Shown here in pieces: positions 1-64,000 of a stretch of DNA of 64,000 nucleotides. Made by a program: the position numbers and the translations under genes. Every line of letters starts with the position of its first letter. Positions within the stretch are counted from its first letter, which is position 1. The stretch comes from Trypanosoma brucei (Eukaryota): contig CM000208.1 of assembly GCA_000002445.1 (NCBI GenBank), forward strand, positions 3,680,001 to 3,744,000. Reading direction: 5' to 3'. Below the pieces are notes generated by a model. It had not been told where the DNA came from, made no database searches, and worked only from the letters and a program-made list of their open reading frames with translations.

Positions 1-90
1 TTCAACGCTTTCGTTAGTGCGTAGGTAGTAGAGGTGAAGGGGAAGGCAATACACATCGAAATACACGTATATTTACAAAGATATTTACAA

Positions 91-92
<2 letters not shown>

Positions 93-128
<36 letters not shown>
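93..128. repeat. (TA)n microsatellite
   Basis: Perfect AT dinucleotide run read directly in the sequence. Confidence 0.9.
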
Positions 129-133
<5 letters not shown>

Positions 134-1080
134 TTTTTACCTTCCCTCTCTCCCTCTTGTCCTTTCTTTCTTTCTTTCTCTTTTGTTCCTGTATAAACAT
201 TGCTATGAATGTTCGTTTTCCCCCTTTCCCAACAGCAGAAACAACAAGGACAAGTGAACGAGATAAATAAATAAATGGTGCCAGTATTGGTGTTCGTGTG
301 TGCGTATAAATGCGGTTGTGCATTCCGCTTCTTTTAGCAGAGAACTTTTTTTTTTTCATTTATCCGAAATCCTCTCGATGGGTTCCGTCATACCACGTTT
401 GGGATTTAGTGCAACCATTCGCCTTCGCGAAGCCTTGCAGTACTGAACTCTTTTCTCTGCTGTTTTTTTTTCTTTTATTAATTTAATCCCCCTCCTCTCC
501 TTCTCTCGATCCTTGCCCGTGTGTGTATGTGTTTATATCTGCCTCTGTTTTTTTTTACTTGTCTGTTTGTTTGTTGGTACTTCCACTTCCGTTTACGAAC
601 CTCAAATCACTTCAATTTCCCTTCTCCCCTTCTTATTGGTTATTATTTATTTATTTATTTTTTCGATTCGCTCTATTTTTTCTGTAGCACTTATTTGCAC
701 ATTGGTGCGTGTAATTATAACTTTGGCGGCTACTACAACACGTGACATTTGCTTGCGTTGCGTATCGCGCGCGGGGGAAACATCAAGTGGATACGACAGC
801 GTAAAAGGAAAGTACGCTAAAAAGGAAGAAGGTTAGTTGAGGATAAAGAGGTAAAGAGAGAGAGAGAGAGAGGGAGAGAGGAAAGGGAGAAGGAAAAAAA
901 AAAACAATAACAACAACAACAACAATAATAATAATAATAATAAAGGGAAGAAACAACTAGTGAAAAGATTGAAAGACAGGGACAACAAAACTAGCGTGTG
1001 AATTCGCCGTGTTGAAGTTATATTTCAGCGGCAAAACCAAAGCGGGAGGAACAACAATAGACAATATTAGGACCTGTTGT

Positions 1081-1146
1081 TTCGCGTTTTCTCTCTTTTT
1101 TTTTTCTTTGGTTTCGTGCTGCCTCGTTTTTTTTTTTTTGCGTACG
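1081..1146 (+). promoter_or_regulatory. Polypyrimidine tract, candidate trans-splicing signal upstream of the 1160 ORF
   Basis: Long T/C-rich run (tttcgcgttttctctcttttttttttc...cctcgttttttttttttt) immediately 5' of an ATG-initiated ORF. Inferred from the kinetoplastid trans-splicing architecture. Confidence 0.4.
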
Positions 1147-1159
1147 GCAAATACGAGCA

Positions 1160-1474
1160 ATGAAACGACTGGCGTCTTTTGGGTTAATTACGCTTGTGGG
1201 ACCGCTGTTGTTTGCGACGATGTGCGCGTCAGCTGCGATGGCCGGTGCGGGTTCTGCAGCGTTTCCTCGTCGATTAAAGTTTGGTGATGTACCGGTGGCT
1301 CCTTCACCAATAGAGCCGATGTCTTCCGAATCCCGACAATATTTAATTGGTATTTTCAGTGCTCTTTTTGTATCGGTAGCTGTCATTCTTGCTGTACGTG
1401 CCCTCATGATGGTGGATTACAGTAATGATACGTTGCTTATGGTGGAAATGCCAGAACCTGTGGCAAACATGTGA
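1160..1474 (+). CDS. Small hypothetical protein with N-terminal signal-peptide-like segment and one C-proximal transmembrane helix
   Basis: ATG start. Hydrophobic N-terminus (FGLITLVGPLLFATMCASAAMA) and a second hydrophobic stretch (IGIFSALFVSVAVILAVRAL). Preceded by a polypyrimidine tract. No recognisable family. Confidence 0.35.
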   Translation: MKRLASFGLITLVGPLLFATMCASAAMAGAGSAAFPRRLKFGDVPVAPSPIEPMSSESRQYLIGIFSALFVSVAVILAVRALMMVDYSNDTLLMVEMPEPVANM

Positions 1475-1993
1475 GAAGGTTGTAGTAGAAGGGGAAGTAA
1501 CGAACTCGGAGCACTTGTTCGTGGCTGGTGTATGGACATTTCTCCGTTCTTTACTTCCTTTTTCTTTTTTTTCTTTTAAAAAAGAAAAGAGGAGAAAAGA
1601 AAAGAAAAGAAATCACCTCTCTTTCTCTTTCTTTCTTTCCCTTTCTTTCCCTTTCTTTCCTCTTTTCTTTTTTTTTTGTTTTTTGCTGTTTCCGCTTCTA
1701 CAGAATTTGAAATGCGAAACTGTTCATTGGATGGAAGTATCCACACGAAGGGAAGGAGGGAGGGAGGAGGAGGGGAGAGAGAGATCTCATGCGGCGGAAG
1801 CATCTGCTACTTTCCGCTACTGCTGTTGGTCGTGGTGTTTTTTTTTTTTCGTTAGTATAAATTTTAACTTGCTTGCTTGCTTGTTTATTTCATCTATCCC
1901 CTTTTGTAAACCGCGATTTGGAGTAGCACCGTTGAGTATCTGTTAAGCAACACGGGAAGCAAAACGATAGGAGAGTGGAACAAAGAAGGGAAA

Positions 1994-3811
1994 ATGACAC
2001 GCATGCGAGTGGACGCTAAGCTGCTCTTGAAAAGCGAAGATGACTTCCGACGCCTGTTGGAGCTGCTGCGGCCATTCCATTTACGCACGTGGAAGTATGA
2101 AGATTTTTACTTTGATACACCTAACTTCCTTTTGATGGCGAAGGACGTGCAGCTTCGGCTTCGTGTGCCTTTTAAGTCTTCCGACGGTAAAGATGAGAAG
2201 TTGGCAGGCGCTCAGGGCTCGAATATGCTTTGCCATGTTTCTCTCACTCTCAAGACTAACAGTTCGGTCGATGTCGGTGGACAAACTGCTGGCATTTTTG
2301 AAATGTTTCCGTTTACACCGAAAGATGTTGATGACATGCTGCAGGAAGATTCATTGGTTAGCGTGTTGAAGAATCGTAGCAGCGATGAACCTGCTAAGAC
2401 GGTTTTGGAATATCTAACAAGGGCTTCTGAGGAATATGGCGAGGAGTTGGTACTGACGCGCTTTGCCAGTTTTGAGACAACTCGAAGGCAATACAAGTTT
2501 GTGCCACATCTTGGCTTTGGTAGCGCACACAGTTCCGACAAAGATGTTGCATCGGAAAAGAATAAATCAGACCCACCACGCCTTTATGTGGATGAAGTAC
2601 CAATGGGTGATTTCAAATCTTATGAAGTAGAAGTGCAAGGTGTTACTGATCCACTCGCAGACGTCTGTCAAGATTTGATGGATTACCTGAACGAGAAAGG
2701 CATAGAATTTACCCACAGCTTATCTGGAAAGCTGAATCGCTTCATGACCCGCACCTTGGAGCTTGAAGAAATGAAGGAAGAATCCCAGTGTGTACGTCTC
2801 CGCATCAAGGGAAACAAGGGTTATGAAGAGGTATGTAGATGGCAAAACGAGGAGAATGAGATCAGTCTCGATCCGATTCCAAAGCGCGGGGCTCCACCTG
2901 TAGATAACGATAAGCCTACCTTTGGAGTGACGCAAATGGCATCTTCCTTGTTAGGGTTGGGACCACTTACTTCACAGGCTTCCCGAATGACACATTCGCA
3001 GAGCGTACGATTAAAGAGAATTCGAGAGGGCAATCATGGTGACGAAGAGTATTTTGAAAACTATTTTTTCGATGATCGCCCCAATGGAACCTTGGCAGCT
3101 AAAAAGTATACACTACGGTTGAGATGTTGCAACCCCCCTACCGCCTTCAGCCTCGAGCTTCGGAAAGAAAAATGGAGCGCTGGTGGTGTGAAGGGCTACG
3201 AGCGGAGACGCGCGTACATATCCGGTGATGTAGCTCGACTTATGCTCCGTGACCCTAATAAATTTTTGAATTCACTATCTTCTCAGAGTAGTCTTGGTCA
3301 TTTGCTACGACGGGACATGGGACTGCAGAAGCTAACCATCGTGGGTTACTGTAAAACGCATCGCATCACATATAATGGTAAGATTATCGAGAGAAGAATG
3401 GTGGAAGACTCCCAGAGAACCCGGGACGGTAACGCGGGAAAGGTGGCGGCACGACCACCCGGTGTGGAATTCACTCTTTTTCATGGACCGTCTAGCGCGG
3501 GATGTAGAGGTGAATTTTCCATCCAGTTAAACCGCATCATGGTTGATACCGGTAGTGATCCTGTGAAAGTCGCAAAAAGGGCATCAGAGGAACGTTGTTG
3601 CTCCATTTTTAACCCCCGTGGCTGCTCTCCCTTCCCGCGGGAACCATCAGAGACGGAATCGTATGAAGTGAAGTTGGCTGGACTTCCTGAAGGTTTGGCT
3701 GCTACAGCAGAGGACTGGCTGGTTTCTCAGCTTCACCAGCGCCAAGTGCAGTGGGAGGTAGTTATGTCTGCTGGCATGGGGCAGTATCATCCTTCCTTGG
3801 CTGCAGCGTAA
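1994..3811 (+). CDS. Tandem CYTH (triphosphate tunnel metalloenzyme / ThTPase-like) domain protein
   Basis: N-terminal segment RVDAKLLL...YEDFYFDTPNFLLMAKDVQLRLR matches the CYTH signature (EVERKF...DTYYDTP..L....LRRR). A second copy sits mid-protein (EEYFENYFFDDRPNGTLAAKKYTLRLR). ATG start, 605 aa. Confidence 0.6.
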   Translation: MTRMRVDAKLLLKSEDDFRRLLELLRPFHLRTWKYEDFYFDTPNFLLMAKDVQLRLRVPFKSSDGKDEKLAGAQGSNMLCHVSLTLKTNSSVDVGGQTAGIFEMFPFTPKDVDDMLQEDSLVSVLKNRSSDEPAKTVLEYLTRASEEYGEELVLTRFASFETTRRQYKFVPHLGFGSAHSSDKDVASEKNKSDPPRLYVDEVPMGDFKSYEVEVQGVTDPLADVCQDLMDYLNEKGIEFTHSLSGKLNRFMTRTLELEEMKEESQCVRLRIKGNKGYEEVCRWQNEENEISLDPIPKRGAPPVDNDKPTFGVTQMASSLLGLGPLTSQASRMTHSQSVRLKRIREGNHGDEEYFENYFFDDRPNGTLAAKKYTLRLRCCNPPTAFSLELRKEKWSAGGVKGYERRRAYISGDVARLMLRDPNKFLNSLSSQSSLGHLLRRDMGLQKLTIVGYCKTHRITYNGKIIERRMVEDSQRTRDGNAGKVAARPPGVEFTLFHGPSSAGCRGEFSIQLNRIMVDTGSDPVKVAKRASEERCCSIFNPRGCSPFPREPSETESYEVKLAGLPEGLAATAEDWLVSQLHQRQVQWEVVMSAGMGQYHPSLAAA

Positions 3812-3905
3812 AACTATCAATAGATTTATTACTATTATATATATTTAAATATATATTACTTTGGAGGGAACGACCTTTCCCCTTTTTGCCCTCCGTTTAC
3901 CGGGG

Positions 3906-4002
3906 ATATATATATATATATATATATATATACGTGTGTGCATAATGGGTTTAGCGCATTCGTTCCGTTCCATCTTCTTTTCCCCTCTTGACGACTAGAT
4001 AA

Positions 4003-4040
<38 letters not shown>

Positions 4041-4127
4041 GTGTGTGCATAATGGGTTTAGCGCATTCGTTCCGTTCCATCTTCTTTTCCCCTCTTGACG
4101 ACTAGATAAGAATATATATATATATAT
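3906..4127. repeat. Two tandem copies of a ~107 bp unit: (TA)n followed by a 73-bp unique segment
   Basis: The 73-bp segment cgtgtgtgcataatgggtttagcgcattcgttccgttccatcttcttttcccctcttgacgactagataagaa occurs identically at 3933-4005 and 4040-4112. Each copy is preceded by a (TA)13-16 run. Confidence 0.9.
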
Positions 4128-5565
4128 CTAACTCTCCGGATTAAGAACTGCTTTGTTGTTGTTGTTATTGTTGTGCAGGTTTATATAAGGGAAAGTGAAT
4201 GAAGGAGTAAGGACCAGCATATTTGACATCTGTAACCATTCGTGTAGCCATTGCGCTATACTCCTTTTTCTATCAACTCCTTGTTGCATCAGTTGCGAGA
4301 ATTCCCATGAAGTGTGTGAGAGAAGGCTGCGGTTTTGTGACGGTAATTTCTCTCTCTCTCTCTCTCCATATATATATATATATATATATATGTTTTATTT
4401 TTTTTTAAATTATCTTCCTCCCATATTCATTCGTGGGATGGTGTTCCTGACCACATCAACAGGGTGGGAAGGAAGGGGGGAAATTCGGAAAGAGGTTTGA
4501 TGTTCCACTTCAAAAACACAGCACACATAAGAGGAAAACAAGAAAAGAAAAAGAGAAGAGAAGCGTCTTTTTTCTTTTCTCATTTATTATTATTTCTTTT
4601 CTTTCCTTTTTAGGGAGGACTCACAACTTGTGGGGCTAAATCACATTATTATTGTGATTGTTGTGACCATGCGTTTGCATGTCGTATGTTTCTCGCACCT
4701 CTTTGTTGGATTTCCCTTCGATTTGTGGTTATTAGGCGGAACCGTCAGAAGGAATGCTGCGGTGCTGGGGAAGTAATTTTTTTTATATAAATGATTAAAT
4801 ATATATATATATATATTTATTTATTTATATGAGTTGAAGTGGCGATGCAACAACGGTTTGAATGAAATTCATTTGGTGGTTAGTTGTTACTTGCTTCTTT
4901 TTAAAAAAAAAACATTAGAAGAAGGAAAGGAAAACAATGTAACATCGGTTGTGAATAGTATGTTTTTGCCACTAACTTAAAATTAAAGCTAAAGGGGGAA
5001 AGACTAGTGGCAGGAAGTTGTGATTTAGAGGTGATGAAATAATTAATAAAAAAAGGGGGGGAAATATTTATTTATTTGCGTGTTTGTGCATGCGCGCGTA
5101 GGGAGAGGGGGGGGACAGCACTGAAGTGATAATGGTGAGGTGGGTGGAGGAGAGGTGGAAAAAAAAAAAGAGAGAAAAAAGGAAAAAAAAGAAACATATT
5201 GGAGAGAGGCGGTAAACTAACGCAACGAGGCCTTCAGGAGGAAGAGGAGGAAAGAAAAAGAAAAAGAAGAAGTTGGGAAATATATATATAGATATAGATA
5301 TATCTTTTTACGGTGGTATTTTCTCACTGCTGCTTTAACCGCTCGTTGCATATTCCTTTATTTTTCTCTCTTTTTCTCTTTATCATTTATCATTTTTTAT
5401 TTTCGCGGATGTTGATGTTGTTGTTTTTGCCACATATTTACCCCGTAGCGGTGTTTTTTTTTTCCCTTCTTCTTCCCTTCACCTTTTTTTGTCATCTACT
5501 TTCCAGTGTGACTAATAAGAGTGAAAAGATGATGAAGATCAGAGTCATTCCATTACATACTTGTG

Positions 5566-5600
5566 TGTTTGTGTGTGTGTGTGTTTCTGTGTGCTTGTAT
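5566..5600. repeat. (GT)n / GT-rich microsatellite
   Basis: tgtgtgtttgtgtgtgtgtgtgtttctgtgtg read directly. Confidence 0.85.
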
Positions 5601-6438
5601 GTATGTTTGTTGTTTTTTTTTTCTTCTTCATCCTCTCTCTCTCTCTCTCGGTTTGTTTTCAGCGTAATTTTGAAACCGGGAAGTGAATGTGTCCAAAACT
5701 GCGTCACGAATTGTGCTTTAGATAAAAATTACACTCTTCTTCTTATTTTATTTTATTTTTTAATTTTTTTTAAATTTTCTCCCTCCCTCCCCACTTAAAC
5801 ATACACACACACACACTCCCTCCCTTATGCAAATACTGCAGCAACTGAAAATGTTATCTTTTGTGGGTTCTTACTAATTATTCGTGCCCTTTTTTTTTCT
5901 TCTATCTATTTATTTTACTCTTCACAACAAAAAATATACGAATAATATATATATATATATAACTTATTATTTGTGAAAGGAAAACTCTCCATCAAGTGAA
6001 AAGAATATTTTTTTTCTTTTCTTTTTTAAGGCACCTCAAAAAAAAAAAAAAGAGAAAAGCCGAAACGCAACTCTATTTATCTCCCTTGTGCAAGAGTTTG
6101 CAAAGAAGTGAAGGAAACGCTTTTAGAAATACCTCATTACGTACCAAAATAATAATATTTATAATAAGAACATCTTTGCACACGTATATCCGTTCATCTG
6201 TGCGTTTGTGTGCTTAGGTTTTGAAAAAAAAAAAAAGAAAAAAGGAAAAAAAAAGGTCGGAAGCAAAGTCTTGGTGTTGGGATTAATACACCACAACGAA
6301 GAGGTTTCCAAAAAAAAAAGAAAAGAAAAGAAAATAAATAAATAAAGCTACCATCAACAATTTTTCTCTTTTTTTTTAAAAAAAAAGAAGGAAAAAAAAG
6401 AGATTAAGTAAAAAGATATATATATATATATATCTTAG

Positions 6439-6867
<429 letters not shown>

Positions 6868-7373
6868 AGGAAAGAAAAGAAAAAAGAAAAAAGAAAGGAA
6901 AGAAAGGAAAGAAAAGAGGAGAAGTAGAGGTTCCGGAAGTATAAGCTTGAAGTTGTTACACATTCTCTTCCTCTTCCTCTTCCTCTTATTATTATTACTG
7001 TTATTATTATTATCATTACCTCTTATTCTTGTTTCGTTTTGTTTTGGTTCTTCTTCTTTCTTTTTTTCTTCTTTTTTGTTTGCCTGGATGTTTACATCAT
7101 GCGCATACACACAAACACGCGTGTGCAGACATATATATTATAGTACATGTACGTACGTTTGTATGCGTGTGTATTTATGTAAATGTGCAGGAGATGATGA
7201 TGTTGATGATGATAGAGAGTGAATGAGTGAATGGAAGGAAATAAATGAGCGTGCGCTTTAACGAAAGGGTTCCCCTCTCAAAAAGAAAAAAAAGGGTAAA
7301 AAAAGTAGGTAAAAATAAAAATAAATAAATAATAATAATATAAATAAAGGGAAGAGGGAAAGAGAAAGAAGTA

Positions 7374-7440
7374 TATTATATTACATTATATTACATTATA
7401 TTATGTTATATTATGGTGAGTGAGTGAGTGAGTGAGTGAG
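7374..7440. repeat. Decamer (TTATATTACA)n repeat followed by (GTGA)n
   Basis: Read directly: attatattacattatattacattatattatgttatattatg then gtgagtgagtgagtgagtgagtgag. Confidence 0.85.
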
Positions 7441-10400
7441 AAACGTGAAGGAACATTTTTTTCCCTTTCGCTGTTTTCGTTTTTCTTTTTTCTCTTTTTT
7501 CCTTTTGAGAAGTACAACAAATATGTGTTTGGTTTGTCGTATGTTTGTTGGGTTTAGTGATCGAGTTTCTGCACGCTTGTTCCTTGCTATTGTTATTACT
7601 TCTTTTTTTTAAAAATAATTAAAAGAAAAAATAAAGCAAAAAAAAAAGAATGCGCAGGAATGTGTATCATTACCACTACAATAAAGAAGGCAAAGAAGGA
7701 AAAAAAAAAACAACACTGCAGTGATGCGAGGAAATGACGTAAAAAAGAAAAAGAAAATGTTTGACGTCACGTAACAGAGAAAATATGTGATGTGTAGAGC
7801 AAGGTGAGAGGTTTTTTTGATTGTTTGTTTTTTCTGCTCTTTAAAAAAAAAAATCATTTTATTTGGTTATATGTTTTCCTTTTTTTTTTTTTACGTTACT
7901 TTTATTACGGTGTGAGCGCCGTTGTTGGACTTTTTTTAAAAAATTCCAAACGGTTTTTCAATAAGGATAAATACAGACTCATTTACATTTTTTTTATGTT
8001 TATTTTTCTATTCAACCACTTTTATTATTATTATATGCTCCTCTTTTTATAATCCTTTTGTTGTTGTTGTTGTTTTTGTTTTCTTTTATCTTGTGACAAA
8101 TTGATCAAAGTAACTGAGGCACTGCAAAAATAAAAAATAAACGGAAAAAAAAATATCACTTGCTCCTCCCATTCGATGATGCAATTAATTGCTGTTACGC
8201 CATCATCAACGCCGCACATTCTGCCGTTATTATTATTATTATTATTACTATTGTTATTATTATTTTTATTACTCATGGTAATATGGTGAGTTTGCTATTT
8301 CTCATCTCGTTTATGTCTTATATAATTATTCATATAATCATTTGTATTTATGCATATTTATATATGTTTGTTTGAATGCTTGTTGGGGGGGGGGGGAGGG
8401 AAAGGAAAGAGTAAAGAGAGAAATATATAAGGCAAAGCAAACAAAAAGAAAATATTATATATTTATTTATATATTTGTTGAGGAGAAAATATGCAGAAAT
8501 AATTAATAACAGTAATGACAATAATGATAATAATAATTAAGATGTTAGGAGAGAAGAGTTTGGTGTTTCTGTTTTGTTTTGTTTTGTTTTGGTTTTTTTT
8601 TACTTTCTTTTGTGCAGCAGCAACACATAAATTTAAATATTGTCGCGGCGGGGAGAGGAGAGGAGAGGGGGGGGGGGAGAAAAGGGATGGAGAGGGGCAA
8701 ATAAGCAAAATGAATTAGTGGAAAGAGTTATATTAATTTCATATTGGTGCCAATTTACACTTTGTGGTGCTCTAAGATTCCTTTTTTTTTTGTTTCTTTT
8801 CCCTTTTCTTTTTTTGGTTATTACTAGTCTTCGTTGTTTTTAGAAATGGGAAATTGAGATCTATATAACAACAATAACAGTAATAATAAAAATAATAATA
8901 ATAACCGCTACTACTATTACTACTATTACTACTACAAAATATATGTATGCATTTTTCTCATTTTTTTTTATAAATTTTTATTCGGTTCAGCGGTGAATTA
9001 GGGGGGAGTAAAGGGAAATGACATAATGGGACTGGGCATACAAATGCACATAATCATCCGTTTGTATTTGTATTTGTGTCGGTCTATAATTTAATGCAGC
9101 CCAAATTATGTTCTTTTTATTACGTTGTTGTTGTTGTTGGTGTCGTCGTCGGTTTCTATTTTTCATTTTATTTTTGACTCTTTTCTATCTATTTATCTGT
9201 CTGTTTATCTGAATCTGTGGATCCTTCATGTTTTTGTGCTTGTCCATAAACAACAACAACAAAAAAAAAAATAGTATATTTATTTATACAAATAAAAAAA
9301 GGCAAGAAAAAAGGAGGTTTAGAACTAATGATGTGAATGAAAGGTATAAATTAACTTTTTGTTTGTTTTTCTACTTCTTCTTTTTTTTTTTTGTTCATGT
9401 TCGAAAAATATTTTATTTGGTTTTGTTGCTGTTTAGAGGACGGTAATTTGGAGGCGGGTATGATATTTGTGTTTTTCTTTTCTTGTGTATGTGTATATAT
9501 ATATATATATATATTATTTGTATTTGTGCGATCTTTTTCTTTTTTCTTTTTTGGTTCTTGTTTCCGCCCCCATTTCCGTTTCTACCACTTATTTTTCTTT
9601 CTTTCTTTCTCCTTTTCTCCTTTTTTCCCTTTCTCTCTTATTATTTTTCTTTTTTTTTTGCTTTTGTTACTTCATATGCCAAGTTTTCTCCCTTTAGTTG
9701 TTGAGAGGAAGGAGAGGGGAGGTAAAAAATAAAAAAAATAAAAAACAAACAAATAAAAAACAAAAAAAAAAACTGCAAAACTGCTACACGCATAGTTGGG
9801 AGCGAGCACAACTGCACCCGGGGGAAGTGGGATGGGGGAGAAAAATTACGTATTGTGTTCGATTTTAACTTTACTTTACTTTACTTTTTTTTTCTTTTAT
9901 TGTTTGTTTATAATCGGGTTTTGAATGCAAATTTTTAGAACATGAAAAGGAGTTTTTTTTTATAAAAAAAATAATCACCACACCATCCTTTCTTTTTTTT
10001 TTTTGTGGCATATATATTTATAAGTTCAAAACACGTCTTATTCCTATTCCCTTTTTTTTTAAAAAAAATAAACACAAAAAAATAATTATTTTTATCCCTA
10101 TCGGCTGTCGGTAACTCATTTGGTAACATTTGTTTGGTGTTATTAACAGCCGGTCCGTGTCGCAGGCATATGAAAGGAGACATTTGCCGTCCCACAGTCA
10201 TGTGCTTTTGTTTTGTTTTTGTTTTGTTTTTTTGTTTTGTCGTTAGTTAATGTTGTATTCTCGTTATTTTTAAAATTCTTGTGCGGGCAATGGGGGAGAC
10301 GTGTGTAACCGCTGAGAGTGAAGAAAAAGATAGAAACTAGGATTTTTTGTTTTTTTTTTTAAAAAAGAAAGGAAATAGAAAAAGAAAAAGAAACTGGGAA

Positions 10401-12115
10401 GATGTGTTTTATTCACATTTGTTGTGTGGTGCTAAAGAAACACCATGAGGGAAACAGGGTAACAGATTTTCTTCCTCTTTTTTTTCCCCCTCATTTTTCA
10501 CTTTTTAAAAATTTTATTACACCTTTTGGTTTAGGATGCATAACACCGTCAGTCTCAGCTGATATATTATTATTATTATTTATTTATTTATTTTCTTTTC
10601 CCTTTTCCTTTTCCTTTTCTTTTTCCCTTTCCTCTCTTCTCCTCTCCCTCTCCCTGTGCACGTGCATATCGTAAATGTATGTTTACGTGTACGTGTATGT
10701 GTATGTGGTTACATTTTCTAAAAAAAAATAGCCCGAAAAAAAAAGGAAAGGGAAAGATAATTAAGGGAGAGGCAAACAAAATAAAAGCAAAAACAAAATA
10801 TAAATGTTGATTTACATGGGAACACATGAAGTGAAGTTTGTTAGGTGTGTTTGAGTAGAAGTGGAATGCCGATGTAGCGGGATGCGAACTGTCGCCTCAG
10901 CAAATCTGAAAAGGAAAAGGAAAAGGAAAAGGAAAAGGGAAAAATAAATATTTTTTTTTACAAAGAAAAGGAAGGGACAAGTAAAGGAATGGATGGGACT
11001 TTGTTTTTGTTTTTTTTTTTGACTTGATTAAAGCCGTCCTGTCACACAATTCCAAGTTCTTAACTTCACTGCCCATTTGTGTAACGGTTACGGCTTGGGT
11101 ATATATATATATATATATTAGAAAATCAGAAGGATGAAGGCGGGGTACGGTGTGAATAGTTTGATTATATATCCACAGCTGCTGTTTTTGCTCTAAGTTA
11201 TTGTTTTAAATAATTTTTATGGCTTATTTTGGTGTTGTTGTTGTTGTTTTTTAAAAAATAAAAACACGTATCTTTATGTACATCTGCATAATGCTCACCT
11301 TAGAGATATTTAGGCCCTTCTCTCACTTCTTCTTTTGTTGTTGTTGTTGATGCCGTTGTTTAAATTCCGTTTATTTTGTTAGTACTCGCTGCTAACAAGA
11401 GGGAGTTGCATAGAGTACGGTGTTTGGATCTTCACGACAAACAAAAAGGCAAAAAAAAAAGGAACACAAACATAAACACAAACGAGAAAATCATTAAACA
11501 AAAACGAGGGAAAAGGGAACCCCATTTTGAGTTATCCACCAGAGTGGGAAAACCGAAACAAGAAAAGAAAGGGGAGGAAAGAAGGGGAAGAGGGGAAAAG
11601 TAGCAATACCGACAAGGCAGCACACAAACAAAATAGATTTTAAAGAAAATCAATAAACAAATAAAGAATAGGTAATATTAACTGAGTAAAGTGAAGTGAG
11701 GAACAGAAATTGGCAAAAAAAAAAAGACACAAAGTGAGAGGGGCTAGTTGAGTTGCGAAATTACCAACGAAATACCTTACACAGGAAGGGGAAGCCTGAA
11801 AATTAAAATTCATTAAGGAACACAAAGGAGGGAGGGAATAGTCATTCGGCACATACATACAATCGCGTGCATTCGCGAACACAGTGATTGTGCCCCGTAT
11901 ATATATATATATATATATTTGTATTTGTACGTACATTGAATACCCTTCGCCACCTTTACACTAGCATCGGGTGATAACGAACGGGAGAGAAAGAGTCGTG
12001 GTGTTAAGGAAACCCACAATCGGGTGTTTACTGTAGTAAACAGGAGCACAGGAAGGCTGCTCTTAGTTTCTTTGTTTTTATATTCGTTTCGTTTTGCGAC
12101 TCTTGACAGTGACGT

Positions 12116-14500
12116 ATGGCGCTCTCGCTTGTAGTTGGGTTAGCCAGCGATGCGCTGGAGGGCAGACATAACCATGAGAAACGTTTCGAGGCGTTGCGCG
12201 CACAACTCGGTGGAAGCTCCAGTTGGCGTCAGCAGCAATGTGTCGAAGGTGTTTGTGGTACATTTACTCTGGATGTCCCAATTACTGAAGCGGATGTGGA
12301 CCGGTGGGGAACTCTTCTCAGCGAAAGCGCCCCGCCGCCGGCTCCCCCGAATGCCGCTTTTGCTGGAGGTGGTTTTGTTGACGTTGCAGCATTGTTGGCG
12401 ATGGATAATGAGGGAGACCAGCAGCAGGCGGTGCATAAGCTCGCCCCAATGAAGATGTTTGATCCCAACCAGGTGATTAGACCGGCTATGACAAAAGTGC
12501 TTATGCACCGTCGCAAGTGGCTTCCGTACCGGCAGCGCTTGACCGTTTATCAGTGCCGTACCTCAATCATTGATGCGGTTCTCCGAAACTCAGTAGTGCT
12601 CCTTACCGCCCCACCGGGGAGCGGATGTACCCTACAGCTCCCGCAGATCATATGGGAAACAGAGGTGTTTAAGACAAAGCGCCTCATTATTGTTTGTCCC
12701 ACAACTCTCACGGTTCAACGGACCGTGCAACGGCTGCGAGAGGAACGTGGCGAAGAAGCAACGACGACGACAGTGGGTGAGTGCACTCCAATGTGCTATG
12801 GGGTAACCCCGGGTACGCAGATTGTCGTTACGACTCCGGAAATGTTTGTGCGACAGTTGCTATGTGACCCAATACTCCTTCATGTTGGTTGCGTTATATT
12901 TAATGACATTCACATACGTTCTCCAATAACGGAGTTTTCCCTCTCACTTCTTCGTAGCATGTTGCGGACGCGGGACGAGTGTGGCGTGGGACGACTTGGT
13001 AGTGCGCCGCGTGTTGTGGTTTGCTGTCCTGACGACGCGGTTTCTAATACCATTGCAGAGTACTTTGGAGCTGACCACAGTATGCAGCTGAACCTCCAAC
13101 AGGTGCTTCAACGGGATGTCAAGACGGGGGCAGCCGATGCACTGCGAAGCAGCGGCTCGTACGCATCACCGGTTGTACTCTACCTTGAAGAAACTATGCA
13201 GTGGCTCACAAAGTGCGAGGAGGAGGGAAGCTTTTTGTGTCGTGACCCTGGAGAGGAACTCCGGTGCTATGTGGAAAACATTGGAGTTGTTGCAAAAATA
13301 ATGGCCATGGAAAATGCGGATTTCATGTCAGATGAAAAATTTCGCTCCCACTGGTGCCCTCTCATAGTAAACGCAATTCAGCAACATAGTTTAGCGGAGC
13401 GTAAGGAGCGTGCGACCTTGCTAGCGGAAAATAAGGAAGGGAAGCATCAAGAACTTCGGCAGGGTCACACGGTAGTGGTTGTTGTCGCACCCAACCCTCA
13501 AGTAGTGGCAACTATTGCCCATGCATTGCGCCAGGTGAATGACCAACAGAGGGAGGGGAAAGAAATGGCTCCTTCCATTACTGTTGAAGTATTGCGGGAA
13601 TGCACCACCTCTGATGAATTGCGTCTTCTTTTACGAGAAGGCGGTACGGCAGTGGAGGGCGGTGATCGTTTAGTGTTAGTGGCCACTCCTATTGTGGCAC
13701 AAACTGCGCTTCCACCGTCACTGTCAGTGGGCCTCGTGATTGACTGTGCCCGCCGCTCTTGTGCCACATATAACCCAAATGTTGACACTGATGTATTTTC
13801 CACTTCGTATAGTTACATACAGGAATTGCGGCAACGACGTTCAATTGCCCGTGTGTGTGTGGATAATTCAGGCAAGAAGGAGGAGGAGAGTGGCGTCCCA
13901 GCCCCCATGGTACTGCAGCTAATACCGAAATCTATCCTACACAGCGCCCAACACCGACGTGTGAGCTCTGATCCTGCACACCATTCCATTTTCCACTTAC
14001 CTTGGGTGGATTATGTGCATATATATCACCTGCTGCAAGCCCATGAAGAGGCCTTGTGTTGCCGTGGTCCGTCATCAGCATCCGCCATAGGCAGTTCTCA
14101 CACTGGAAATCTATTGTCACGGAATGTACCCCAACTCGTGTCATCTGCCTTTATCGGTGTTGCTTCACTATCCGCTAGCCGTTATGAGCATCTTAAACGT
14201 ATCTTCATTGCTGTAGAAAATCATTTGGTTCGCCTAGGACACTTGCAGAGACCAAGTGAGGAGCAGTTTGTACCTCGACTTCTGCCACTGGGCGTGGTCA
14301 CGACGTGCTTCGCCCTCCCTATTCCGGTGCTTCGGCTGTTGGTGTGGTCGCGATTGTATGGATGTGTTGTTCCCGCGAGCGTCGTAGCGGCGATTTGGAT
14401 GCTGGGTGATATTTTTTGCACTGTTCAGCACGATGATGAAGCTGCTGAACTTATGCGAGAGTCACGTGTATTTTTTCACATGGCTCCGGGAGCGATGTAG
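12116..14500 (+). CDS. DEAH/RHA-family helicase-like protein with degenerate catalytic motifs (probable pseudo-helicase)
   Basis: Collinear match to DEAH-box motif order. Motif I is APPGSGCTLQLPQI (GSGKT->GSGCT). Motif II is VIFNDIHIRS (DEAH->NDIH). Motif III is VVVCCPDDAVSNTIAEYFG (SAT->CCP). Motif V is VLVATPIVAQTAL...DCARRSCATYNP. Motif VI-like is ELRQRRSIAR. ATG start, 794 aa. Confidence 0.8.
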   Translation: MALSLVVGLASDALEGRHNHEKRFEALRAQLGGSSSWRQQQCVEGVCGTFTLDVPITEADVDRWGTLLSESAPPPAPPNAAFAGGGFVDVAALLAMDNEGDQQQAVHKLAPMKMFDPNQVIRPAMTKVLMHRRKWLPYRQRLTVYQCRTSIIDAVLRNSVVLLTAPPGSGCTLQLPQIIWETEVFKTKRLIIVCPTTLTVQRTVQRLREERGEEATTTTVGECTPMCYGVTPGTQIVVTTPEMFVRQLLCDPILLHVGCVIFNDIHIRSPITEFSLSLLRSMLRTRDECGVGRLGSAPRVVVCCPDDAVSNTIAEYFGADHSMQLNLQQVLQRDVKTGAADALRSSGSYASPVVLYLEETMQWLTKCEEEGSFLCRDPGEELRCYVENIGVVAKIMAMENADFMSDEKFRSHWCPLIVNAIQQHSLAERKERATLLAENKEGKHQELRQGHTVVVVVAPNPQVVATIAHALRQVNDQQREGKEMAPSITVEVLRECTTSDELRLLLREGGTAVEGGDRLVLVATPIVAQTALPPSLSVGLVIDCARRSCATYNPNVDTDVFSTSYSYIQELRQRRSIARVCVDNSGKKEEESGVPAPMVLQLIPKSILHSAQHRRVSSDPAHHSIFHLPWVDYVHIYHLLQAHEEALCCRGPSSASAIGSSHTGNLLSRNVPQLVSSAFIGVASLSASRYEHLKRIFIAVENHLVRLGHLQRPSEEQFVPRLLPLGVVTTCFALPIPVLRLLVWSRLYGCVVPASVVAAIWMLGDIFCTVQHDDEAAELMRESRVFFHMAPGAM

Positions 14501-14523
14501 TGAGTGCGTTTCATGCTTATCGT

Positions 14524-17424
14524 ATGTGGCTTTCCCTACGTGGTACCGCGGGGGAGTCCGGGGATGCCTTCGGGAGTGAGAGTTTTGTTTCGAGTGAAAC
14601 ACTAATCAAGGTGGAAAAGCAACAACTGATGTTATTACATGTGCTTGAGGTAACTGGGGTCATTGCACCTCTCGTATCCCAAGAAATTCGCTTAACTGAG
14701 AGTGGCAAGAGTTCCCCCGCTTCAGTAGGGAAATCACAGGGCGACATTTTCGATACTTTAGCTTCCACTATTCTTGCGATGCCAGAGGCGGCGTTGCTGG
14801 AGGGCAATGGTCTACTTCAGTGCGTAACTGCAGCGCTCTATCCTCAGTATGCCACACCTCTCGATGATGGATCTGCTTTGGCGTTGCGTTTTGTGGAAGG
14901 CGCCGCAAAACCTTCAACCAATGATGGAAACGATGGGTCTGAAGGGGATGCTCAACATGCGGTACCACAACTTGCATTCTTCTCCGAGCTATCCGTGATG
15001 AGCGTGGAGGAGGTATACAAGAGCCACGCGGGAAAGCCGTTTCTATATCTTCATCGTGATGGTGAGCCTGAGGGGAGGATCGCATTGTTGAAAGGAGCTA
15101 CACCCCTATGCATGGACGCGGCGGTTGTTTCATGCGGTGAGCGGTCGGACCATCCGAAGCAACAGGCATCACGGTGCCGGGGGTGGACGTCTGTTATAAC
15201 AAACGCGTGGCGGTTAACGAAATGTGCGCGACGGCTCCCACCCGCAGCGCAGTTACCGCCCGTATCCATACCGTTTAAGTTGTATGACACCATTCAAGCC
15301 CCTCAGGTTATCGTCCAGCTTGACGGAGTGATGTCGCTGTCCATGAGGGCCACAACTGCCAAATGGTTACACCAACTTCGGGAGCATACAAGTTGTAGAC
15401 TACGCGCTCTCGTTGCAGATAAAACATGGCCTGCAGTCCAACAAGAACTCTCCGGTCTTCATGAGGCATGGGAATGGTGGTCAAGACGTGTAGCCAACTC
15501 GCAGGCATGGCTACGAGAGGAGCGGGCTTCCCGTCCTGCCTCTAATGCGAGTTCGGCAGGACATTTAGCTCAGGATAATGATTTAAGAGAGTTATTGTGT
15601 CCATACTATCAGTATAGCTCGAATCCAGGTCGACCTCCAATGGTCGTTCCTCCTAAAAGGCGGCAGGGTGCTGGCGCACCCCTGAATGCATCTTGTTCGA
15701 CCACCGCCGTAGCAGGGACAGATCAACCAACAGCATACAATGGGAAAATGCCCGATCCCGTCATGAGCAATAACATTCAACATTCAGCGAAGAGTATTGC
15801 CAAGGCTCGAAGTCGTGAACAGGAAGCCAAATTCCTGAAGATGTACCCTGACTTGTTTGCCTTCCTCGACCCGGAACATGAGTTCCATGGTTATTACTTA
15901 CATGTGCTACGTCGCGAAGCCCCCGACCTGGAGGTTCTTGGTGATAACTTAGAGGAGCTTGAGAAATTCCTTCAGGATCTTGAAGAGGAGGTTAGGGAAG
16001 AGGTTGGTGCACAGAGTGCTATGGCAACATACGATGGGCGGAACGGTGACCAGTCGTGTTTTGCTGGTGATTATCAAGCGGAGGCTCCCAGAACAGATGC
16101 CTCTTACCAGTTCCAGGAGGTGAATGCTGACGAGTACATGGCCTCCTACGGAATGCAAGTGGAGAGTTCGGTGGAACATGCAACACGTCCACCGGCGTTG
16201 TTCAGAACACAAGATGTGACTCAACCATCTTCTTCCTCTTTGGATAAAGCGGAGAGTGTCCCGGCCGCAGCCTCTTTTTTTACGCAAGGTCCAGCAGTGG
16301 AGAACTCCACATGTGGTATTTTAGGTGATGGCTTCGTGGAGGAGCCTGTAGCGGGCTTGGCCCCACCTGTCGATAACGGTCCGTCATCCGAGAACTTCGC
16401 GTTTACGTCAGGACAGACAACATCGTCGACTTCGATGGCGGGAGCCAAAACAGAAGCAACGGCGTACGGGTTTACCGGGGTCGGTGCGTCAGGCGACGGT
16501 GCTGTTGGGCGTGCACCAACTTTGATGGAGCAGCTGTTGGCGATGAAGGCTGGCGGTGCCTTGGGCCCGGTGCAGCCTGCAGTTTCTGTTCCTCAGGACG
16601 CGATTCCCCAAGACATGGCACCTTCTGCGTCTGCCCAAATCCCTGGTTCTTGGCTTGGAGGTACCGTTGCACCGCCTGTCATCAACTCAGGTTTTGAACT
16701 GCCTTCTTCTTCTGCCATGACCGCCACGTCTTCTTCTCAGACGGCTGCCGCGAACGCTTCCCTCACGAGGGACCTTCTCGAGGTTATGGGAGTCATTCCA
16801 CCTCCACCCCCAGTTAATCCGCTAACAATTGCCCCACCGCCACTTCCTGCGGAAGCCCTTGCAAACCGTCCCCCTTCCGTGTTGGTGTATCCTCTGCCAC
16901 CGCGCGAATACGGAAACATTCCGCTTATTCTTGCCAAGGCAATGGGTGAAACAATGGGAATTAAAGTAGGACCAACACGTCTCGTGGGAAATGTTGGTCG
17001 TATCGATGTTCCGAACCACAAAGTAGAGGCGCGTGCATTGGCACTTAAGTCCTTCACATGCGTGGGCAAAAAGGTGTACATCTTCAAGAATGACCGCATT
17101 GTGGATGGGCCGCGGAATGCAGTGGTTAATAATGCTCCCATTCAACAGCGCAACTCCCGCTTAAATGCCCCACGAGATCTAGTTGGTGAGGGAAATATGT
17201 ATGAACAACCTGATGGTGCCGAGAATGAGGGCTTCGCGCAGTCGCTGAGGAAACTTGTTGAAGACGGCCGGCCCCCACCGATGGCTCATGTACCGGAGAA
17301 TCATTTTGCGGCGAACGCAAGGGCCTCAGCAAAGAAGTCAATCAATCCACAACTAATTGGAGTGTTGTTGGATTCAGATGACGACGGAGATGAGGAATCG
17401 TCAGAAAGATCTGCATCAGTGTAG
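14524..17424 (+). CDS. Hypothetical Pro/Ala/Ser-rich low-complexity protein
   Basis: 2.9 kb uninterrupted ORF. The ORF track begins it at a GTG (14500); the first ATG is at 14524. Low-complexity P/A/S/G-rich C-terminal half with no family match. Starts 24 nt after the upstream stop codon. Confidence 0.55.
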   Translation: MWLSLRGTAGESGDAFGSESFVSSETLIKVEKQQLMLLHVLEVTGVIAPLVSQEIRLTESGKSSPASVGKSQGDIFDTLASTILAMPEAALLEGNGLLQCVTAALYPQYATPLDDGSALALRFVEGAAKPSTNDGNDGSEGDAQHAVPQLAFFSELSVMSVEEVYKSHAGKPFLYLHRDGEPEGRIALLKGATPLCMDAAVVSCGERSDHPKQQASRCRGWTSVITNAWRLTKCARRLPPAAQLPPVSIPFKLYDTIQAPQVIVQLDGVMSLSMRATTAKWLHQLREHTSCRLRALVADKTWPAVQQELSGLHEAWEWWSRRVANSQAWLREERASRPASNASSAGHLAQDNDLRELLCPYYQYSSNPGRPPMVVPPKRRQGAGAPLNASCSTTAVAGTDQPTAYNGKMPDPVMSNNIQHSAKSIAKARSREQEAKFLKMYPDLFAFLDPEHEFHGYYLHVLRREAPDLEVLGDNLEELEKFLQDLEEEVREEVGAQSAMATYDGRNGDQSCFAGDYQAEAPRTDASYQFQEVNADEYMASYGMQVESSVEHATRPPALFRTQDVTQPSSSSLDKAESVPAAASFFTQGPAVENSTCGILGDGFVEEPVAGLAPPVDNGPSSENFAFTSGQTTSSTSMAGAKTEATAYGFTGVGASGDGAVGRAPTLMEQLLAMKAGGALGPVQPAVSVPQDAIPQDMAPSASAQIPGSWLGGTVAPPVINSGFELPSSSAMTATSSSQTAAANASLTRDLLEVMGVIPPPPPVNPLTIAPPPLPAEALANRPPSVLVYPLPPREYGNIPLILAKAMGETMGIKVGPTRLVGNVGRIDVPNHKVEARALALKSFTCVGKKVYIFKNDRIVDGPRNAVVNNAPIQQRNSRLNAPRDLVGEGNMYEQPDGAENEGFAQSLRKLVEDGRPPPMAHVPENHFAANARASAKKSINPQLIGVLLDSDDDGDEESSERSASV

Positions 17425-18729
17425 GAGTCGCCGTGAAGGGGATGGACTAAATTGCGAAAGTGGAGGTGGAATAGCAGATGTGATCAACGCACCCAATGCG
17501 GGTTGCAAAAAAAAAAAAAAGAAAAAAAACTGGAAAGCGAGGTGCCCAAAAAAAAATAATGTGAAGCATACCGTTTTAAACACAGGTAATCTATGCTGAC
17601 CTGATACTTGTTCTTGTTGCTAAAAATCGTTCATTCCGTATATCGGTGATACAGTTTAGGTTTCTGCTACCGAGCAGGCATTCTCTGGGGGTGCAAGTTG
17701 TTTTCATTATTGGCGAACACTCTCGACAACTTTTGTAACTGAGCTGAACCTGCTCATTACCGCCCGGAGGGGGGGGCGGTGGGTGTATGATATCAAGAGG
17801 AAGAGGCAACAACAAAAATTTTTTTATGTTGAGGTTGAAGTCGAAGTGAACATGGAGGAGGCTTTCTTTCCTTTGGAAAGACCTCGTGGATGGATGAGAC
17901 ACCTTAAGTTACCTTGTTTGTTTTTGATGCTGTGCATTTCCGTGTTTTCATTTGTGCATATAAGATGTTGCATCCGCTTAAAAAAAACAACAACAACAAA
18001 AACATCACCTGTGTGACTGCGTCGAGTGTGAGGAAGAGGGACTGACACGTAGGCTGCCTTTGTTGTTTCCTGTTTTCCTCCTCTTTTTCTGTTTACTTTG
18101 TTGTCTCAATGCAACTTCCTGCTGTGTTTGGCACCTCTTCTTTACTTTCCCCGAGAAGCTAATGAACCTAACTTGTGTAGGAAACGCGCGCTCAACACCG
18201 ATGGCAACGTTCATAACAATAATAACAACACTTGTATTAAGGCTACGAGCTGCGGTAGAAGGATAGTTACGGAATTCCATATAATTATTATTGTCATTGT
18301 TATCACTGATTTGTGGAGCTCTATCGGGTGTTCTTTCTACCTGATGCTTCAACCCTAACCCCTGCGTTTCCTTCAATTTTCTGTCTTTATACTTTCTGAT
18401 GTCTCTATTTTTATTTTTATTTTTAAATGGCGTTGACTCATACAGCATTAATCTTTGTCGTCGCCTAACGTAATACAGTAAGTTTCCAAGTAGGTGAGGC
18501 TTCGTTTTCGTCGCCTAGTCGCACTTTAAAGAAACAAAGGATCACACCCAGAGGGGAGGGGGAGGAAGAGAAGGAAGCTCAGAAAGCCTTAAACAGGTCG
18601 AACACAGAAAGCAGAAAAGTTACGACGACGTAATTGACCCCTAGGGTGCGACAAACCAGTTTGCCGCGCGTTTTTCCATTGTTTCTACCGCGTGAAGGCG
18701 TGATCCTGCTTTAGGTTTTGCCTGTAGAT

Positions 18730-19743
18730 ATGGTCAAAGTGTACAATTTGCAACGTAGGACGGAAACCTTACCGACGGTGCGTCGCACTGCTCCTAATGC
18801 GGAGGAATTGGAATATCAGAGTCACTTGTCGCGCCCCGCTGGTGCCGGTGACGGTGAGCCAACTCGTCGAGTTGAGACCATCACATTTGACATGGATAAC
18901 GTAAGTCCGCCTGTGGCCAACATGTTCCGCCGGCTTATGCTTACTGAGGTGCCAGTTTTCGCTTTCGACCGAATATTGATCGAACATAATGACGGTGTTG
19001 TCCCGGATGAGCTTCTTGCGCACCGCATTGGCCTTGTTCCACTTGCTGGACCCGTTTCAAGCATGCAGTACATAACCGATAGTGCCTCCGTTGGATTTGA
19101 CAACCTTGACCCGGAGCGCGTTTTGCTATTCGAGTTGGATGTGACCGCAAAACGTGACGTGCCGACGACCAGTGTATACAGTGGCCATCTCAAGTGGCAG
19201 CCCATTGCTAAACAGGAGGAACTGGCTGCGAGGAGCGAGGATGATCGCGTGTTTTTAGTGCATCCAGACATTGTTCTGACACGGCTGGGGCCTGGGCAGC
19301 GCTTAAAGTTGCGTGCCATTGCCATTAAAGGAATTGGTGCTGTGCACGCAAAGTGGACGCCTGTGGCCGCTTGTTTCTATGAAATGAAACAAGCCAAAGC
19401 GGGAGCGGAAGACTCTGACGGTAGAGCTTCTGGTCGCGGAAGGAGTCGTTCGGGAAGAGGTCGAGTAGACGCCAACGAGGAGGAGAGCAATGCAACACGT
19501 CCCCGCTCAGCATCCGGTAATCATTCTCACGAACCGCACAGAGAAACTGTTAACGAAGTTATTGCTAAAAGGGACACATCCTCCGTACGCTTTACCGTTG
19601 AAAGTATCGGACAGTTGTATGCCGTCGATGTGTTTCGGCAGGCTCTTATATTGTTTGCCGAACGAATTCGCGATTTGGCGGTTCGAATCCGCTCTACAGA
19701 ACCGAGAATGACTGGCGCAGCAGCCACTGCGTTTACGGAATAG
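18730..19743 (+). CDS. RPAC1: DNA-directed RNA polymerase I/III subunit RPAC1 (AC40, RPB3/RpoA-like)
   Basis: FDMDNVSPPVANMFRRLMLTEVPVFAFDRILIEHNDGVVPDELLAHRIGLVPL matches the AC40/RPB3 dimerisation domain ([20 protein letters not shown]...DEILAHRLGLIPI). IAIKGIGAVHAKWTPVAA matches CVKGIGKDHAKFSPVAT. The ORF track starts at TTG 18718; the first ATG is at 18730. Confidence 0.8.
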   Translation: MVKVYNLQRRTETLPTVRRTAPNAEELEYQSHLSRPAGAGDGEPTRRVETITFDMDNVSPPVANMFRRLMLTEVPVFAFDRILIEHNDGVVPDELLAHRIGLVPLAGPVSSMQYITDSASVGFDNLDPERVLLFELDVTAKRDVPTTSVYSGHLKWQPIAKQEELAARSEDDRVFLVHPDIVLTRLGPGQRLKLRAIAIKGIGAVHAKWTPVAACFYEMKQAKAGAEDSDGRASGRGRSRSGRGRVDANEEESNATRPRSASGNHSHEPHRETVNEVIAKRDTSSVRFTVESIGQLYAVDVFRQALILFAERIRDLAVRIRSTEPRMTGAAATAFTE

Positions 19744-20003
19744 TAAATGATGTGGATGAGCAACGCCTTTAGTTGGAGAACGAACCGAGAGAGGCACAAA
19801 GCAAGGTTCCTGTGGAACCTCTGCTTTCCTTGGATGGATAAATGATGCTGGGGGATTAACGTGACGTATATGTTTGGGAGGCAAATAAATGCGAAGGGAG
19901 TTGGTGGCACTACACGTTTGTAAGCCGTAGAGGCTTCTCTTCCCCGTTTCTCGCCTGCACTCTCCCTTGGTATTTGGAGGAAGTTGCGTGGCGAAAAAAT
20001 TTG

Positions 20004-20023
20004 GTGTGTGTGTGTGTGTGTGT
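20004..20023. repeat. (GT)n microsatellite
   Basis: gtgtgtgtgtgtgtgtgtgt read directly. Confidence 0.85.
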
Positions 20024-20461
20024 CCTTGTTCGTAATAAAGCATAATTAAAAGTTTATTTCGACGTAAATTGTTAAACGAAAACTGTATGATAGTCTTTGA
20101 ACTTGCCAGGACGAGAGCAGCTACGTATGTGCCATCGTCGAGAGGTTGCAGTATGAGATGTACTCTTAATTCAATCACATAGCTCTCAAAATATTGTTCA
20201 TTCTATTATTACTATTTTTTTTTTCTTTTGGGTTTCCACATTGTTGGACTCCTTGCACATATACTATCGGTCCCGTGTCACCGCTATTGTTGCGTGTGTA
20301 CGTCTCATCTGCTACCCATTTTTCGGCCAGTCCCCCTGGTCTTTAACGCACCGCTAGTGGCGGAAGGAACCGAGGCGATATTCTGCAGTAAACTGGCCAG
20401 CCTAGGACAAGGCTCAAGAGAACAAGTAAAAGTTCAGGAAATTCATTAGGTTACGAAAGCA

Positions 20462-21502
20462 ATGACAAAGGGCAAGGGCCGTAATCCCGGTATGGGAAAT
20501 CTGGACAAGCACGTCAAACGCAAGGTGCACAAGGAACGATCGCAACCTGCAGCTCGGAAGCACCTTGGCCCACTTGAGAAACACAAGGATCATGTGGTGC
20601 GCTCGCGTAGGCGAAAGGCGAAGGTGCAGCGGCTACTTGAGCTGAAGCGGGCTGCGGCGCAACGTAATCCTGACGAGTTCCACATTAATATGACCAAAAC
20701 TGTTTTGGATGTCGAATCGGGTAAAATGAGGCGTCGACGCCTGTCAAAGGAAGATAACCGTAAGAAGATGGAGAAGACTTTGCGGCACAACACTCGCAAC
20801 TTGCATTACCTCAAGTATAAAGCGCATGCAGACTGGAGCCGCGCAAAGGAGCTGATTGAAGAGGATGCATTGGGGGCACTTACGGCAGCACCGCCTAAGA
20901 ATAAACACATAATCTTTGCAGAAGACGAAGACGAGTACCATCACTTCAATCCTCTCAAGCAACTTGACGCGACACCGGAGATGCTCAAGCAGCATCCCGC
21001 CGTGCGCGGGAGACTCTCAGTTCTACGTGAAACTGTGTTACCTGAAGAAATACTCTTGTCGGGATATCGAATGCTGTCGACAGCGCAGAAGCGGAAGGAA
21101 CGTCGTGAGATACAGAGGAAATTACAAAAAAGTGGTCTCAAAAGTGAAGAAGAACGAGCGGAGTTCGTGAAGCGACTCCATGCAAAGAAAGAGGTGAAAA
21201 TGCACCGGTTTTCTTCCCTTGTAGCAAACGCACTTGAATCTACAGACGCTGAGGCTGAGGGCGAAGATGCTGATGATCCCTGCGACGTGGATCGCCTCCT
21301 CGAGTACAAAAAGATTAAAGAGAAGGAGGAAGCCCTATTAGCAGCAAGCCGCGTTAAGGAGATTCAGCAACGCGTGCACCGCAGTAAAAAGCTTGATACC
21401 CTGGCAAGGGCGATTAAGAAGCAGAACGATGGTATTCGGTGCTCGTTAGAAAATAAGCGCAACGCCCGGTTTAAGCCAAATTCTAAGCGACGCGCTCGTT
21501 AA
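20462..21502 (+). CDS. UTP11: U3 snoRNP / SSU processome protein UTP11
   Basis: N-terminus HKERSQPAARKHLGPLEKHKDHVVRSRRRKAKVQRLLELKRAAAQRNPDEFHINM matches the UTP11 family signature (HRERSQPGFRKHLGLLEKKKDY...KALRKKALEKNPDEFYYKM). Basic coiled C-terminal region. ATG start. Confidence 0.8.
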   Translation: MTKGKGRNPGMGNLDKHVKRKVHKERSQPAARKHLGPLEKHKDHVVRSRRRKAKVQRLLELKRAAAQRNPDEFHINMTKTVLDVESGKMRRRRLSKEDNRKKMEKTLRHNTRNLHYLKYKAHADWSRAKELIEEDALGALTAAPPKNKHIIFAEDEDEYHHFNPLKQLDATPEMLKQHPAVRGRLSVLRETVLPEEILLSGYRMLSTAQKRKERREIQRKLQKSGLKSEEERAEFVKRLHAKKEVKMHRFSSLVANALESTDAEAEGEDADDPCDVDRLLEYKKIKEKEEALLAASRVKEIQQRVHRSKKLDTLARAIKKQNDGIRCSLENKRNARFKPNSKRRAR

Positions 21503-22384
21503 ATAAATAATAAACGCGTGTATGGTGTGTACATTTTACTGCTGAATCATGGTTAGTATACTCGCCATGAGGGTACGCCGTTGCGTTTACATCTCTTTTT
21601 TTTTTTTCCTTCATATTCTCGCTGCGTTTCACCTCACATTCCACTGAGTGGCGGAGTGTAGAAGGGGCACCCACTGCAGGAGGAGGGAAAGTTACAAAAA
21701 TGTTCGTTTAAGGTATTGACAGTGTTTGGTGTTTAAAAGAAAAGGTAAAGTAGCAAAGAAACAGGAGGATATGACATATGATTAAAAGAGGAAGCACATG
21801 ATGTTAAGATGGTGAGCGAAGGTGAGGGATATCTTTGTGCATGTGGTCCCCGTGTTGTCCACTGCTGAAGGAGTTTTGCCTTGTCAACCGCGGTGGTATT
21901 TGGCAAAACATGTGTTCTTCTTGTGAGTGAGCCTATGCCACTGCGGCGACCTTTGATTGTTATTCACTGTGTTTACTCGCTTGTGAATAAGGTGTTTGCG
22001 TCGCCTTGTAATATCGCACTTTTGCTCTTCTGCTTATTATTATTATTATTATTTTTCGAATCGTGTCGCGTGGGGGATTGTTATTCTATTCTTTTAAAAG
22101 CTCTACAAAAAAGGGAGGAAGTCAAACAGGTAAGTGCACTAAAGGGAGTTCAACCCGCGTTGGTGCAAGGAGCACTGTGAGTAAGTAAACTGAAGGAGAA
22201 AAGGATTTGGCAGAAGGGAAAACAGTTGGTAGACATCGCCAGTTCGAAGTGAACTGGCGCGCCAACAAAAGGTAAGATTTTGCTGCATTTTGCAGAACAA
22301 AAAGGTGCCTTTGAAGGGCGGAGCAGCTGGTGAAAACAACCAGAAAGAAAACCAACTGGAAAGGAAGTTTAGGGGGCTTAGAAG

Positions 22385-25300
22385 ATGTGTGACCGTCTAA
22401 ATACAATGTCTATCATTTCTCCCAGATCAGCAGCTCCCAGCTCGGGGAGGAGACTTTCGGCGTCACGTCGGGGTCAAGATCGAGAATATCGTCGGACGAA
22501 CTCCTCGCGCTCCGTTTTATCCCAAAGGCAGAAACTTAGTGATTCCATTCACGGCACTGGAAATGCCATGGATGTATACGTGCGTGTACGACCATTTAGT
22601 GAGCGAGAATTATCCATGAACGCGCCGCAGCATAGCACGGTGCGCATTGAAGTAGACAATCCGTGCGTTCTTACGCTTTTGGACCCACAGAAGGACTTCA
22701 AACCCCGCCAATCCTACAGTTTTACACGCTGCTTTTGGTCCGTTCTTGAGAGCGACAGTGCAGACTGTGGGAACGCTGGAGATATATTAAGCGCTATAGG
22801 AACTTATATTGACCGACGCGTAGCCTCTCCTCGCTCGAACCGCCAGCGTCAAGCAACTGGAAATTCGTCCCGTTCTCACTCTGCACGTGGAAAGGGAAGC
22901 GGTGACTTCTCCGGATTTGTTGAAACATCGGGATCCAATGCGGCGTTGCTAACTGTCAACACTGTTCCGCATCCCCCGTATAGCTCACAGGCAGATGTCT
23001 ATAACGAGGTTGGTAGGCCTCTATTAGAGAATTCATTGTTAGGATACAATGGCTGTATCTTTGCATACGGGCAAACAGGTAGCGGCAAGACCTTTACTAT
23101 GCTGGGCTACACGCCAAAAGCCAGTGATTTCCGAAGGTCCAGTCGTCGACAGCAAATTTCTATCGATGAAGCTGATGGGGAGCATTTGTTTAATTCATCT
23201 AGTCCCAGACGGACGGCAACTCCACTGACCAGTAATCGTCTTCGCCGGACCTCGTGGAAAAGCAATATGGTTAGCCCACGAGACACGCGGAGTCTCAGTG
23301 GTACATTCCGGGTGGAAGCAGAGCAGTCTGGTGCCGGGGACGACAACAAGCCGTCGGTTGATCCGAATGAACTACAGGGGATTATTCCCCGCATTACCAG
23401 GGATCTTTTTCAAGGGTTACATGAGGTGCGTCATCGAGAAGCCTCTCATTCTTTTCGTGTGGAGTTGGAGTTCTATGAAATATACAATGAGAAGGTGTAT
23501 GACCTTATAAACCCGCAAAAGGATGCTGACCTAAAGATTCGCCAGAACCCACTCACAGGTCCCTACGTAGAGGGACTTTCTTCATTAGTCGTTGTTAACG
23601 AGGTACAGGTGGCTGAAGTAATTAATAGGGGAAGCGTTGATCGTCACACCTCTTGCACTAGAATGAATGATCGCAGCAGCCGCAGTCACGCCATCATTAC
23701 AATTAATATTCTGCAGCTTTCGCTCGACGGGAAGAACAGCAGCTGTCAAAAGCGTAGTAAGCTCAATCTGGTTGATCTTGCTGGATCGGAGCGTATTGGC
23801 GCGACTGGGGTGGAGGGTTTGCACTTCAAGGAATCCACGAAGATTAACTTGTCACTCACTACGTTGGGTCGAGTCATTGATTGTCTAGCTGAGCTTTCGC
23901 AGTCAAAGGTTCCTTCTGTGACTGCTCCCTATCGCGACTCCAACCTCACATGGCTACTGATGGATTCGTTGGGCGGAAACAGCAAGACATCGATGGTGGC
24001 TACTATTTCACCCCACTGTAGCAATTTTGAGGAGATGCGACAGACAATTCGTTACGCCTCTCGTGCCAGGCAGATCGTCAACGTTGCTGTAGTGAATGAA
24101 GACCCACATGTGCGTCAGATCAATATGCTCACCAATGAAGTAGAGAACCTCAAGAAGGTAATTCGCGAAAATGGAATGAACGAGTTTACCCGCGACTACG
24201 TAATTGACTTACGGCAACGCTACAGCGACTTAGAGAAGCGTTGTGTGGAACAGCAGTTGTCCCTGGTGCAACTACGTGCGGAAATAGAGGAGAATACAAC
24301 TTACAACCGCCAAGATGAACCCACTCCAGTGTCTGGAAGAGCCACGCGAGTGTTCCGCGCGGATTTGAATGGACGACGGACGCGAAACAATGTAAACGGA
24401 GACGAGGCAGATGCCTTAACTGTTTCGCCTCGAGTACCGGAATCAAGGAGATCTGCAGCTGCTGCGTGGCCCACCCCTCCCAAATCGTCCCCGTGCAATA
24501 ACACTTCAAGGAACTCCAATGCTGAGGTCACGGCGGAACTGCGAACTCAAATAAAAAGACTCAAAGACGAGCTGAATACGGTGCGAGTGGACAGTTGCCT
24601 CCAGCAGTATCACGTCAAGGAATTTGCGCTTTCCTACACAACTGCCGTTTCTAACGCCATTTGTGATACTGTCATAAAGAAGAACAAGGAATTTTTGGAT
24701 CAAGCAACTCTGTTGTTTGGCACTCGAGCTGGCAGGAGGGACCCGCACCTCCGTCCTCTAAGCAGGACTCCGCGTCGGGATGTAGATGATTCCAAGAAAG
24801 TTCCCGATTGCAGGTCCTGGCGGCCCGCTGATAAGGCTGAGAATGATAGTCGTTGCGTGACGCCAAGCCGCGCCGGAAAGGCTAAACGGGGGGACCCCGA
24901 TGCTGCGTTGGCGATTGAATGCGCCAAATACCAGACAGAGCTGCAGCGGGTTCGCGATGAACTGGGCTCAGCGATTGTGGAAAGTCAACGGACTTCGGAG
25001 GTTCTTAGGCGGCTTCAGTACGAAAGAGAAGATCTGAAGCGGAAGAATGAGGAAATAAGCTCCAAATACGAGGAAAAAGACAGAGAAGTTCGCCAGTTAA
25101 AACGTCTCTTAGAGAGTGGAGCAAGGAGCCGTGAAGAGGGTGAAGGTGGCGTTGGGAGCGCCACCGATTGGAAAAAACAAGCTGATGAAGAGTTGAACTG
25201 CTTACGCGCTGCATTGCAAAAAATATGCGAGGAACACAGTCGTGTGGAGCAACAGCACCAAGCAGAAATTCATAGCCTTATTAGCCAGCAAGACCGATTG

Positions 25301-25672
25301 TTTAATATTAGCAGCAGCCTTTTGGCCAACTGGGAAAGTCGTTCCGCCGCTCTAGATTCCTCCTTTGCACAGCTTCGAGCTCTCCTGCACAATAAGGAAT
25401 ATCAGAGCCAGCACCAACGATTACGAGACAGCATGTTAGAGCGCAGAAATTACTCTGCAGAAGTTGCCGCCGTGGATGAGCGCAAACGGCGTGACACGCA
25501 GCGGCTCCGTGAAATTATGGAACAGCTAAAGCAGAACCAGAAGGATAGTAAGGCGAGCATTCAAAAATTTGAAGAGGACGTCAGGCAACACTTCTCTGGT
25601 GTTAGAACAGCTAGGGAAGGTAACGGAGGTGAATCTTCATTCGCTAATCCGCACTCTTCACGGCCACGCTGA
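22385..25672 (+). CDS. Kinesin (N-terminal motor domain, coiled-coil tail), first of a tandem pair
   Basis: P-loop GQTGSGKTFTM, switch I NDRSSRSHAI, switch II DLAGSER, neck and coiled-coil tail. ATG start, 1095 aa. The adjacent pair resembles the orphan KIN-C/KIN-D pair of T. brucei; this is from memory and cannot be verified here. Confidence 0.9.
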   Translation: MCDRLNTMSIISPRSAAPSSGRRLSASRRGQDREYRRTNSSRSVLSQRQKLSDSIHGTGNAMDVYVRVRPFSERELSMNAPQHSTVRIEVDNPCVLTLLDPQKDFKPRQSYSFTRCFWSVLESDSADCGNAGDILSAIGTYIDRRVASPRSNRQRQATGNSSRSHSARGKGSGDFSGFVETSGSNAALLTVNTVPHPPYSSQADVYNEVGRPLLENSLLGYNGCIFAYGQTGSGKTFTMLGYTPKASDFRRSSRRQQISIDEADGEHLFNSSSPRRTATPLTSNRLRRTSWKSNMVSPRDTRSLSGTFRVEAEQSGAGDDNKPSVDPNELQGIIPRITRDLFQGLHEVRHREASHSFRVELEFYEIYNEKVYDLINPQKDADLKIRQNPLTGPYVEGLSSLVVVNEVQVAEVINRGSVDRHTSCTRMNDRSSRSHAIITINILQLSLDGKNSSCQKRSKLNLVDLAGSERIGATGVEGLHFKESTKINLSLTTLGRVIDCLAELSQSKVPSVTAPYRDSNLTWLLMDSLGGNSKTSMVATISPHCSNFEEMRQTIRYASRARQIVNVAVVNEDPHVRQINMLTNEVENLKKVIRENGMNEFTRDYVIDLRQRYSDLEKRCVEQQLSLVQLRAEIEENTTYNRQDEPTPVSGRATRVFRADLNGRRTRNNVNGDEADALTVSPRVPESRRSAAAAWPTPPKSSPCNNTSRNSNAEVTAELRTQIKRLKDELNTVRVDSCLQQYHVKEFALSYTTAVSNAICDTVIKKNKEFLDQATLLFGTRAGRRDPHLRPLSRTPRRDVDDSKKVPDCRSWRPADKAENDSRCVTPSRAGKAKRGDPDAALAIECAKYQTELQRVRDELGSAIVESQRTSEVLRRLQYEREDLKRKNEEISSKYEEKDREVRQLKRLLESGARSREEGEGGVGSATDWKKQADEELNCLRAALQKICEEHSRVEQQHQAEIHSLISQQDRLFNISSSLLANWESRSAALDSSFAQLRALLHNKEYQSQHQRLRDSMLERRNYSAEVAAVDERKRRDTQRLREIMEQLKQNQKDSKASIQKFEEDVRQHFSGVRTAREGNGGESSFANPHSSRPR

Positions 25673-28156
25673 GGGCCTCCACCCCGCAGTAGGGTTAGTA
25701 CCTTAAAATGAGGAAAGGACACAATGAGAAGGGGTGCTGCATATAAAAGGGAAATAATGAGCGGGTAATGGCCGTGTGTGGACATTAGAAGAGGGAGGGA
25801 GGGTAATTCGTTCGAATACAACGAATTGGTGACCCCCCACACACATATGTTAGCTTTGGTGACTGACTGTTGGCCCACTTGCCCTTCAAACTGTTTCATT
25901 CGGGTCCCTATGTACGTGGATGTGACAAAGCCCACGAAGGTAATTGCTGATGACTTGCACTACGCTTCATTGGATATCTTTGCTGTCTGTCATCTGTGTT
26001 TTGGTCGTTTTTTTTGTTTCTTTTCACGGTCACACAGGAGAAATAGGCGAAATTACTTTCGATATTCCGTGAAGTCCTATCTAGAGCAGGGGAGTAAGGG
26101 AAACCTGTATAAAATATGCCAAGTAGGCAGCAGAGGAACTTGGAGTGAGTCCATGATATCGACGAATACGGCCCCGTCAGTGAGGGAAGTAAAGGCGAAA
26201 AGTGAAAACAAATATTTCTGTATCAGTGGTCGAGTAGCGTCGCCTCGGTACGGGAGTAAAGATTTTGGGAGCTTCCTCCTTTGAGTAGTGTCTGTGTTTT
26301 CATTTTGCTCTTTTTTTGATCTTTCCTCACAGCACCTCTCCTACTGCGTTGTTTCGTGTTTTACTCTAGTCCCTGCCTTTTCTTCTGTTTTTGTTTCTTT
26401 TTCTTTTTAAGTTTTCTCGGTGCGTACTTTTTGCTGTTGATTTGTGTGTGATTGTGCAAAGTCGATAGTGTTTCGGTAATTCGCTTTGTCATTTCAACTT
26501 TCGTTACTCCCCTCCCCACTCCACCTCGCATCGCTCTTCTTTCTGTTTCTACCGTTATTGCCATTCTTGTGGTTCCGTATGGTTGGAAACTGCGCCATGT
26601 TGCGCTTTCTGTAAAGTAGAGGAATGAGGGAATGGGTATATCTAGTGCAGCAATGGTGTGGTGATGAGTGGCACTACCGTTATATGGAAATTCCGTCCCG
26701 AAGAAAGTGACCTCCGTTTTTTTTTGTTTTCACACCCTCTTTTTCCTTTATATCTCGTCTTCCGTTGCTGCCGCAACGAGACTTGTTCATCTTCACTGGC
26801 ACTCTTTCATCCCTCTCCCTCCCGTTTCCTCTCTCTGTGTTTTGCCAGTGTTATGTCTCAATCGATATCCAAAACAAGCAGGCAAAGGGTATGTTTTTTT
26901 TTTATTTTTCAGCCGAATGAGCAAAGAAGCAAGTGGGGGCAGAAGGGGATAAACGACAAAAAAGCAACTGAGGGAGAATTCGCCCGTGTGTGAATAACAG
27001 TGACTCCAAAAGAATGGGTTTTTTGATTAAATAAATAAAAAAAAGAGCAATCACGCATATGTATTTATGTACGCATGTGTGCTTGTGTGCTTGTGTGCGC
27101 TTATTTAATGAAAAGTAATTTTACGATTATCATTCAAAAGCACAATAACGCGCCGTAGCTTTTACGGAAGGGAACCAGATGTTTCAGAAGTAGAGCAGGA
27201 AGGGAGAATTGTGGCTTTCGTTTGGGGAGGAAGATGAAGCGGCGACAGGTCCAGCGTTAATGATTTTATTGTATTTGTTTATCTATTTACTTATTTTTCA
27301 ATTTACTTTTATTTCTTCTTTCGTATAATATTCACATGGCCATCATCATTTTTTTTTTCGAAAACTTGCTTTTCTTTCCTCTCCTTTTCTCTCCTCCACT
27401 TCCACTTCCATTTCCACTTCCCAGACTTTCCGTATGTTCTTCGTTGTTGTTCTCGTGATGCCCTTCAGCTTCTTACCATCTCTTTCCTCTCTCTCCCCCT
27501 CCAGGTGCACACCCACGCGATTTAAAGGCACACCTCTGCCAAAGCGGGTTGAGTGGTAGCAGCGATACAAGAAACTGAGTAAAGGAAAATAAACAAATGA
27601 GGAAATGGGTGATTACAAATGCATCGGTGCCTGTAGGAATGGACAAGAAGATGGGTGTTGCATGAATGAGAGAAGGGGAAGGGAGTAACGGAGTAAGGAA
27701 GTCGTTGTTTGTGAATTGGGATGTGAACTGTTCCACTTGCCGTTTCTCTGGTGATCCTTTTTTCTTTGTTTTGTGTGAGGAAATAGAATATTTTTCTGCT
27801 GTGGCATTTTCATATGTATTTTGCACGCTTTTTTGCGTGTATGTACATATTTGTATTCATTTACCCATATATATACGACAGCTCTGAGGTATGAAGGGAC
27901 GCGCTTGCATTACTGATATTCACCTTTTTGTATTTAATCATGACATCGGCTGTGATCACGTCAGTGCCAACCCTGACGATTATTATTATTATTATTTATT
28001 ATTTACTACTTCTTGTTTTAATCACTACCCCACAGAAGACTGGTGAGAACAAGGGAAGAAAGAGAAGGTTAAGGTGAGGGACGAGGAGCGGTTATAAGGA
28101 AAGACTAATTAAGGTGAACGGTAAGGGAATTGCGTGGGATTTAGACTGCGGCAGCA

Positions 28157-31100
28157 ATGGTGAGATTAGATCCCAGCGCATCCACGGCGTCATCCATGAC
28201 CACAACCACAGCGACTTCTGCCCTTGATGTTTCATTGACTGAACAGGATACATCACGCAGCAACGGGGGTGCGCAGGACAGCGCGATGCGTGTGTATGTT
28301 CGCATTCGGCCTTTCACCGCGAGTGAACTCTTGGAAAATGGGGAGCGGCCCAACCGGACTATCGCTCTCGACGCGAGAGATGGCCACATAAAAATCATGG
28401 ACCCCTCACGGAACTTCACGACGCGCCTCACGTACGTTTTTGAGCGCTGCTTTGACTCGGCCGAGGCCGGACCAGGAGCGGACCAGGAGGAAGTATACAC
28501 GCATGTTGGTCGTACAGTTCTAAACAACACGGTGGATGGTTACAACGGTTGCATTTTGGCGTATGGACAAACGGGGACTGGTAAAACATACACCATGCTG
28601 GGGCCAAGGGACGTAGTGACTAGTGGGAGGTTATATCGGGAAGAGCTGGCACAGCAAAGCTCCTCTTTTTCTAGTATCACTAAGTTGAAGCTATGCTCGC
28701 CCTCACCCTCCTGCTCAGGCCAGATGAAAGGCATAGATGAGAGTGCCTTTCTGGAACTCTCATTGGGTGGAGATAGTTTTTCGACGACGGAAGAAGGTAT
28801 TATTCCTCGCTTTGCACGTGACCTCTTCAACTCCCTTCGACAAAAGCAGAGAGAAGACAGTTCGTACTCCTACCGCGTGGAAATGGAGTTCTATGAAATT
28901 TATAACGAAAAAGTCTTTGATCTCATCTCAGGTGGGCACTCTACAAATGACCTTCGGGTAAGGCACCAGACCGTACGGGGTGTTTTTGTGGAAGGTCTGG
29001 ACCGGAAGCCAATAGCAGCAGAGGAAGATTTATTGTTCTGGATGTACCGGGGAAGCATTGAGCGTCATACCGCTTCCACTAAAATGAATGATCGCAGCAG
29101 CCGCAGTCACGCCATCCTTTCCATTCACGTTGTACAAATGACACTTGATGAAAATAATAATACTAACCGCGTCAGTAGTAAGCTCAATCTGGTTGATCTT
29201 GCTGGATCGGAGCGTATTGGCGCTAGTGGGGTGGAGGGTTTGCACTTCAAGGAATCCACGAAGATTAACTTGTCGCTCACGGCACTGGGTCGAGTCATTG
29301 ATTGTCTAGCTGATGCTTCAACGGGTAAACCGAGCGCATTCTGTCCGTACCGTGAATCCAACCTCACATGGCTACTGATGGATTCGTTGGGCGGAAACAG
29401 CAAGACATCGATGGTGGCTACCGTTTCCCCGTGCGTGGAGCACTACGAAGTGACATGTCAAACACTGCGTTATGCCTCTCGTGCGAAGCAGATCGTCAAC
29501 GTTGCCGTCGTGAATGAAGACCCACAGGTACGCCAGATCAAGAAGCTCACTGCCGAAGTGTCGAGACTAAAGCAGCTACTGAACAATCAGTCTATTTGTG
29601 ACTATAGCAATGAAGAAGTTGAACGGTTGCGCCAGCGAGTGGTGCAACTTCAGCAGGAGGCGGTTGAACGTGACTTCATGTTGGAGACGTTTCGCGAAGA
29701 GTTGAACGACAAAACTAGTTTGATGAATCACCATCGCAACGGAAGTGTCACCCTTTGCAAACACAACGCTAATGGTAAACAACACCAACAGGGGGGAGAG
29801 ACGATGACCAAGGATGAGGTTAACAGCCCACACCTGATGCAAAGGACGAAGGGAAAGGAGTCAACAGGGGGTGCAGCAACCGGTGATTGTGGGGGAAAAC
29901 AGAGTTCTCGGTCAGTAAATCCGTATCTCAATGCCAGGACGTTACAGCAGCTGAAGTACCTTCGAATTGAGGCCGATCAAGACTACGGTACACTGATAGC
30001 TACGCTGGCGCGGTGTGCATTCGACGCTACAATGAATTACGAATGCACGTTGCAGAAAAACATCATGATGATAAACTCTCATAGTCATGCCTTGCGAGAA
30101 AACGTGCAAAAGATGGAGTCCAAGGAATGGTTGGTACTTGCTTCCATTGGAGATAGGCTTCTTTCCGAGTTCGCTAAGGCATGCGGAAAGCATGCGAGCA
30201 CCCCAAGGCACCACGAAACGGTGAAACCCAAGGGACTGAAGACCCCTGAAGTTGAAGTCCAGGATAAGGATAGGGATAAGGCACGAATGGAAATAAACAG
30301 GCTGCGAGAGCGGCTGTATGATGCCATGGTGGAAAACGATGGGCTCAAAGAGCGTTGTGAGGCGTTGGAAAAGGAAGCGCACAACTTCTCCAAAATGGAA
30401 AGAACTCTAAAGCAAAAGTTAGCTACTCTGCAGGCTGAACTAGATGGGGCCGGTCCTAAGGTGATTGCATGGGCAACAAACACCATGAAGGCGGAACCAG
30501 GGTTGACACCGAGAACTGCTGTGAATACCACCAGGGAAAATCACGACTGTCCCAAAGAGGGGCGGAGGATGTCACCTCTACTCCCCAGCGCGAGATGTGT
30601 CCAAGCACGCAAGGTAAAACACAGTCCCCGTCAAAAGGAGGTTGGAACCACTCGTCGTGTTGCAGAAAAAAATGGGACCGAAGCGCAGCTTGAAAACAGT
30701 GTATGTTCCCTCTCTGTTCCAGTGTTGAACCTCCGTCAGATCAGCGCAGCAGCTTTTCTCAGGTCTGCGATTGACTCTCACCACGATGCGCTGCTTGATC
30801 TTCTGATGGATAAGTTCCGCTTGGTCGGCAACCTGTACGAACAATATGCTAAGAGCTTTCTCGGAAAAAACCCTTTAACTGGGAGCAACGGAAAAAGCGA
30901 ATGCCCTGAAAAAGAGCTGACGCTTGCAGAAGAACGATTGCCAAGCAAAAAAGTCCCAAAAAGGTCTGTCGAGGTGCAGAAAAAAAGTAAGGTCGCGAGT
31001 GATATGATTTCATCCAGGGGGCGTGGTCGGGGCGGAGTTTTAACGGGAGATGATGCGCTATGCAGGGAGTCAACCGTTACCTTGCACAGTCCCAGGGGCG

Positions 31101-33205
31101 CAGAGAATGCTAAGGGGTTGCAACGACGCTGTCATCAAAAAGCGCAAGCTACGACAGTCCGAAAGACATCCAGAAGAACTCTTGGAAGCAGCAGCGATAC
31201 CTTTTTACCTGACTGCGAGGAAGAAGTCACCTTTTTGAAGGAACAGTTTACCAGGAGGGAATCTGGGATTAAAAAGGAGCATCAGTCGGTTGTCAGGGAG
31301 CTGCAAAACAACTTAGCTGAGGCAGTGAAAAGAGCGGCCCAGGAATATAAACAACTCTTGGATCAATCTAGCAACGAAAAGAAGCAGTTGAACGAGCAAC
31401 TTGCCAAGTATGGATCAATTGCGGCTGCTGCTGAGAAGACTAAGGAAAGTGTCTCCGAACAAACGCGTTTGTTCAGGGAGCAATGTAGCGGACGAACTGC
31501 AATTGAGATCGAACAGATGGAGGTTTGGGCATCCACAGTGGCGAGCAGCGTAGCGAGTATTTACCGTCTACGAAAGGAACAGGAAAGTGTTGCTGCCGCA
31601 AAGGAACGGCAACAACTTATTAATCAGGCGGCCTGCGACAAAGCGGAACTAACGTGCTCCCTTCGCCACAGAACTGAAGTGCTTTTGGAGTGGGTATCCG
31701 GGCGTGAAGTTCTCCTCTGCGAAGAAGAAAGGACTCGTGCCCACCTTGTTCTTCGTTTCCGCGAGCAGGGAATTGCGTCTGGATGTTGCGCGGAGCTTTC
31801 CACCATGCTTGTTGAGAGCCACAAGTTACTTACCGAACATTGTGTAGTTGAACACCAGGTGTTTATAGAAGGAGTTACGCCCATCTGCAATGCGTTCCTG
31901 GGCGCCAGTAATGCCCTAGCAAAGGAAAAGAGCCATGTTATGCAGTTGCAAGGTCAGGTGCGCTCTGCAGTAATGGGTCAATGCCGACAACAGTTACTGC
32001 AATGCCGAGAGGATGAAATTAGTGCCAGGGAGGCGATTCTCGCGTCTCAAGATAGCGAAGCTGCAGTGATCAAAGACGCGTTAAGACGTATTGGTGGCGC
32101 TATAGTGATAAACCAAAAGTTTGTGACGGATTTGCGAAATCGACTAAACACCGCGCAAACGGAGCAGCATCGACATCAACTACGGGGATGTTTGGAATAT
32201 GAAGCTAACTCCCGCAACACTATCCTTGCAGCACAAAAGGACGGAGTCGCAACAATCAGATTTGCGTTTGAGCAGGCCCATCTTGCTTTGGAGCAGAAAC
32301 AATACCAGACGACGCGATTGAATGCTGAGCTGGACTGCTCCAAGAATAATAACCATCTTCAAGGGGTGCGTGTGTGCTTGGACAGTGAGACCGACGCTCG
32401 GGACCATCTTGTTGCGTATCAACAGGGTGAATGGCAGGTACTTGAGTTGTGTTTTAACACGGGTCGCAAGATGTTGATGGATAATGCGAGGTATTTATGT
32501 GGGTTATTGGATACGGCCAATACTTCTCTCGCAGCCGCTGTTGTGCGTGCGCCAAAATCTGCATTGGGAGCTGTTTTTCTCTTTGAGCAACATGAGCGGT
32601 TCGTTTTGGAGGAACTGAACGCACATACCACTTGTCTACAAGACGCACATCGCGAGTTATCCGTTTTGTTATCAACCAGTCAAGTACAACGTGAGTGTGA
32701 CGTCACACTCACGGCACTTGAAAACTACTACTCGGAGGAGCTTGCACGCACAGAGAAGGAAAACAAGGAGCTGAAGGCGAATATACAAATATTGCGTGAG
32801 AACCTCGACTTTCAAGCCAGCTTGGACCAACTCCAGGCTGAAATCGAAGGAGACGGACCAGCTGGGCTGGGTTCGGGTGGAGGATCTGAGGGCGACCCAC
32901 TTTCCCTCACGCAGCACCGTGAGGGTTTGGGCATTAGCGGCCTCATCTCTAACTTTTTCACTCGGGTTGGATATGTTCGAAAGGATGGATTGCCACGCGA
33001 CTTTTCTCCCAGGATGATGATGTCGCACACAAGCAGTGAAGAGGATTTTGGTGCCATGAGTGATGCTGCTGCACGGTTTGGTTACACTCCTGTGAAAGAT
33101 GGTAGGAACAGGAGGAACAGCATGCAATCCATAGTAGGAAGCGCTCTTTTCCCCCCAAATCATGACAGCACGCCACTGCGCGATGATGATGCGAGCATCC
33201 AGTAG
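28157..33205 (+). CDS. Kinesin (N-terminal motor domain, long coiled-coil tail), second of the tandem pair
   Basis: P-loop GQTGTGKTYTM, switch I NDRSSRSHAI, switch II DLAGSER. 1682 aa with an extended coiled-coil tail. ATG start. Confidence 0.9.
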   Translation: MVRLDPSASTASSMTTTTATSALDVSLTEQDTSRSNGGAQDSAMRVYVRIRPFTASELLENGERPNRTIALDARDGHIKIMDPSRNFTTRLTYVFERCFDSAEAGPGADQEEVYTHVGRTVLNNTVDGYNGCILAYGQTGTGKTYTMLGPRDVVTSGRLYREELAQQSSSFSSITKLKLCSPSPSCSGQMKGIDESAFLELSLGGDSFSTTEEGIIPRFARDLFNSLRQKQREDSSYSYRVEMEFYEIYNEKVFDLISGGHSTNDLRVRHQTVRGVFVEGLDRKPIAAEEDLLFWMYRGSIERHTASTKMNDRSSRSHAILSIHVVQMTLDENNNTNRVSSKLNLVDLAGSERIGASGVEGLHFKESTKINLSLTALGRVIDCLADASTGKPSAFCPYRESNLTWLLMDSLGGNSKTSMVATVSPCVEHYEVTCQTLRYASRAKQIVNVAVVNEDPQVRQIKKLTAEVSRLKQLLNNQSICDYSNEEVERLRQRVVQLQQEAVERDFMLETFREELNDKTSLMNHHRNGSVTLCKHNANGKQHQQGGETMTKDEVNSPHLMQRTKGKESTGGAATGDCGGKQSSRSVNPYLNARTLQQLKYLRIEADQDYGTLIATLARCAFDATMNYECTLQKNIMMINSHSHALRENVQKMESKEWLVLASIGDRLLSEFAKACGKHASTPRHHETVKPKGLKTPEVEVQDKDRDKARMEINRLRERLYDAMVENDGLKERCEALEKEAHNFSKMERTLKQKLATLQAELDGAGPKVIAWATNTMKAEPGLTPRTAVNTTRENHDCPKEGRRMSPLLPSARCVQARKVKHSPRQKEVGTTRRVAEKNGTEAQLENSVCSLSVPVLNLRQISAAAFLRSAIDSHHDALLDLLMDKFRLVGNLYEQYAKSFLGKNPLTGSNGKSECPEKELTLAEERLPSKKVPKRSVEVQKKSKVASDMISSRGRGRGGVLTGDDALCRESTVTLHSPRGAENAKGLQRRCHQKAQATTVRKTSRRTLGSSSDTFLPDCEEEVTFLKEQFTRRESGIKKEHQSVVRELQNNLAEAVKRAAQEYKQLLDQSSNEKKQLNEQLAKYGSIAAAAEKTKESVSEQTRLFREQCSGRTAIEIEQMEVWASTVASSVASIYRLRKEQESVAAAKERQQLINQAACDKAELTCSLRHRTEVLLEWVSGREVLLCEEERTRAHLVLRFREQGIASGCCAELSTMLVESHKLLTEHCVVEHQVFIEGVTPICNAFLGASNALAKEKSHVMQLQGQVRSAVMGQCRQQLLQCREDEISAREAILASQDSEAAVIKDALRRIGGAIVINQKFVTDLRNRLNTAQTEQHRHQLRGCLEYEANSRNTILAAQKDGVATIRFAFEQAHLALEQKQYQTTRLNAELDCSKNNNHLQGVRVCLDSETDARDHLVAYQQGEWQVLELCFNTGRKMLMDNARYLCGLLDTANTSLAAAVVRAPKSALGAVFLFEQHERFVLEELNAHTTCLQDAHRELSVLLSTSQVQRECDVTLTALENYYSEELARTEKENKELKANIQILRENLDFQASLDQLQAEIEGDGPAGLGSGGGSEGDPLSLTQHREGLGISGLISNFFTRVGYVRKDGLPRDFSPRMMMSHTSSEEDFGAMSDAAARFGYTPVKDGRNRRNSMQSIVGSALFPPNHDSTPLRDDDASIQ

Positions 33206-34305
33206 TCTCGGGGGAAATGCTTGATAAGAGTTTTATTAATCTCCTGGATGTAATGACAGGACGATGGATTAAGAAACAAGTTAGTGGGGAGTAAGTGACA
33301 AAAATTGTCGGGAGTCGTATCATTGTACTACGTTAATATCGCAGCATGAATTGTAATAAGAAGTAAAACTCTCTAACGTTTTTTGTTTGTTGTACAATAT
33401 TTCAAATGTTTTAATGTATTTTTCTTACCGAGGAGGAACAAAGTAACAACAGACAGACCTCCACATATCCATTGGACTCAGTCAATGTCATACACGCTAG
33501 TGAAAAGGGTGAAGTAGAGGTGAAATTATGCGGGTGTAGCCTAAAGGGCGCAACAATGTCCTGTTCTGGCGCCGGTTCACCGTGTTTTTGCTTCCCTCGT
33601 TACTGTCTCGTTTGTTTGGTTGTTTACTGTATTCTGTAATTTTCGTCTCCCTTTTACACTTTTGTACTCATCGGTTTCTTTCTTTTTCGTGGGGGGGAGA
33701 GGGAAGGAGGAAGGGGTCGGTTTCTCGCACTAGTTTTACTGTCACACTGTAGAATGATCGACTGTATATATCTATATATTTGTATTTATTTTTATATACC
33801 TACTTTTGACAGAGCTTTTTCATGTAACTGATTGTGAGTGGTGCGGGGTGGTTGCTGGTGTGGTGTAGCACTGTTGGCGAAGGAAGAGAAAAAGAAGTTT
33901 AAGAAGTACGTGGCGTGACCAAATGCGTTCAGTTTGGTTTTCAATCATCCTATTTAGTTATGGTTGTTGGTTAGTAAGCCGGTTGATACCGCTCATGACA
34001 CACCCTTTAGCACCGTGTATCCTGTACAAATTCACTCTAGTTGTCGCCCACATCTTTATCTTGTTTCCCTTTTCTAATGCAATAAGGGGATGTGCACAGC
34101 TGAGGTCCGTGATTGGTGTTTCGTTTTTGTGCGTGGGTGCAGGCGCGGGCGTCAAGCAATGAACTTTCTTTTGATTAAATTAACATGCAAAACGAAGCGA
34201 GGAAAAGTTTGTCTGCTCTCTGTCATCTCTTCTTGTCCTAAGGGTGGTTGTCTCCTTCAAGCATTGTCTGGCGCACGCTGAAATGGGTGTCGGGCGGTGC
34301 ATGAA

Positions 34306-34390
34306 GTTCTTTCTTATTCATCAATCCCTCCACTTTACTACTTTGTAAAACTCTCTCCTTCCCTTTCCTCATCTGTATCTTATTTTGGGG
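34306..34390 (+). promoter_or_regulatory. Polypyrimidine tract, candidate trans-splicing signal upstream of the gMDH gene
   Basis: T/C-rich run ctttcttattcatcaatccctccactttactactttgtaaaactctctccttccctttcctcatctgtatctt lying ~160 nt 5' of the gMDH ATG. Confidence 0.4.
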
Positions 34391-34548
34391 GCGGGGTCAC
34401 TGTGAACCTTTTACGCTACCAATAAGTTTGTTATCCATCATTATATTAAAAGTAAAATACTAAATATCAATAAAGCCACCCAAAGCCACAAAGGATCTTC
34501 TTTAAGACACACAAAGACAGGCACCAGAACAAAACTACCAACATAACA

Positions 34549-35520
34549 ATGGTCAGCGTTGCCGTAATTGGAGCCGCCGGTGGTATTGGCCAGTCTCTAT
34601 CGCTACTTCTTCTTCGCCAACTGCCGTACGGGAGCACGCTCTCGCTGTACGACGTGGCGGGTGCCCCCGGAGTGGCCGCCGATCTCTCACATGTTGACCG
34701 CGCCGGCGTCACCGTCAAATATGCTGCTGGAAAGCTCCCCCCAGTGAAGCGTGATCCCGCCCTCGCCGAACTTGCGCGCGGTGTTGATGTTTTTGTCATT
34801 GTCGCCGGTGTGCCCCGTAAGCCCGGTATGTCTCGTGACGACCTCTTCAACGTGAATGCCGGCATCATTATGGATCTTGTTCTCACATGTGGTTCCTCAT
34901 CGCCGCAGGCATGTTTCTGCGTCGTGACGAACCCCGTAAACAGCACCGTGCCGATTGCCGCTGAGGCCTTAAAGAAGCTTGGCATCTACAACAAGAACAA
35001 ACTCCTGGGCGTAACTCTGCTGGATGGGCTCCGTGCTACCCGTTTCATCAACAACGCTCGCCACCCTCTTGCCGTCGCCTCCGTCCCCGTTGTTGGTGGC
35101 CATAGCGACGTAACGATTGTCCCACTGTTTTCTCAACTTCCTGGTCCACTCCCTGAGGAGGGGGAACTGACACAGATCCGCAAGCGTGTGCAGGTGGCGG
35201 GTACGGAGGTGGTGAAGGCAAAGGCAGGCCGCGGAAGTGCCACCTTGTCGATGGCTGAGGCAGGTGCCCGCTTCGCGATGTTTGTTGTGAACGCCATCAC
35301 AGGTCAGTCTTCCCCGATGGTTTATGCGTATGTGGATACAGATGGCACTCAGAATTGCTCGTTCCTCGCAATACCGGTGGTTCTTGGCAAGAATGGCATT
35401 GAAAAGCGCCTACCGATAGGTCCCATGAATGCTGTGGAGAAGGAAATGCTTAAGCAATCCATCTCCGTTGTGAAGGCGAACATTGAGAAGGGAATGAATT
35501 TCGCGCGCTCAAAGTTGTAA
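34549..35520 (+). CDS. gMDH: Malate dehydrogenase, glycosomal (C-terminal PTS1 tripeptide SKL)
   Basis: NAD-binding N-terminus VAVIGAAGGIGQSLSLLL. MDH-family homology throughout. The protein ends ...NFARSKL, the canonical type-1 peroxisomal/glycosomal targeting signal. ATG start, 323 aa. Confidence 0.92.
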   Translation: MVSVAVIGAAGGIGQSLSLLLLRQLPYGSTLSLYDVAGAPGVAADLSHVDRAGVTVKYAAGKLPPVKRDPALAELARGVDVFVIVAGVPRKPGMSRDDLFNVNAGIIMDLVLTCGSSSPQACFCVVTNPVNSTVPIAAEALKKLGIYNKNKLLGVTLLDGLRATRFINNARHPLAVASVPVVGGHSDVTIVPLFSQLPGPLPEEGELTQIRKRVQVAGTEVVKAKAGRGSATLSMAEAGARFAMFVVNAITGQSSPMVYAYVDTDGTQNCSFLAIPVVLGKNGIEKRLPIGPMNAVEKEMLKQSISVVKANIEKGMNFARSKL

Positions 35521-37126
35521 GCCCTCTTCAAAGGCAACTCTCCCCTATCCTCAATGTTTCTCTACCACCTTCTTTTTACCCTTTTCCAACTGGTTTGATC
35601 CGTAACCGGTCGTAAGGAAGAGGTTTGAACGTACATATATGCGCACAGCCGGAGCAAACAAAAGGATGAGAAGAAGTTTGGAAGGTGTGATGGTAGAGAC
35701 TGAAAAGGAGCAGGAAAACGAAGACAAAACAATAAGAAAGTTGAGCAAGGAAATCTGTTTTAGGTCGCGATATTTATCGACTGGAGAGGTACTCTGTTTT
35801 AAACGTGGACTTCAGTTATCTTAATTGATGTTTACTATCACTAACCAATTTTATGCAATGATGAGGAGAAGTTCAAAGAAAATAAAATAGGTGAATGAGA
35901 GATAAAGGTGGAAGGGGGCATACATGCGGAAGGTCGAGGAAGAAGAAAAAGGAAAATATGAGAACTATATGATCTGAAACGGAAGGCTTCTTCACCACAC
36001 ATATAATTTACCGTGTATACCCTTATCGGTTTCCCTTTCGGTCTCATAGCACGCTGAAGGAGAGTGTGAAGGAAAAAGAACTGGGATTGATAGTGAGGTT
36101 CCACTATAAAGGGAAAGGGCGAAATAATAACAATTATTATCATTATTCAAGAGGGGAAAGGGAAGAAAAATGAAAGAAACATTTTGGTAACTCTTTCCTA
36201 TCACATTTCTTGTTTTGTCGTTTCACTCCACCGTCATCCCACTCCCCACTGGTATCGGGATCGATCCCACATGAACCGAATGAGTCACTGAATATAGTTG
36301 TTTACGTGTATGTGCAAAAGTGCATTTGGGATTCCAACCGGCAAAAATGTAATCGACCGTAGACAACTATATTCGCAAGCGCACAAAAATAAATCTATTT
36401 ATCTATATATATATGTGCTGCAAGTATATGTGACAGGACACGTGTCGAATACTAACGTGGATCGTCTTATCGTCATGAATGATGCTATTGTCTTTTTTTT
36501 ATTTCAGTTTTCAGATTTTTATTTTTGAGTTTTGTTACTATAACTACCATCATTGGTGCTGCTGTTTTCTTTTTTTCCTCTTTTTTTTTTTTCGTATTTG
36601 CCCAAATTTCCCCTTCTATGTCGATTGAAGTGCTGCTTTGTGGTCGGGGTAGCAGTAGCAGCGGGTTCGGCAACCGCAATTTTGTGATTGCGGCTGACAT
36701 GGACGGGGGAAACAAAAGAAGAGGGGCAAAACAAGAGAAAAAAGATTATGCGTGCGAGCGAACGGTTCACATTTTCCAATTTTTTTATTTATTTTCTGTT
36801 ACTTTTAAATCTCCGTTTTTGTGTGCCTCTGTTTGCGCTAAGTTGCGCCCCCTCCCTCAACACATGCATCCACGGGTGCAGACGGTTACACTCACTTGAA
36901 GCCCGTGTGGTCATCATCTCTACCTTTTTCCTGCTTTCATTCTTTTATTGTTTTTCGTGTGAGACCTCACACAATATCCCTCGACACCGGTTTTCGCTCC
37001 GGCCTCTGGTGTTGTTCACATAGAGGCAAAACGGTGGGAAAGCCTAAAAGACGTGTGCTCGGAAAGGAAGGGAATAGCTGAACGGTTTAACGGAAAGAGT
37101 GAGCCATTGCTGCATGTTGAGAGTCA

Positions 37127-38299
37127 ATGCCATCTCCAATTGTGCTCACTCGCTCGGCACCGGCGCGGGCTCTCACCATCAAAATGTTTGATCGGCAGCT
37201 GAAAGGTCTACAGCGGTGTCTGGTAGATGCCCCATCGTGCGATTTGCACAAGTTATGTGCGGATCAAATGCTCGACCGGCGCGGTTTCGTCAAGCGTGAT
37301 ACGCCTGTGGTTCTTGAAGTTGGGGCCCACACGGGTTGGTTCTTCCGACACATGTTAGAGAAGCAGCAACTCTTTGGTCTTAAACAGTACATTCAGACGG
37401 ATGTTTGCGAGGAGAGACTCAACCGCAACTACGAAGAGATTAAGCACTTGATACCCCCAGACGTGGAGTTTGTGCAAATTTGCTGTGATGAGGAGGAGCC
37501 GAGTCCGTTTGGCATTCCAGAGCGGACGGTAGATATGGTGGTATCATGCCTCTCCATGCATTGGGTTAACGACCTCGAGACGGCAATGGTGAATATTAGG
37601 AAAGTCCTCAAGAAAGACGGCTTTTTGATGCATTCCATGTTCGGTGGCAATACGCTGTATGAACTGCGTGGTTGCTTTTCCATGGCTCAAACAGAAATCC
37701 TTGGCGGCGTGTCGTCGCACATCTCGCCGATGATTGATGGAGCGGGGCTCTCCACTCTGGTGCTGCAAGCAGGATTTAATCTCCCCAGCATTGATGTAGA
37801 CCGCCACCTGCTTCTCTACAAAACACCATTCCATTTGATGGAGCACCTGTCGAGTATGGGCGAAAGTGCGTGCCATTATATGCGGCGGCCACTCAGCCGC
37901 GATGTCCTGCTCGCAGCCTGTGCCGTGTACGATGTTATGTACAAGAAAAATGAACTAATCCCGGCAACCTTTGAGGTCTTTCACACGATTGCATGGAGTC
38001 CAAGTCCGACACAGGCGAAGCCACTGGAGCGGGGAAGCGGCCAAGTGCCGTTAGCCACGTGGAATTCAAAGAATAAGAAGCGCTTACAGGATGTGCTGGA
38101 TGAGTTCGCCCAGAACCCCGATGATGAAAAGTTGCAGGCGAAAGCGGAAGAGTTGTTTCAGCAGCTGCGCGAGGAGAGCGCGGCCATGCTTGAAAAGAAG
38201 GGTTTGGATGTCCGAGGTCTCGATGGTAACCGTGATGAGGAGGCGCGGGAGCTGGAAAAGCAGAAACCGGATCCTCCCTTCCAGAAAAAGGAGAGTTAG
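37127..38299 (+). CDS. NDUFAF5-like class I SAM-dependent methyltransferase (complex I assembly factor family)
   Basis: FDRQLKGLQR...VVSCLSMHWVNDLETAM...MFGGNTLYELRGCFSMAQTE...HISPMIDGAGL...MEHLSSMGESACHYMRRPLSRDVLLAACAVYDVMYKK...IPATFEVFHTIAWSPSPTQAKPLERGSGQV is collinear with the NDUFAF5 family (SLHWVNDL, GGDTLYELR, HISPF, MGESNC, ERGSATV). ATG start. Confidence 0.8.
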   Translation: MPSPIVLTRSAPARALTIKMFDRQLKGLQRCLVDAPSCDLHKLCADQMLDRRGFVKRDTPVVLEVGAHTGWFFRHMLEKQQLFGLKQYIQTDVCEERLNRNYEEIKHLIPPDVEFVQICCDEEEPSPFGIPERTVDMVVSCLSMHWVNDLETAMVNIRKVLKKDGFLMHSMFGGNTLYELRGCFSMAQTEILGGVSSHISPMIDGAGLSTLVLQAGFNLPSIDVDRHLLLYKTPFHLMEHLSSMGESACHYMRRPLSRDVLLAACAVYDVMYKKNELIPATFEVFHTIAWSPSPTQAKPLERGSGQVPLATWNSKNKKRLQDVLDEFAQNPDDEKLQAKAEELFQQLREESAAMLEKKGLDVRGLDGNRDEEARELEKQKPDPPFQKKES

Positions 38300-38848
38300 C
38301 GATTTTTTTTTTTGCGGGGGAAAGAAGGGATGGAGTACTCGGTTCTTGTCATAGCATGGCGCGATGGTAATTGATGTGAAGCGAGTTGTTTGTCGCTTCC
38401 CCCCCCCCTCCCTTCACACACACACACACACCGCTCCCTCGCCCTCAATTAAAGGAAACGGGGAGGGGGGGCTTCCCTGCAGGGGAAACTTATCGAGTGT
38501 GTAGAACAAATCAACAGTTTGTGGCACACGAGGTTTGCCGTTATGTCGGGCACTAGCGTCGCAAAAGTAGTGAACAATGCAGTTGTTTCTTCACGTTCAC
38601 ATTTTCCTGGCTGCGTTGCAGGTTCGTTTGTACTCATCCTGTTTACTGGATGTACTCTTCAATCCCCTTCTTTGCACGACTGTATGTAATATATACATAC
38701 ATATATTTTAAAGAAAAGGACAAGTTAAGCCCTCTTGTGGAGGGAAAGGCAAGATAATCATTTGAATAAGGGGAAATTGGATATTGGTGCCATCTCGCAA
38801 TCGGCGCTGACCTATCAGGAAACTCCTTTGCTGTAGTGCTGGCTACCT

Positions 38849-40513
38849 ATGAAGAAGAATAACTCCAAGGGTAACTCCAGTGCAAACAAAGCTTCGGCCG
38901 GTGACGTCTCTCAGGTGCAGTTCTGGAACTACTTGAAGAAAGGTGATGATGAAGGCCTGGAGAAAACCTTATTGCAGCGCGTCGAAAACTCAGAGACGGG
39001 TGAAGTGACGGTAGTGGTTAACTCGGCAGTGGCAAATCAGCTTGTCAATAGCCCCAATGCGAAGAAAATCCTTCCATTATCGTACGCCATAAGCCAAGGA
39101 ATGAGTGAGCGGGGGCTGCACGCGCTTCTACTGGCAGGCGCCAAAATCGATGCTATGGATGGAACGTCCGAGCGCGCTACCGCGTTGCACGCTGCGTGCT
39201 GGGGCGAGAACGACAGCGCGGTAATGTTGCTATTACGTTGCGGGGCCAATCCCCTCGCGGTTGATTCCCAAGGTCGCACACCCCTTCACGTACTTGCTTC
39301 ATTGAACGCCATATCGCTCTTCTCACTTGTTCTGGAGACGGTAACCAAATTTGGCGTGGACCAAAATACTTGTAGGGGAGATGATACCGAACAGCGGTTG
39401 GAGGGTCATCTTTCACTGGAAGGTCATTCGCCGGTAATAGTCCCTGCTGAAAGACTTCTTGACAGCCGAGACAAAGCGGGACTTACTGTTTTGCATACCG
39501 CCGTTTCCGACATTAGCAGCGGCTCGGATGGTGTGATCAGCAAACTACTGTCGTATTTGGAGGAAATGGCAAAAACAAGCGCGGACAAGGTGTCACGGTT
39601 GGTGAATATGACAACTGACTCTGAAAGCACGGCACTCCATCTGATTCTGTCCTGGCCGAACTGCGATGAAGGTGTGATGATGCATACCGTAGAGCGGCTC
39701 CTCAAACTGGGGGCGTCTGCTAGTGCTGTTGATAAATATGGTCAGACGGCAGTCACAGTGGCAGTGACGACACACGTTGGGATTACGGTGGCAAACGTCG
39801 TACGATCGCTTTTGAGAAGTGTTGAGGAAGGTGAAGACAACGAGGCCCGTCTTAAGAATGTGTTCATGCAGTGTGATAATGAAAAAGGTTACGCGCTCAT
39901 TCATCACGCCGTTGCTGCAAATAACATAGAAGTTGTGAAAGTTCTTGTGAACTTCCTTGGGGAGTTCGATGGAGCTTCTGGTTCGCAATACATTCGCCAC
40001 TGGCTTGGTGGGCTGCTTACTGACAACAACGAAACGGTAGTGCAGCTAATTGTGGAATACGGTTGCGATGAAATAGCCGATCTCCTTATTGGATTCCAAG
40101 CTATAAACAAGATCGATTACGAAAAATACAAGGAAGAACATGAAAAAATCAGGGAAGACGAGTCAGTTGGTAATTTGGAGGATGGCGATATCGACAGTAA
40201 CGAGGAAGGGGGACATGAAATTGGAGACGAGGTGGGGCTGCGCGGAAGACAGTTTGCTGGCCGTAGCACCGCAGCTGGTGCTTCTTCCGGAGGCTCGCGT
40301 ATCCAGCTGGCACGGAGGGCGCGGGCACGGGCGCAGGCGCAGTCGGCAGCTCAGCGGAAGAAAGATTCACCGAGGCAAGACAGTGAGGTGGCGGATCGCC
40401 AGCGGAATGCCGCACCTCTTTGGGTCATGTTATGTGCGGTCCTAATTTTCATTGCGTCGGCTGCGCTTGTTGGGTTCACGTTTAGGAATACCATTGTAAG
40501 TTTGTTCGGTTAA
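38849..40513 (+). CDS. Ankyrin-repeat protein with C-terminal transmembrane anchor (tail-anchored)
   Basis: Multiple ANK repeats (ATALHAACWGENDSAVMLLLRCGANPLAVDSQGRTPLHVLA, GLTVLHTAV, ALIHHAVAANNIEVVKVLV). Acidic then Arg/Ala-rich linker. Terminal hydrophobic helix APLWVMLCAVLIFIASAALVGFTF lies 15 residues from the C-terminus. ATG start. Confidence 0.8.
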   Translation: MKKNNSKGNSSANKASAGDVSQVQFWNYLKKGDDEGLEKTLLQRVENSETGEVTVVVNSAVANQLVNSPNAKKILPLSYAISQGMSERGLHALLLAGAKIDAMDGTSERATALHAACWGENDSAVMLLLRCGANPLAVDSQGRTPLHVLASLNAISLFSLVLETVTKFGVDQNTCRGDDTEQRLEGHLSLEGHSPVIVPAERLLDSRDKAGLTVLHTAVSDISSGSDGVISKLLSYLEEMAKTSADKVSRLVNMTTDSESTALHLILSWPNCDEGVMMHTVERLLKLGASASAVDKYGQTAVTVAVTTHVGITVANVVRSLLRSVEEGEDNEARLKNVFMQCDNEKGYALIHHAVAANNIEVVKVLVNFLGEFDGASGSQYIRHWLGGLLTDNNETVVQLIVEYGCDEIADLLIGFQAINKIDYEKYKEEHEKIREDESVGNLEDGDIDSNEEGGHEIGDEVGLRGRQFAGRSTAAGASSGGSRIQLARRARARAQAQSAAQRKKDSPRQDSEVADRQRNAAPLWVMLCAVLIFIASAALVGFTFRNTIVSLFG

Positions 40514-41137
40514 AGTGACAGCAGGCTAAAAAACTAATAACAAATATTATGATGGGATGCCTCCTATTTTTGGTGGTATTGAAAACGTCTACGTCATGGT
40601 TTGTTGATGCCTAAATGTTTTGCCCATGCTCACTCTTGTAGGGTTCGCCGTTGCCGGAGATGGCGCAAGAGATGATTAAAAAATGTTCCCTGTGATACCT
40701 CTGAATGATGGTGGGCTGCTCGCCGCATTCCTCTTGACTGTTGCCTTCCAAGGGAATCATTCTCTCGCGGAAACTATAAGAGTACCAGAATAAAGGAAAT
40801 GACAGCGTTGGTCATTCGCCTTCGTTTCGTCATGACTCATTTTGTGTGACTAAGAAGCTGGGGAACAAACGTAAGACCCGCATCCTCCAACCTTCAACCA
40901 TTTGTTTTGTAGGGGAACAGTTAAGGTGGGTGGACTTCGGAATGTCAGGTGGTTCTCCCCCTTTTTCCCCACGCGACAGCCGTGCCTTTTCTTCTGTATT
41001 GGAGCCTTTTGTAGCTAATCCGCGCGTGTGCAGATTTTAGGTCCTTCTTTTACATGATGTCTATGTGCATTTCCTTTATTTTCTCCCTTTCCTCTTTTTT
41101 TTTTCACCCTCACGCAGCTACACGTACCTTTTGAAAG

Positions 41138-41995
41138 ATGAAGAATGCACTGGAGCAGCTTGATCGACATCCGCTTGTCAACTTCCAGATGGATGTCTCC
41201 CCTCTTTATAGTGCGTTGAAGAACATTATGCAAGAACAGATACAGCAGGCGCAGCTCCAGGAGAAAATCAGTCAGCGGCTAACCAATTTAGAGGCTGAGG
41301 TGCGCTCTGTTGGCGTGCGACAAAAGGAGTTTGAGGATTCATTAGATGCTTTAACACCAGATGCAAAGCTGCAGACACAACAAACCCTTAAGGAGCTTAG
41401 TACAAACATCAAGAACCTCACATCCGACATGAAGAAAGTGCGGTATGATGTGGGAGAGGCAATGAGGACGGCTGTGGATGCGAAACGTGGCATACATGAT
41501 TTAGAAAGTGAACTGCTATCTATACGGCAGCAGCAACGGGATTTCTCTGACCTTCATCAGGAGGTGATGCGGGAGCACTTGAAGTTTACAGCTGCCGTTA
41601 AAGATATTCGATGGAAGATAGAAGAACAGGAAAAACTAATCCAAGAATTTTCGCAGGTTAAACCCCAGAACACAAGTGAGGTGGATGAGTCGAAACTGCA
41701 TGGCATGCTAAGTGCCCTGTGTGAGCGCACGGATCAAAACTTCCGAAGTGTTGAGGAGAGTTCTTTTGCCGTCGATGCCGAGCTTACGCGACTTCGTGCA
41801 GATATGAAATTTGTTCAAAATGAGGTGCGCATGTTAAGAAGCGAACTTCATCGCGGAGGTAACCATTTGCGCAGGGATGTGGGTTGTAGGCGACAGTCAC
41901 CGCACGGTGGTTCGCAGGGCGCTGACAAAAGCGCGTTGAGGAATGAAGAGCATCTAAACGGCTACGAAAGTGCCAGTACACAGGGGGCATTGTAA
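41138..41995 (+). CDS. Hypothetical coiled-coil protein
   Basis: 285 aa ORF with heptad-like Q/E/L/K-rich segments. No recognisable family. ATG start. Confidence 0.5.
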   Translation: MKNALEQLDRHPLVNFQMDVSPLYSALKNIMQEQIQQAQLQEKISQRLTNLEAEVRSVGVRQKEFEDSLDALTPDAKLQTQQTLKELSTNIKNLTSDMKKVRYDVGEAMRTAVDAKRGIHDLESELLSIRQQQRDFSDLHQEVMREHLKFTAAVKDIRWKIEEQEKLIQEFSQVKPQNTSEVDESKLHGMLSALCERTDQNFRSVEESSFAVDAELTRLRADMKFVQNEVRMLRSELHRGGNHLRRDVGCRRQSPHGGSQGADKSALRNEEHLNGYESASTQGAL

Positions 41996-43108
41996 TCCCG
42001 TTGATGTGAATGGAGGTTGCAGGAGGCAAAGGCATCTTTTGTCCTTTTGTTTTTTTCCCAACGCTCCCCCTTCCCGTCCCGAATGCGTGAAGTGAGTTGC
42101 AACTCTCCTCGCCGCCAACTCATCCTTGCGGTCATATATGTTGAGCCAAGGTTCACTGAATAGAATGCTATACCCCCCCCCCCTTCCCCCCAAAAAAGAA
42201 TAAAAATAATAAATAAAGTAAGGTGTACAGCACGTAGGCTGTGGAATCATGTGAATTTTATCTTGCAGCCGCCGTGAGATTGCCCTTGTTTTTTTTCGTT
42301 TTTCTTTTCGTTAATTTTTTTTTGCTTTACTCAATTATTTGGTCAACATTAGTTTTGCTAAGCGTTGCTTTTTTTCTTTTTAGGAGCGAGGTATTGGCCA
42401 TGTATTGCACTTTTTTTTTTTGATGTGGGAAAAGAGGAGGAGGGTGAAAGCACTGTGTGTAATGTTTCGGAGAATCTTATCCCCGCAATAATCTGAGTTT
42501 TTTTTTTGCTTCCTGTGTGTTTGCGTGTGTGAAGGTTACTATTCAAATGAGGAAATAGATTGTGCCATACTCACTTTGGTTTCCCCGTCAGGGAGGTGGC
42601 GCACAAGATGCGGGGCGGGGGTGGGTGGGTGTATTCTTACCTTCCTCGTCATCCGTAAATACGCGTTACAGTAGCATAGAGGGAAAGAAAGTGTGTGTGG
42701 GGGGGGGAGGGGAAGAAATAGAAGACGGAGGAAAAGTGTAAAAGTTGGGAAAGGAATGTTGGATTTACATGTGTCCTTTTTTTTTGTTTCTCTGCTGTTC
42801 CTCTCACCAAGGGTCTTAACTGCTTGGAAACCTTCTTATTTTCTTCGTTATATGCTCAGGCGCAGGTCATGTGGGTCCTTCTGCTTCCCTTTTCTTTAGG
42901 ATCATCACGCCCTCGCTTCAAACCCTTCAGTAATGGACACTTCCTTTCAGTATGACTGTTCCCATCTCTTCTTGTTGTTTTCGTGTCGTTATTTTCCTTT
43001 CCTCTCAAATACCTACGCTTTGGTACTTTGCAACACCTGTGTCTCCGTTACAACGTTCGCTTTTCAACATACGAAACCACTGTGTAAAGTAGTGTGGTTG
43101 ACCAGGGG

Positions 43109-44557
43109 ATGTACGTGGGTCCTTGGGAGGAGTACCGCCTCATGAAGGCCATGGAGGAGTTGTGTTGGCTTAGAAATCATGTCCAGGCGGACTCGATGGT
43201 ACTTCCTTTACCATGTGATCCGGTTTCCACTCCTGGAAGTAGTCATCACCTCCGTCCCAGTTTAGAAACGGCTGGAGGATCCAGTCCGGCGCGAAGGCGG
43301 TTAGCCGATTCTGCCAATGGCAACTTGCCAGGTTGTGGCAACAGCAGCGACAAGGTGAGGTCACCATCACGTGGAAGTGAGAACCGCGTCGGAGGTGGCC
43401 TTCCCGTTGCTTATGGTGGGAACTCGGTTCTCATGAAAACTGGAACGAATCAGCTGAACGCAGTACCCGGTCATTCGATCTTCAAGACACTGGGAGAGTT
43501 CCGTACCTCTTCATCTCCAATGTGCGAGAGGCTTGTTATTGAAGACCCAGGTACTGCCAGAGGACATGCCCAACCGAAATGTTGTGTGGATTCCGGTAGG
43601 CAACCTCTTGACGCACGGCAATCTGTAGGGGATAATTGTGTCCCCAGCACCACTTTTGAGCAGACTGTACATGTGGAATTGGGTACAGGAGTTATACTAA
43701 GGAAGTTGAGGAAAAAGAAAACAGTGTCGCCCTCACCACTCACAAGTAGCGAGTTCAGTTTATTGGATTCGGTGGAGGGCATCACGACCCAAAAAAGGTT
43801 AAACATGCTGAGAGAATTAGGGCTCGCCCCGCCTCTAGACACAAGGAGTAAGTACGTGCTGGCAAAGCAAAAGTTACCCCCAAGCAGTAGCTCAAACAAG
43901 GAAAAGGAGAAGGCTAAAATCGAAGAAATTCAGGAACAGATTGAACGGCGCCTCCGCCTGCAGATGTTGTACAGCGCTGGCAGAGACAGTGCGTCGCCTT
44001 TTCCCTACGGCAGCGCGGAGGCGGCTTTAGAGAATTCTACAGGGAGTGCGAGTGTTGAGTGCCGTGAATTGGGCGCAGCACAAACCACCCCGCACGTACC
44101 GTGGGACCTTCCAAATGTTGTGTCAATTAGTTCATTAGCGCAGGGCACCACAAGCACACCTCAATTCGTGGCAAGCACTGAAAATAGGTTACACCAGGCC
44201 GCTGGTGTCAATGCTGAACCGCAGCGACTGCCTCTCTTGACACACCCGGGTGTTGCGAATATGCCAGCGAGCTCACTTCCATTGAGAGAGGGTAGTGAAA
44301 GGGTTGTTAGCACGGGCTTCACAGCCGAAATGTGCCCACAAACGAAAAATATTGAGGTCAGAAGGCAATCAAGTGTGCGTACCCCACCACTATTGGGTGC
44401 TGGAATGCATAATCCGAGCGTTTCAGGGGGGATGCAGCCACAGTCGTTGGACACCCCCGCCGTGACCAGACAGGTGGAAGCAGAACAGTTTGATGATGAT
44501 ATGGTTGGTGACCTGATCAATTGGGCGGAACAGTTGGACCCTGATAGCATTGTTTGA
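43109..44557 (+). CDS. Hypothetical Ser/Pro-rich protein
   Basis: Long ORF. The track starts it at GTG 43094; the first ATG is at 43109 (MYVGPWEEYRLMKAMEEL...). No family recognised. Acidic C-terminus. Confidence 0.5.
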   Translation: MYVGPWEEYRLMKAMEELCWLRNHVQADSMVLPLPCDPVSTPGSSHHLRPSLETAGGSSPARRRLADSANGNLPGCGNSSDKVRSPSRGSENRVGGGLPVAYGGNSVLMKTGTNQLNAVPGHSIFKTLGEFRTSSSPMCERLVIEDPGTARGHAQPKCCVDSGRQPLDARQSVGDNCVPSTTFEQTVHVELGTGVILRKLRKKKTVSPSPLTSSEFSLLDSVEGITTQKRLNMLRELGLAPPLDTRSKYVLAKQKLPPSSSSNKEKEKAKIEEIQEQIERRLRLQMLYSAGRDSASPFPYGSAEAALENSTGSASVECRELGAAQTTPHVPWDLPNVVSISSLAQGTTSTPQFVASTENRLHQAAGVNAEPQRLPLLTHPGVANMPASSLPLREGSERVVSTGFTAEMCPQTKNIEVRRQSSVRTPPLLGAGMHNPSVSGGMQPQSLDTPAVTRQVEAEQFDDDMVGDLINWAEQLDPDSIV

Positions 44558-45786
44558 GTCCACAGTGGCGACAAAACTATTGCTCTGCTCGTAATGATTT
44601 TTTTTTGCTGTTGTTGATGATGGAAACATGCTGCAAACAAGGGGATAAACGCCGACGGGCATGTGTTCATTCTTATTGGAGGAGAGGAGAATGGGGAAAG
44701 GCGGAGACAGAAATGATCTGTTAAAAATATTGTATCATACTATTATTATTATTAAAACGTGCACAACGGCCCGCCCGCCCTACGAGGACACAATGTTCAC
44801 ATTGAATGGGACGATGTATAGCACATTAGACGTGCGGTATTTGCGGTGTGTTGCTTTACTTGTGTGACACAAAAATGTTTTTCCGTACTTAGTTTGTTGT
44901 TTTGTTTGATTATTTGTTTGTTTTTCCTTCTTTGCGATATAGCTTTTTCATCTGTGCCAGTATTGATGCAGCTTTCTCTTCATTTCCTTCCTTTGCGCGT
45001 GGGTTTGAAAGTTTCATCTTCGCTCACTTTAACGCAGGAGTGGGTGTATTTCTTTCCTCCCTTACATGAGTGAGATGGCACCAATACGGTACCGTCAGCA
45101 CACAAATATCACCTAACATATGTTTAAACGCCATATACATGAAGTGGGGGGTGGTACCAGAATGGTGAAATGGTTGAAAGGGAGGAAGGGGCACGAAATG
45201 CTGAGAAATATTTGGGAGGGGAAGAGGGAGGGAAATGGAATTAAACAATGTGATATTCTGGGTCTGCGCACTGTACAATGAGATGCTAGCAATGGTAGCT
45301 TTTTTTATATATTATTTCCTTCCCCCCTTTACGTGTTCTTCACAACGATGCTTGTGTGTACGTGTGCTGCTGCATAAGCACTTACCGTCCTTCGGTCACC
45401 TCTTTCTTTCTTTCGTGTGGGTGTGGGTGTGTATTGCTGCTCTTTTTATCCCTGTAGAGCGTGCCTTTTTAATTTCTCCTTTGATTTCTCATTTAGTGGT
45501 AGCGTGGTTTCTCCCGTGTGTACCCACGCGAAGGGGGGAGAAACGGAAGGGGAAGGAGGAAGGAGCAAAACCGCAGCAAATTAGTGGTTAGGGGTTATCC
45601 AGTAGGGAAGGGTGGGGGTTGGGGAAAACGAGAAGAACGCCAATAAAACGAAGAAACGGGAAAGTAAAAGCAGTCGTTACCGAAGCGTTTCGGAATCTGG
45701 AAAAGGGGGTATAAATTGGTCTTTGAGGGCTGCAGTTAGCTGTTGTTATATATATATACATATATGTATATTGGTTGCGTCTCGTA

Positions 45787-47136
45787 ATGAGTTCATGGGA
45801 ATCGTGTGAGGATGGTAACCTCGTTCGCACTGGTGAAATCGTTCTGTTCGTGCAAAATGAGACCCGTTACCACGAAGGTGATGGCAATTTGAACTATGAC
45901 GAAGGCAAATTAACGCTTTCTACGGATAATATTTTTTTTCAGCCTAAGGGAGCAGGTCCAATTTTTCTAAGGATTCCCCTTGGTAACATTGACAGTCCAA
46001 GCGGTGGCCCAACCGTCGTGGCTCAGTCAGATGGGCGCAGTCCGAAGTTACACATCCCTCTCACAGAAAGCGGGCAAAAAGCGGTATTTTCTTTTAAAGT
46101 AGGCAACATCAAAGAGTTTTGTGAGACTCTTCGTGATGTGCTGCAGCAAAAATTGTTACTGCTCCGACACAGTGAAATGTTGACGGAACCACTGCCATCT
46201 ATTACAGGCGTTGTCCAGGGGTCGAGTAAAGCAACACGTGATGACAGTAGCGCAGCGCCAGCAAACGAGACCCTTTTAGCCTTTACGGACAAGGCTGGGA
46301 TCGCGGGTCTCATGCGGGCATCAGCGGAAAAGACGGCACAAGGGGAAACGTTACGTGACATTGATGATGTCATGCGTAATGCCTCCTCCCTTGTGGCATC
46401 CATTCGAAATCTGCAGCAAAAGCAGCAAAATATCGCTGGCACGACGAAGGCTGAAGATAACATGACAATTGAGAGCATCGAAGCAACGCTTGGCCTGGGT
46501 GCTACAGTGCGGGCATCGGGAGCCGGCTGGGGGCTTGTGAGTGCGCATGCGGGGTTTCACAAGGAACTTGCCTGGGAAATACATTCATGGATAACACACG
46601 AGAAAAACCATCATGTGTTCGGGTCGATGCCACTGATCCCGCTCATCGAGCTCTTCTCCTTGTATAACAAGGCTCGTGGCGAGTGCGATTTGGTATCAAC
46701 AAATGATGTGCTGCACGCATGTCGCGCGCTCGACCAACAGGAATATGCGCAATACACACTAAAGCGTCTCTCATCGGGTCGTTACGCTCTGCAACGCAAG
46801 GACCCCTCTATTGTACTGAAGAAGTTAGAACACATTCTTGGGCCTCGCTTATGCAACGAGAAGGAATCAGGAAAATTCACCACGTCAGCAGATTCTTCTC
46901 CTATTCACAACGGAAGGGATGGCGGGGTGACACAGCCGGTGACCCAAACGGCAGTATTTCCAGAATCTTCTTCTATGCTGAAAGGCGTCAACGAAGTGAC
47001 GTTTGCGTCTGTTTTGCATGTTACATGTTCGGTATCCATGGATCTTCTGGAGGAATTGGAATTGCAAGGTTACCTTTGCAGATCAGGTGGTGAGTTTGGT
47101 TGCTTTACGTTCCATTGGAATATATTTGTCTTTTAA
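45787..47136 (+). CDS. VPS36: ESCRT-II subunit VPS36 (EAP45)
   Basis: N-terminal GLUE/PH-like segment GEIVLFVQNETRYHEGDGNLNYDEGKLTLSTDNIFF aligns to [26 protein letters not shown]. C-terminal winged-helix LIPLIELFSLYNKARGECDLVSTNDVLHACRAL aligns to [32 protein letters not shown]. The track starts at TTG 45775; the first ATG is at 45787. Confidence 0.75.
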   Translation: MSSWESCEDGNLVRTGEIVLFVQNETRYHEGDGNLNYDEGKLTLSTDNIFFQPKGAGPIFLRIPLGNIDSPSGGPTVVAQSDGRSPKLHIPLTESGQKAVFSFKVGNIKEFCETLRDVLQQKLLLLRHSEMLTEPLPSITGVVQGSSKATRDDSSAAPANETLLAFTDKAGIAGLMRASAEKTAQGETLRDIDDVMRNASSLVASIRNLQQKQQNIAGTTKAEDNMTIESIEATLGLGATVRASGAGWGLVSAHAGFHKELAWEIHSWITHEKNHHVFGSMPLIPLIELFSLYNKARGECDLVSTNDVLHACRALDQQEYAQYTLKRLSSGRYALQRKDPSIVLKKLEHILGPRLCNEKESGKFTTSADSSPIHNGRDGGVTQPVTQTAVFPESSSMLKGVNEVTFASVLHVTCSVSMDLLEELELQGYLCRSGGEFGCFTFHWNIFVF

Positions 47137-47620
47137 TTCAGAAGGATCTGTAGCGGGGATATGTGACTGGAGCACCTTCGCTGTGCATTGTGGGCTCTGC
47201 TTCTAATATTCTCCCCGTGAGTGGGTCGAGTTGCTTGAACTTATTTTCAGCCTATTAGTCGGCGAACAATTGATCCCCGCCTTGGCTTGATAGTTGCTGC
47301 TGATTTTAAGTTGCTTTGAATTCTTGTGGAGTGGGCGGGGTACCAATTGCATCGTCATCCCCATTTACGACTTGCAAAGCAACTTTCCAATGATTTGTGT
47401 GAATCTACTCACGAGAATAAGAGAAAACAACTACTGTTGTCACCTCCATGTCACTGAATCTTCCTTCACTTACACGCAAAGTGCAATTTCTACCTTCTTA
47501 ATGCACATGTTCACTACATCTGTCTTGTATGGCAGCCACCGTCGGGGTAGAAAGAGGTAAGTAAGGGGGAAAAGAGGAATATTGATATTGTTTTCAAGCT
47601 TTTTCACCTGAAAGCGTCGC

Positions 47621-49066
47621 ATGCGGGTCGATGTAGAAGCCGTCTTTGAAAAAATACGCCCCGCGCTGGAGGTTGCAGAGGTAGGCGCGTGGAGTAAGAC
47701 CGATATCACGACGTTCATGTCACTGGTAAGCGGGTTCTGTGACATTCAACGCCAGCAACTGCGCGCTCGTCGTGGCAAGCGGCGCGATGGACATGACTGT
47801 GAACAAAATGTCGATAAAGAAGGCGGTTGCGAAGATGGCTGTGGCGTTAGGGGAGAGGATGGAGACAAGGAGGATGAAGCCTCCCTTGAGGCTGACAGTG
47901 TTGTGGTGTTGGAGATTCGCCGCTCCCTCACCAAATTGCGTCACTACCTTCAGAAGCGGATTCCGTACGGCAGCATTTCCGAACCGGTTGTACCCCCGGC
48001 GCCGACGTCTCCTCAGGAGGGGGAAAACAGCTGTGGAGGTAGAGGGGCTTATAAAGCGCTGCAAAGTAGCAAACCCGTGGAGCCGCCCGTTTGCGCAGTA
48101 GACGCTTTTCTGTATCTCGAGGAGGACATTGATGCACTTGCAGATCAGGGCCATATATCACGGGAATATTGTCGCTCATGTGGGTCGGTGGACATCGGCC
48201 TCTGCCAATTTATTACCCACTCTTTCTCGCTTGAGCAGCTGATATTTCTTTCCTGTTTTCTACTACCTTCCTTTGGTGATACCTCCTATTGCCTAACATC
48301 CGACAACGTCTGGCGACCTCGCCACAAAAACTGTCACACTGTGGCTGCCGCCTTTTCCTGTGAGCACGTTGTTGAAGTGGGTTCACGACTGGGGATCGTA
48401 CCTATGTCTTGTTACTTTGCCTCAGAGCAGCAACGCTTGCTCAACACCCGAAGGGTGACGGCGATTGAACTTGATAAAGAGTTGGTAGCGCTTCAGCAAG
48501 AGGTTTTCCAGAAATTCGCCAGGGGGCCCACTGCGGCTCACCTCAACCTTGTTCACAGTGATTGTTTTGAGGGTGAAGGATTGGAGGCCCTCCGATCCGC
48601 AGATATTATTATTTTGCATAATATATTTGAGTATTTTACGGCGAGCGCAGAGGAACATCTTCGTTCGTGGAAGCGCCTTCGCGCTGCTGTGGTCCGTAGT
48701 GGTCAGTTGCTGGTGTGTTGCCCACCTTTACAAGAAACTTTAGCTGCCTTCTCCGAGGACTGTGTGCGAAAAGTCTTCATAAATGAACAAGATAAAGTTG
48801 ATTTCGTCCATGTCCATCAAAGTAACTCAAATGCGGGTAGGATTTCTCGCAAGCGATGTCGACAGCCGCCGCAGGAGCATTCGTTCACGTTGGATCAGTG
48901 GTGGCGCTCGTGGGTCAAAGAAATTGATGTGGAACACATTCGTCGGTCGTTCCTCACCGCACAGAGGTTTTGTGAGGAAGACCACCCATGTGATTCTTCC
49001 TATGGAGACGCTGATGACGAGCTGGTGAAGGAACTGAAGGATATGAGAGTATACATGGTCCAATGA
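47621..49066 (+). CDS. Hypothetical protein with Cys-rich segment and possible Rossmann/class I methyltransferase-like core
   Basis: 481 aa ATG-initiated ORF. CRSCGS...C...C cluster, then VVEVGSRLG (motif I-like), TAIELD (acidic post-I) and ADIIILHNIFEYF (motif II-like). This is an inferred fold with no secure family assignment. Confidence 0.55.
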   Translation: MRVDVEAVFEKIRPALEVAEVGAWSKTDITTFMSLVSGFCDIQRQQLRARRGKRRDGHDCEQNVDKEGGCEDGCGVRGEDGDKEDEASLEADSVVVLEIRRSLTKLRHYLQKRIPYGSISEPVVPPAPTSPQEGENSCGGRGAYKALQSSKPVEPPVCAVDAFLYLEEDIDALADQGHISREYCRSCGSVDIGLCQFITHSFSLEQLIFLSCFLLPSFGDTSYCLTSDNVWRPRHKNCHTVAAAFSCEHVVEVGSRLGIVPMSCYFASEQQRLLNTRRVTAIELDKELVALQQEVFQKFARGPTAAHLNLVHSDCFEGEGLEALRSADIIILHNIFEYFTASAEEHLRSWKRLRAAVVRSGQLLVCCPPLQETLAAFSEDCVRKVFINEQDKVDFVHVHQSNSNAGRISRKRCRQPPQEHSFTLDQWWRSWVKEIDVEHIRRSFLTAQRFCEEDHPCDSSYGDADDELVKELKDMRVYMVQ

Positions 49067-49472
49067 GTCCAGGTTAATTGGTCCCGCTAGGATGTTGCCG
49101 CACGGATCGACCCGGAGGTCCGAGGTATTTTATTGTTTGCTTCCCCCTATGCGTCTGGTGAGTTTATTTGTGACAAATATTGTACTCCCGCTCTCCCTCA
49201 TCTCCCCCTTTATCTATACGGTAAGCGTTAATCAATCGACTAATCGGCCTAGTTGCGGTCCCACCATTTCTCAGGTAGTCTATGAGAAAGTGTTCTTGTA
49301 TGCGTGTATATGGGTGAGTACGTCTGCTTCGTTCCGCCAGCTGAAAGAAAATCACTGCTTCTTAAATCCATCGATGTGTTTTTTTTTTTGTTTGCTCGGA
49401 TACAACGCGAAATAAATAACCACATCCTCGGATGAAATAGCAAAGGACCTGGAGAAGATAGGCCCGTCAGCA

Positions 49473-50888
49473 ATGGCAATCTGGGCATGTATTGCACGCT
49501 CCGGGTTGGTCGTTTCGAAGATTATAGCATGTTCCGGACTTAGCTACTTCATATCTCACTTTTTCTCTTGGACTGAGAAGAGCGTAGGGGGGTTTGCGGA
49601 TGTCTCGCTCATGATTTTCCTTCCCTCCCTCACCTTTGTGAGCATTACCAAATTTGAAAATGCAGAACGTGCTTACATGTTTCTTTGGGCAGCGATATTT
49701 GCCTGTGTGCCTCGAATATTGGCCCTGGCATCTGCTACACTACTCAGGTGTGCTTACCCAACCAGGTGGCACGGCCTAGTTATGCTGAGCTGCGTCCTGC
49801 AGAACAGTTTCACATTTGGTCTCGGAACACTTTTTATGCTCAAGGGGATTCCATGGTTCACTAATGAAGTAGGAGAGGAGGCGATTGCATTTTTTCTTTG
49901 TTACAGCACCGTCAACTTTCTGGTTTGCTGGCTTACCGCAGAGTTGATTGTGAGGCCTTACGCGAAGGCACCTGTAGCTGTTCTGTCTGCGTGCGCTCAG
50001 GAAAAAGCAGAGGGTTGTGAGAGAGAAATGTCGTGTCGAGAGGAGGAGAACAGATGCGGGATTGTGAAGGATACCGCCACCTCCGATAATCGGCTTCGGA
50101 CAACGCGGGAAACGGGTGCAACGCCTCCACTCTACGCGCCTAAAGGGGAACCAACCCGTGTGTCTGCCAATGAAGCAGGAGAGCAGTGCGCCCCGACCAG
50201 CGGCGGAGGGTCGGATGATGTGATTCACAACAGTGCGTCCTCTTCATGTTTTTCCGTCAAAACGCTCAAACTGGTGCTGGGCGTTATTAGAAAACCGTTG
50301 ATTGTCACCACTGTTATTGCCATTATTGTCAGCATGACACCAATTCGAAGGGTTCTACACGTCCCAGTTCTGGGAACGACGTTGGTTGGGGGCATGAAGT
50401 TGGTGGCTTACGGAACCCTGCCGCTTCATTTTCTTCTGCTGGGCTACGAAGCTGGACGCACGTGGAAGGTACATGCGACTACGGCTTCTGAGAGGGCAGA
50501 CGCAGCGCAGGGAGATTCTAGAGATGGCCATGGTGAAGTCTCTGGTTGGGAGACTTCGGCGGGGCGGCGAGATAGCGATGATACACAGATAAAGACTTTT
50601 GTGCTAGCTTTCGCTTTGGCCTTCAATGCACACGTCGTAGTACCTCTGTTGTGCTTCCTCATTATATTAGCATTCAAAACGTACGATCTCATACCAACAT
50701 CTAAGAGTTTCCTTCTCGCCATTTTTGTTGGTTCGTGTGCCCCTTCTGCCATTGATCCCTTCCTTATTTGCTCCAACAACGCCTTGCTGCCGCTTGCTTA
50801 CTCAAAGATTATGCATGTAATGGTTCTCAGCGGTGGTTTAACTACATTTGCGTGGCTTTCGGTTTATTTGTGCGTCTTGGAGGAATAA
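49473..50888 (+). CDS. Polytopic membrane protein, possibly auxin-efflux-carrier (Mem_trans)-type transporter
   Basis: 471 aa with about 5 hydrophobic helices in each half, separated by a central hydrophilic loop (CEREMSCREEENRCG...). Topology resembles AEC-family transporters; the family call is tentative. ATG start. Confidence 0.65.
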   Translation: MAIWACIARSGLVVSKIIACSGLSYFISHFFSWTEKSVGGFADVSLMIFLPSLTFVSITKFENAERAYMFLWAAIFACVPRILALASATLLRCAYPTRWHGLVMLSCVLQNSFTFGLGTLFMLKGIPWFTNEVGEEAIAFFLCYSTVNFLVCWLTAELIVRPYAKAPVAVLSACAQEKAEGCEREMSCREEENRCGIVKDTATSDNRLRTTRETGATPPLYAPKGEPTRVSANEAGEQCAPTSGGGSDDVIHNSASSSCFSVKTLKLVLGVIRKPLIVTTVIAIIVSMTPIRRVLHVPVLGTTLVGGMKLVAYGTLPLHFLLLGYEAGRTWKVHATTASERADAAQGDSRDGHGEVSGWETSAGRRDSDDTQIKTFVLAFALAFNAHVVVPLLCFLIILAFKTYDLIPTSKSFLLAIFVGSCAPSAIDPFLICSNNALLPLAYSKIMHVMVLSGGLTTFAWLSVYLCVLEE

Positions 50889-51524
50889 AAAGGAGAGGTC
50901 AAGTGAAGAAGCGTTTTTGTCTCATACATGCATACACGAGCACCGCAGGCACAGCCGCCATTGGTGATACGGGGGGGGGGCCGTTGTTATGCATTGCCAC
51001 AGAGCAAATTTTTGGTTTTACTCCCCCTTTAAAAAAAAAAAAACTGTTGTTGAACACGAGGGGAATGTGTTATCCAATTTAGCGTTACGACAGTCATCGC
51101 GATCCATATGTGAGCATTTTTAAGCGTGTTCGCGTCCGCCACTATCCGAGGTCGACATACGCACGGCGTTTGTGATCACGTCTTTGCACTTTTTGCGGCT
51201 TAACTACTGTTGTTGTTTGTTTGTTTGTTTTTCGCGCGATGGCCCACACCACCCCGATACACCTATGAGACTCTTCCGTCTCCCTTGTGTTGTTTTATTG
51301 CTTTCTTGCACAATGCACCTTCAGTCGGCTGGCACATCAGTGACAGCAAGTGTACAGGGCTGGGCACCACACCGCACTGATCTTGTTTGAAGTGCAGCTT
51401 AAGTTACCTGGAGGGCCAGTGGAAATTGGTTATTTCTCTCATACATCCCCACCCCCTTGTTTGAACGGGTTCGTAGGCGCGGGTGGGACGAAGCCGCTCC
51501 ACATCACATTAGGAGCCGTTCAGT

Positions 51525-52613
51525 ATGTCAGCACGTCGACTGGCTCTCATTACGGGGATCACTGGGCAAGACGGCTCGTACCTTGCGGAGCTTCTCCTTA
51601 AGAAAGGCTATGACGTGCACGGCATTGTGCGACGTTCCTCCTCATTGAATACCGGCCGTATCGACCACCTTGTGGGTAACGCGCATTTGCATCTGCATTA
51701 CGGAGATATGACGGACGGTGCGGGGTTACATCAGATCGTTTCTAGGGTTAGACCTCATGAAGTGTACAATCTTGCAGCACAGTCGCATGTAAAGATCTCT
51801 TTTGAGACTCCAGTTTACACTGGAGAGACGGATGCACTGGGTACGGCAAAGATCCTCGAGGCTATACGTTCCACCGGCTTAGAGAAAACATGCAGATTTT
51901 ATCAGGCTAGTAGTAGTGAATTGTATGGGAATGTCCAAGAGGCCCCGCAGACGGAGAGGACCCCATTTTATCCACGGAGCCCGTACGCTGTGGCCAAACT
52001 GTATTCACATTGGATTACTGTAAACTATCGTGAGTCGTATGATATGTTTGCCTCTAACGGAATACTGTTCAACCATGAGTCCCCACGTCGAGGCGAAGCG
52101 TTTGTCACAAAGAAAATCGTTCGGGCTGCGGTGCGCATAACGAGGGGTATGCAAAAGGAGTTGTTTTTGGGTAATGTAAATGCGGTGCGGGACTGGGGTC
52201 ATGCAAAAGACTACGTACATGGCATGTGGCTCATCCTACAGGCAGATAAGCCAGATGATTGGGTGTTAGCTACTGGCAAGCAGCACAGTGTGAAAGAGTT
52301 CTGCAACCTCGCATTTCAGCGGTTAGGTGTCAACCTGGCGTGGGCGGGTAGCGGGCTAGATGAGATAGCATATGATAGAGGCTGCGCGCTGAGGACCCCC
52401 ATCGTTCGCATTGACTCGAGGCTCTTTCGTCCTGCTGAGGTGGAAACGCTTGTCGGCAACCCTGAGAAGGCTGCACGTGAACTGGGTTGGAAAATTACCT
52501 ACAGTTTTGAGCAGCTTGTGGAAGATATGGTGGAAGCGGAGTTGCGCGAAATGGACGGCAACAAAGGGTGTGAACGCTTGGCAGGGAAGTGCATTACCGC
52601 CGAAACCAGCTGA
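51525..52613 (+). CDS. GMD: GDP-mannose 4,6-dehydratase
   Basis: [61 protein letters not shown] (YxxxK) and NHESPRRG are near-identical to GMD across phyla. ATG start, 362 aa. Confidence 0.93.
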
Positions 52614-53586
52614 GTGTTGAGCAGCGGGGCAATATTACCTCCGTTTTGTACTCTCCGTTGTGTTTTGCCCCCCTCAACTCCTTGTTTCACCATCGGCATA
52701 CTTCTGGCACAATATCACGTGATACCATTGTTGTTGTTTTCCAAACGTTCTTACGAACCGTATGATAGGCATCCGTCACCGGTTAACGAGACCCAATGCG
52801 CCACAAACGACGGGAATGCATGGTAGACTTGAGAACTCTCTGGCCACTGTAGAAGTAGCACCAAACGAACAATAAAAAGGGACTATCGGCACACGCCTTG
52901 CCCACGCTTACTTGTGTTACTAAAGCGTGTGATTAGGAGGGCCCCTGCGTCACCTTTTGACCATCATTTCAACATTTCTGTTGTTGACTTTAGCTTGATT
53001 CGCTAACACGTCAGTTCTCTCAAATGGTCGGACACAAGCCAACACGCGCAAGCGCCCGTTTGTATTACCACGCTGATATTACTATAGCTACAAACTATGC
53101 TCCGCTCCTCAATGTTTTTGGTTCATCGTTCATTCATTTACTCAAGCCTTCATTCTTCTGTTTTTTTAACGTACGCACGTCAGTATGTTCAGGAGGAGCA
53201 ATGGGAACAGAAATTTGGATGCGCTTGGCATTCGTAGCCGGGTGGTGTGCTTGGGGAGTTCGGCAGCTTGCGAGGTGGGAAAAAGATATAAAGTAGTGGT
53301 TTTGTTTTTTTTTTTAAATGGAGGGATGATACACGGGTAAACACGCAATTTCTGTGGTAAGCTGAGTTACGCACTCGCACTTCCGTCACTTCTGGTGCGT
53401 TACTGACACATTTGCATCGCCTTTGCGAATAGTATGTAATGCCTGCACACTCCCTGTTCATTGCCACAACCTTTCCCATCATACTTATTTGCATGTGTTC
53501 GTGGAAATGAATGGATTGCTACGTAAAAATATAATGCGCTATCACTAGAATGCGTAGGAGTGGCGTGCGTGCGAGTCTTTGACAGT

Positions 53587-54300
53587 ATGCATGGAGTTGA
53601 GGTATCAGCGGAGAATCAACTGCGTCAAGTAAAGAGCGACATTGCTCTGCTCAACCATTACCTTAGCGAGGCTGAAAAGGGTCATGAAATGCCATGTGAA
53701 GAACTGAATGAGCGTATAGAAAGGACACAGAGGATCCTCCGTAGTCTTTCAGATGGTCGAGTAGATTACCAACTTGATTCCGTTAGTGGTGGTGTTGGCG
53801 CCCCCTCTTTATTGCAGGGCACAGTACCTCACACACGGGTAGTGGGGAAGCAAGGAGTGAGTAACCTGCAACGCCGCACGGCCCAACAACTTCTCTCTGA
53901 GCTGAGTCTTATTGAGTCTTCACTACAACGCTTGAACCATAAGGCAGAAAAGCATAACATGTATTTGTCCGAAGTAGATCAGCTCATGGGCTCCCTACGA
54001 AACAATGGAACTCATGATGACGTCTCGGCACTTCAGCACGCTGAGCGAGAGCGCGCATCTCTCCAGTACGCTCGAGCCAGAGTCCAGGCGATGATCAATG
54101 AGAGTAATTCTGTGATGAAAGCTCTTCAGGATCAGGGAAGGAGTTTGGAGTCAACCAACAGCAGAGTTGCGGATATTTTGGAGTCCCTTGGTGTCTCTAA
54201 CTCAACTACTCTACAAATCCTGCGGCGCAATAAAGTTGATGCATGGCTTGTATATGGCGGTATTGCACTCACGTTGCTGTTTATCTATCTGATATGGTAG
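53587..54300 (+). CDS. Tail-anchored SNARE-like protein (coiled-coil followed by C-terminal TM helix)
   Basis: Coiled-coil heptads, then a terminal hydrophobic segment WLVYGGIALTLLFIYLIW at the extreme C-terminus, typical of Qb/Qc SNAREs. The track starts at GTG 53560; the first ATG is at 53587. Confidence 0.5.
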   Translation: MHGVEVSAENQLRQVKSDIALLNHYLSEAEKGHEMPCEELNERIERTQRILRSLSDGRVDYQLDSVSGGVGAPSLLQGTVPHTRVVGKQGVSNLQRRTAQQLLSELSLIESSLQRLNHKAEKHNMYLSEVDQLMGSLRNNGTHDDVSALQHAERERASLQYARARVQAMINESNSVMKALQDQGRSLESTNSRVADILESLGVSNSTTLQILRRNKVDAWLVYGGIALTLLFIYLIW

Positions 54301-55050
54301 GAGAAGTGAAGTTTAGGGGGCAGATGTCTATTCTTCCCTCCCCCTTCATCGAAGTGGGTGGCAGGGTTGAGTTCTGTTTATCCTCTCAGTGGAATTATTA
54401 ATATTTAGATGTGCGGCGATCCGACCGTATGGCTGCTCCGTTTGCGCTTGGGAAAGTTGGATGACAATGGGAGTGACATAACGTGGACGATATTTTTGCT
54501 GGCTCCTTACATATTCTCACGGTGAGCAACGGACGGGTGGTGGTGGCTGGAGGTGACATCTGTAACACGCCTCCACTCAGATAATGAGAATAACAAAACT
54601 AACTGTGCTTCTTTCTAGCGGTGACGCTCTGTACTGTTCTTTGCTCGGTTTGTTTGATATCCATTGGTTTGTATTTGCTGGTTAATTTTTCCGACAGCGT
54701 CTTACACACTTGGTTTGTGATTTGTCCTCTCAAAACTTCTCTCCTCTGCGGGGCCCCTCCACACAGCCTTTTGAGTGGGTTCATCGAGCATCCGGGATAG
54801 CGTACACCGTAGAATGTTTTTGAGTGAATTCATCTATCGAACAGGGTAACGAATACACCGCTTCGTAGACACAAGGATATATATACACGTATTTGCACAC
54901 TTCTACTTGATTGAGGAAACCGCAGGCTATTATTTTCAACTCTCCCTCTCTACTACCTTTCATCAACAGTTTTGCGACCCCGCAGTTGATAAGGAGGTAG
55001 AGGTTCGCGGACAGACAGTAGGGGATTCATACGACCTGTGTTTGTTGTAG

Positions 55051-55809
55051 ATGAACTTGGGTCAAGTGCCCCGCCCAAGGGATGAGCCCGAGCCCTTTAA
55101 CGATTTTGAGCCCCGTCGCAAGTGCTCCATATGCTGCGGTCTTCGGTGCGCTGCTGTAACTGGAGGTGCACTCTTTCTGATCGTGCTCCCATGTAATCTT
55201 ATCATGATTCGTGGACGTATATTTGATGGGCGCGGCTTCATTGGTTTTGCGGACCGGCACCTTCTCGTGCCGTTGCCATTTGCGGCTATTACTTTTACAC
55301 ATCAAATCATTCAATCGGAAGCGTTATGGAGCAAAAACAGAAAAACTCTGTGGCAGGTAAACACGCAATCTGCGGGGCTTAACATTTTGTTGTGGAGTAT
55401 ACTCACAGTTGCTTGGACAGCTGTGTCCCGGCGTCATGGTCCACGCTGGAGCCGCAGCTATCGCCTGCTGTTGTGGGATTACCGCCGAACTCGTCGGTGC
55501 TGTGCGAACAGATATTTACCCACTGCGTTTGGTCGTATAAGTGCAGACTTAGATTGGTACAACGTTTTGTGGACGGTGAGTGTCTATCATGTGTTGTGGG
55601 GGATGTTTGCCGTCATGGTGGAGCGGGGATTCGGGGCGCATTATGCAATGTTTTATCGCGATTGGCCTTATAGTCGCTGGTGCTCCCCACGCTGGCGGGA
55701 GTGGAGAGAATTGGAGGCAATGAAGTACATTAATACGGAGCAGGTTGTAGCGCCCAGTCGTTGGGGATCTTTCATTACCAATGATCGCTGGCGTTCAAGC
55801 AGCGTTTAA
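55051..55809 (+). CDS. Hypothetical membrane protein, Trp/Arg-rich C-terminus
   Basis: ATG-initiated 252 aa ORF with hydrophobic segments (GGALFLIVLPCNLIMI, ILLWSILTVAWTAV) and a W/R-rich tail. No family recognised. Confidence 0.4.
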   Translation: MNLGQVPRPRDEPEPFNDFEPRRKCSICCGLRCAAVTGGALFLIVLPCNLIMIRGRIFDGRGFIGFADRHLLVPLPFAAITFTHQIIQSEALWSKNRKTLWQVNTQSAGLNILLWSILTVAWTAVSRRHGPRWSRSYRLLLWDYRRTRRCCANRYLPTAFGRISADLDWYNVLWTVSVYHVLWGMFAVMVERGFGAHYAMFYRDWPYSRWCSPRWREWRELEAMKYINTEQVVAPSRWGSFITNDRWRSSSV

Positions 55810-56304
55810 CTTCATCTGGTTCTTGTGGTGAGGGAAAGAAGTGTGGGCGCGATATGAAAGTAAACACATTTATATTTGCATAGGGAAGGTCGCATGGTAT
55901 GGTGCGGATCCTCCTTTTGCTACTCGCACCCCCAACAAACTCCTAAATTTGGTTAAGGGTGCTCCCAAAACTTTCGTTATAAGCAAGGAGTTCTAACAAC
56001 ATATTTAAGCTAATGGGTGTGGGGCTTTCTTGTACTCGTTAAATGGGATTGAACTATTTGCAAACCTTTCCGGGCTTTTGTAGATTATTATTTTTAATAA
56101 ACTCTTCACCATTCCACCTATTCATGCGTATGCCTCCACTCCCACTAAGTCACTCTGCACACATATCAAGTGTGAACAAGAGTACAAAACGGGAGCAATA
56201 AAAGAGAAATAACAACGCTTTTTATTGTTAATAACACAGTTAAGGTAAGTCAGTTGTAAGCTAAGAAGTAGAACAGACACACAACACTACCCTTTACTGG
56301 GATA

Positions 56305-58335
56305 ATGAGTGATGTGAGTAAGTTCGTGAGGCAACTGGAGCGGCTGGTTGAAACCGGGGCGGAACCGTCGAAGATTCTCCCCGCCATTGACAAGATACTC
56401 TTTGTGGGATCAAAAAATACATTTGCGCTACGTTGCAAGGTGGTATGTCTGCTTCATCAAGACAAGCACGCGGCCGCGCTGGCTACACTTGAACAGTTGG
56501 CTGCGACCGATCCATCATTAGGCAACAAGTCGCAAGAGTACGCATTCCACAAAGCCTATTGCCACTATAGGTTATTTGATGACAGGCAGGCACAAATGGT
56601 TCTCAGCCGCGCCCCGCACACGGCAAATCACGTGCCTTCACAACATTTGCTTGCTCAAGCACACTACCGCCTAGAAGAATTCGAAGAAGCCGCTAACATA
56701 TACGAGGAACTTCTTAAAAATGAAAGATTCCGTGACGAGCAGGAAAAGGCGGAATTGCTCACAAACTATACTGCCGCCTGCACAGCGATGGACGTTCAGC
56801 GGACACAGGCAATTGTCCGCTCCGCTGATGTTAAAAATGCGGATATGTTGTATAACGTAGCTACAGCGCAGCTTGAGGTGCAGGACTATGCTGCTGCCAC
56901 ACAGACGCTAAAGCAAGCGGAGATGGTGTGCGCTCGAGCACACCCGGAAAGCCAACTGCGGTCCTTCGAAGATGTGTGCTCGAAGGTTGATGACGAGCTC
57001 CGCGCATTATTAGATGCGAAGGGATCACCAGAGCGCGCGTTCTTCGACGACGTGGCCAACATATGGGTGCAGATGGCATTTGTGCACCATGCTATCCACC
57101 ATGAGGAGAAGGCAGCGGCGCTGCTAACCTTTGTCCTGAAGTATCGTCCCCCATCGGAGGTGACTCTAGCCGTCGCCTCCATTAACTGGGCGGCTATTCA
57201 GCGTCACAAAGATTTCTTCGACACCTACCGAAAACTGAAGTCAGCTCAAAACCCAGCAGTGAATAATCGCCTAACATCACGTCAGCGGCTGCTGGTCCAC
57301 TACAACATTGCGATGCTGCTACTGAACACAGGAAACTTTACAAGATTCAAGCGGCAGGTGGAGTTGGTTGCTAGTGATTACCCTGATGCAGACCTCACAC
57401 ATGCACTAAAACTCGCTCTGGCAGTCGGTGAGACAAAGAAGAAGAAACAGTCCGGGGACAAAACAGTGAGCGAGTACTTGGACAACTACAAAAAGAGCGT
57501 AGCAGCGCAACAGCAGCAGCAACAGCGAAAGCCCGCGGTGGGACGAATGCTTCCTCTCATTGCAGCGCAGATATTCCTTGATAACAGCGACTTGGAACGT
57601 GCCATCGAGTCACTTTCCTCCGCCGCCGATGATATACAGCGGAGGCCGTGCACCCTTATGACGCTGTTCACGTGGAAGGTGCAATTGGGTGACATTTCTG
57701 GTGGAAAGCAACTTCTGAAAGAGTATGCTGGGGCTGCAATGAAGAATGTAGATGTCGTCAAGACCATCACATTATGGGCTGTACGGTTCCTATCCGCTAG
57801 GGGGCTGTATGCCGATGGTGTCGATGTCATTCAGGACGCACAAAGGGTTGCTGCAGCACTCCAGCAGGACAGGGAAGTGCTCGCCCTCATGGCACTCTGT
57901 CTTTCGTATTATGACATGCAGGCCGCTCGGTCTTGCATCGCGGGTATACCTGATGCTGACAATAAAACAGGCGCACCGTCAGGCAAGATAACTTCCTCAT
58001 TCATTAAAGAGCTCGAAGCTCAACAACCTTCGCGGCAGCGGATTGAATCCTTTGGGTATCGGCGAGTGGTTGAGGATGACGAGGAGGGCGATGGTGGACC
58101 GAAGGCGAAACGAGCGGGTCGCAGGGCGCGTCCAATGCGTAGGCCACCAAAGAATGCGGAGAGCCGAATTGACCCGGAACGATGGATTCCAATGTCACAC
58201 CGCTCGTACATAAAGGACTTGCCAGAGCGCAGGAAGCGGGAGCTGAAGCGCCTACGCGCCATCGAGCAGGAACAAAAGCGGCGGCTTGCGGAAAAGAGGA
58301 AAGTGGCTACGGCCACAGCAGACCCGTCGTCGTAG
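56305..58335 (+). CDS. SRP72: Signal recognition particle subunit SRP72
   Basis: N-terminal TPR region (LRCKVVCLLHQDKHAAALATLEQ..., FHKAYCHYRL, AQAHYRLEEFEEAANIYEELL) aligns with SRP72 (LHCKVVCLIQNGSFKEAL, FEKAYCEYRL). Lys/Arg-rich C-terminus carries the conserved PERWIPMSHRSY motif (SRP72 PERWLPMRERSY). ATG start. Confidence 0.85.
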   Translation: MSDVSKFVRQLERLVETGAEPSKILPAIDKILFVGSKNTFALRCKVVCLLHQDKHAAALATLEQLAATDPSLGNKSQEYAFHKAYCHYRLFDDRQAQMVLSRAPHTANHVPSQHLLAQAHYRLEEFEEAANIYEELLKNERFRDEQEKAELLTNYTAACTAMDVQRTQAIVRSADVKNADMLYNVATAQLEVQDYAAATQTLKQAEMVCARAHPESQLRSFEDVCSKVDDELRALLDAKGSPERAFFDDVANIWVQMAFVHHAIHHEEKAAALLTFVLKYRPPSEVTLAVASINWAAIQRHKDFFDTYRKLKSAQNPAVNNRLTSRQRLLVHYNIAMLLLNTGNFTRFKRQVELVASDYPDADLTHALKLALAVGETKKKKQSGDKTVSEYLDNYKKSVAAQQQQQQRKPAVGRMLPLIAAQIFLDNSDLERAIESLSSAADDIQRRPCTLMTLFTWKVQLGDISGGKQLLKEYAGAAMKNVDVVKTITLWAVRFLSARGLYADGVDVIQDAQRVAAALQQDREVLALMALCLSYYDMQAARSCIAGIPDADNKTGAPSGKITSSFIKELEAQQPSRQRIESFGYRRVVEDDEEGDGGPKAKRAGRRARPMRRPPKNAESRIDPERWIPMSHRSYIKDLPERRKRELKRLRAIEQEQKRRLAEKRKVATATADPSS

Positions 58336-59026
58336 CGAACCCTCACCCTCCCTCCACGGGGAAACAGCAGTGGGGAAACTCAGGTAAAAAGCGTAAACCC
58401 CGGAATTGTCACACAGTGTGGTGAAGGCATTGCTGTTACGGGAGTGTTGGAGTCTTTGAGTCGTCGCATTAAAACATTCCATGACGTGGCTTTGTGTGTC
58501 TGCATTCAAATGGAAATGAACTAAAATAAAACAAGTGTGGTAAGAGGAAGAAGCGGTGTGTTTATGAAGTGGGGAATGAAGGAGCAGAGCGGAAGTGCGG
58601 AGGAATGAATGGAGCAACTTGCGTCTTCTTATAATCTTTTGTACTACCGTCACTTGCCAAACCTCGAATAACCATCTACAAGCGGAAGAAGAAAAACGAA
58701 GCGGTTTAAGGGGCTCACACGGTAGTTTTTGACTTTATTCCGCATGGTGGTAGTTTCGCTTTCCCTATTTCACTACTGTCATTATTTTGTATTACCGCTT
58801 GCAATTTGTCTAGTCGAGTGAACTGGTAGTATTTTCTTGAATTTTCTCTGATTTTTTTTTTACTGTGGAAAAGAATTGGAAAGGTGAGACGAAAGGTAAA
58901 ATTATAAAAAGGGGGAAAGTACACTCACCATACATACAAGGTGGCAAGGAAAAGATTTTATTTCTAATAACTAAATAATTAAGCGTTTGGCCCTCGCTAA
59001 AATATTAAAAATATATATTATATCCG

Positions 59027-60835
59027 ATGGCCAAACCGAAGTACCTAAAAAAGAAGCAAGAAGCCGCTGCAGCGGCGGCGGCAGCTGAGCAGCAAAAAAA
59101 GGAACAAGATGGGGATCCGTCAGTGGCGAAAGGCGCAGGTGCTCCGGATGAGGAACCAAAGAGCTCCGGTGCGATGGTGGCGTTCGCGAATCCCGTGTTC
59201 CGTGACGGTGTGAGCGATATTCTTGTGGAAAAAATCGATATTAGCTACCAGGGAGTTCATATTCTGGAGAATGCCACCTTGAACCTGGTTGCGGGACACC
59301 GTTATGGTCTTGTGGGTCCTAATGGATGCGGTAAGTCAACTTTGTTGAAGGTTCTTGGCTGTCACGAAATACCGTTTCCCAAACATGTTGATAGGTATTT
59401 TGTGTCGCATGAGGTCGAAGCATCCGATATGTCAGCTATTGACGCAGTAGTGTCCGTGGACAAGGAAAAGGAGCTGCTGGAGAAAGAAATAGAGGAGTTG
59501 GCGCTTGCAGATCAGGAGGATCCTGTAGTGACGCAGCGTATGGATGACATTTACAAGCGCCTGGATGAGTTGGATGCCGACACTGCGCTAGCGCGCGCAG
59601 GGAAAATATTGTTTGGTCTTGGCTTTACGCCAGAGATGCAGTTACGGCCGACGAAGTCATTTTCTGGTGGGTGGCGTATGCGCATTTCCCTAGCTCAGGC
59701 GCTGTTCATTAATCCAACAGTTCTTCTTCTTGACGAACCAACGAACCATCTCGACATTGAGGCCGTGGTGTGGTTGGAGAACTATCTCTCCAAGTTCAAG
59801 AAAATTCTTTTCATGGTATCCCACTCGCAGGATTTCATGAATAGCGTCTGCACCAAGGTGGCTCATATGGCCCGGGGGAAGCTCGATTACTACGACGGAA
59901 ACTACGACCAGTACTGCATAACGCGTGCAGAAAAGGAGAGTAACCAGATGCGCCGCTTTCAGTGGGAACAGAACCAGATTAAGAGCATGAAAGAGTATAT
60001 TGCCCGTTTCGGTCATGGTAGTGCAAAGCTTGCACGGCAGGCCCAGTCAAAGGAAAAGACGCTTGCCCGTATGACACGTGGTGGCCTCACTGAAAATGTG
60101 GCCAAAGACAGGCAAGTAAACTTTTGGTTCCCCTGCGCGGGACCGCTTCCCCCGCCGATGCTTCAGTTCCGAGAGGTGTCTTTTGCCTACCCAGGGCGTG
60201 ACCCTCTTTTCCAGGACCTTGAACTTGGAGTAGACATGGAATCACGTATCTGTCTTGTTGGACCGAATGGTGCAGGGAAGACAACCCTGACAAAGCTAAT
60301 GTGCCGTGAGCTGGAACCCACAACTGGTTATGTTGCTAAGAATGCTCACTGCATCATTGCTCGTTTCCATCAGCACTTCGTGGATCAAATCGATTTGTCC
60401 CTTTCGCCGCTAGAATGGATGGGACAAGAGTACCCAACGGTGACCGACCCCAATATACTGCGCAGCGCGCTCGGACGATTTGGTGTATCCGGCAAGCTTC
60501 AGATGACACCCATGAACACCCTTTCGGACGGCCAGAAGTCAAGAGTGGTCTTTTCCTGGATGGCATTCAAAACGCCTCACTTGATGATTCTTGACGAGCC
60601 AACAAACCACCTTGATATTGAGTCCATTGACGCTTTGGCCGATGCGGTTAACAGTTTTGAGGGTGCTGTGGTGGTGGTTTCCCACGATCTCCGCCTCATC
60701 GCGCAGATTGCCGAAGAAATTTGGATTGTGGACCAGGGGAAATGCCGCAAGTTTGATGGTGACATCGCCGACTACAAGGAACATGTCCAGCGTGAAGTCA
60801 ACCGTATGACAGAAGACTACGCCAACCGGAAGTGA
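59027..60835 (+). CDS. ABC-F family ATPase (two nucleotide-binding domains, no transmembrane domain)
   Basis: Two Walker A motifs (GPNGCGKST, GPNGAGKTT). Two ABC signature variants (FSGGWRMR, LSDGQKSR). Walker B LLLDEPTNHLD and ILDEPTNHLD. Lys/Ala-rich N-terminus. No membrane segments. ATG start, 602 aa. Confidence 0.9.
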   Translation: MAKPKYLKKKQEAAAAAAAAEQQKKEQDGDPSVAKGAGAPDEEPKSSGAMVAFANPVFRDGVSDILVEKIDISYQGVHILENATLNLVAGHRYGLVGPNGCGKSTLLKVLGCHEIPFPKHVDRYFVSHEVEASDMSAIDAVVSVDKEKELLEKEIEELALADQEDPVVTQRMDDIYKRLDELDADTALARAGKILFGLGFTPEMQLRPTKSFSGGWRMRISLAQALFINPTVLLLDEPTNHLDIEAVVWLENYLSKFKKILFMVSHSQDFMNSVCTKVAHMARGKLDYYDGNYDQYCITRAEKESNQMRRFQWEQNQIKSMKEYIARFGHGSAKLARQAQSKEKTLARMTRGGLTENVAKDRQVNFWFPCAGPLPPPMLQFREVSFAYPGRDPLFQDLELGVDMESRICLVGPNGAGKTTLTKLMCRELEPTTGYVAKNAHCIIARFHQHFVDQIDLSLSPLEWMGQEYPTVTDPNILRSALGRFGVSGKLQMTPMNTLSDGQKSRVVFSWMAFKTPHLMILDEPTNHLDIESIDALADAVNSFEGAVVVVSHDLRLIAQIAEEIWIVDQGKCRKFDGDIADYKEHVQREVNRMTEDYANRK

Positions 60836-62581
60836 GTTCTTCTTGTGGACCGCTGCCGTAACATTAAGATGGAAAGGGGGAGGGAAGAGGAAGTGGAATG
60901 AACTGAAGGTGAGACAGAGTAACACGCGAAGATGGGCCTCCCGGGGCTTGAGTTGCAGAAACAGAAACGGCTAATACGAAAGGCACGAGTACGAAGGTGG
61001 TCTAATTTCTGGGATCTGAAGCCGTCACGTACGTAGGTTCTCCACTCGGTTTCGCCGATGGGAAAGGCAACACGGTCAGACAAATCTGCTTCACTACTTA
61101 CTCCGCTTCATTCGTGCAGGTTGTGCCTCTTTTTATTGTGCAACATTATCGAAACCCTTGGTTCGTTGTAACAGCTGGCACAGGGGATGGAAAAGGGCGG
61201 TGTCACAAACTGGGCTTTACCGCACTTGCACTCGTGTAAGGACCACTGAAGGTGCAACGACGTTTCGTCTTTGATGTGTGTAAAGGAGGAGGAATGTGAG
61301 GGAACAGAAAACGGAGAAAAAAACAAAGCAGTTCTTAGTCAAGGTAATACAGGTGGGGAAGTGCCTGAGCCTTGCTTACACTCTGGTTTTCACTGTAATG
61401 CAGTAATGCGCTGCAACAGCTTTTTAGTAATCTTTTCAAACCGTGGAAGTGGTCTCATCCCCTCCCGCCTTGTTTCTCCGCACATTCCCCTCTAACTGGT
61501 TACTGCCCTTAAAGTGGTAAGTTTTTTTTTTAATAGGAGGCAAGCTTCGCGTTTTCGGTCCTTTTCGTGTAGCTTACTTAGCTCACACTCTCGTTTTTTA
61601 AAAAATATCTGATAATTTCCATGTACTTAATCATTTCTTTTTCTCTACATAATTTTTCTTCACACCAAGTGCGTACATGGTATATTAGTTTAGGATTATT
61701 CGTGCGCTTGTAAAGTTCACATTAGAGGGGGGGGCTCGAAAGGATTTTGTAATGCAGCGGAAGCGGTTGGGAAAATAAGCGGCGCTCAAGAGTTGTGAAT
61801 ATTAGTTGTAATCCGAAACAAGGTCAATGGCGTGGGGAAATTCCGTTGTGGTAACGGTGTTTATCTTGTTTTTGTTCAGTCTTCATTACTCCCCGCCAGC
61901 GTGCGGAAATCGAGTACAACTTATACCCTTCAACATTGCATGTCCCACCTGGGTCGCCAGGTTGTGGAACAGATGGAAACAGCTATGTTTTCTTATTTTT
62001 TTTTCGATTGTAATTAATGTGCCGCGCTCGACACTTGCCGGCGGTGTGGACTCAGTTCCACCGGATCCCGCTTGCACGCTCTCATGCATGTGCCACCGTG
62101 TTGTGTCTTTTTTTTTTGCGTGTGTATGTGTGTGTGTGACGAGCGGCGGATATGAATGAAATTTGTGAAAGAAGGTTAAACGGCTTATTCTCGCCTATTC
62201 ACCCATTTATGGGGAACTATGTTCGATTGAGGCGTGTATGCTCATTTTTGTATTCCACAAGTGTAGAAGTGTATAAAGTCACATACATGCGCACGCACTC
62301 GTATGTGAAGGCAACAATTTCTTCCCATCTCTTCATCTTTTCTCTATTCGAACAGGGGACTCGCACCCCACATTGTGGCACAACAAAACGGTAAAAAAGA
62401 AGAAAAAGAAAAACGGGATTGCTGTTGCGCTCATTCACACGTTTCGTGGAACATAATTCGGTAAGCGTCTCCTCAAGTTGTATCCGCTGCAGATTGCTAA
62501 TTGACGTGTTAGGGGAAAGTTTCGACACCTCCCGCCAACGACAGAGGACGCGAAGACACAACGACATACCGAGTACTACCG

Positions 62582-64000
62582 ATGCAGTCTGTGAGGTTCA
62601 GCGAAGTGGTGGAGAGGGCGCTTGCGGAATCTTTCCCCTCCGCCGACACTTTTGATAGGCCCGACTTCGATCCTGTTAATTATATCAATAAGGCCTTCCC
62701 TGATGCGGCGAGTTTGTCGGAGCTTCCGGCATTTGTCGAGAGCAGCGAAGCTCGATTGAGGGAAACAGAGTGTTCATTGGTGAGGTCGGTGGAGGCACAG
62801 GCAGCGAACGCAGTGACTGCCGATAAGGATCTTCGCAACGCAAAGGCCGCTGTTGCCGCACTCTATGAACGCGTTTCAGACATCAAGTTGAAAGCAGCGA
62901 AGAGCGAGGACACCGTACATGAATTGTGTCATCAAATTCGTCAACTTGATACAGCCAAAACGAACCTAACAGCGGGCATCAACTTGCTGCGCTCGCTGCA
63001 GCTTTGGATGCTGCAACTGCAGACCCTCTCCACGGCCTTTGAGCGTGGTAAGTTCATTCAGTGCCGAGATGCGTTGGCAGAGGTGCAGAAACACTCAGTC
63101 ACGTTTAGTTCTTTGAAGAATATACCAAAAGTTAAGCAACTCTTCGATAAACAGGCAGTGCTATGTGAGAAACTCGACTACTGTATTCGCTATAAGGTTT
63201 TTGGAAGCCTTAACGTCGAGTCGCTCGACGAGAAACAGTTGTCGGAGGCGAGCGCAGTTATTGACCTCCTGGGCAACAACAGCATTCGGGCTATCCGTGA
63301 AAGTTTCATTTCCACCATGTTGGAGTCGTACACACAGCGGTTTCAACCGGGAACAGAAAGTGCTCAATTGGAACGCACCGAGCGACGGTATGTTTACATT
63401 CGTACGCTTCTTGAGCAGAATGAATCTCTTTTCCGTAATGCGTTTCCGCTTCGCTGGTGTGTGCCACAAGAGTTGTGCTTAACCTTCTGCCTCCGCACTA
63501 AGGCAGACCTGGATCAGCTTCTGAGCGAAGCAAGTGGAAACGTCGATGTGGTGGTGCTCACCTATGTACTGCAGAAAACTATTGATGTGGAGCGTGACCT
63601 AACCCATATGATGGCTTGGAAAGGGGACTTCCCCGGGAAAGAGGCATTGCCTCAGTACAGATATAATGGCATCATTCTGTCATCCTTCAAGGATCACATG
63701 AAGCTCTTTGTAGACAACGAAGACAGGCTCATGGGTGAAGCGTTATCTCAGCCCATTCTTATTGAGCCAGAAAACAGCGTGAAGGGTGGTGGGGGTGACA
63801 ATGAGGGCAGCACCGCAAAGAATGAGCCTGTGTACGGATGGGGCGAGGAGTCCGGCAGTTCTGTAGGTCTGACGATCCCCCTCTCGGCAGACCTTTTCCT
63901 ATTCATAAGGGAGAGTCTGAAGCGTGCGTTGCGTATCTCTCAGCAGGATGTGTTACTGGATATGGCCGCGGTTTGGCGGAAGTACCTCCTGCACTTTGCA
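62582..64000 (+). CDS. VPS53: GARP complex subunit VPS53, N-terminal part (continues beyond window end)
   Basis: Hand-translated frame from ATG 62582 stays open to position 64000: MQSVRFSEVVERALAESFPSADTFDRPDFDPVNYINKAFPDAASLSELPAFVESSEARLRETE...DIKLKAAKSEDTVHELCHQIRQLDTAKTNLTAGINLLRSLQ. This matches the conserved VPS53 N-terminus (DSPDFDPVEYINQLFPTEQSL...DIKKKAEKSE...IKQLDHAKRNLT). It is missing from the ORF track because no stop falls inside the window. Confidence 0.7.
   Translation, partial: MQSVRFSEVVERALAESFPSADTFDRPDFDPVNYINKAFPDAASLSELPAFVESSEARLRETECSLVRSVEAQAANAVTADKDLRNAKAAVAALYERVSDIKLKAAKSEDTVHELCHQIRQLDTAKTNLTAGINLLRSLQLWMLQLQTLSTAFERGKFIQCRDALAEVQKHSVTFSSLKNIPKVKQLFDKQAVLCEKLDYCIRYKVFGSLNVESLDEKQLSEASAVIDLLGNNSIRAIRESFISTMLESYTQRFQPGTESAQLERTERRYVYIRTLLEQNESLFRNAFPLRWCVPQELCLTFCLRTKADLDQLLSEASGNVDVVVLTYVLQKTIDVERDLTHMMAWKGDFPGKEALPQYRYNGIILSSFKDHMKLFVDNEDRLMGEALSQPILIEPENSVKGGGGDNEGSTAKNEPVYGWGEESGSSVGLTIPLSADLFLFIRESLKRALRISQQDVLLDMAAVWRKYLLHFA

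What the first reader, a model, noticed from the sequence alone, without database searches (positions are those of the whole stretch)
12116..14500. DEAH/RHA-type helicase-like protein in which every catalytic motif is substituted
The translation is collinear with spliceosomal/ribosome-biogenesis DEAH-box helicases, but the residues that bind and hydrolyse ATP are all replaced. The Walker A lysine is gone (GSGCT at ~12612-12632). DEAH is NDIH (~12904-12918). Motif III SAT is CCP. Motif VI QRxGRAGR is LRQRRSIAR. The fold-defining motif V (VATPIVAQTAL...YNP) and the motif spacing are intact. This pattern fits a pseudoenzyme retained as an RNA/protein-binding scaffold, not random decay. The substitutions can be read directly; the function is inference.
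Basis: partly seen in the sequence, partly recalled or inferred. Interest (0 to 1): 0.6.

Follow-up and report, generated by a model that had tools for sequence, protein, structure and literature searches.

The report
Catalytically dead helicase-like trypanosome protein
The flagged ORF is the front 45% of Tb927.10.15360, a conserved nuclear trypanosome protein of 1,769 residues that keeps the fold of a DEAH/RHA RNA helicase but has lost its ATP-hydrolysing residues; in this reference sequence one missing T in a T-run splits the gene in two.

Summary
The window is T. brucei brucei TREU927 chromosome 10, and the ORF is the 5' part of Tb927.10.15360.

- **Wrong end.** The stop at 14500 is not the gene's end. 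The T6 run at 14471-14476 is T7 in two other T. brucei-clade DNAs, and all seven other T. brucei-clade protein sequences on record are uninterrupted (1,768-1,769 aa). The true gene is 12116-17424 and also carries a tryptophan-rich domain, a SURP module and a divergent RRM.
- **Stepwise motif loss.** Deep relatives keep the Walker A lysine; one, in the same gene order, has GVGKT and DEAQ. The named trypanosomatids have GSGRT and DDxH. Only T. brucei has Cys, one C-to-T step from Arg.
- **Still a working gene.** dN/dS is 0.05-0.11 in RecA1. Published proteomics found 47 peptides and about 5-fold nuclear enrichment.

Best reading: a conserved nuclear pseudo-helicase that acts as an ATP-independent scaffold, probably in pre-mRNA processing. 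The function is inferred. I found no dedicated study of it.

The parts
12116..17424 (+). Whole gene Tb927.10.15360 as it reads once the 1-nt deletion is repaired (1,769 codons plus stop). Residue numbers in this report refer to that repaired protein.
   Evidence: The gene ID is assigned by position between H3.V (Tb927.10.15350) and RPAC40 (Tb927.10.15370).
12116..14500 (+). The ORF of the finding: 794 codons. The last 7 residues (HMAPGAM) and the TAG stop are out of frame.
14471..14476 (+). T6 homopolymer run where the reading frame shifts. It is T7 in a Logan T. brucei-clade assembly (L001) and in T. equiperdum OVI (L008).
14476..17424 (+). Continuation of the gene in the next frame (SHGSGSDVVSAFHAYRMW... 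to the stop). The ORF listing reports it as a separate 974-aa ORF starting at GTG 14500.
12491..13075 (+). RecA1-like domain (about aa 126-320). It is the part most similar in sequence to DEAH/RHA helicases.
   Evidence: Pfam DEAD 1.2e-6, 28.8 bits against a cutoff of 26. PDB hits. dN/dS 0.045-0.11. The structure model has low confidence here.
12617..12631 (+). Walker A / motif I remnant G-S-G-C-T. Cys171 (codon TGT) stands in place of the catalytic Lys.
12902..12913 (+). Motif II remnant N-D-I-H in place of D-E-A-H. The Mg-binding Asp is Asn and the catalytic Glu is Asp.
13025..13033 (+). Motif III remnant C304-P-D in place of S-A-T. Cys304 is invariant in the 17-sequence alignment.
   Evidence: The register is read by hand against the canonical helicase P0020.
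13163..13915 (+). RecA2-like domain (about aa 350-600), including an enlarged linker and insert after motif III.
   Evidence: Secondary structure of the model. Weak profile alignment of aa 489-563 to DHX36 RecA2. Fold searches.
13679..13711 (+). Motif V remnant VATPIVAQTAL, against canonical (V)ATNIAETS(I/L)T.
13826..13855 (+). Motif VI remnant L-R-Q-R-R-S-I-A-R-V. Q-R-R is kept; G-R-A-G-R is lost.
   Evidence: aligned with SLRQRRGRAGR of P0020. Conservation.
13913..14814 (+). Winged-helix plus ratchet (HA2-like) region (about aa 600-900). It runs across the frameshift.
   Evidence: The profile matches the HA2 regions of DHX29 (E 3.4e-6) and Drosophila DHX36. Model.
14815..15159 (+). OB-like domain (about aa 901-1015), starting at the TAALYP motif.
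   Evidence: Beta strands 912-1014 in the model. Full-length fold matches. Pfam OB_NTP_bind match below cutoff in the distant relative P0073.
15160..15534 (+). Family-specific tryptophan-rich domain (about aa 1016-1140: RCRGW...WEWW...WLREER). Its kind is unknown.
   Evidence: Many invariant residues. dN/dS 0.14-0.16. No Pfam family reported. None of the 60 PDB hits listed had its best stretch there.
15748..15909 (+). SURP module (about aa 1212-1265: ...FAFLDPEHEFHGYYLHVL).
   Evidence: Pfam Surp is only 13.1 bits in T. brucei. It passes the 21.1-bit cutoff in relatives P0070, P0073 and P0069. The family profile hits only SURP domains in PDB, SF3A1 SURP1 best at 1.2e-7. dN/dS 0.03-0.06.
16876..17088 (+). 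Divergent RRM-fold domain (beta-alpha-beta-beta-alpha-beta), preceded by a PPPLP stretch. It lacks canonical RNP aromatic residues.
   Evidence: AlphaFold model has pLDDT above 95 in the core. The top 50 Foldseek PDB hits are almost all RRM domains, but weak (E 0.01-0.1, TM about 0.6-0.7). dN/dS 0.04-0.05.

Best explanation
Tb927.10.15360 encodes a lineage-specific nuclear pseudo-helicase. Its closest relatives recovered are trypanosomatid; deeper unnamed relatives exist, one in kinetoplastid-like gene order.

**Shown**
- The protein keeps the complete DEAH/RHA architecture: RecA1, RecA2, winged helix, ratchet and OB.
- It has replaced the residues needed to bind Mg-ATP and hydrolyse it: Walker A Lys to Cys, DEAH to NDIH, SAT to CPD, and loss of the second arginine finger of motif VI.
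- Downstream it carries a tryptophan-rich family-specific domain, a SURP module, a long low-complexity linker, a divergent RRM and an acidic tail.
- The whole gene is under purifying selection.
- Published proteomics shows the protein is expressed and nuclear-enriched.

**Inferred**
- It cannot translocate on RNA.
- It works as an ATP-independent platform. The rigid helicase-shaped body and the two small modules hold partner proteins, and perhaps RNA, together during nuclear pre-mRNA processing.
- The SURP module is the likeliest docking site for a splicing factor. Every solved SURP domain that matches it comes from a splicing factor (SF3A1, Prp21, SFSWAP, SF4, SFRS14).

**The split ORF**
- The break into two ORFs in this window comes from a 1-nt deletion in a T7 run of the TREU927 reference.
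- It is most likely a sequence error or an allele-specific lesion. It is not a feature of the gene.
For: - **Motif substitutions, fixed in all eight T. brucei-clade sequences.**
- **Stepwise loss along a rough tree.** Canonical GCGKT/DEVH; then SGKS/DEWQ (P0073); GVGKT/DEAQ (P0070); GKS/DDxH; GRT/DDxH; GRT/NDxH; and GCT/NDIH in T. brucei. P0070 has the same gene order, kinesin then this gene then RPAC40.
- **Single-step origin of Cys.** Arg CGC to Cys TGT is one transition.
- **Purifying selection.** Whole gene 0.14-0.21, RecA1 0.045-0.11, SURP 0.03-0.06, RRM 0.04-0.05. Between two T. brucei-clade alleles there are about 37 synonymous and 25 non-synonymous changes, none of the latter in RecA1, SURP or RRM.
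- **Expression and location.** 47 peptides, log2 nuclear/whole-cell ratio 2.31, p 1.7e-5, above that paper's cut-offs (PMC5519215). Also listed in a proteome table of PMC13056571.
- **SURP.**
- **RRM fold.**
- **Frameshift.**
Against: - No biochemical test exists. Loss of ATPase activity is inferred from residues.
- Relatives with Arg in the P-loop and DDxH could still bind nucleotide, and the glycine-rich loop (S169, G170, T172, Q174) stays invariant, so the pocket may still hold a ligand.
- The structure model is weakest exactly in RecA1 (pLDDT below 50 for most of residues 106-260), so pocket geometry could not be examined.
- Motif Ia arginines are lost in every family member. Canonical RNA binding in the tunnel is therefore doubtful, and the scaffold may be purely protein-binding.
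- No partner is known. The only interaction record found is 3% coverage in an MKT1 pull-down (PMC3985637), and MKT1 is described there in post-transcriptional mRNA control.
- The protein is also well detected in whole-cell lysate.
- The link to splicing rests only on what other SURP proteins do.
Confidence: 0.7

Rival explanations
1. It is still a nucleotide-dependent protein: a non-hydrolysing or slowly hydrolysing NTP-binding switch with a non-canonical active site, not a fully dead scaffold.
For: The P-loop backbone (S169, G170, T172, Q174, P176), Asp264, His266 and Arg268 of the D-E-x-H-x-R block, and Arg574 of motif VI are invariant or nearly so across 17 orthologues. The named trypanosomatids keep a basic residue (Arg) at the Lys position, and deep relatives keep Lys. 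RecA1 is the most constrained large domain.
Against: T. brucei has Cys at the Lys position and Asn at the Mg-binding Asp, with no compensating change seen. The second arginine finger and motif III are lost in every member. From general knowledge of P-loop NTPases, Lys-to-Arg normally abolishes hydrolysis.
Confidence: 0.15
2. The split ORF reflects a real lesion: in strain TREU927 at least one allele of the gene is a frameshifted pseudogene, so the gene is dispensable or haplo-sufficient in that strain.
For: The window carries T6 where two other T. brucei-clade DNAs carry T7. Neither window ORF nor a TREU927 member is present among the seven members of the protein cluster. Only one GenBank protein accession number (EAN78896) lies between H3.V (EAN78895) and UTP11 (EAN78897), although two genes sit there. 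This suggests the gene has no protein record in that annotation, but that is an inference.
Against: A single-base length change in a homopolymer is a typical sequence error. The rest of the TREU927 copy shows no decay: there is one stop in 5,310 nt after repair, and only 3 private amino-acid changes. ORF-splitting indels in neighbouring genes are common in sister assemblies. The ID Tb927.10.15360 is used as a protein entry in proteomics tables.
Confidence: 0.25
3. The frame is restored during expression, by a -1 ribosomal slip or by polymerase stuttering on the run A-UUU-UUU-C, so the split is a programmed feature.
For: A -1 slip of the A-site Phe-tRNA on UUU-UUU would give exactly the residues V-F-F-S-H-G of the intact alleles (read from the sequence).
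Against: Both other T. brucei-clade DNAs examined have an uninterrupted T7, and all seven other T. brucei-clade proteins are uninterrupted. The heptamer is not a canonical X-XXY-YYZ site in the zero frame. The 93 nt downstream fold no better than shuffles (z -0.65).
Confidence: 0.03
4. The resemblance to helicases is superficial and the motif substitutions are an artefact of misalignment.
For: Only Pfam DEAD, just above its cutoff (28.8 against 26 bits), and the below-cutoff AAA_19 hit the T. brucei protein. Helicase_C, HA2 and OB_NTP_bind do not. RecA1 is poorly modelled.
Against: Three independent methods agree over 600-1,150 positions. The profile search of 1.8 billion proteins finds about 21 sequences of this family at E below 1e-60 and then canonical DEAH/RHA helicases from 3e-36. 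The motif register is fixed by flanking conserved blocks: LPxxQ...GSGxTxQxPQ, TxxxxLRxLxxDP and DxxHxR.
Confidence: 0.02

Closest known systems
DHX36 / DHX29 / DHX9 (RHA) / MLE group of DEAH/RHA helicases
   Different: Those are active ATPases with GxGKT, DEAH, SAT and QRxGRAGR. Here all four are altered and motif Ia is lost. There is an enlarged linker between motifs III and IV. The C-terminal half (W-rich domain, SURP, RRM) is not found in them.
   Same: Same superfamily and overall architecture. RecA1 aligns well (E 1e-22 to 1e-13 with the profile).
Known inactive helicase modules, for example the C-terminal cassette of Brr2 and the helicase domain of vertebrate Dicer (from general knowledge, not tested here)
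   Same: A helicase fold kept under selection as a binding or regulatory platform after loss or absence of unwinding activity.
   Different: Those are Ski2-like or RIG-I-like rather than DEAH/RHA, and they sit inside a protein that has another active module. Here the whole protein has no recognisable catalytic part. Brr2 and Dicer appear only as low-ranking generic SF2 fold hits.
DQX1 (DEAQ-box protein; from general knowledge, not tested here)
   Same: A DEAH/RHA relative whose motif II reads DEAQ, the same variant seen in the deep-branching family member P0070.
   Different: No evidence of common descent. DQX1 has no SURP or RRM.
SURP modules of SF3A1 (SURP1), Prp21, SFSWAP and SUGP1
   Same: The family's SURP profile hits only these in PDB, SF3A1 SURP1 best (1.2e-7; SURP2 weaker). 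The signature F-x-F-L-x-P...H-x-Y-Y is kept.
   Different: I know of no other SURP protein attached to a helicase fold (general knowledge). The binding partner here is unknown. The T. brucei module alone is below Pfam's cutoff.

Membership tests
DEAH/RHA helicases (SF2) | Two RecA-like domains followed by winged helix, ratchet (HA2) and OB domains | tested here: met
DEAH/RHA helicases (SF2) | Motif I GxGKT with the catalytic lysine | tested here: not met
   GSGCT in all eight T. brucei-clade sequences. GSGRT in the named trypanosomatids. GKT/GKS only in deep relatives.
DEAH/RHA helicases (SF2) | Motif II D-E-A-H | tested here: not met
   N-D-I-H in T. brucei. [DN]-D-x-H in all 17 aligned orthologues except T. 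grayi (N-D-I-N). Asp264 is invariant in place of Glu.
DEAH/RHA helicases (SF2) | Motifs III (SAT) and VI (QRxGRAGR) | tested here: not met
   C-P-D and Q-R-R-S-I-A-R-V. The G-R-A-G-R half is absent in every family member.
DEAH/RHA helicases (SF2) | Pfam models Helicase_C, HA2 and OB_NTP_bind above their cut-offs | tested here: not met
   Only DEAD (28.8 bits, cutoff 26) and AAA_19 (below cutoff) hit the T. brucei protein. The distant relative P0073 passes HA2_C (23.9 bits, cutoff 21.3) and matches OB_NTP_bind below cutoff (18.8 against 29.5).
DEAH/RHA helicases (SF2) | RNA-stimulated NTPase and unwinding activity | not testable with these tools
   Needs recombinant protein.
Pseudoenzyme (pseudo-helicase) | Clear homology to an enzyme family with loss of catalytic residues | tested here: met
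Pseudoenzyme (pseudo-helicase) | Maintained by purifying selection and conserved across species | tested here: met
   dN/dS 0.14-0.21 for the whole gene and 0.045-0.11 for RecA1. Seventeen orthologues aligned, plus 13 more-distant sequences.
Pseudoenzyme (pseudo-helicase) | Expressed as a protein | tested here: met
   From the literature only: 47 peptides in Lister 427 procyclic cells (PMC5519215 S1A table). Also listed in a proteome table of PMC13056571.
Pseudoenzyme (pseudo-helicase) | Demonstrated absence of catalytic activity | not testable with these tools
   Inferred from residues only.
SURP (SWAP) module proteins | Match to Pfam PF01805 above the gathering score | tested here: inconclusive
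   T. brucei scores 13.1 bits against a cutoff of 21.1. Seven of 17 orthologues match at E up to 0.1. Relatives P0070 (24.4), P0073 (30.2) and P0069 (30.1) pass. The family profile hits only SURP domains in PDB (1.2e-7).
RRM domains | Beta-alpha-beta-beta-alpha-beta fold with RNP1/RNP2 aromatic residues | tested here: inconclusive
   The fold is met: core pLDDT above 95, and the top PDB hits are almost all RRMs. The hits are weak (E at least 0.01), there is no Pfam RRM hit, and the RNP positions carry no aromatic residues (read from the alignment).

The most novel reading that the evidence does not exclude
The family is a trans-splicing-era invention. A helicase that lost its motor became a nuclear adaptor whose SURP1-type module supplies what trypanosome SF3a120 lacks. 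SF3a120 is reported to have only a SURP2-type module (PMC3961280). On this reading the adaptor docks SF1 or a branch-point factor to U2 snRNP or the pre-mRNA without ATP. Separately, the reference strain TREU927 would be a natural frameshift (hypomorphic) allele of it.
Probability: 0.12. Interest if true: 0.7.

Novelty: new variant of a known kind. Interest (0 to 1): 0.45.

Why it matters
- **A clean series of motor loss.** Trypanosomes process every mRNA by trans-splicing, and many of their nuclear RNA-processing factors are lineage-specific and unnamed. This protein shows stepwise loss of a helicase motor (Lys to Arg to Cys; DEAQ or DEWQ, then DDxH, then NDIH) while the fold and two partner-binding modules stay under strong constraint.
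- **A defined candidate.** It is an abundant, nuclear-enriched protein for which I found no dedicated study. It can be tested as an ATP-independent organiser of pre-mRNA processing. It would also be an uncommon example of a DEAH/RHA-type pseudo-helicase.
- **A practical annotation point.** The TREU927 reference sequence breaks this gene at a T-run. Anyone using that sequence alone will mis-size or miss the protein.

Tried and rejected
- **Second word-indexed homologue search.** Run with the alignment of distant members (A4), it returned only generic HrpA and DEAH helicases and no names. The taxa of P0059-P0073 therefore remain unknown. Only synteny and a rough NJ tree place them.
- **Literature.** 'SURP' with default prefix matching was swamped by 'surprising'. 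A whole-word search found only the SF3a paper. Six guessed Leishmania gene IDs, derived from the L. panamensis locus tag, gave nothing.
- **Held supplements with no entry for the gene.** TrypTag, the tethering screen and the RNA-DNA hybrid interactome.
- **AFDB fold search.** Not available.
- **Exact look-ups.** The two window ORFs are not in the protein collection, so no independent TREU927 data could settle whether T6 or T7 is correct.
- **Programmed frameshifting.** No stimulatory structure downstream, and both other DNAs examined have T7.
- **UHM or ULM reading.** I considered this for the RRM and the N-terminal D-R-W motif. I dropped it because helix 1 is not acidic, the Arg of the R-x-F motif is not conserved, and the D-R-W lies in a predicted helix.
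- **'Every catalytic motif substituted'.** Kept only in softened form, because Q-R-R of motif VI, His266 and Arg268 remain.
Full report
**Where we are**

- Eight proteins encoded in the window are identical to GenBank proteins of Trypanosoma brucei brucei TREU927 on its 4.05-Mb chromosome 10 record. They include a CYTH protein (EAN78894), histone H3.V (EAN78895), UTP11 (EAN78897), two kinesins (EAN78898, EAN78899) and glycosomal malate dehydrogenase (EAN78900).
- H3.V is Tb927.10.15350. Tb927.10.15370 appears in two RNA polymerase III papers, which fits the RPAC40-type gene at that position in the window. Tb927.10.15390 appears in two flagellum-attachment-zone papers, which fits the kinesin there.
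- A proteome table lists 15330 = CYTH, 15350 = H3.V and 15360 = 'hypothetical protein, conserved'.
- The gene of the finding lies between H3.V and RPAC40, so it is Tb927.10.15360. This assignment is by position.

**Checking the observation**

- ORF 12116..14500 (+, 794 aa) is there.
- Against solved structures, its residues 133-289 align with RecA1 of DHX29, Prp22-, Prp16- and Prp43-type helicases and others (E 1e-11 to 1e-5). GSGCT lies on GSGKS/GSGKT and NDIH on DEVH/DEAH.
- A profile of 17 orthologues raises this to 4.6e-27 for Drosophila DHX36 and 3.1e-23 for DHX29. It also aligns the HA2/ratchet region.
- Pfam gives only DEAD, just above its cutoff, plus a below-cutoff AAA_19.
- Aligned with canonical helicases:

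| Motif | Canonical | T. brucei |
|---|---|---|
| I | GxGKT | GSGCT |
| Ia | TQPRR | VCPTT |
| II | DEVH | NDIH |
| V | TNIAETS | TP-IVAQTA |
| VI | QRRGRAGR | QRRSIARV |

- So motif V is not intact, and motif VI keeps its first half.
- All eight T. brucei-clade sequences have identical motif blocks, so these are not read errors.

**The ORF is only part of the gene**

- ORF1 stops inside the HA2 domain. The expected continuation (SD..[sa]f..Y..W) runs on in the next frame as SDVVSAFHAYRMW.
- The frames meet at a T6 run (14471-14476). One more T gives a single ORF of 1,769 codons, 12116..17424.
- That protein differs from T. equiperdum OVI SCU68362 at 3 residues, and from T. b. gambiense, T. 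b. equiperdum and a Logan assembly (P0001) at 23-25 of 1,769 residues. Three further Logan-assembly proteins belong to the same 90%-identity cluster.
- A Logan assembly (L001) and T. equiperdum OVI (L008) have T7 at the site.
- All orthologues found are uninterrupted, at 1,612-1,995 aa.
- Neither window ORF is in the protein collection, and no TREU927 protein is in the cluster. Only one GenBank accession number is free between H3.V and UTP11 although two genes lie there. I infer that the GenBank TREU927 record carries no protein for this gene.
- I could not decide whether T6 is a reference error or a real allele. The rest of the copy shows no decay, and ORF-splitting indels are frequent in sister assemblies.
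- A programmed -1 slip on A-UUU-UUU-C would restore the frame. It has no supporting downstream structure (z -0.65), and the T7 seen in both other DNAs argues against it.

**Fold**

- An AlphaFold model of residues 1-1143 was built from 17 sequences (mean pLDDT 62.8, pTM 0.68). RecA1 is poorly modelled and the rest is mostly 70-90.
- The model matches full-length DEAH/RHA helicases.
  - Foldseek: DHX36 1.7e-22, DHX29 2e-21, DHX9 and MLE about 1e-20; Prp43, Prp22 and Dhr1 about 1e-16.
- The protein therefore has the whole RecA1-RecA2-WH-ratchet-OB architecture.

**The rest of the protein**

- *W-rich domain.* After the OB domain comes a strongly conserved tryptophan-rich domain (about aa 1016-1140). 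No Pfam family was reported for it, and none of the 60 PDB hits listed had its best stretch there.
- *SURP module (about aa 1212-1265).*
  - It is weak in T. brucei itself (13.1 bits).
  - It passes Pfam's cutoff in three distant relatives.
  - A profile of the region hits only SURP domains in PDB, best SF3A1 SURP1 (1.2e-7), then SFSWAP, Prp21 and SUGP1.
- *Low-complexity stretch.* It follows the SURP module and evolves fast (dN/dS 0.26-0.59).
- *RRM-fold domain.*
  - A PPPLP stretch precedes a small domain modelled with core pLDDT above 95 as beta-alpha-beta-beta-alpha-beta.
  - The top 50 PDB fold hits are almost all RRM domains, but weak (E 0.01-0.1).
  - It has no Pfam RRM hit and no RNP aromatic residues, so it may bind protein rather than RNA.
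- *Tail.* The protein ends in an acidic, serine-rich tail.

**Evolution of the motifs**

- A profile search of 1.84 billion representative proteins finds about 21 sequences of this family at E below 1e-60. There is then a gap to canonical DEAH/RHA helicases, which start at 3e-36.
- Walker A and motif II states:

| Sequences | Walker A | Motif II |
|---|---|---|
| Canonical helicases | GCGKT | DEVH / DEIH |
| P0073 | RSGKS | DEWQ |
| P0070 | GVGKT | DEAQ |
| P0064-66 | [HR]SGKS | DDLH |
| P0068, P0069, P0071 | H[AT]GKS | DDMA / DDLD / DDTA |
| P0018, P0060, P0061 | GSGKT / ESGKT / GCGKT | DDxH |
| Leishmaniinae, Phytomonas and relatives | GSGRT | DDxH |
| T. vivax | GSGRT | DDIH |
| T. cruzi clade | GSGRT (T. 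grayi ASGRT) | NDxH (T. grayi NDIN) |
| T. brucei | GSGCT | NDIH |

- A rough neighbour-joining tree rooted on canonical helicases puts the Lys-bearing forms at the base.
- P0070 sits in a metagenomic contig with the same gene order as T. brucei: kinesin, this gene, RPAC40. Orthology therefore does not rest on sequence alone.
- The GRAGR half of motif VI, motif III and the motif Ia arginines are missing in every member.
- The Arg codon in four relatives is CGC and the T. brucei Cys codon is TGT, so the change is a single transition.
The pattern shows gradual loss, not a strain artefact.
- The organisms behind the unnamed sequences could not be identified.

**Selection and expression**

- Nei-Gojobori estimates:

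| Region | T. conorhini / T. rangeli | L. panamensis / L. martiniquensis |
|---|---|---|
| dS, whole gene | 0.52 | 0.71 |
| dN/dS, whole gene | 0.20 | 0.14 |
| dN/dS, RecA1 | 0.11 | 0.045 |
| dN/dS, RecA2 region | 0.23 | 0.08 |
| dN/dS, WH-ratchet | 0.20 | 0.12 |
| dN/dS, SURP | 0.03 | 0.06 |
| dN/dS, RRM | 0.05 | 0.04 |

- Between TREU927 and another T. brucei-clade allele there are about 37 synonymous and 25 non-synonymous differences. None of the non-synonymous ones lies in RecA1, the W-rich domain, SURP or RRM.
- In the nuclear proteome of Lister 427 procyclic cells, Tb927.10.15360 has 47 peptides. Mean log2 LFQ is 29.1 in nuclei against 26.8 in whole-cell lysate, a nuclear enrichment score of 2.31 with p 1.7e-5. 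The paper's cut-offs are 0.7 and 0.05 (PMC5519215).
- I found no dedicated study.

**Interpretation**

- *Shown.* The protein has a complete DEAH/RHA fold. The residues that bind the ATP phosphates and Mg and activate water are changed. The gene is conserved under purifying selection, and the protein is expressed and enriched in nuclei.
- *Inferred.* The protein cannot hydrolyse ATP or translocate. It acts as a passive platform whose SURP and RRM-fold modules recruit partners in nuclear pre-mRNA processing.
- *Basis for the splicing link.*
  - Every solved SURP domain that matches comes from a splicing factor.
  - T. brucei SF3a120 is reported to have only a SURP2-type module, which leaves room for a separate SURP1-type protein. 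This is a lead, not a result.
- *Against a simple RNA-clamp model.* The motif Ia arginines are lost too.
- *Against complete deadness of the family.* The glycine-rich loop, His266, Arg268 and Arg574 stay invariant or nearly so, and non-brucei members keep Arg or Lys. Nucleotide binding without turnover remains possible in those species.

**Novelty and verdict**

- Inactive helicase modules are a known kind (Brr2 C-terminal cassette, vertebrate Dicer helicase; from general knowledge).
- A free-standing DEAH/RHA-type one fused to SURP and RRM modules, with a readable series of motif loss, is a new variant of that kind. As far as the searchable literature shows, it is undescribed.
- It is of moderate interest to trypanosome RNA biologists and to those who study pseudoenzymes. 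It is not categorically new.
- The most practical finding is that the reference sequence truncates the gene at a homopolymer.

Noticed in passing
window 14471-14476: One-base shorter T-run (T6 against T7 in two other T. brucei-clade DNAs) splits Tb927.10.15360 into ORFs of 794 and 974 aa in the TREU927 reference. GenBank seems to hold no protein for the gene: only one accession number is free between H3.V and UTP11 for two genes.
   Followed up: partly
window 3800-12100 (H3.V gene at 6448-6867): The histone H3.V gene (Tb927.10.15350) stands alone between two unusually long AT-rich, low-complexity intergenic stretches (GC 0.29-0.35, against about 0.5 in the coding region downstream). Every ORF of 200 codons or more but one (19510-20202, minus strand, overlapping the RPAC40 ORF) lies on the + strand.
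   Followed up: no
window 3906-4127: Perfect 107-bp tandem repeat (2.1 copies, 100% match), each copy starting with an (AT)n run, just downstream of the CYTH-domain gene.
   Followed up: no
orthologues of window 22385-25669, 28157-33202 and 34549-35517 in sister assemblies: Neighbouring genes are split in other T. brucei-clade assemblies. The T. equiperdum OVI kinesin is 441 + 1175 aa. The T. b. equiperdum kinesin is 149 + 722 aa, and its glycosomal MDH is 94 + 89 aa. The T. b. gambiense UTP11 is 258 aa instead of 346. ORF-breaking indels are common in these records.
   Followed up: no
L006:1-6314 (ENA metagenome contig ERZ21831265 ctg63595l): A distant family member (P0070: GVGKT, DEAQ, SURP above the Pfam cutoff) lies in the same gene order as in T. 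brucei (kinesin, helicase-like gene, RPAC40), all on one strand. This looks like an unidentified kinetoplastid-like organism in a metagenome.
   Followed up: partly
P0018 (eukprot gene4082-2930_t), C-terminal 300 residues: This Lys-bearing orthologue carries a tubulin-cofactor-C (TBCC) domain at its end (Pfam 1.6e-23). It is most likely a gene-model fusion with the downstream gene.
   Followed up: no
window 15748-15909 compared with T. brucei SF3a120 (Tb927.3.1140): The SURP module here resembles SF3A1 SURP1 more than SURP2 (23 against 15 bits). Trypanosome SF3a120 is reported to contain only a SURP2-type module (PMC3961280).
   Followed up: partly
window 1994-3811: The CYTH-domain protein (Tb927.10.15330) has 605 aa in TREU927 and T. 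equiperdum but is annotated with 699 aa in T. b. gambiense, probably because a different start codon was chosen.
   Followed up: no
P0063 (1,270 aa, unnamed): This is the closest non-brucei relative (57% identity to T. brucei over residues 488-1769), probably another African trypanosome. Its model lacks the N-terminus, so the Walker A state of the nearest outgroup is unknown.
   Followed up: partly

What the first reader, a model, noticed from the sequence alone, without database searches (positions are those of the whole stretch)
14440..14530. No intergenic spacer between the helicase-like ORF and the next 2.9 kb ORF; possible frameshifted single gene
The helicase-like ORF stops at 14498-14500 (frame 2). 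The next long ORF (frame 1) has its first ATG at 14524, and frame 1 is closed only 54 nt upstream (TGA at 14446-14448). Kinetoplastid genes need a spacer carrying a polypyrimidine tract and an AG acceptor for trans-splicing of the downstream mRNA; none exists here. A single +1/-1 indel in 14446-14500 would fuse both ORFs into a ~1770-aa protein with a pseudo-helicase core and a long disordered Pro/Ala/Ser-rich tail. The alternatives are a real frameshift or pseudogenisation, or a downstream ORF that is not independently expressed.
Basis: partly seen in the sequence, partly recalled or inferred. Interest (0 to 1): 0.5.

Follow-up and report, generated by a model that had tools for sequence, protein, structure and literature searches.

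The report
One gene split by missing T
The two back-to-back reading frames are the halves of one conserved trypanosome helicase-like gene, separated only because this copy of the reference sequence has six T's where every related genome has seven, so the finding is an ordinary frameshift that existing annotation already reflects, not new biology.

Summary
The window is Trypanosoma brucei brucei TREU927 chromosome 10. ORF1 (12116-14500, frame 2) and ORF2 (frame 1, open from 14449, ending 17424) are two halves of one gene, Tb927.10.15360 by gene-number order. The break is a T6 run at 14471-14476. T. equiperdum OVI, T. b. gambiense DAL972, T. b. equiperdum and four read-based Logan assemblies all have T7 there and a single 1768/1769-codon ORF. 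Adding one T to the window gives a 1769-aa protein that differs from the OVI protein at 3 residues. All 19 kinetoplastid homologues aligned read straight through the junction (motif EAR.FF|SR.S.SDV). The junction lies inside the helicase-associated (HA2, ratchet) domain of a DEAH/RHA-type fold. The tail is not merely disordered: it carries a SURP module and an RRM-fold domain. No spacer, polypyrimidine tract or conserved two-ORF arrangement exists, and nothing supports programmed frameshifting. These tools cannot tell whether T6 is a base-calling or cloning error or a genuine, very recent TREU927 allele. Downstream substitutions (5 synonymous, 1 non-synonymous) argue against an old pseudogene. 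Low interest; already reflected in existing annotation.

The parts
12116..14476 (+). 5' part of the single CDS (codons 1-787, frame 2). It holds the RecA1-like domain (about aa 130-290, nt 12503-12985), the RecA2-like domain and the first part of WH/HA2.
   Evidence: The alignment of ORF1 to T. congolense P0009 ends exactly at ...RVFF, residue 787.
14471..14476 (+). T6 homopolymer and site of the frameshift. All other Trypanozoon assemblies have T7 here.
14477..14500 (+). Seven out-of-frame codons (HMAPGAM) plus TAG. This is the spurious C-terminus of ORF1 created by the missing base.
   Evidence: No homologue has this sequence.
14446..14448 (+). TGA that closes frame 1 upstream. It is irrelevant once the frames are joined at the T run.
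14476..17424 (+). 3' part of the single CDS (codons 788-1769 plus stop, frame 1). The ATG at 14524 is an internal Met codon, not a start.
14183..14724 (+). Winged-helix and HA2 (ratchet) region of the DEAH/RHA fold. It is continuous across the frameshift.
   Evidence: Family profile positions 686-865 align to DHX29 residues 1047-1213, i-E 2.7e-11. The AF2 model has helices on both sides of residue 787/788 with pLDDT about 93. Foldseek aligns about 480-520 columns to DHX29, DHX36, DHX37 and Prp22, E down to 2e-12.
14848..15093 (+). Beta-rich domain (aa about 912-993) in the position of the OB-fold of DEAH/RHA helicases.
   Evidence: Strands 413-494 of the model. The Foldseek alignments to DEAH helicases (about 470-520 columns for a 511-residue query) are long enough to reach this region, but the per-residue aligned range was not inspected.
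15832..15939 (+). SURP-like module (FLKMYPDLFAFLDPEHEFHGYYLHVLRRE...).
   Evidence: Pfam Surp is sub-threshold in T. brucei (E 0.15), but 11 of 17 family members match it, best E 4.9e-7.
16876..17088 (+). Conserved C-terminal RRM-fold domain (PSVLVYPLP...IFKNDRI).
   Evidence: AF2 core pLDDT is above 94 with beta-alpha-beta-beta-alpha-beta topology. Nearly all of the top 50 Foldseek PDB hits are RRM domains, with probability about 1.0 and weak E values from 4e-3.

Best explanation
ORF1 and ORF2 are one protein-coding gene of T. brucei. By gene-number order it is Tb927.10.15360, a 1769-aa kinetoplastid-specific DExH/RHA-like helicase homologue. It has degenerate ATPase motifs, an HA2 plus OB-like C-terminal module, a SURP module and a C-terminal RRM-fold domain. 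In this TREU927 chromosome-10 sequence a run of seven T's is recorded as six (14471-14476). That shifts the reading frame by one base in the middle of the HA2 domain, producing seven spurious codons, a TAG, and an apparently separate 2.9-kb ORF. No intergenic spacer exists because there is no second gene, and the ATG at 14524 is an internal methionine. Shown here: the single-gene architecture, the exact site of the break, and the T7 state in all relatives examined. Inferred: the cause. The likeliest cause is a one-base error in the archived Sanger-era reference, in base-calling or cloning (about 0.5). The next is a genuine but very recent, possibly heterozygous, TREU927 allele (about 0.45). 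The confidence of 0.97 refers to 'one gene split by a one-base T-run difference', not to which of these two causes applies.
For: Neighbouring proteins match TREU927 records exactly: EAN78894, 78895 (H3V), 78896 (RPC40), 78897 (UTP11) and onward. No protein record exists between H3V and RPC40. T. congolense P0009 and Logan P0001 cross the junction in one frame. T. equiperdum OVI, T. b. gambiense DAL972, T. b. equiperdum and four Logan assemblies all have gtaTTTTTTTcac and a called gene of 1768/1769 aa. With one T added, the window gene aligns without gaps to them, with 9 nt and 3 aa differences from OVI. An HMMER search with ORF2 gave 43 hits at E <= 0.001. In 15 of the 17 proteins longer than 1200 aa in the top 20, the ORF2-homologous part (best stretch) starts 744-931 residues in; in the other two the best stretch is a later one. 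In a MAFFT alignment, 19 of 19 homologues are continuous at the junction. The profile-to-PDB alignment and the fold search show the DEAH/RHA HA2 domain spanning the break. The 23-nt gap has no polypyrimidine tract, against 406-5248 nt for every other gap. TREU927-private substitutions downstream of the break are 5 synonymous to 1 non-synonymous, and there is no second lesion. A published indel table numbers a T. evansi deletion in Tb927.10.15360 as Ser1539del, which matches the fused numbering exactly (PMC4288722 supplement). The same paper reports 58 homozygous CDS indel discrepancies between TREU927 Illumina reads and the reference. ICORN correction converted 98 frameshifted L. infantum models to intact ORFs (PMC3245030).
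Against: No TREU927 reads or independent TREU927 assembly could be examined, so error and real allele cannot be separated. Coordinate arithmetic on the published Tb927_10_v5 indel table has one offset (3751487) that fits both four left-aligned deletions at window 5.4-5.8 kb and the TCT deletion at 16729. This suggests the later v5 reference has the same net length, and hence probably still T6, which fits a site that curators kept as a frameshift. However, the same table lists no T-run insertion for T. evansi against v5. That would be unexpected if v5 were T6 and T. evansi T7, so these two indirect clues conflict. Finished Sanger sequence rarely miscounts a run of only 6-7 bases.
Confidence: 0.97

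Rival explanations
1. Genuine strain- or haplotype-specific frameshift. The TREU927 clone, or one of its two haplotypes, really carries T6. This copy would then be a very young unitary pseudogene or null allele of an otherwise conserved gene.
For: The T6 state appears to persist in the later Tb927_10_v5 coordinates (inference). GenBank carries no protein for the locus, which is how annotators treat a frameshift they accept. The reference represents only one allele at heterozygous loci (PMC4288722).
Against: All seven other Trypanozoon assemblies have T7. There is no second disabling mutation in 5.3 kb, and changes downstream are 5 synonymous to 1 non-synonymous, so any inactivation would be extremely recent. 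The gene is conserved in the 19 kinetoplastid homologues aligned.
Confidence: 0.45
2. Two independently expressed genes: a truncated helicase, and a separate SURP/RRM protein translated from ATG 14524 on its own trans-spliced mRNA.
For: Both ORFs are long and open in this sequence.
Against: The gap is 23 nt with no polypyrimidine tract. No homologue has this arrangement. The break falls inside a folded HA2 domain. Frame 1 shows homology upstream of the ATG, from residue 788.
Confidence: 0.01
3. Programmed recoding: the T6/U6 run acts as a -1 ribosomal frameshift or transcriptional slippage site that yields the full-length protein from the T6 template.
For: A -1 slip on GUA UUU UUU C would give exactly the wild-type sequence ...VFFSHGSG.
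Against: The frameshift is not conserved, since every relative is in frame with T7. The site is not a canonical X XXY YYZ heptamer in the zero frame (it reads A UUU UUU). The downstream 101 nt fold no better than shuffled sequence, z = -1.27. From my own knowledge, cellular -1 programmed ribosomal frameshifting has not been described in trypanosomatid nuclear genes.
Confidence: 0.02

Closest known systems
Homopolymer-length frameshifts in Sanger-era trypanosomatid reference genomes (reference errors or annotated frameshift 'pseudogenes')
   Same: A one-base difference in a short T run splits a conserved ORF that is intact in sister genomes. Such cases are documented: 98 L. infantum gene models were restored by ICORN (PMC3245030), and there are 58 homozygous CDS indel discrepancies between TREU927 Illumina reads and the reference (PMC4288722).
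   Different: Whether this particular site is among those discrepancies could not be checked. The relevant supplementary table is truncated in the held copy.
DEAH/RHA (DExH-box) SF2 RNA helicases such as DHX29, DHX36, DHX37 and Prp22/Prp43
   Same: RecA1 matches with E down to 1.7e-38 using the family profile. WH and HA2/ratchet align at the sequence level, and the whole RecA2-WH-ratchet-OB module aligns at the fold level.
   Different: The ATPase motifs are degenerate in T. brucei: Walker A is GSGCT rather than GxGKT, and motif II is NDIH rather than DEAH. There are large insertions and a C-terminal extension of about 750 aa with SURP and RRM-fold modules, which the DHX29, DHX36, DHX37 and Prp22/Prp43 helicases do not have as far as I know (not tested here). 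All relatives found are long proteins of the same architecture; those whose source could be traced are trypanosomes, and taxonomy was not checked for the rest.
SURP-module splicing factors (SF3A1, SFSWAP, U2SURP, CHERP)
   Same: The ...F.FL.P....H.YY... core of the SURP module is present. Pfam Surp matches 11 of 17 family members, best E 4.9e-7.
   Different: There is a single module embedded in a helicase-like protein. The T. brucei copy itself is below Pfam's threshold (E 0.15). No partner or splicing role has been tested.

Membership tests
Single conserved kinetoplastid gene (orthologue of the 1769-aa 'DEAD/DEAH box helicase, putative' of T. b. gambiense and T. equiperdum) | Collinear homology of both ORFs to one uninterrupted protein in relatives | tested here: met
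Single conserved kinetoplastid gene (orthologue of the 1769-aa 'DEAD/DEAH box helicase, putative' of T. b. gambiense and T. equiperdum) | A single minimal edit restores one ORF of orthologous length | tested here: met
   Adding one T at 14471-14476 gives 1769 aa, with 3 aa differences from T. equiperdum OVI.
Two separate trans-spliced kinetoplastid cistrons | Intergenic spacer with a polypyrimidine tract and AG acceptor upstream of the downstream ORF | tested here: not met
   The gap is 23 nt with a longest pyrimidine run of 4. The other gaps are 406-5248 nt with runs of 9-65.
Two separate trans-spliced kinetoplastid cistrons | Mapped spliced-leader and poly(A) sites between the ORFs | not testable with these tools
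   No RNA-seq read data or splice-site tables were accessible.
Programmed -1 ribosomal frameshift site | Canonical slippery heptamer X XXY YYZ in the zero frame | tested here: not met
   The zero-frame context is GUA UUU UUU CAC, so the heptamer reads A UUU UUU.
Programmed -1 ribosomal frameshift site | Stable downstream stimulatory structure | tested here: not met
   The fold of 14480-14580 gives z = -1.27; 21 of 200 shuffles fold as well.
Programmed -1 ribosomal frameshift site | Conservation of the frameshift in related genomes | tested here: not met
   All relatives are in frame.
Decayed unitary pseudogene | Multiple disabling lesions or relaxed constraint after the first lesion | tested here: not met
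   There is one lesion only. TREU927-private changes downstream are 5 synonymous to 1 non-synonymous.
Decayed unitary pseudogene | Lesion confirmed in independent reads of the same strain | not testable with these tools
   No TREU927 read set or second TREU927 assembly was found. The Logan contigs are about 1.2% diverged from the window.
DEAH/RHA SF2 helicase | RecA1 with Walker A GxGKT and motif II DExH | tested here: not met
   T. brucei has GSGCT and NDIH. Other trypanosomatids have GSGRT and DDxH. Deeper orthologues keep GxGK(T/S). The fold and sequence homology are nonetheless clear.
DEAH/RHA SF2 helicase | C-terminal WH, HA2 ratchet and OB-fold module | tested here: met
DEAH/RHA SF2 helicase | ATP-dependent RNA unwinding or translocation activity | not testable with these tools
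   This needs biochemistry.

The most novel reading that the evidence does not exclude
TREU927 genuinely carries T6 on all copies and still makes the full-length 1769-aa protein by -1 slippage (ribosomal or RNA polymerase) on the U6/T6 run. This would be a rare case of cellular recoding rescuing a frameshift in a trypanosome nuclear gene.
Probability: 0.02. Interest if true: 0.6.

Novelty: already known. Interest (0 to 1): 0.1.

Why it matters
The biological importance is small. The result shows that the missing spacer is not an exception to kinetoplastid gene organisation but a one-base frameshift in a reference sequence. The practical value is in annotation. This version of TREU927 chromosome 10 lacks a protein record for a conserved 1769-aa gene, so proteomic, orthology or essentiality analyses based on it can miss or split the gene. 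If T6 is real, the main laboratory reference strain would carry a null allele, possibly heterozygous, of a conserved kinetoplastid-specific helicase-like, SURP and RRM protein. That would say something about the gene's dispensability. The protein family itself is uncharacterised and has an unusual architecture: a degenerate DExH core followed by SURP and RRM modules.

Tried and rejected
1. The two word-indexed homologue searches returned only one distant Logan protein and the T. congolense protein. They missed the near-identical Trypanozoon proteins, which were recovered by fetching the neighbourhood of UTP11 in other genomes and by exact look-up.

2. Exact look-ups of ORF1, ORF2 from the ATG and the fused protein all returned 'not in the collection'. 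No independent TREU927-haplotype assembly, T6 or T7, was therefore available.

3. The Logan contigs L005-L008 were checked for a spliced leader and for TREU927 identity. None has a spliced leader, and all are about 1.2% diverged from the window, so they are not TREU927.

4. I tried to decide whether the later Tb927_10_v5 reference has T6 or T7 from published indel coordinates. The arithmetic favours T6, but the absence of a T. evansi insertion call favours T7, so this is unresolved. The table with TREU927 Illumina variants is truncated in the held copy.

5. The TrypTag supplement and the MKT1 paper supplement hold no usable entry for Tb927.10.15360.

6. The -1 frameshift idea was rejected (and the comparative data).

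7. Rfam and tRNA scans of the window found nothing.

8. A literature search for a SURP-helicase in trypanosomes returned only unrelated hits.

Full report
**Observation.**
- ORF1 occupies 12116-14500 in frame 2 and ends with TAG at 14498-14500.
- Frame 1 is closed by TGA at 14446-14448 and open from 14449. It has a GTG at 14500 and its first ATG at 14524, and it runs to a stop at 17422-17424.
- The distance from the ORF1 stop to the ORF2 ATG is 23 nt, and the longest pyrimidine run in it is 4 nt.
- The other 19 gaps between + strand ORFs in this window are 406-5248 nt and contain pyrimidine runs of 9-65 nt.

The junction is therefore a genuine outlier.

**Source of the window.** Exact-sequence look-ups of neighbouring ORFs identify the window as Trypanosoma brucei brucei TREU927 chromosome 10 (a 4,054,025-bp record).
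- The CYTH protein is EAN78894 (1994-3811).
- Histone H3 variant is EAN78895 (6448-6867).
- RPC40 is EAN78896 (18730-19743).
- UTP11 is EAN78897 (20462-21502).
- These are followed by two kinesins and glycosomal malate dehydrogenase.

The consecutive accession numbers leave no protein record for the 5.3-kb helicase-like locus between H3V and RPC40. ORF1, ORF2 and a fused translation are all absent from the protein collection. By gene-number order the locus is Tb927.10.15360. A paper lists that ID as 'P-loop hydrolase?', recovered at 3% coverage in an MKT1-TAP purification (PMC3985637).

**Where the break is.** The T. congolense orthologue (P0009, TCIL3000_10_13140) matches ORF2 over its whole length at 55% identity. 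It also extends 300 residues upstream, and those residues match the C-terminal 300 residues of ORF1 at 62% identity.
- The ORF1 alignment stops exactly at ...ESRVFF (residue 787).
- The frame-1 translation picks up at SHGSGSDVVSAFHAYRMW.
- A distant Logan homologue (P0001) shows the same pattern.

The switch therefore lies in gtaTTTTTTcac, the T6 run at 14471-14476. Adding one T yields a single ORF of 1769 codons.

**Close relatives.** I fetched the DNA around UTP11 from other genomes.
- T. equiperdum OVI, T. b. gambiense DAL972 and T. b. equiperdum (GCA_003543875.1) each carry a called gene of exactly 1769 aa at the syntenic position, with TTTTTTT at the site.
- Four read-based Logan assemblies (ERR7929157/59/61/63) also have T7 and 1768/1769-aa ORFs.
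- With the T added, the window gene aligns without gaps to these genes. It has 9 nt and 3 aa differences from OVI, and 62 nt and 25 aa differences from DAL972.

The one-base T-run length is the only length difference between TREU927 and the five 1769-codon copies. The two 1768-aa Logan alleles additionally lack one TCT codon at window 16729-16737.

**Wider family.** An exhaustive HMMER search with the frame-1 translation found 43 relatives at E <= 0.001.
- Seventeen of the top 20 are proteins of 1260-2071 aa. In 15 of them the ORF2-homologous part begins 744-931 residues in; in the other two the best-scoring stretch is a later one.
- In a MAFFT alignment, 19 of 19 homologues are continuous across the junction, with a conserved motif EAR.FF|SR.S.SDV..F..Y.MW.
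- A profile of 17 members aligns to human DHX29 across the winged-helix and HA2 ratchet region (profile 686-865 against DHX29 1047-1213, i-E 2.7e-11). That alignment runs straight through the junction.
- An AlphaFold2 model of residues 500-1010 (pTM 0.75) places residues 787/788 at the end of a helix with pLDDT about 93.
- The whole model aligns over about 480-520 columns to DHX29, DHX36, DHX37, Prp22, DHX15 and HrpA, with E down to 2e-12.

The spurious stop therefore cuts a folded helicase-associated domain in two. It does not separate a 'core' from a 'tail'.

**The protein.**
- RecA1 is recognisably DEAH/RHA-like, but the catalytic motifs are degenerate.
- Walker A is GSGCT in T. brucei and GSGRT in other trypanosomatid-like members. 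It is GxGK(T/S) only in more divergent members. Motif II is NDIH or DDxH. 'Pseudo-helicase' is a fair inference, though activity was not tested.
- The C-terminal half is not merely disordered.
- Pfam's Surp module matches 11 of 17 members (best E 4.9e-7) but is below threshold in T. brucei itself.
- The conserved last domain (window 16876-17088) is predicted with core pLDDT above 94 and has the RRM fold. Nearly all of the top 50 Foldseek PDB hits are RRMs, although the E-values are weak (from 4e-3).
- An RNA-processing or mRNP role is plausible but inferred only from this architecture and the weak MKT1 association.

**Alternatives.**
- Two separate cistrons are excluded by the lack of a spacer and of any orthologue with that arrangement, and by homology in frame 1 upstream of the ATG.
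- Programmed -1 frameshifting is not supported. The frameshift is not conserved, the site is not a canonical heptamer in phase, and the downstream 101 nt fold no better than shuffles (z = -1.27).
- An old pseudogene is unlikely. There is a single lesion, and substitutions private to TREU927 downstream of it are 5 synonymous to 1 non-synonymous.

**Error or real allele?** This could not be settled.

In favour of an error:
- The lesion is in a homopolymer.
- Every relative examined has T7.
- There is no decay downstream.
- Such discrepancies are documented in these references. There are 58 homozygous CDS indels between TREU927 Illumina reads and the reference (PMC4288722), and 98 L. infantum frameshifted models were repaired by ICORN (PMC3245030).

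In favour of a real allele:
- A published T. evansi indel table uses Tb927_10_v5 coordinates and numbers a TCT deletion in Tb927.10.15360 as Ser1539del. That is exactly the fused numbering.
- One offset (3751487) fits both four left-aligned deletions in Tb927.10.15340 (window 5409-5798) and this deletion at window 16729.
- This implies that v5 has the same net length as the window, probably still T6, with a CDS annotated across the frameshift.

Against that reading, the same table lists no T-run insertion for T. evansi relative to v5, which would be expected if v5 were T6. The two clues conflict. The table of TREU927 Illumina variants is truncated in the held copy. No TREU927-haplotype assembly exists in the accessible collections. 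I put roughly equal weight on a reference error and on a very recent, possibly heterozygous, TREU927 allele.

**Verdict.** It is an ordinary one-base homopolymer frameshift in a reference sequence of a gene that sister genomes annotate as a single 1769-aa protein, and that the Tb927 v5 numbering treats as one CDS. Interest is low. The value is in annotation hygiene, plus a side note on an uncharacterised DExH-like, SURP and RRM protein family.

Noticed in passing
window 3812-12115: An 8.3-kb AT-rich stretch (GC 0.29-0.35, against about 0.5 in the genes) holds only the histone H3 variant gene (6448-6867) and a low-complexity ORF at 5409-5798. By coordinate fit that ORF is Tb927.10.15340. It carries 11 indels in T. 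evansi and is probably not a real gene. No tRNA or Rfam RNA was found in the window.
   Followed up: partly
L001 6595-7289 (Logan DRR495437, unknown kinetoplastid): Homology to the T. brucei protein continues after the called stop of P0001, at 6918-7162, first in frame 3 and then in frame 2 (switch at about 6947, in or next to a G run). That assembly therefore has its own frame breaks in the same gene.
   Followed up: partly
P0009 (T. congolense TCIL3000_10_13140): The 1270-aa model begins at the equivalent of T. brucei residue 488. It is N-terminally truncated and lacks the RecA1 half, probably because of an assembly gap or a frameshift in IL3000.
   Followed up: no
L004 11923-15208; L002 17674-21041; L003 10001-10777: Neighbouring gene models are broken in other assemblies. 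The first kinesin is split into 722 + 149 aa in T. b. equiperdum. The second kinesin is split into 441 + 1175 aa in T. equiperdum OVI. UTP11 is 258 aa in DAL972 against 346 aa elsewhere. Frameshift or gap artefacts are common in this neighbourhood.
   Followed up: no
window 16729-16737: There is a TCT (Ser) triplet copy-number polymorphism. Two Logan assemblies encode 1768 aa, and T. evansi STIB805 is reported with Ser1539del at the same place.
   Followed up: partly
window 12602-12640 and 12887-12925 (Walker A and motif II): The Walker A lysine is replaced by Cys in T. brucei (GSGCT) and by Arg in the closer family members in the alignment (taxonomy not checked). More divergent orthologues keep GxGK(T/S). 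This looks like stepwise loss of ATPase capability within a conserved family.
   Followed up: partly
window 15832-15939 and 16876-17088: The supposedly disordered tail holds a SURP module and an RRM-fold domain. In the HMMER search, the RRM-like domain also matches proteins (1138-2196 aa) that match only this C-terminal domain (P0074-P0090).
   Followed up: partly
P0058 (1995-aa orthologue): This orthologue carries a tubulin-binding cofactor C (TBCC) domain at its C-terminus (Pfam E 1.6e-23). It is probably a merged gene model in that genome.
   Followed up: no

What the first reader, a model, noticed from the sequence alone, without database searches (positions are those of the whole stretch)
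23650..24130. Near-identical nucleotide tracts shared by the two tandem kinesin motor domains, suggesting gene conversion
The two kinesin genes are ~5.8 kb apart and diverge strongly at protein level in the N-terminal half of the motor and in the tails. The switch I / switch II half of the motor contains long runs that are identical at the DNA level, including synonymous positions. Example: aatgaatgatcgcagcagccgcagtcacgccatc at 23672 and again at 29084. A ~170-nt stretch from agtaagctcaatctggttgatcttgctggatcggagcgtattggcgc onward is ~93% identical between 23756-23920 and 29179-29330. A 66-nt run tccaacctcacatggctactgatggattcgttgggcggaaacagcaagacatcgatggtggctac is identical at 23940 and 29348. 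The flanking sequence is not conserved. This mosaic pattern indicates recent homogenisation between paralogues, not purifying selection alone. The same identity produces spurious identical minus-strand ORFs (MQTLHPSRANTLRSSKINQIELTT at 23585-23824 and MQTLHPTSANTLRSSKINQIELTT at 29030-29245).
Basis: seen in the sequence. Interest (0 to 1): 0.5.

Follow-up and report, generated by a model that had tools for sequence, protein, structure and literature searches.

The report
Patchy gene conversion between neighbouring kinesins
Two ancient neighbouring kinesin motor genes of Trypanosoma brucei (FAZ7 and the gene downstream) have repeatedly copied short stretches of the same half of their motor domain from each other; this is a well-supported but ordinary kind of gene conversion, and it matters mainly for phylogeny, RNAi design and genome assembly.

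Summary
The window is T. b. brucei TREU927 chromosome 10. Gene A (22385-25672) is the FAZ7-type kinesin and gene B (28157-33205) is its downstream paralogue.

Identical DNA runs of 34, 49, 48, 28 and 65 nt lie in the switch I, switch II/alpha4 and L12/alpha5 part of the motor. Blocks between them are as diverged as the rest of the genes.

- Codons: at conserved amino acids the paralogues use the same codon at 87/113 sites in 23650-24130, against 34/108 in the N-terminal motor (Fisher p = 7e-12).
- dS: 0-0.16 in three tracts, and saturated in the N-half and intervening blocks.
- Trees: the N-half and intervening blocks group by gene (100% bootstrap); the tracts group T. brucei A with B (100%).
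- Other lineages: the same holds independently for T. theileri/T. melophagium. Weaker signs occur in T. conorhini, T. cruzi and T. rangeli, and none in T. vivax.
- Constraint excluded: orthologues share only 32-46% of these codons, which rules out codon bias or nucleotide-level constraint.
- Timing and direction: diagnostic residues show transfers both ways. Some are shared with T. congolense and some are brucei-specific.

The kind of process is known. This instance was not found in the literature searched.

The parts
22385..25672 (+). Kinesin A, 1095 aa. It is identical to T. b. brucei TREU927 XP_828010.1. It is the FAZ7-type kinesin (Tb927.10.15390 by inference).
   Evidence: ORF. PF00225 at 2.4e-88. 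Identical to the TREU927 protein. Leishmania orthologues are annotated FAZ7. FAZ7 = Tb927.10.15390 in PMC4406125.
28157..33205 (+). Kinesin B, 1682 aa. It is identical to TREU927 XP_828011.1. It is the downstream tandem paralogue and is followed by the MDH gene.
   Evidence: ORF. PF00225 at 1.3e-95. Identity. The synteny Utp11-A-B-MDH is conserved in T. melophagium, T. cruzi, T. vivax, T. brucei gambiense and T. equiperdum, with MDH at the locus edge in T. theileri and T. conorhini.
23662..23695 (+). Tract 1 in A (switch I, NDRSSRSH). It is 34 nt identical to B 29083-29116.
   Evidence: dS = 0. T. congolense A has RVNDCSS here, so this event looks brucei-specific and B to A.
29083..29116 (+). 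Tract 1 in B.
23754..23892 (+). Tract 2 in A (switch II DLAGSE to alpha4 and RVIDCLA). It is 139 nt, 95% identical to B 29175-29313, with exact runs of 49, 48 and 28 nt.
   Evidence: dS = 0.155. A carries the B-type residues V (23810) and K (23828). B carries the A-type residue C (23882). All four brucei/congolense genes share the derived residues I (23795) and S (23834).
29175..29313 (+). Tract 2 in B.
23803..23805 (+). Two-nucleotide difference from B (GCG ACT against GCT AGT; Thr474 against Ser). It is private to TREU927. A in DAL972 and in T. equiperdum reads exactly as B, which gives a 100-nt identical run in those strains.
23926..24012 (+). Tract 3 in A (L12/alpha5, SNLTWLLMDSLGGNSKTSMVAT). 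It is 87 nt, 92% identical to B 29344-29430, and includes the 65-nt exact run 23939-24003.
   Evidence: dS = 0.125. Within-species runs of 29-77 nt occur at the same place in T. theileri, T. rangeli, T. cruzi, T. melophagium and T. conorhini.
29344..29430 (+). Tract 3 in B.
24041..24160 (+). Tract 4 in A (alpha6 RYASRA to the neck linker VNEDP). It is 120 nt, 79% identical to B 29459-29578, with runs of 18 and 17 nt. It looks older or decayed.
   Evidence: dS = 0.44. QIVNVAVVNEDP is shared by A and B of both T. brucei and T. congolense, against the A-type QIVNKAVINEDP.
29459..29578 (+). Tract 4 in B.
23696..23753 (+). Intervening block 1 in A. It is unconverted and keeps A-specific residues. 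The blocks at 23894-23932 and 24005-24052 behave the same way.
   Evidence: dS is saturated and dN is 0.56-1.07. These blocks group by gene with 100% bootstrap.
23456..23508 (+). Possible old minor tract (EFYEIYNEKV). It is 53 nt, 77% identical to 28874-28926, with a 16-nt exact run.
   Evidence: The derived F at 23471 is shared by A and B of both T. brucei and T. congolense. This evidence is weak.

Best explanation
Repeated, short-tract, non-allelic gene conversion has occurred between two ancient tandem paralogues on T. brucei chromosome 10. These are the FAZ7-type kinesin and the kinesin 5.4 kb downstream.

The duplication predates the genus Trypanosoma. Both genes keep their own orthologues, their own N-terminal motor half with gene-specific loop insertions, and their own tails.

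In the C-terminal motor half, protein conservation keeps about 480 nt at roughly 78-80% DNA identity. Within it, breaks in one gene have been repaired from the other gene as template. This left patches of 30-140 nt that are identical or nearly so.

The patches cover switch I, switch II/alpha4 and L12/alpha5, and more weakly alpha6 and the neck linker. Between them lie blocks that hold paralogue-specific residues and were never homogenised.

What is shown:
- A segment-specific collapse of synonymous divergence.
- Tracts that cluster by species while flanks cluster by gene.
- Derived residues shared by both paralogues.
- Transfers in both directions.
- Events of different ages.

What is inferred:
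- The molecular route, taken to be the RAD51/BRCA2-dependent, mismatch-tolerant, short templated repair with short-patch mismatch correction described experimentally in T. brucei.
- That tract limits are set by local homology and by selection against loss of paralogue-specific residues.
For: Codon identity at conserved residues is 87/113 in 23650-24130, 34/108 in the N-half and 40/127 in the tail. Codon usage predicts about one third. Fisher p = 7e-12.

dS between A and B is saturated in the N-half and the intervening blocks. In the tracts it is 0, 0.155, 0.125 and 0.44. T. vivax A/B is saturated everywhere. None of 20000 permutations reached the observed clustering.

Segment trees: A and B clades get 100% bootstrap for the N-half and intervening blocks. 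In the tracts, T. brucei A+B form one clade (100%), and T. melophagium/T. theileri A+B independently form another (100%).

At residues invariant in all 17 sequences, T. brucei A/B share 65/81 codons. T. brucei shares only 26-37/81 with its orthologues. Cross-species exact runs are at most 23 nt, except between the sister species T. melophagium and T. theileri (up to 32 nt); the longest within-species run is 65-100 nt in T. brucei and 38-77 nt in T. theileri, T. rangeli, T. melophagium, T. conorhini and T. cruzi (15 nt in T. vivax).

Diagnostic residues:
- A of T. brucei and T. congolense carries B-type GVEGLHFKES and NVAVV.
- T. vivax A keeps the A type.
- T. brucei B, but not T. congolense B, carries the A-type RVIDCLA.
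- The derived I and S in SERIGA...KES are shared by all four genes.

The pattern appears in three independent assemblies: TREU927, DAL972 and T. equiperdum.

Mechanistic fit. T. brucei HR depends on length and mismatches, has a short-substrate pathway, and uses short-patch mismatch repair that gives discontinuous tracts (PMC1904282). Break-induced templated insertions in VSGs average about 45-55 bp. They need about 100 bp of imperfect homology, tolerate about 20% mismatch, and depend on RAD51 and BRCA2 (PMC13233330).

The P-loop island is conserved at the protein level but unconverted. It is only about 66 nt long and is flanked by indels, so it lacks about 100 bp of homology.
Against: - No T. 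congolense DNA was available. Events shared with that species rest on amino-acid states only.
- Tract columns for the tree were chosen from T. brucei identity. This is partly circular for T. brucei. It is offset by the invariant-residue test and by the independent T. theileri-clade result.
- Trees are NJ on JC distances, not ML. GENECONV and RDP themselves were not run.
- There is no clear evidence of conversion since the T. brucei subspecies split. The one clustered polymorphism (23803/23805) is most simply a TREU927-private change away from the paralogue.
- GC3 shows no clear biased-conversion signal.
- The molecular pathway is inferred by analogy, not tested.
Confidence: 0.9

Rival explanations
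1. There is no DNA exchange. The identical runs reflect strong purifying selection on the most conserved kinesin motifs, combined with shared codon preference.
For: The tracts coincide with the most conserved protein motifs: switch I, switch II and L12/alpha5.
Against: Motifs that are equally conserved in the N-half share few codons: 2/16 around the P-loop and 5/16 around EIYNEK. At residues invariant in all 17 sequences, T. brucei A/B share 80% of codons, while orthologues share 32-46%. Codon usage predicts 35.6/113 and 87 are observed. T. vivax A/B has the same motifs with saturated dS.
Confidence: 0.03
2. A functional nucleotide-level element keeps the DNA identical in both genes. Candidates are an RNA structure, a regulatory site or the antisense ORF.
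For: Similar minus-strand ORFs exist at 23585-23824 and 29030-29245.
Against: Apart from comparisons between the sister species T. melophagium and T. theileri, cross-species comparisons of the same columns show no exact run longer than 23 nt, and codon sharing is at background level. The antisense ORFs are short, start with GTG, and diverge wherever the sense strands diverge. Trypanosome genes lie in unidirectional polycistrons. All 19 ORFs of at least 250 aa in the window are on the + strand.
Confidence: 0.02
3. One long conversion, or a chimeric duplication, once covered the whole C-terminal motor half. The intervening blocks then re-diverged under positive selection.
For: The tracts are collinear and closely spaced. 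In L. major the FAZ7 pair shows a single continuous tract of about 1 kb.
Against: The intervening blocks carry the same paralogue-specific residues as orthologues in all other trypanosomes. A has SPHC.NF.EMRQT and B has SP...HY.E.CQT. These blocks group by gene at 100% and have saturated dS, so they were never replaced. The tracts also differ in age and in direction.
Confidence: 0.03
4. Conversion occurs but is not neutral. Homogenisation of the switch II / microtubule-binding half is favoured by selection. One reason could be that the two motors work as a heterodimer, or on the same track or regulator, and must stay mechanochemically matched.
For: The same motor half is homogenised independently in several lineages: brucei/congolense, theileri/melophagium, conorhini, and weakly cruzi and rangeli. 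In L. major the whole FAZ7A/B motor is homogenised.
Against: Recurrence is also expected from homology alone, because this is the only long stretch of about 80% identity. T. vivax shows none. Leishmania FAZ7A and FAZ7B localise differently and are not redundant (PMC8244899). There are no data on interaction between A and B.
Confidence: 0.12
5. It is an assembly artefact: reads from one paralogue were assembled into the other.
For: The T. equiperdum assembly has a gap of Ns inside the 65-nt tract of gene B, so the repeat does disturb assemblies.
Against: The same tracts, with the same A/B differences, appear in TREU927, DAL972 and T. equiperdum. The T. congolense proteins carry the same mosaic. 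Independent species show their own tracts.
Confidence: 0.01

Closest known systems
Concerted evolution and allelic or ectopic gene conversion in T. brucei tandem gene arrays (Jackson 2007, BMC Evol Biol 7:54, PMC1855330)
   Same: Same organism and same process: homogenisation between tandem duplicates. It was detected by the same criteria used here, namely clustering of silent sites and paralogues grouping by species.
   Different: That survey covers arrays of similar copies, and its main text never mentions kinesins. Here the two genes are ancient and functionally distinct, with about 37% identity in the N-terminal motor and unrelated tails. Only about 300 nt in four patches is homogenised.
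Break-induced mosaic VSG formation in T. brucei (Nature 2026, PMC13233330)
   Same: Short templated patches copied between diverged paralogues. The tract sizes are similar (mean 45-55 bp, under 300 bp), junctions fall in short perfect matches, and about 100 bp of roughly 80% homology is enough. This matches runs of 17-100 nt inside a segment of 78-80% identity.
   Different: VSG mosaics are somatic, diversifying and immune-selected in an expression site. Here the outcome is germline-fixed homogenisation of housekeeping motor genes in the chromosome core. Dependence on RAD51/BRCA2 and on a break is not shown here.
Leishmania FAZ7A/FAZ7B duplicated kinesins (PLoS Pathog 2021, PMC8244899)
   Same: Same gene family (Tryp2 kinesins, FAZ7) and same syntenic locus after Utp11. 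The paralogues have a conserved motor and unrelated tails. In L. major I find a motor tract of about 1 kb that is 100% identical.
   Different: That pair is a Leishmania-lineage duplication of the A-type gene, not the A/B pair. The paper reports 52% motor identity in L. mexicana and does not discuss conversion.
Classical partial gene conversion between diverged paralogues, such as primate globin, opsin or RH gene pairs (from general knowledge)
   Same: A mosaic of homogenised exonic patches, bounded by diverged sequence and by selection for paralogue-specific residues.
   Different: Different organisms and genes. Here there are no introns, and the patches are set by protein-motif islands within a single domain.

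Membership tests
Non-allelic (interlocus) gene conversion between paralogues | Local collapse of synonymous divergence relative to the flanks | tested here: met
   dS is 0-0.16 in three tracts and 0.44 in the fourth. It is saturated in the N-half and intervening blocks. Same-codon use is 87/113 against 34/108.
Non-allelic (interlocus) gene conversion between paralogues | Phylogenetic incongruence: paralogues group by species in the tract and by gene outside it | tested here: met
   NJ trees with 200 bootstraps. The tracts group T. brucei A+B at 100%. The N-half and intervening blocks give A and B clades at 100%.
Non-allelic (interlocus) gene conversion between paralogues | Significant clustering of shared silent sites (the GENECONV-type distribution criterion) | tested here: met
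   My own permutation of same/different codon states reached the observed score in 0 of 20000 shuffles. GENECONV and RDP themselves were not available.
Non-allelic (interlocus) gene conversion between paralogues | Identity not explained by constraint on the nucleotides themselves | tested here: met
   Orthologues share 32-46% of codons at invariant residues, against 80% for the paralogues. Cross-species runs are at most 23 nt, except between the sister species T. melophagium and T. theileri (up to 32 nt).
Non-allelic (interlocus) gene conversion between paralogues | Derived states shared by both paralogues, or donor-type states in the recipient | tested here: met
   23795 I and 23834 S are shared derived states. 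23810 V and 23828 K are B-type states in A. 23882 C is an A-type state in B.
Non-allelic (interlocus) gene conversion between paralogues | Non-reciprocal transfer observed directly | not testable with these tools
   This needs experimental break-repair assays or pedigree and population data.
Kinesin motor domain (Pfam PF00225) | Match above the gathering score, with P-loop, switch I and switch II motifs | tested here: met
   A scores 296.7 bits and B 320.6 bits against a cut-off of 29.3. The motifs are located.
FAZ7 / Tryp2 trypanosomatid-specific kinesins | Gene A is Tb927.10.15390 (FAZ7) | tested here: inconclusive
   A is identical to TREU927 XP_828010.1 on chromosome 10. Its best Leishmania matches are annotated FAZ7. 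The literature equates FAZ7 with Tb927.10.15390, a kinesin. The link from accession to gene ID could not be looked up directly.
RAD51/BRCA2-dependent short templated repair (mosaic-VSG type) | Short tracts under 300 bp, with junctions in short perfect matches within about 100 bp or more of imperfect homology | tested here: met
   Runs are 17-100 nt and blocks 87-139 nt, inside about 480 nt at 77-80% identity. The reference parameters come from PMC13233330.
RAD51/BRCA2-dependent short templated repair (mosaic-VSG type) | Dependence on a DNA break and on RAD51/BRCA2 | not testable with these tools
   This requires genetics.

The most novel reading that the evidence does not exclude
The homogenisation is not just tolerated but selected. 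On this reading, the switch II / microtubule-binding half of FAZ7 and of its neighbour is kept matched by conversion because the two motors act together, for example as a heterodimer or on a shared track at the FAZ tip. Several trypanosomatid lineages have then converged on converting the same half-domain. If so, it would be a case of concerted evolution of a sub-domain that serves functional coupling.
Probability: 0.1. Interest if true: 0.6.

Novelty: new member of a known kind. Interest (0 to 1): 0.35.

Why it matters
This is a clean, well-dated example showing that short-tract, mismatch-tolerant templated repair also leaves lasting footprints in core housekeeping genes. That repair route is known in T. 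brucei from transfection assays and from VSG mosaics. Here it has acted on paralogues that have been separate since before the genus arose.

Practical consequences:
1. Kinesin phylogenies of the Tryp2/FAZ7 family that use the motor domain will be misled, because half of the motor tracks species rather than gene.
2. Runs of 65-100 nt of perfect identity mean that RNAi fragments, probes or guide RNAs placed in the C-terminal motor half of FAZ7 can also hit the neighbouring kinesin.
3. Short-read assemblies break or become chimeric here. The T. equiperdum gene B has a gap inside the tract.

The recurrence of the pattern in several lineages, and in Leishmania FAZ7A/B, makes this locus a natural system for studying how homology length and selection shape conversion tracts.

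Tried and rejected
- T. congolense DNA: the look-up of P0002 found no record. Only protein states could be used for that species.
- An apparent excess of shared codons near 22682-22740 (8/9): the nucleotide view shows no identity run, so I treat it as chance.
- The 23803/23805 polymorphism: I first read it as a fresh conversion in gambiense. Adding two T. equiperdum assemblies and the T. congolense residue shows that the paralogue-identical allele is the common one and probably ancestral. TREU927 therefore carries the private change. I do not count it as evidence of ongoing conversion.
- Two derived T. equiperdum gene-B states that match gene A (23854, 24115): I did not use them, because that gene has an assembly gap in the same region.
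- GC3 enrichment as a sign of biased gene conversion: 0.59 in the tracts against 0.45-0.55 elsewhere in T. brucei, and not consistent across species. This is inconclusive.
- T. vivax gene A: it needed a 1-nt frame correction before it could be used.
- Literature search for this pair plus 'gene conversion': no description was found. The library covers only open-access papers.
Full report
**What is there.** The window carries two kinesin ORFs on the + strand. A lies at 22385-25672 (1095 aa) and B at 28157-33205 (1682 aa). Both match the Pfam kinesin motor domain far above threshold.

The two proteins are identical to T. b. brucei TREU927 XP_828010.1 and XP_828011.1. They are 99% identical to the T. 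b. gambiense chromosome 10 genes. Gene order is Utp11 - A - B - malate dehydrogenase. This order is conserved in T. melophagium, T. cruzi, T. vivax, T. brucei gambiense and T. equiperdum, and T. theileri and T. conorhini agree with MDH at the edge of the locus; the T. rangeli locus ends before MDH and T. grayi has the two genes on separate contigs.

The best Leishmania matches of A are annotated 'flagellum attachment zone protein 7'. The literature names Tb927.10.15390, a kinesin at the distal FAZ tip, as FAZ7, a member of the trypanosomatid-specific Tryp2 kinesins (PMC4406125; PMC8244899). Gene A is therefore FAZ7 by inference, and B is its downstream neighbour.

**Checking the observation.** A codon-level alignment of A and B gives exact shared runs of:
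- 34 nt (23662/29083)
- 49 nt (23754/29175)
- 48 nt (23806/29227)
- 28 nt (23865/29286)
- 65 nt (23939/29357)
- 18 nt (24070/29488)
- 17 nt (24092/29510)

The repeat finder independently reports 139 nt at 95% (23754-23892 / 29175-29313), 87 nt at 92% (23926-24012 / 29344-29430), and weaker blocks at 24041-24160, 23628-23736 and 23456-23508. Nothing is shared in the tails or intergenic DNA. Outside this region the longest word shared by the genes is 16 nt.

The 34-mer is at 23662, not 23672. The long run is 65 nt at 23939/29357. The '~170 nt at ~93%' stretch is 139 nt at 95%, and 84% over the stated span. The two minus-strand ORFs exist but start with GTG. They are by-products of the sense-strand identity.

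**Is it more than protein conservation?** Yes.
- Where A and B have the same degenerate amino acid, they use the same codon at 87/113 positions in 23650-24130. The figures are 34/108 in the N-terminal motor and 40/127 in the tail.
- Codon usage predicts about one third in all three regions (Fisher p = 7e-12).
- The P-loop block is 17/20 identical at the protein level yet shares only 2/16 codons.
- Nei-Gojobori dS between A and B is saturated in the N-half and in the three blocks between the tracts. In the four tracts it is 0, 0.155, 0.125 and 0.44.
- A permutation of same/different codon states never reached the observed clustering (0 of 20000).

**Is it constraint on the nucleotides?** No. 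I took only columns whose amino acid is invariant in all 17 sequences from 8 taxa, a choice that does not depend on DNA identity. In the C-half, T. brucei A and B share 65/81 codons. T. brucei shares only 26-37/81 with its own orthologues, and in the N-half A/B share 16/58. Apart from comparisons between the sister species T. melophagium and T. theileri (up to 32 nt), exact runs between species never exceed 23 nt in these columns. T. vivax has the same protein motifs but saturated dS throughout.

I made NJ trees with 200 bootstraps on codon alignments.
- For the N-terminal motor (239 codons) and the intervening blocks (47 codons), all A genes and all B genes form separate clades at 100%. The duplication is therefore older than the genus.
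- For the tract columns (110 codons), T. brucei A and B form one clade at 100%, also with third positions alone.
- In the same columns, T. melophagium and T. theileri A and B form one clade at 100%. This is an independent instance that predates the split of those two species.

The choice of tract columns is partly circular for T. brucei. It is not circular for the T. theileri clade, and the invariant-residue test above is free of that bias.

**Direction and timing.** Diagnostic residues come from the alignment that includes the T. congolense proteins.
- Ancestral A-type: SERTGAVGAEGKQFLEG...RVIDCLAD...QIVNKAVINEDP.
- Ancestral B-type: SERTGASGVEGK.FKEA...RVIDALAD.
- T. vivax B: GVEGLHFKEA and NTAVV.
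- T. vivax A: keeps the A type.

T. brucei A and T. congolense A carry the B-type GVEGLHFKES and NVAVV. This implies B-to-A transfer after the T. vivax split, either shared by the two species or recurrent in both. All four brucei/congolense genes share the derived I (23795) and S (23834).

T. brucei B has the A-type RVIDCLA, while T. congolense B keeps RVIDALA. This implies an A-to-B transfer specific to the T. brucei line. Switch I reads RMNDRSS in T. brucei A, as in B, but RVNDCSS in T. congolense A, which again is brucei-specific.

Within the T. brucei group the tracts are nearly the same in TREU927, DAL972 and T. equiperdum. The one clustered difference is at 23803/23805. It is private to TREU927; the other two assemblies read exactly as gene B there, giving a 100-nt identical run. 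The simplest reading is that A was identical to B here in the T. brucei ancestor and TREU927 changed later. I therefore have no firm evidence of exchange since the subspecies split.

**Other lineages.** Within-species A/B runs of 29-77 nt fall on the L12/alpha5 motif in T. theileri, T. rangeli, T. cruzi, T. melophagium and T. conorhini. At invariant residues, T. conorhini A/B share 68% of codons in the C-half against 34% in the N-half. In L. major the two FAZ7-type genes share about 1 kb of essentially 100% identical DNA covering most of the motor, with unrelated tails.

**Mechanism (inferred).** T. brucei homologous recombination depends on substrate length and is impeded by mismatches. It also has a pathway for short substrates, and it repairs heteroduplex by short-patch mismatch repair, which gives discontinuous tracts (PMC1904282).

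Break-induced templated repair between diverged VSGs inserts patches averaging about 45-55 bp. It needs about 100 bp of imperfect homology, tolerates about 20% mismatch, uses junctions of about 9-12 bp, and depends on RAD51 and BRCA2 (PMC13233330).

The C-terminal motor half of A and B is about 480 nt at 77-80% identity, so it meets these requirements. The P-loop and EIYNEK islands are 53-66 nt long and bounded by indels and diverged loops, so they do not.

The blocks that stay diverged hold residues that are paralogue-specific across all trypanosomes. Selection, as well as poor local homology, probably keeps them from being overwritten.

**Rivals.**
- Protein constraint plus codon bias, a nucleotide-level element, a single long conversion followed by re-divergence, and an assembly artefact are each contradicted by the data above.
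- A selected version of conversion, in which the two motors are kept matched, is not excluded. Nothing here requires it.

**Novelty.** Gene conversion in T. brucei tandem arrays is well described (PMC1855330), but that paper's main text does not mention kinesins. The FAZ7 papers do not mention conversion. Searches combining these terms found nothing on this pair. This is a new, well-supported instance of a known process, and its interest is moderate.

Noticed in passing
L009 10421-11410 and 19715-20705 (Leishmania major, GCA_916722125.1): The two tandem FAZ7-type kinesins of L. major are about 100% identical at the DNA level over roughly 1 kb of the motor domain. Their N-termini are 70-87% identical and their tails 27-58%. 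The L. mexicana paper reports only 52% motor identity. This is either a recent lineage-specific conversion or an assembly issue.
   Followed up: partly
window 14470 (ORFs 12116-14500 and 14500-17424): A T-run is one base shorter here than in T. b. gambiense. This splits what is a single gene of about 1769 aa (weak DEAD-helicase match) in gambiense and T. equiperdum into two abutting ORFs in different frames. It is either a sequencing error or a strain-specific frameshift.
   Followed up: partly
L011 about 17050-17250 (T. equiperdum gene B): The assembly has a run of Ns inside the 65-nt identical tract, and gene B is annotated as two fragments of 441 and 1175 aa. The paralogue identity seems to break short-read assembly. 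Two nearby B states match gene A, but they cannot be trusted.
   Followed up: partly
L003 about 4787 (T. vivax gene A) and L003 13939-14011 (gene B): T. vivax gene A has a 1-nt frameshift within switch II, and both A and B are annotated as split ORFs. This is either assembly indels or real decay. T. vivax is also the only species with no sign of A/B conversion.
   Followed up: partly
L005 17116-23462 and L008 15881-22243: Gene B of T. rangeli and of T. conorhini is annotated as three consecutive ORFs, not as one gene of about 1650 aa. This is probably due to frameshifts in draft assemblies.
   Followed up: no
window 22760-22976 and 23100-23340: Gene A and all its orthologues carry two long, low-complexity insertions inside the N-terminal motor. 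One lies after RCFWSV and one after the P-loop helix. Gene B lacks both. Pfam therefore matches the A motor in two pieces.
   Followed up: no
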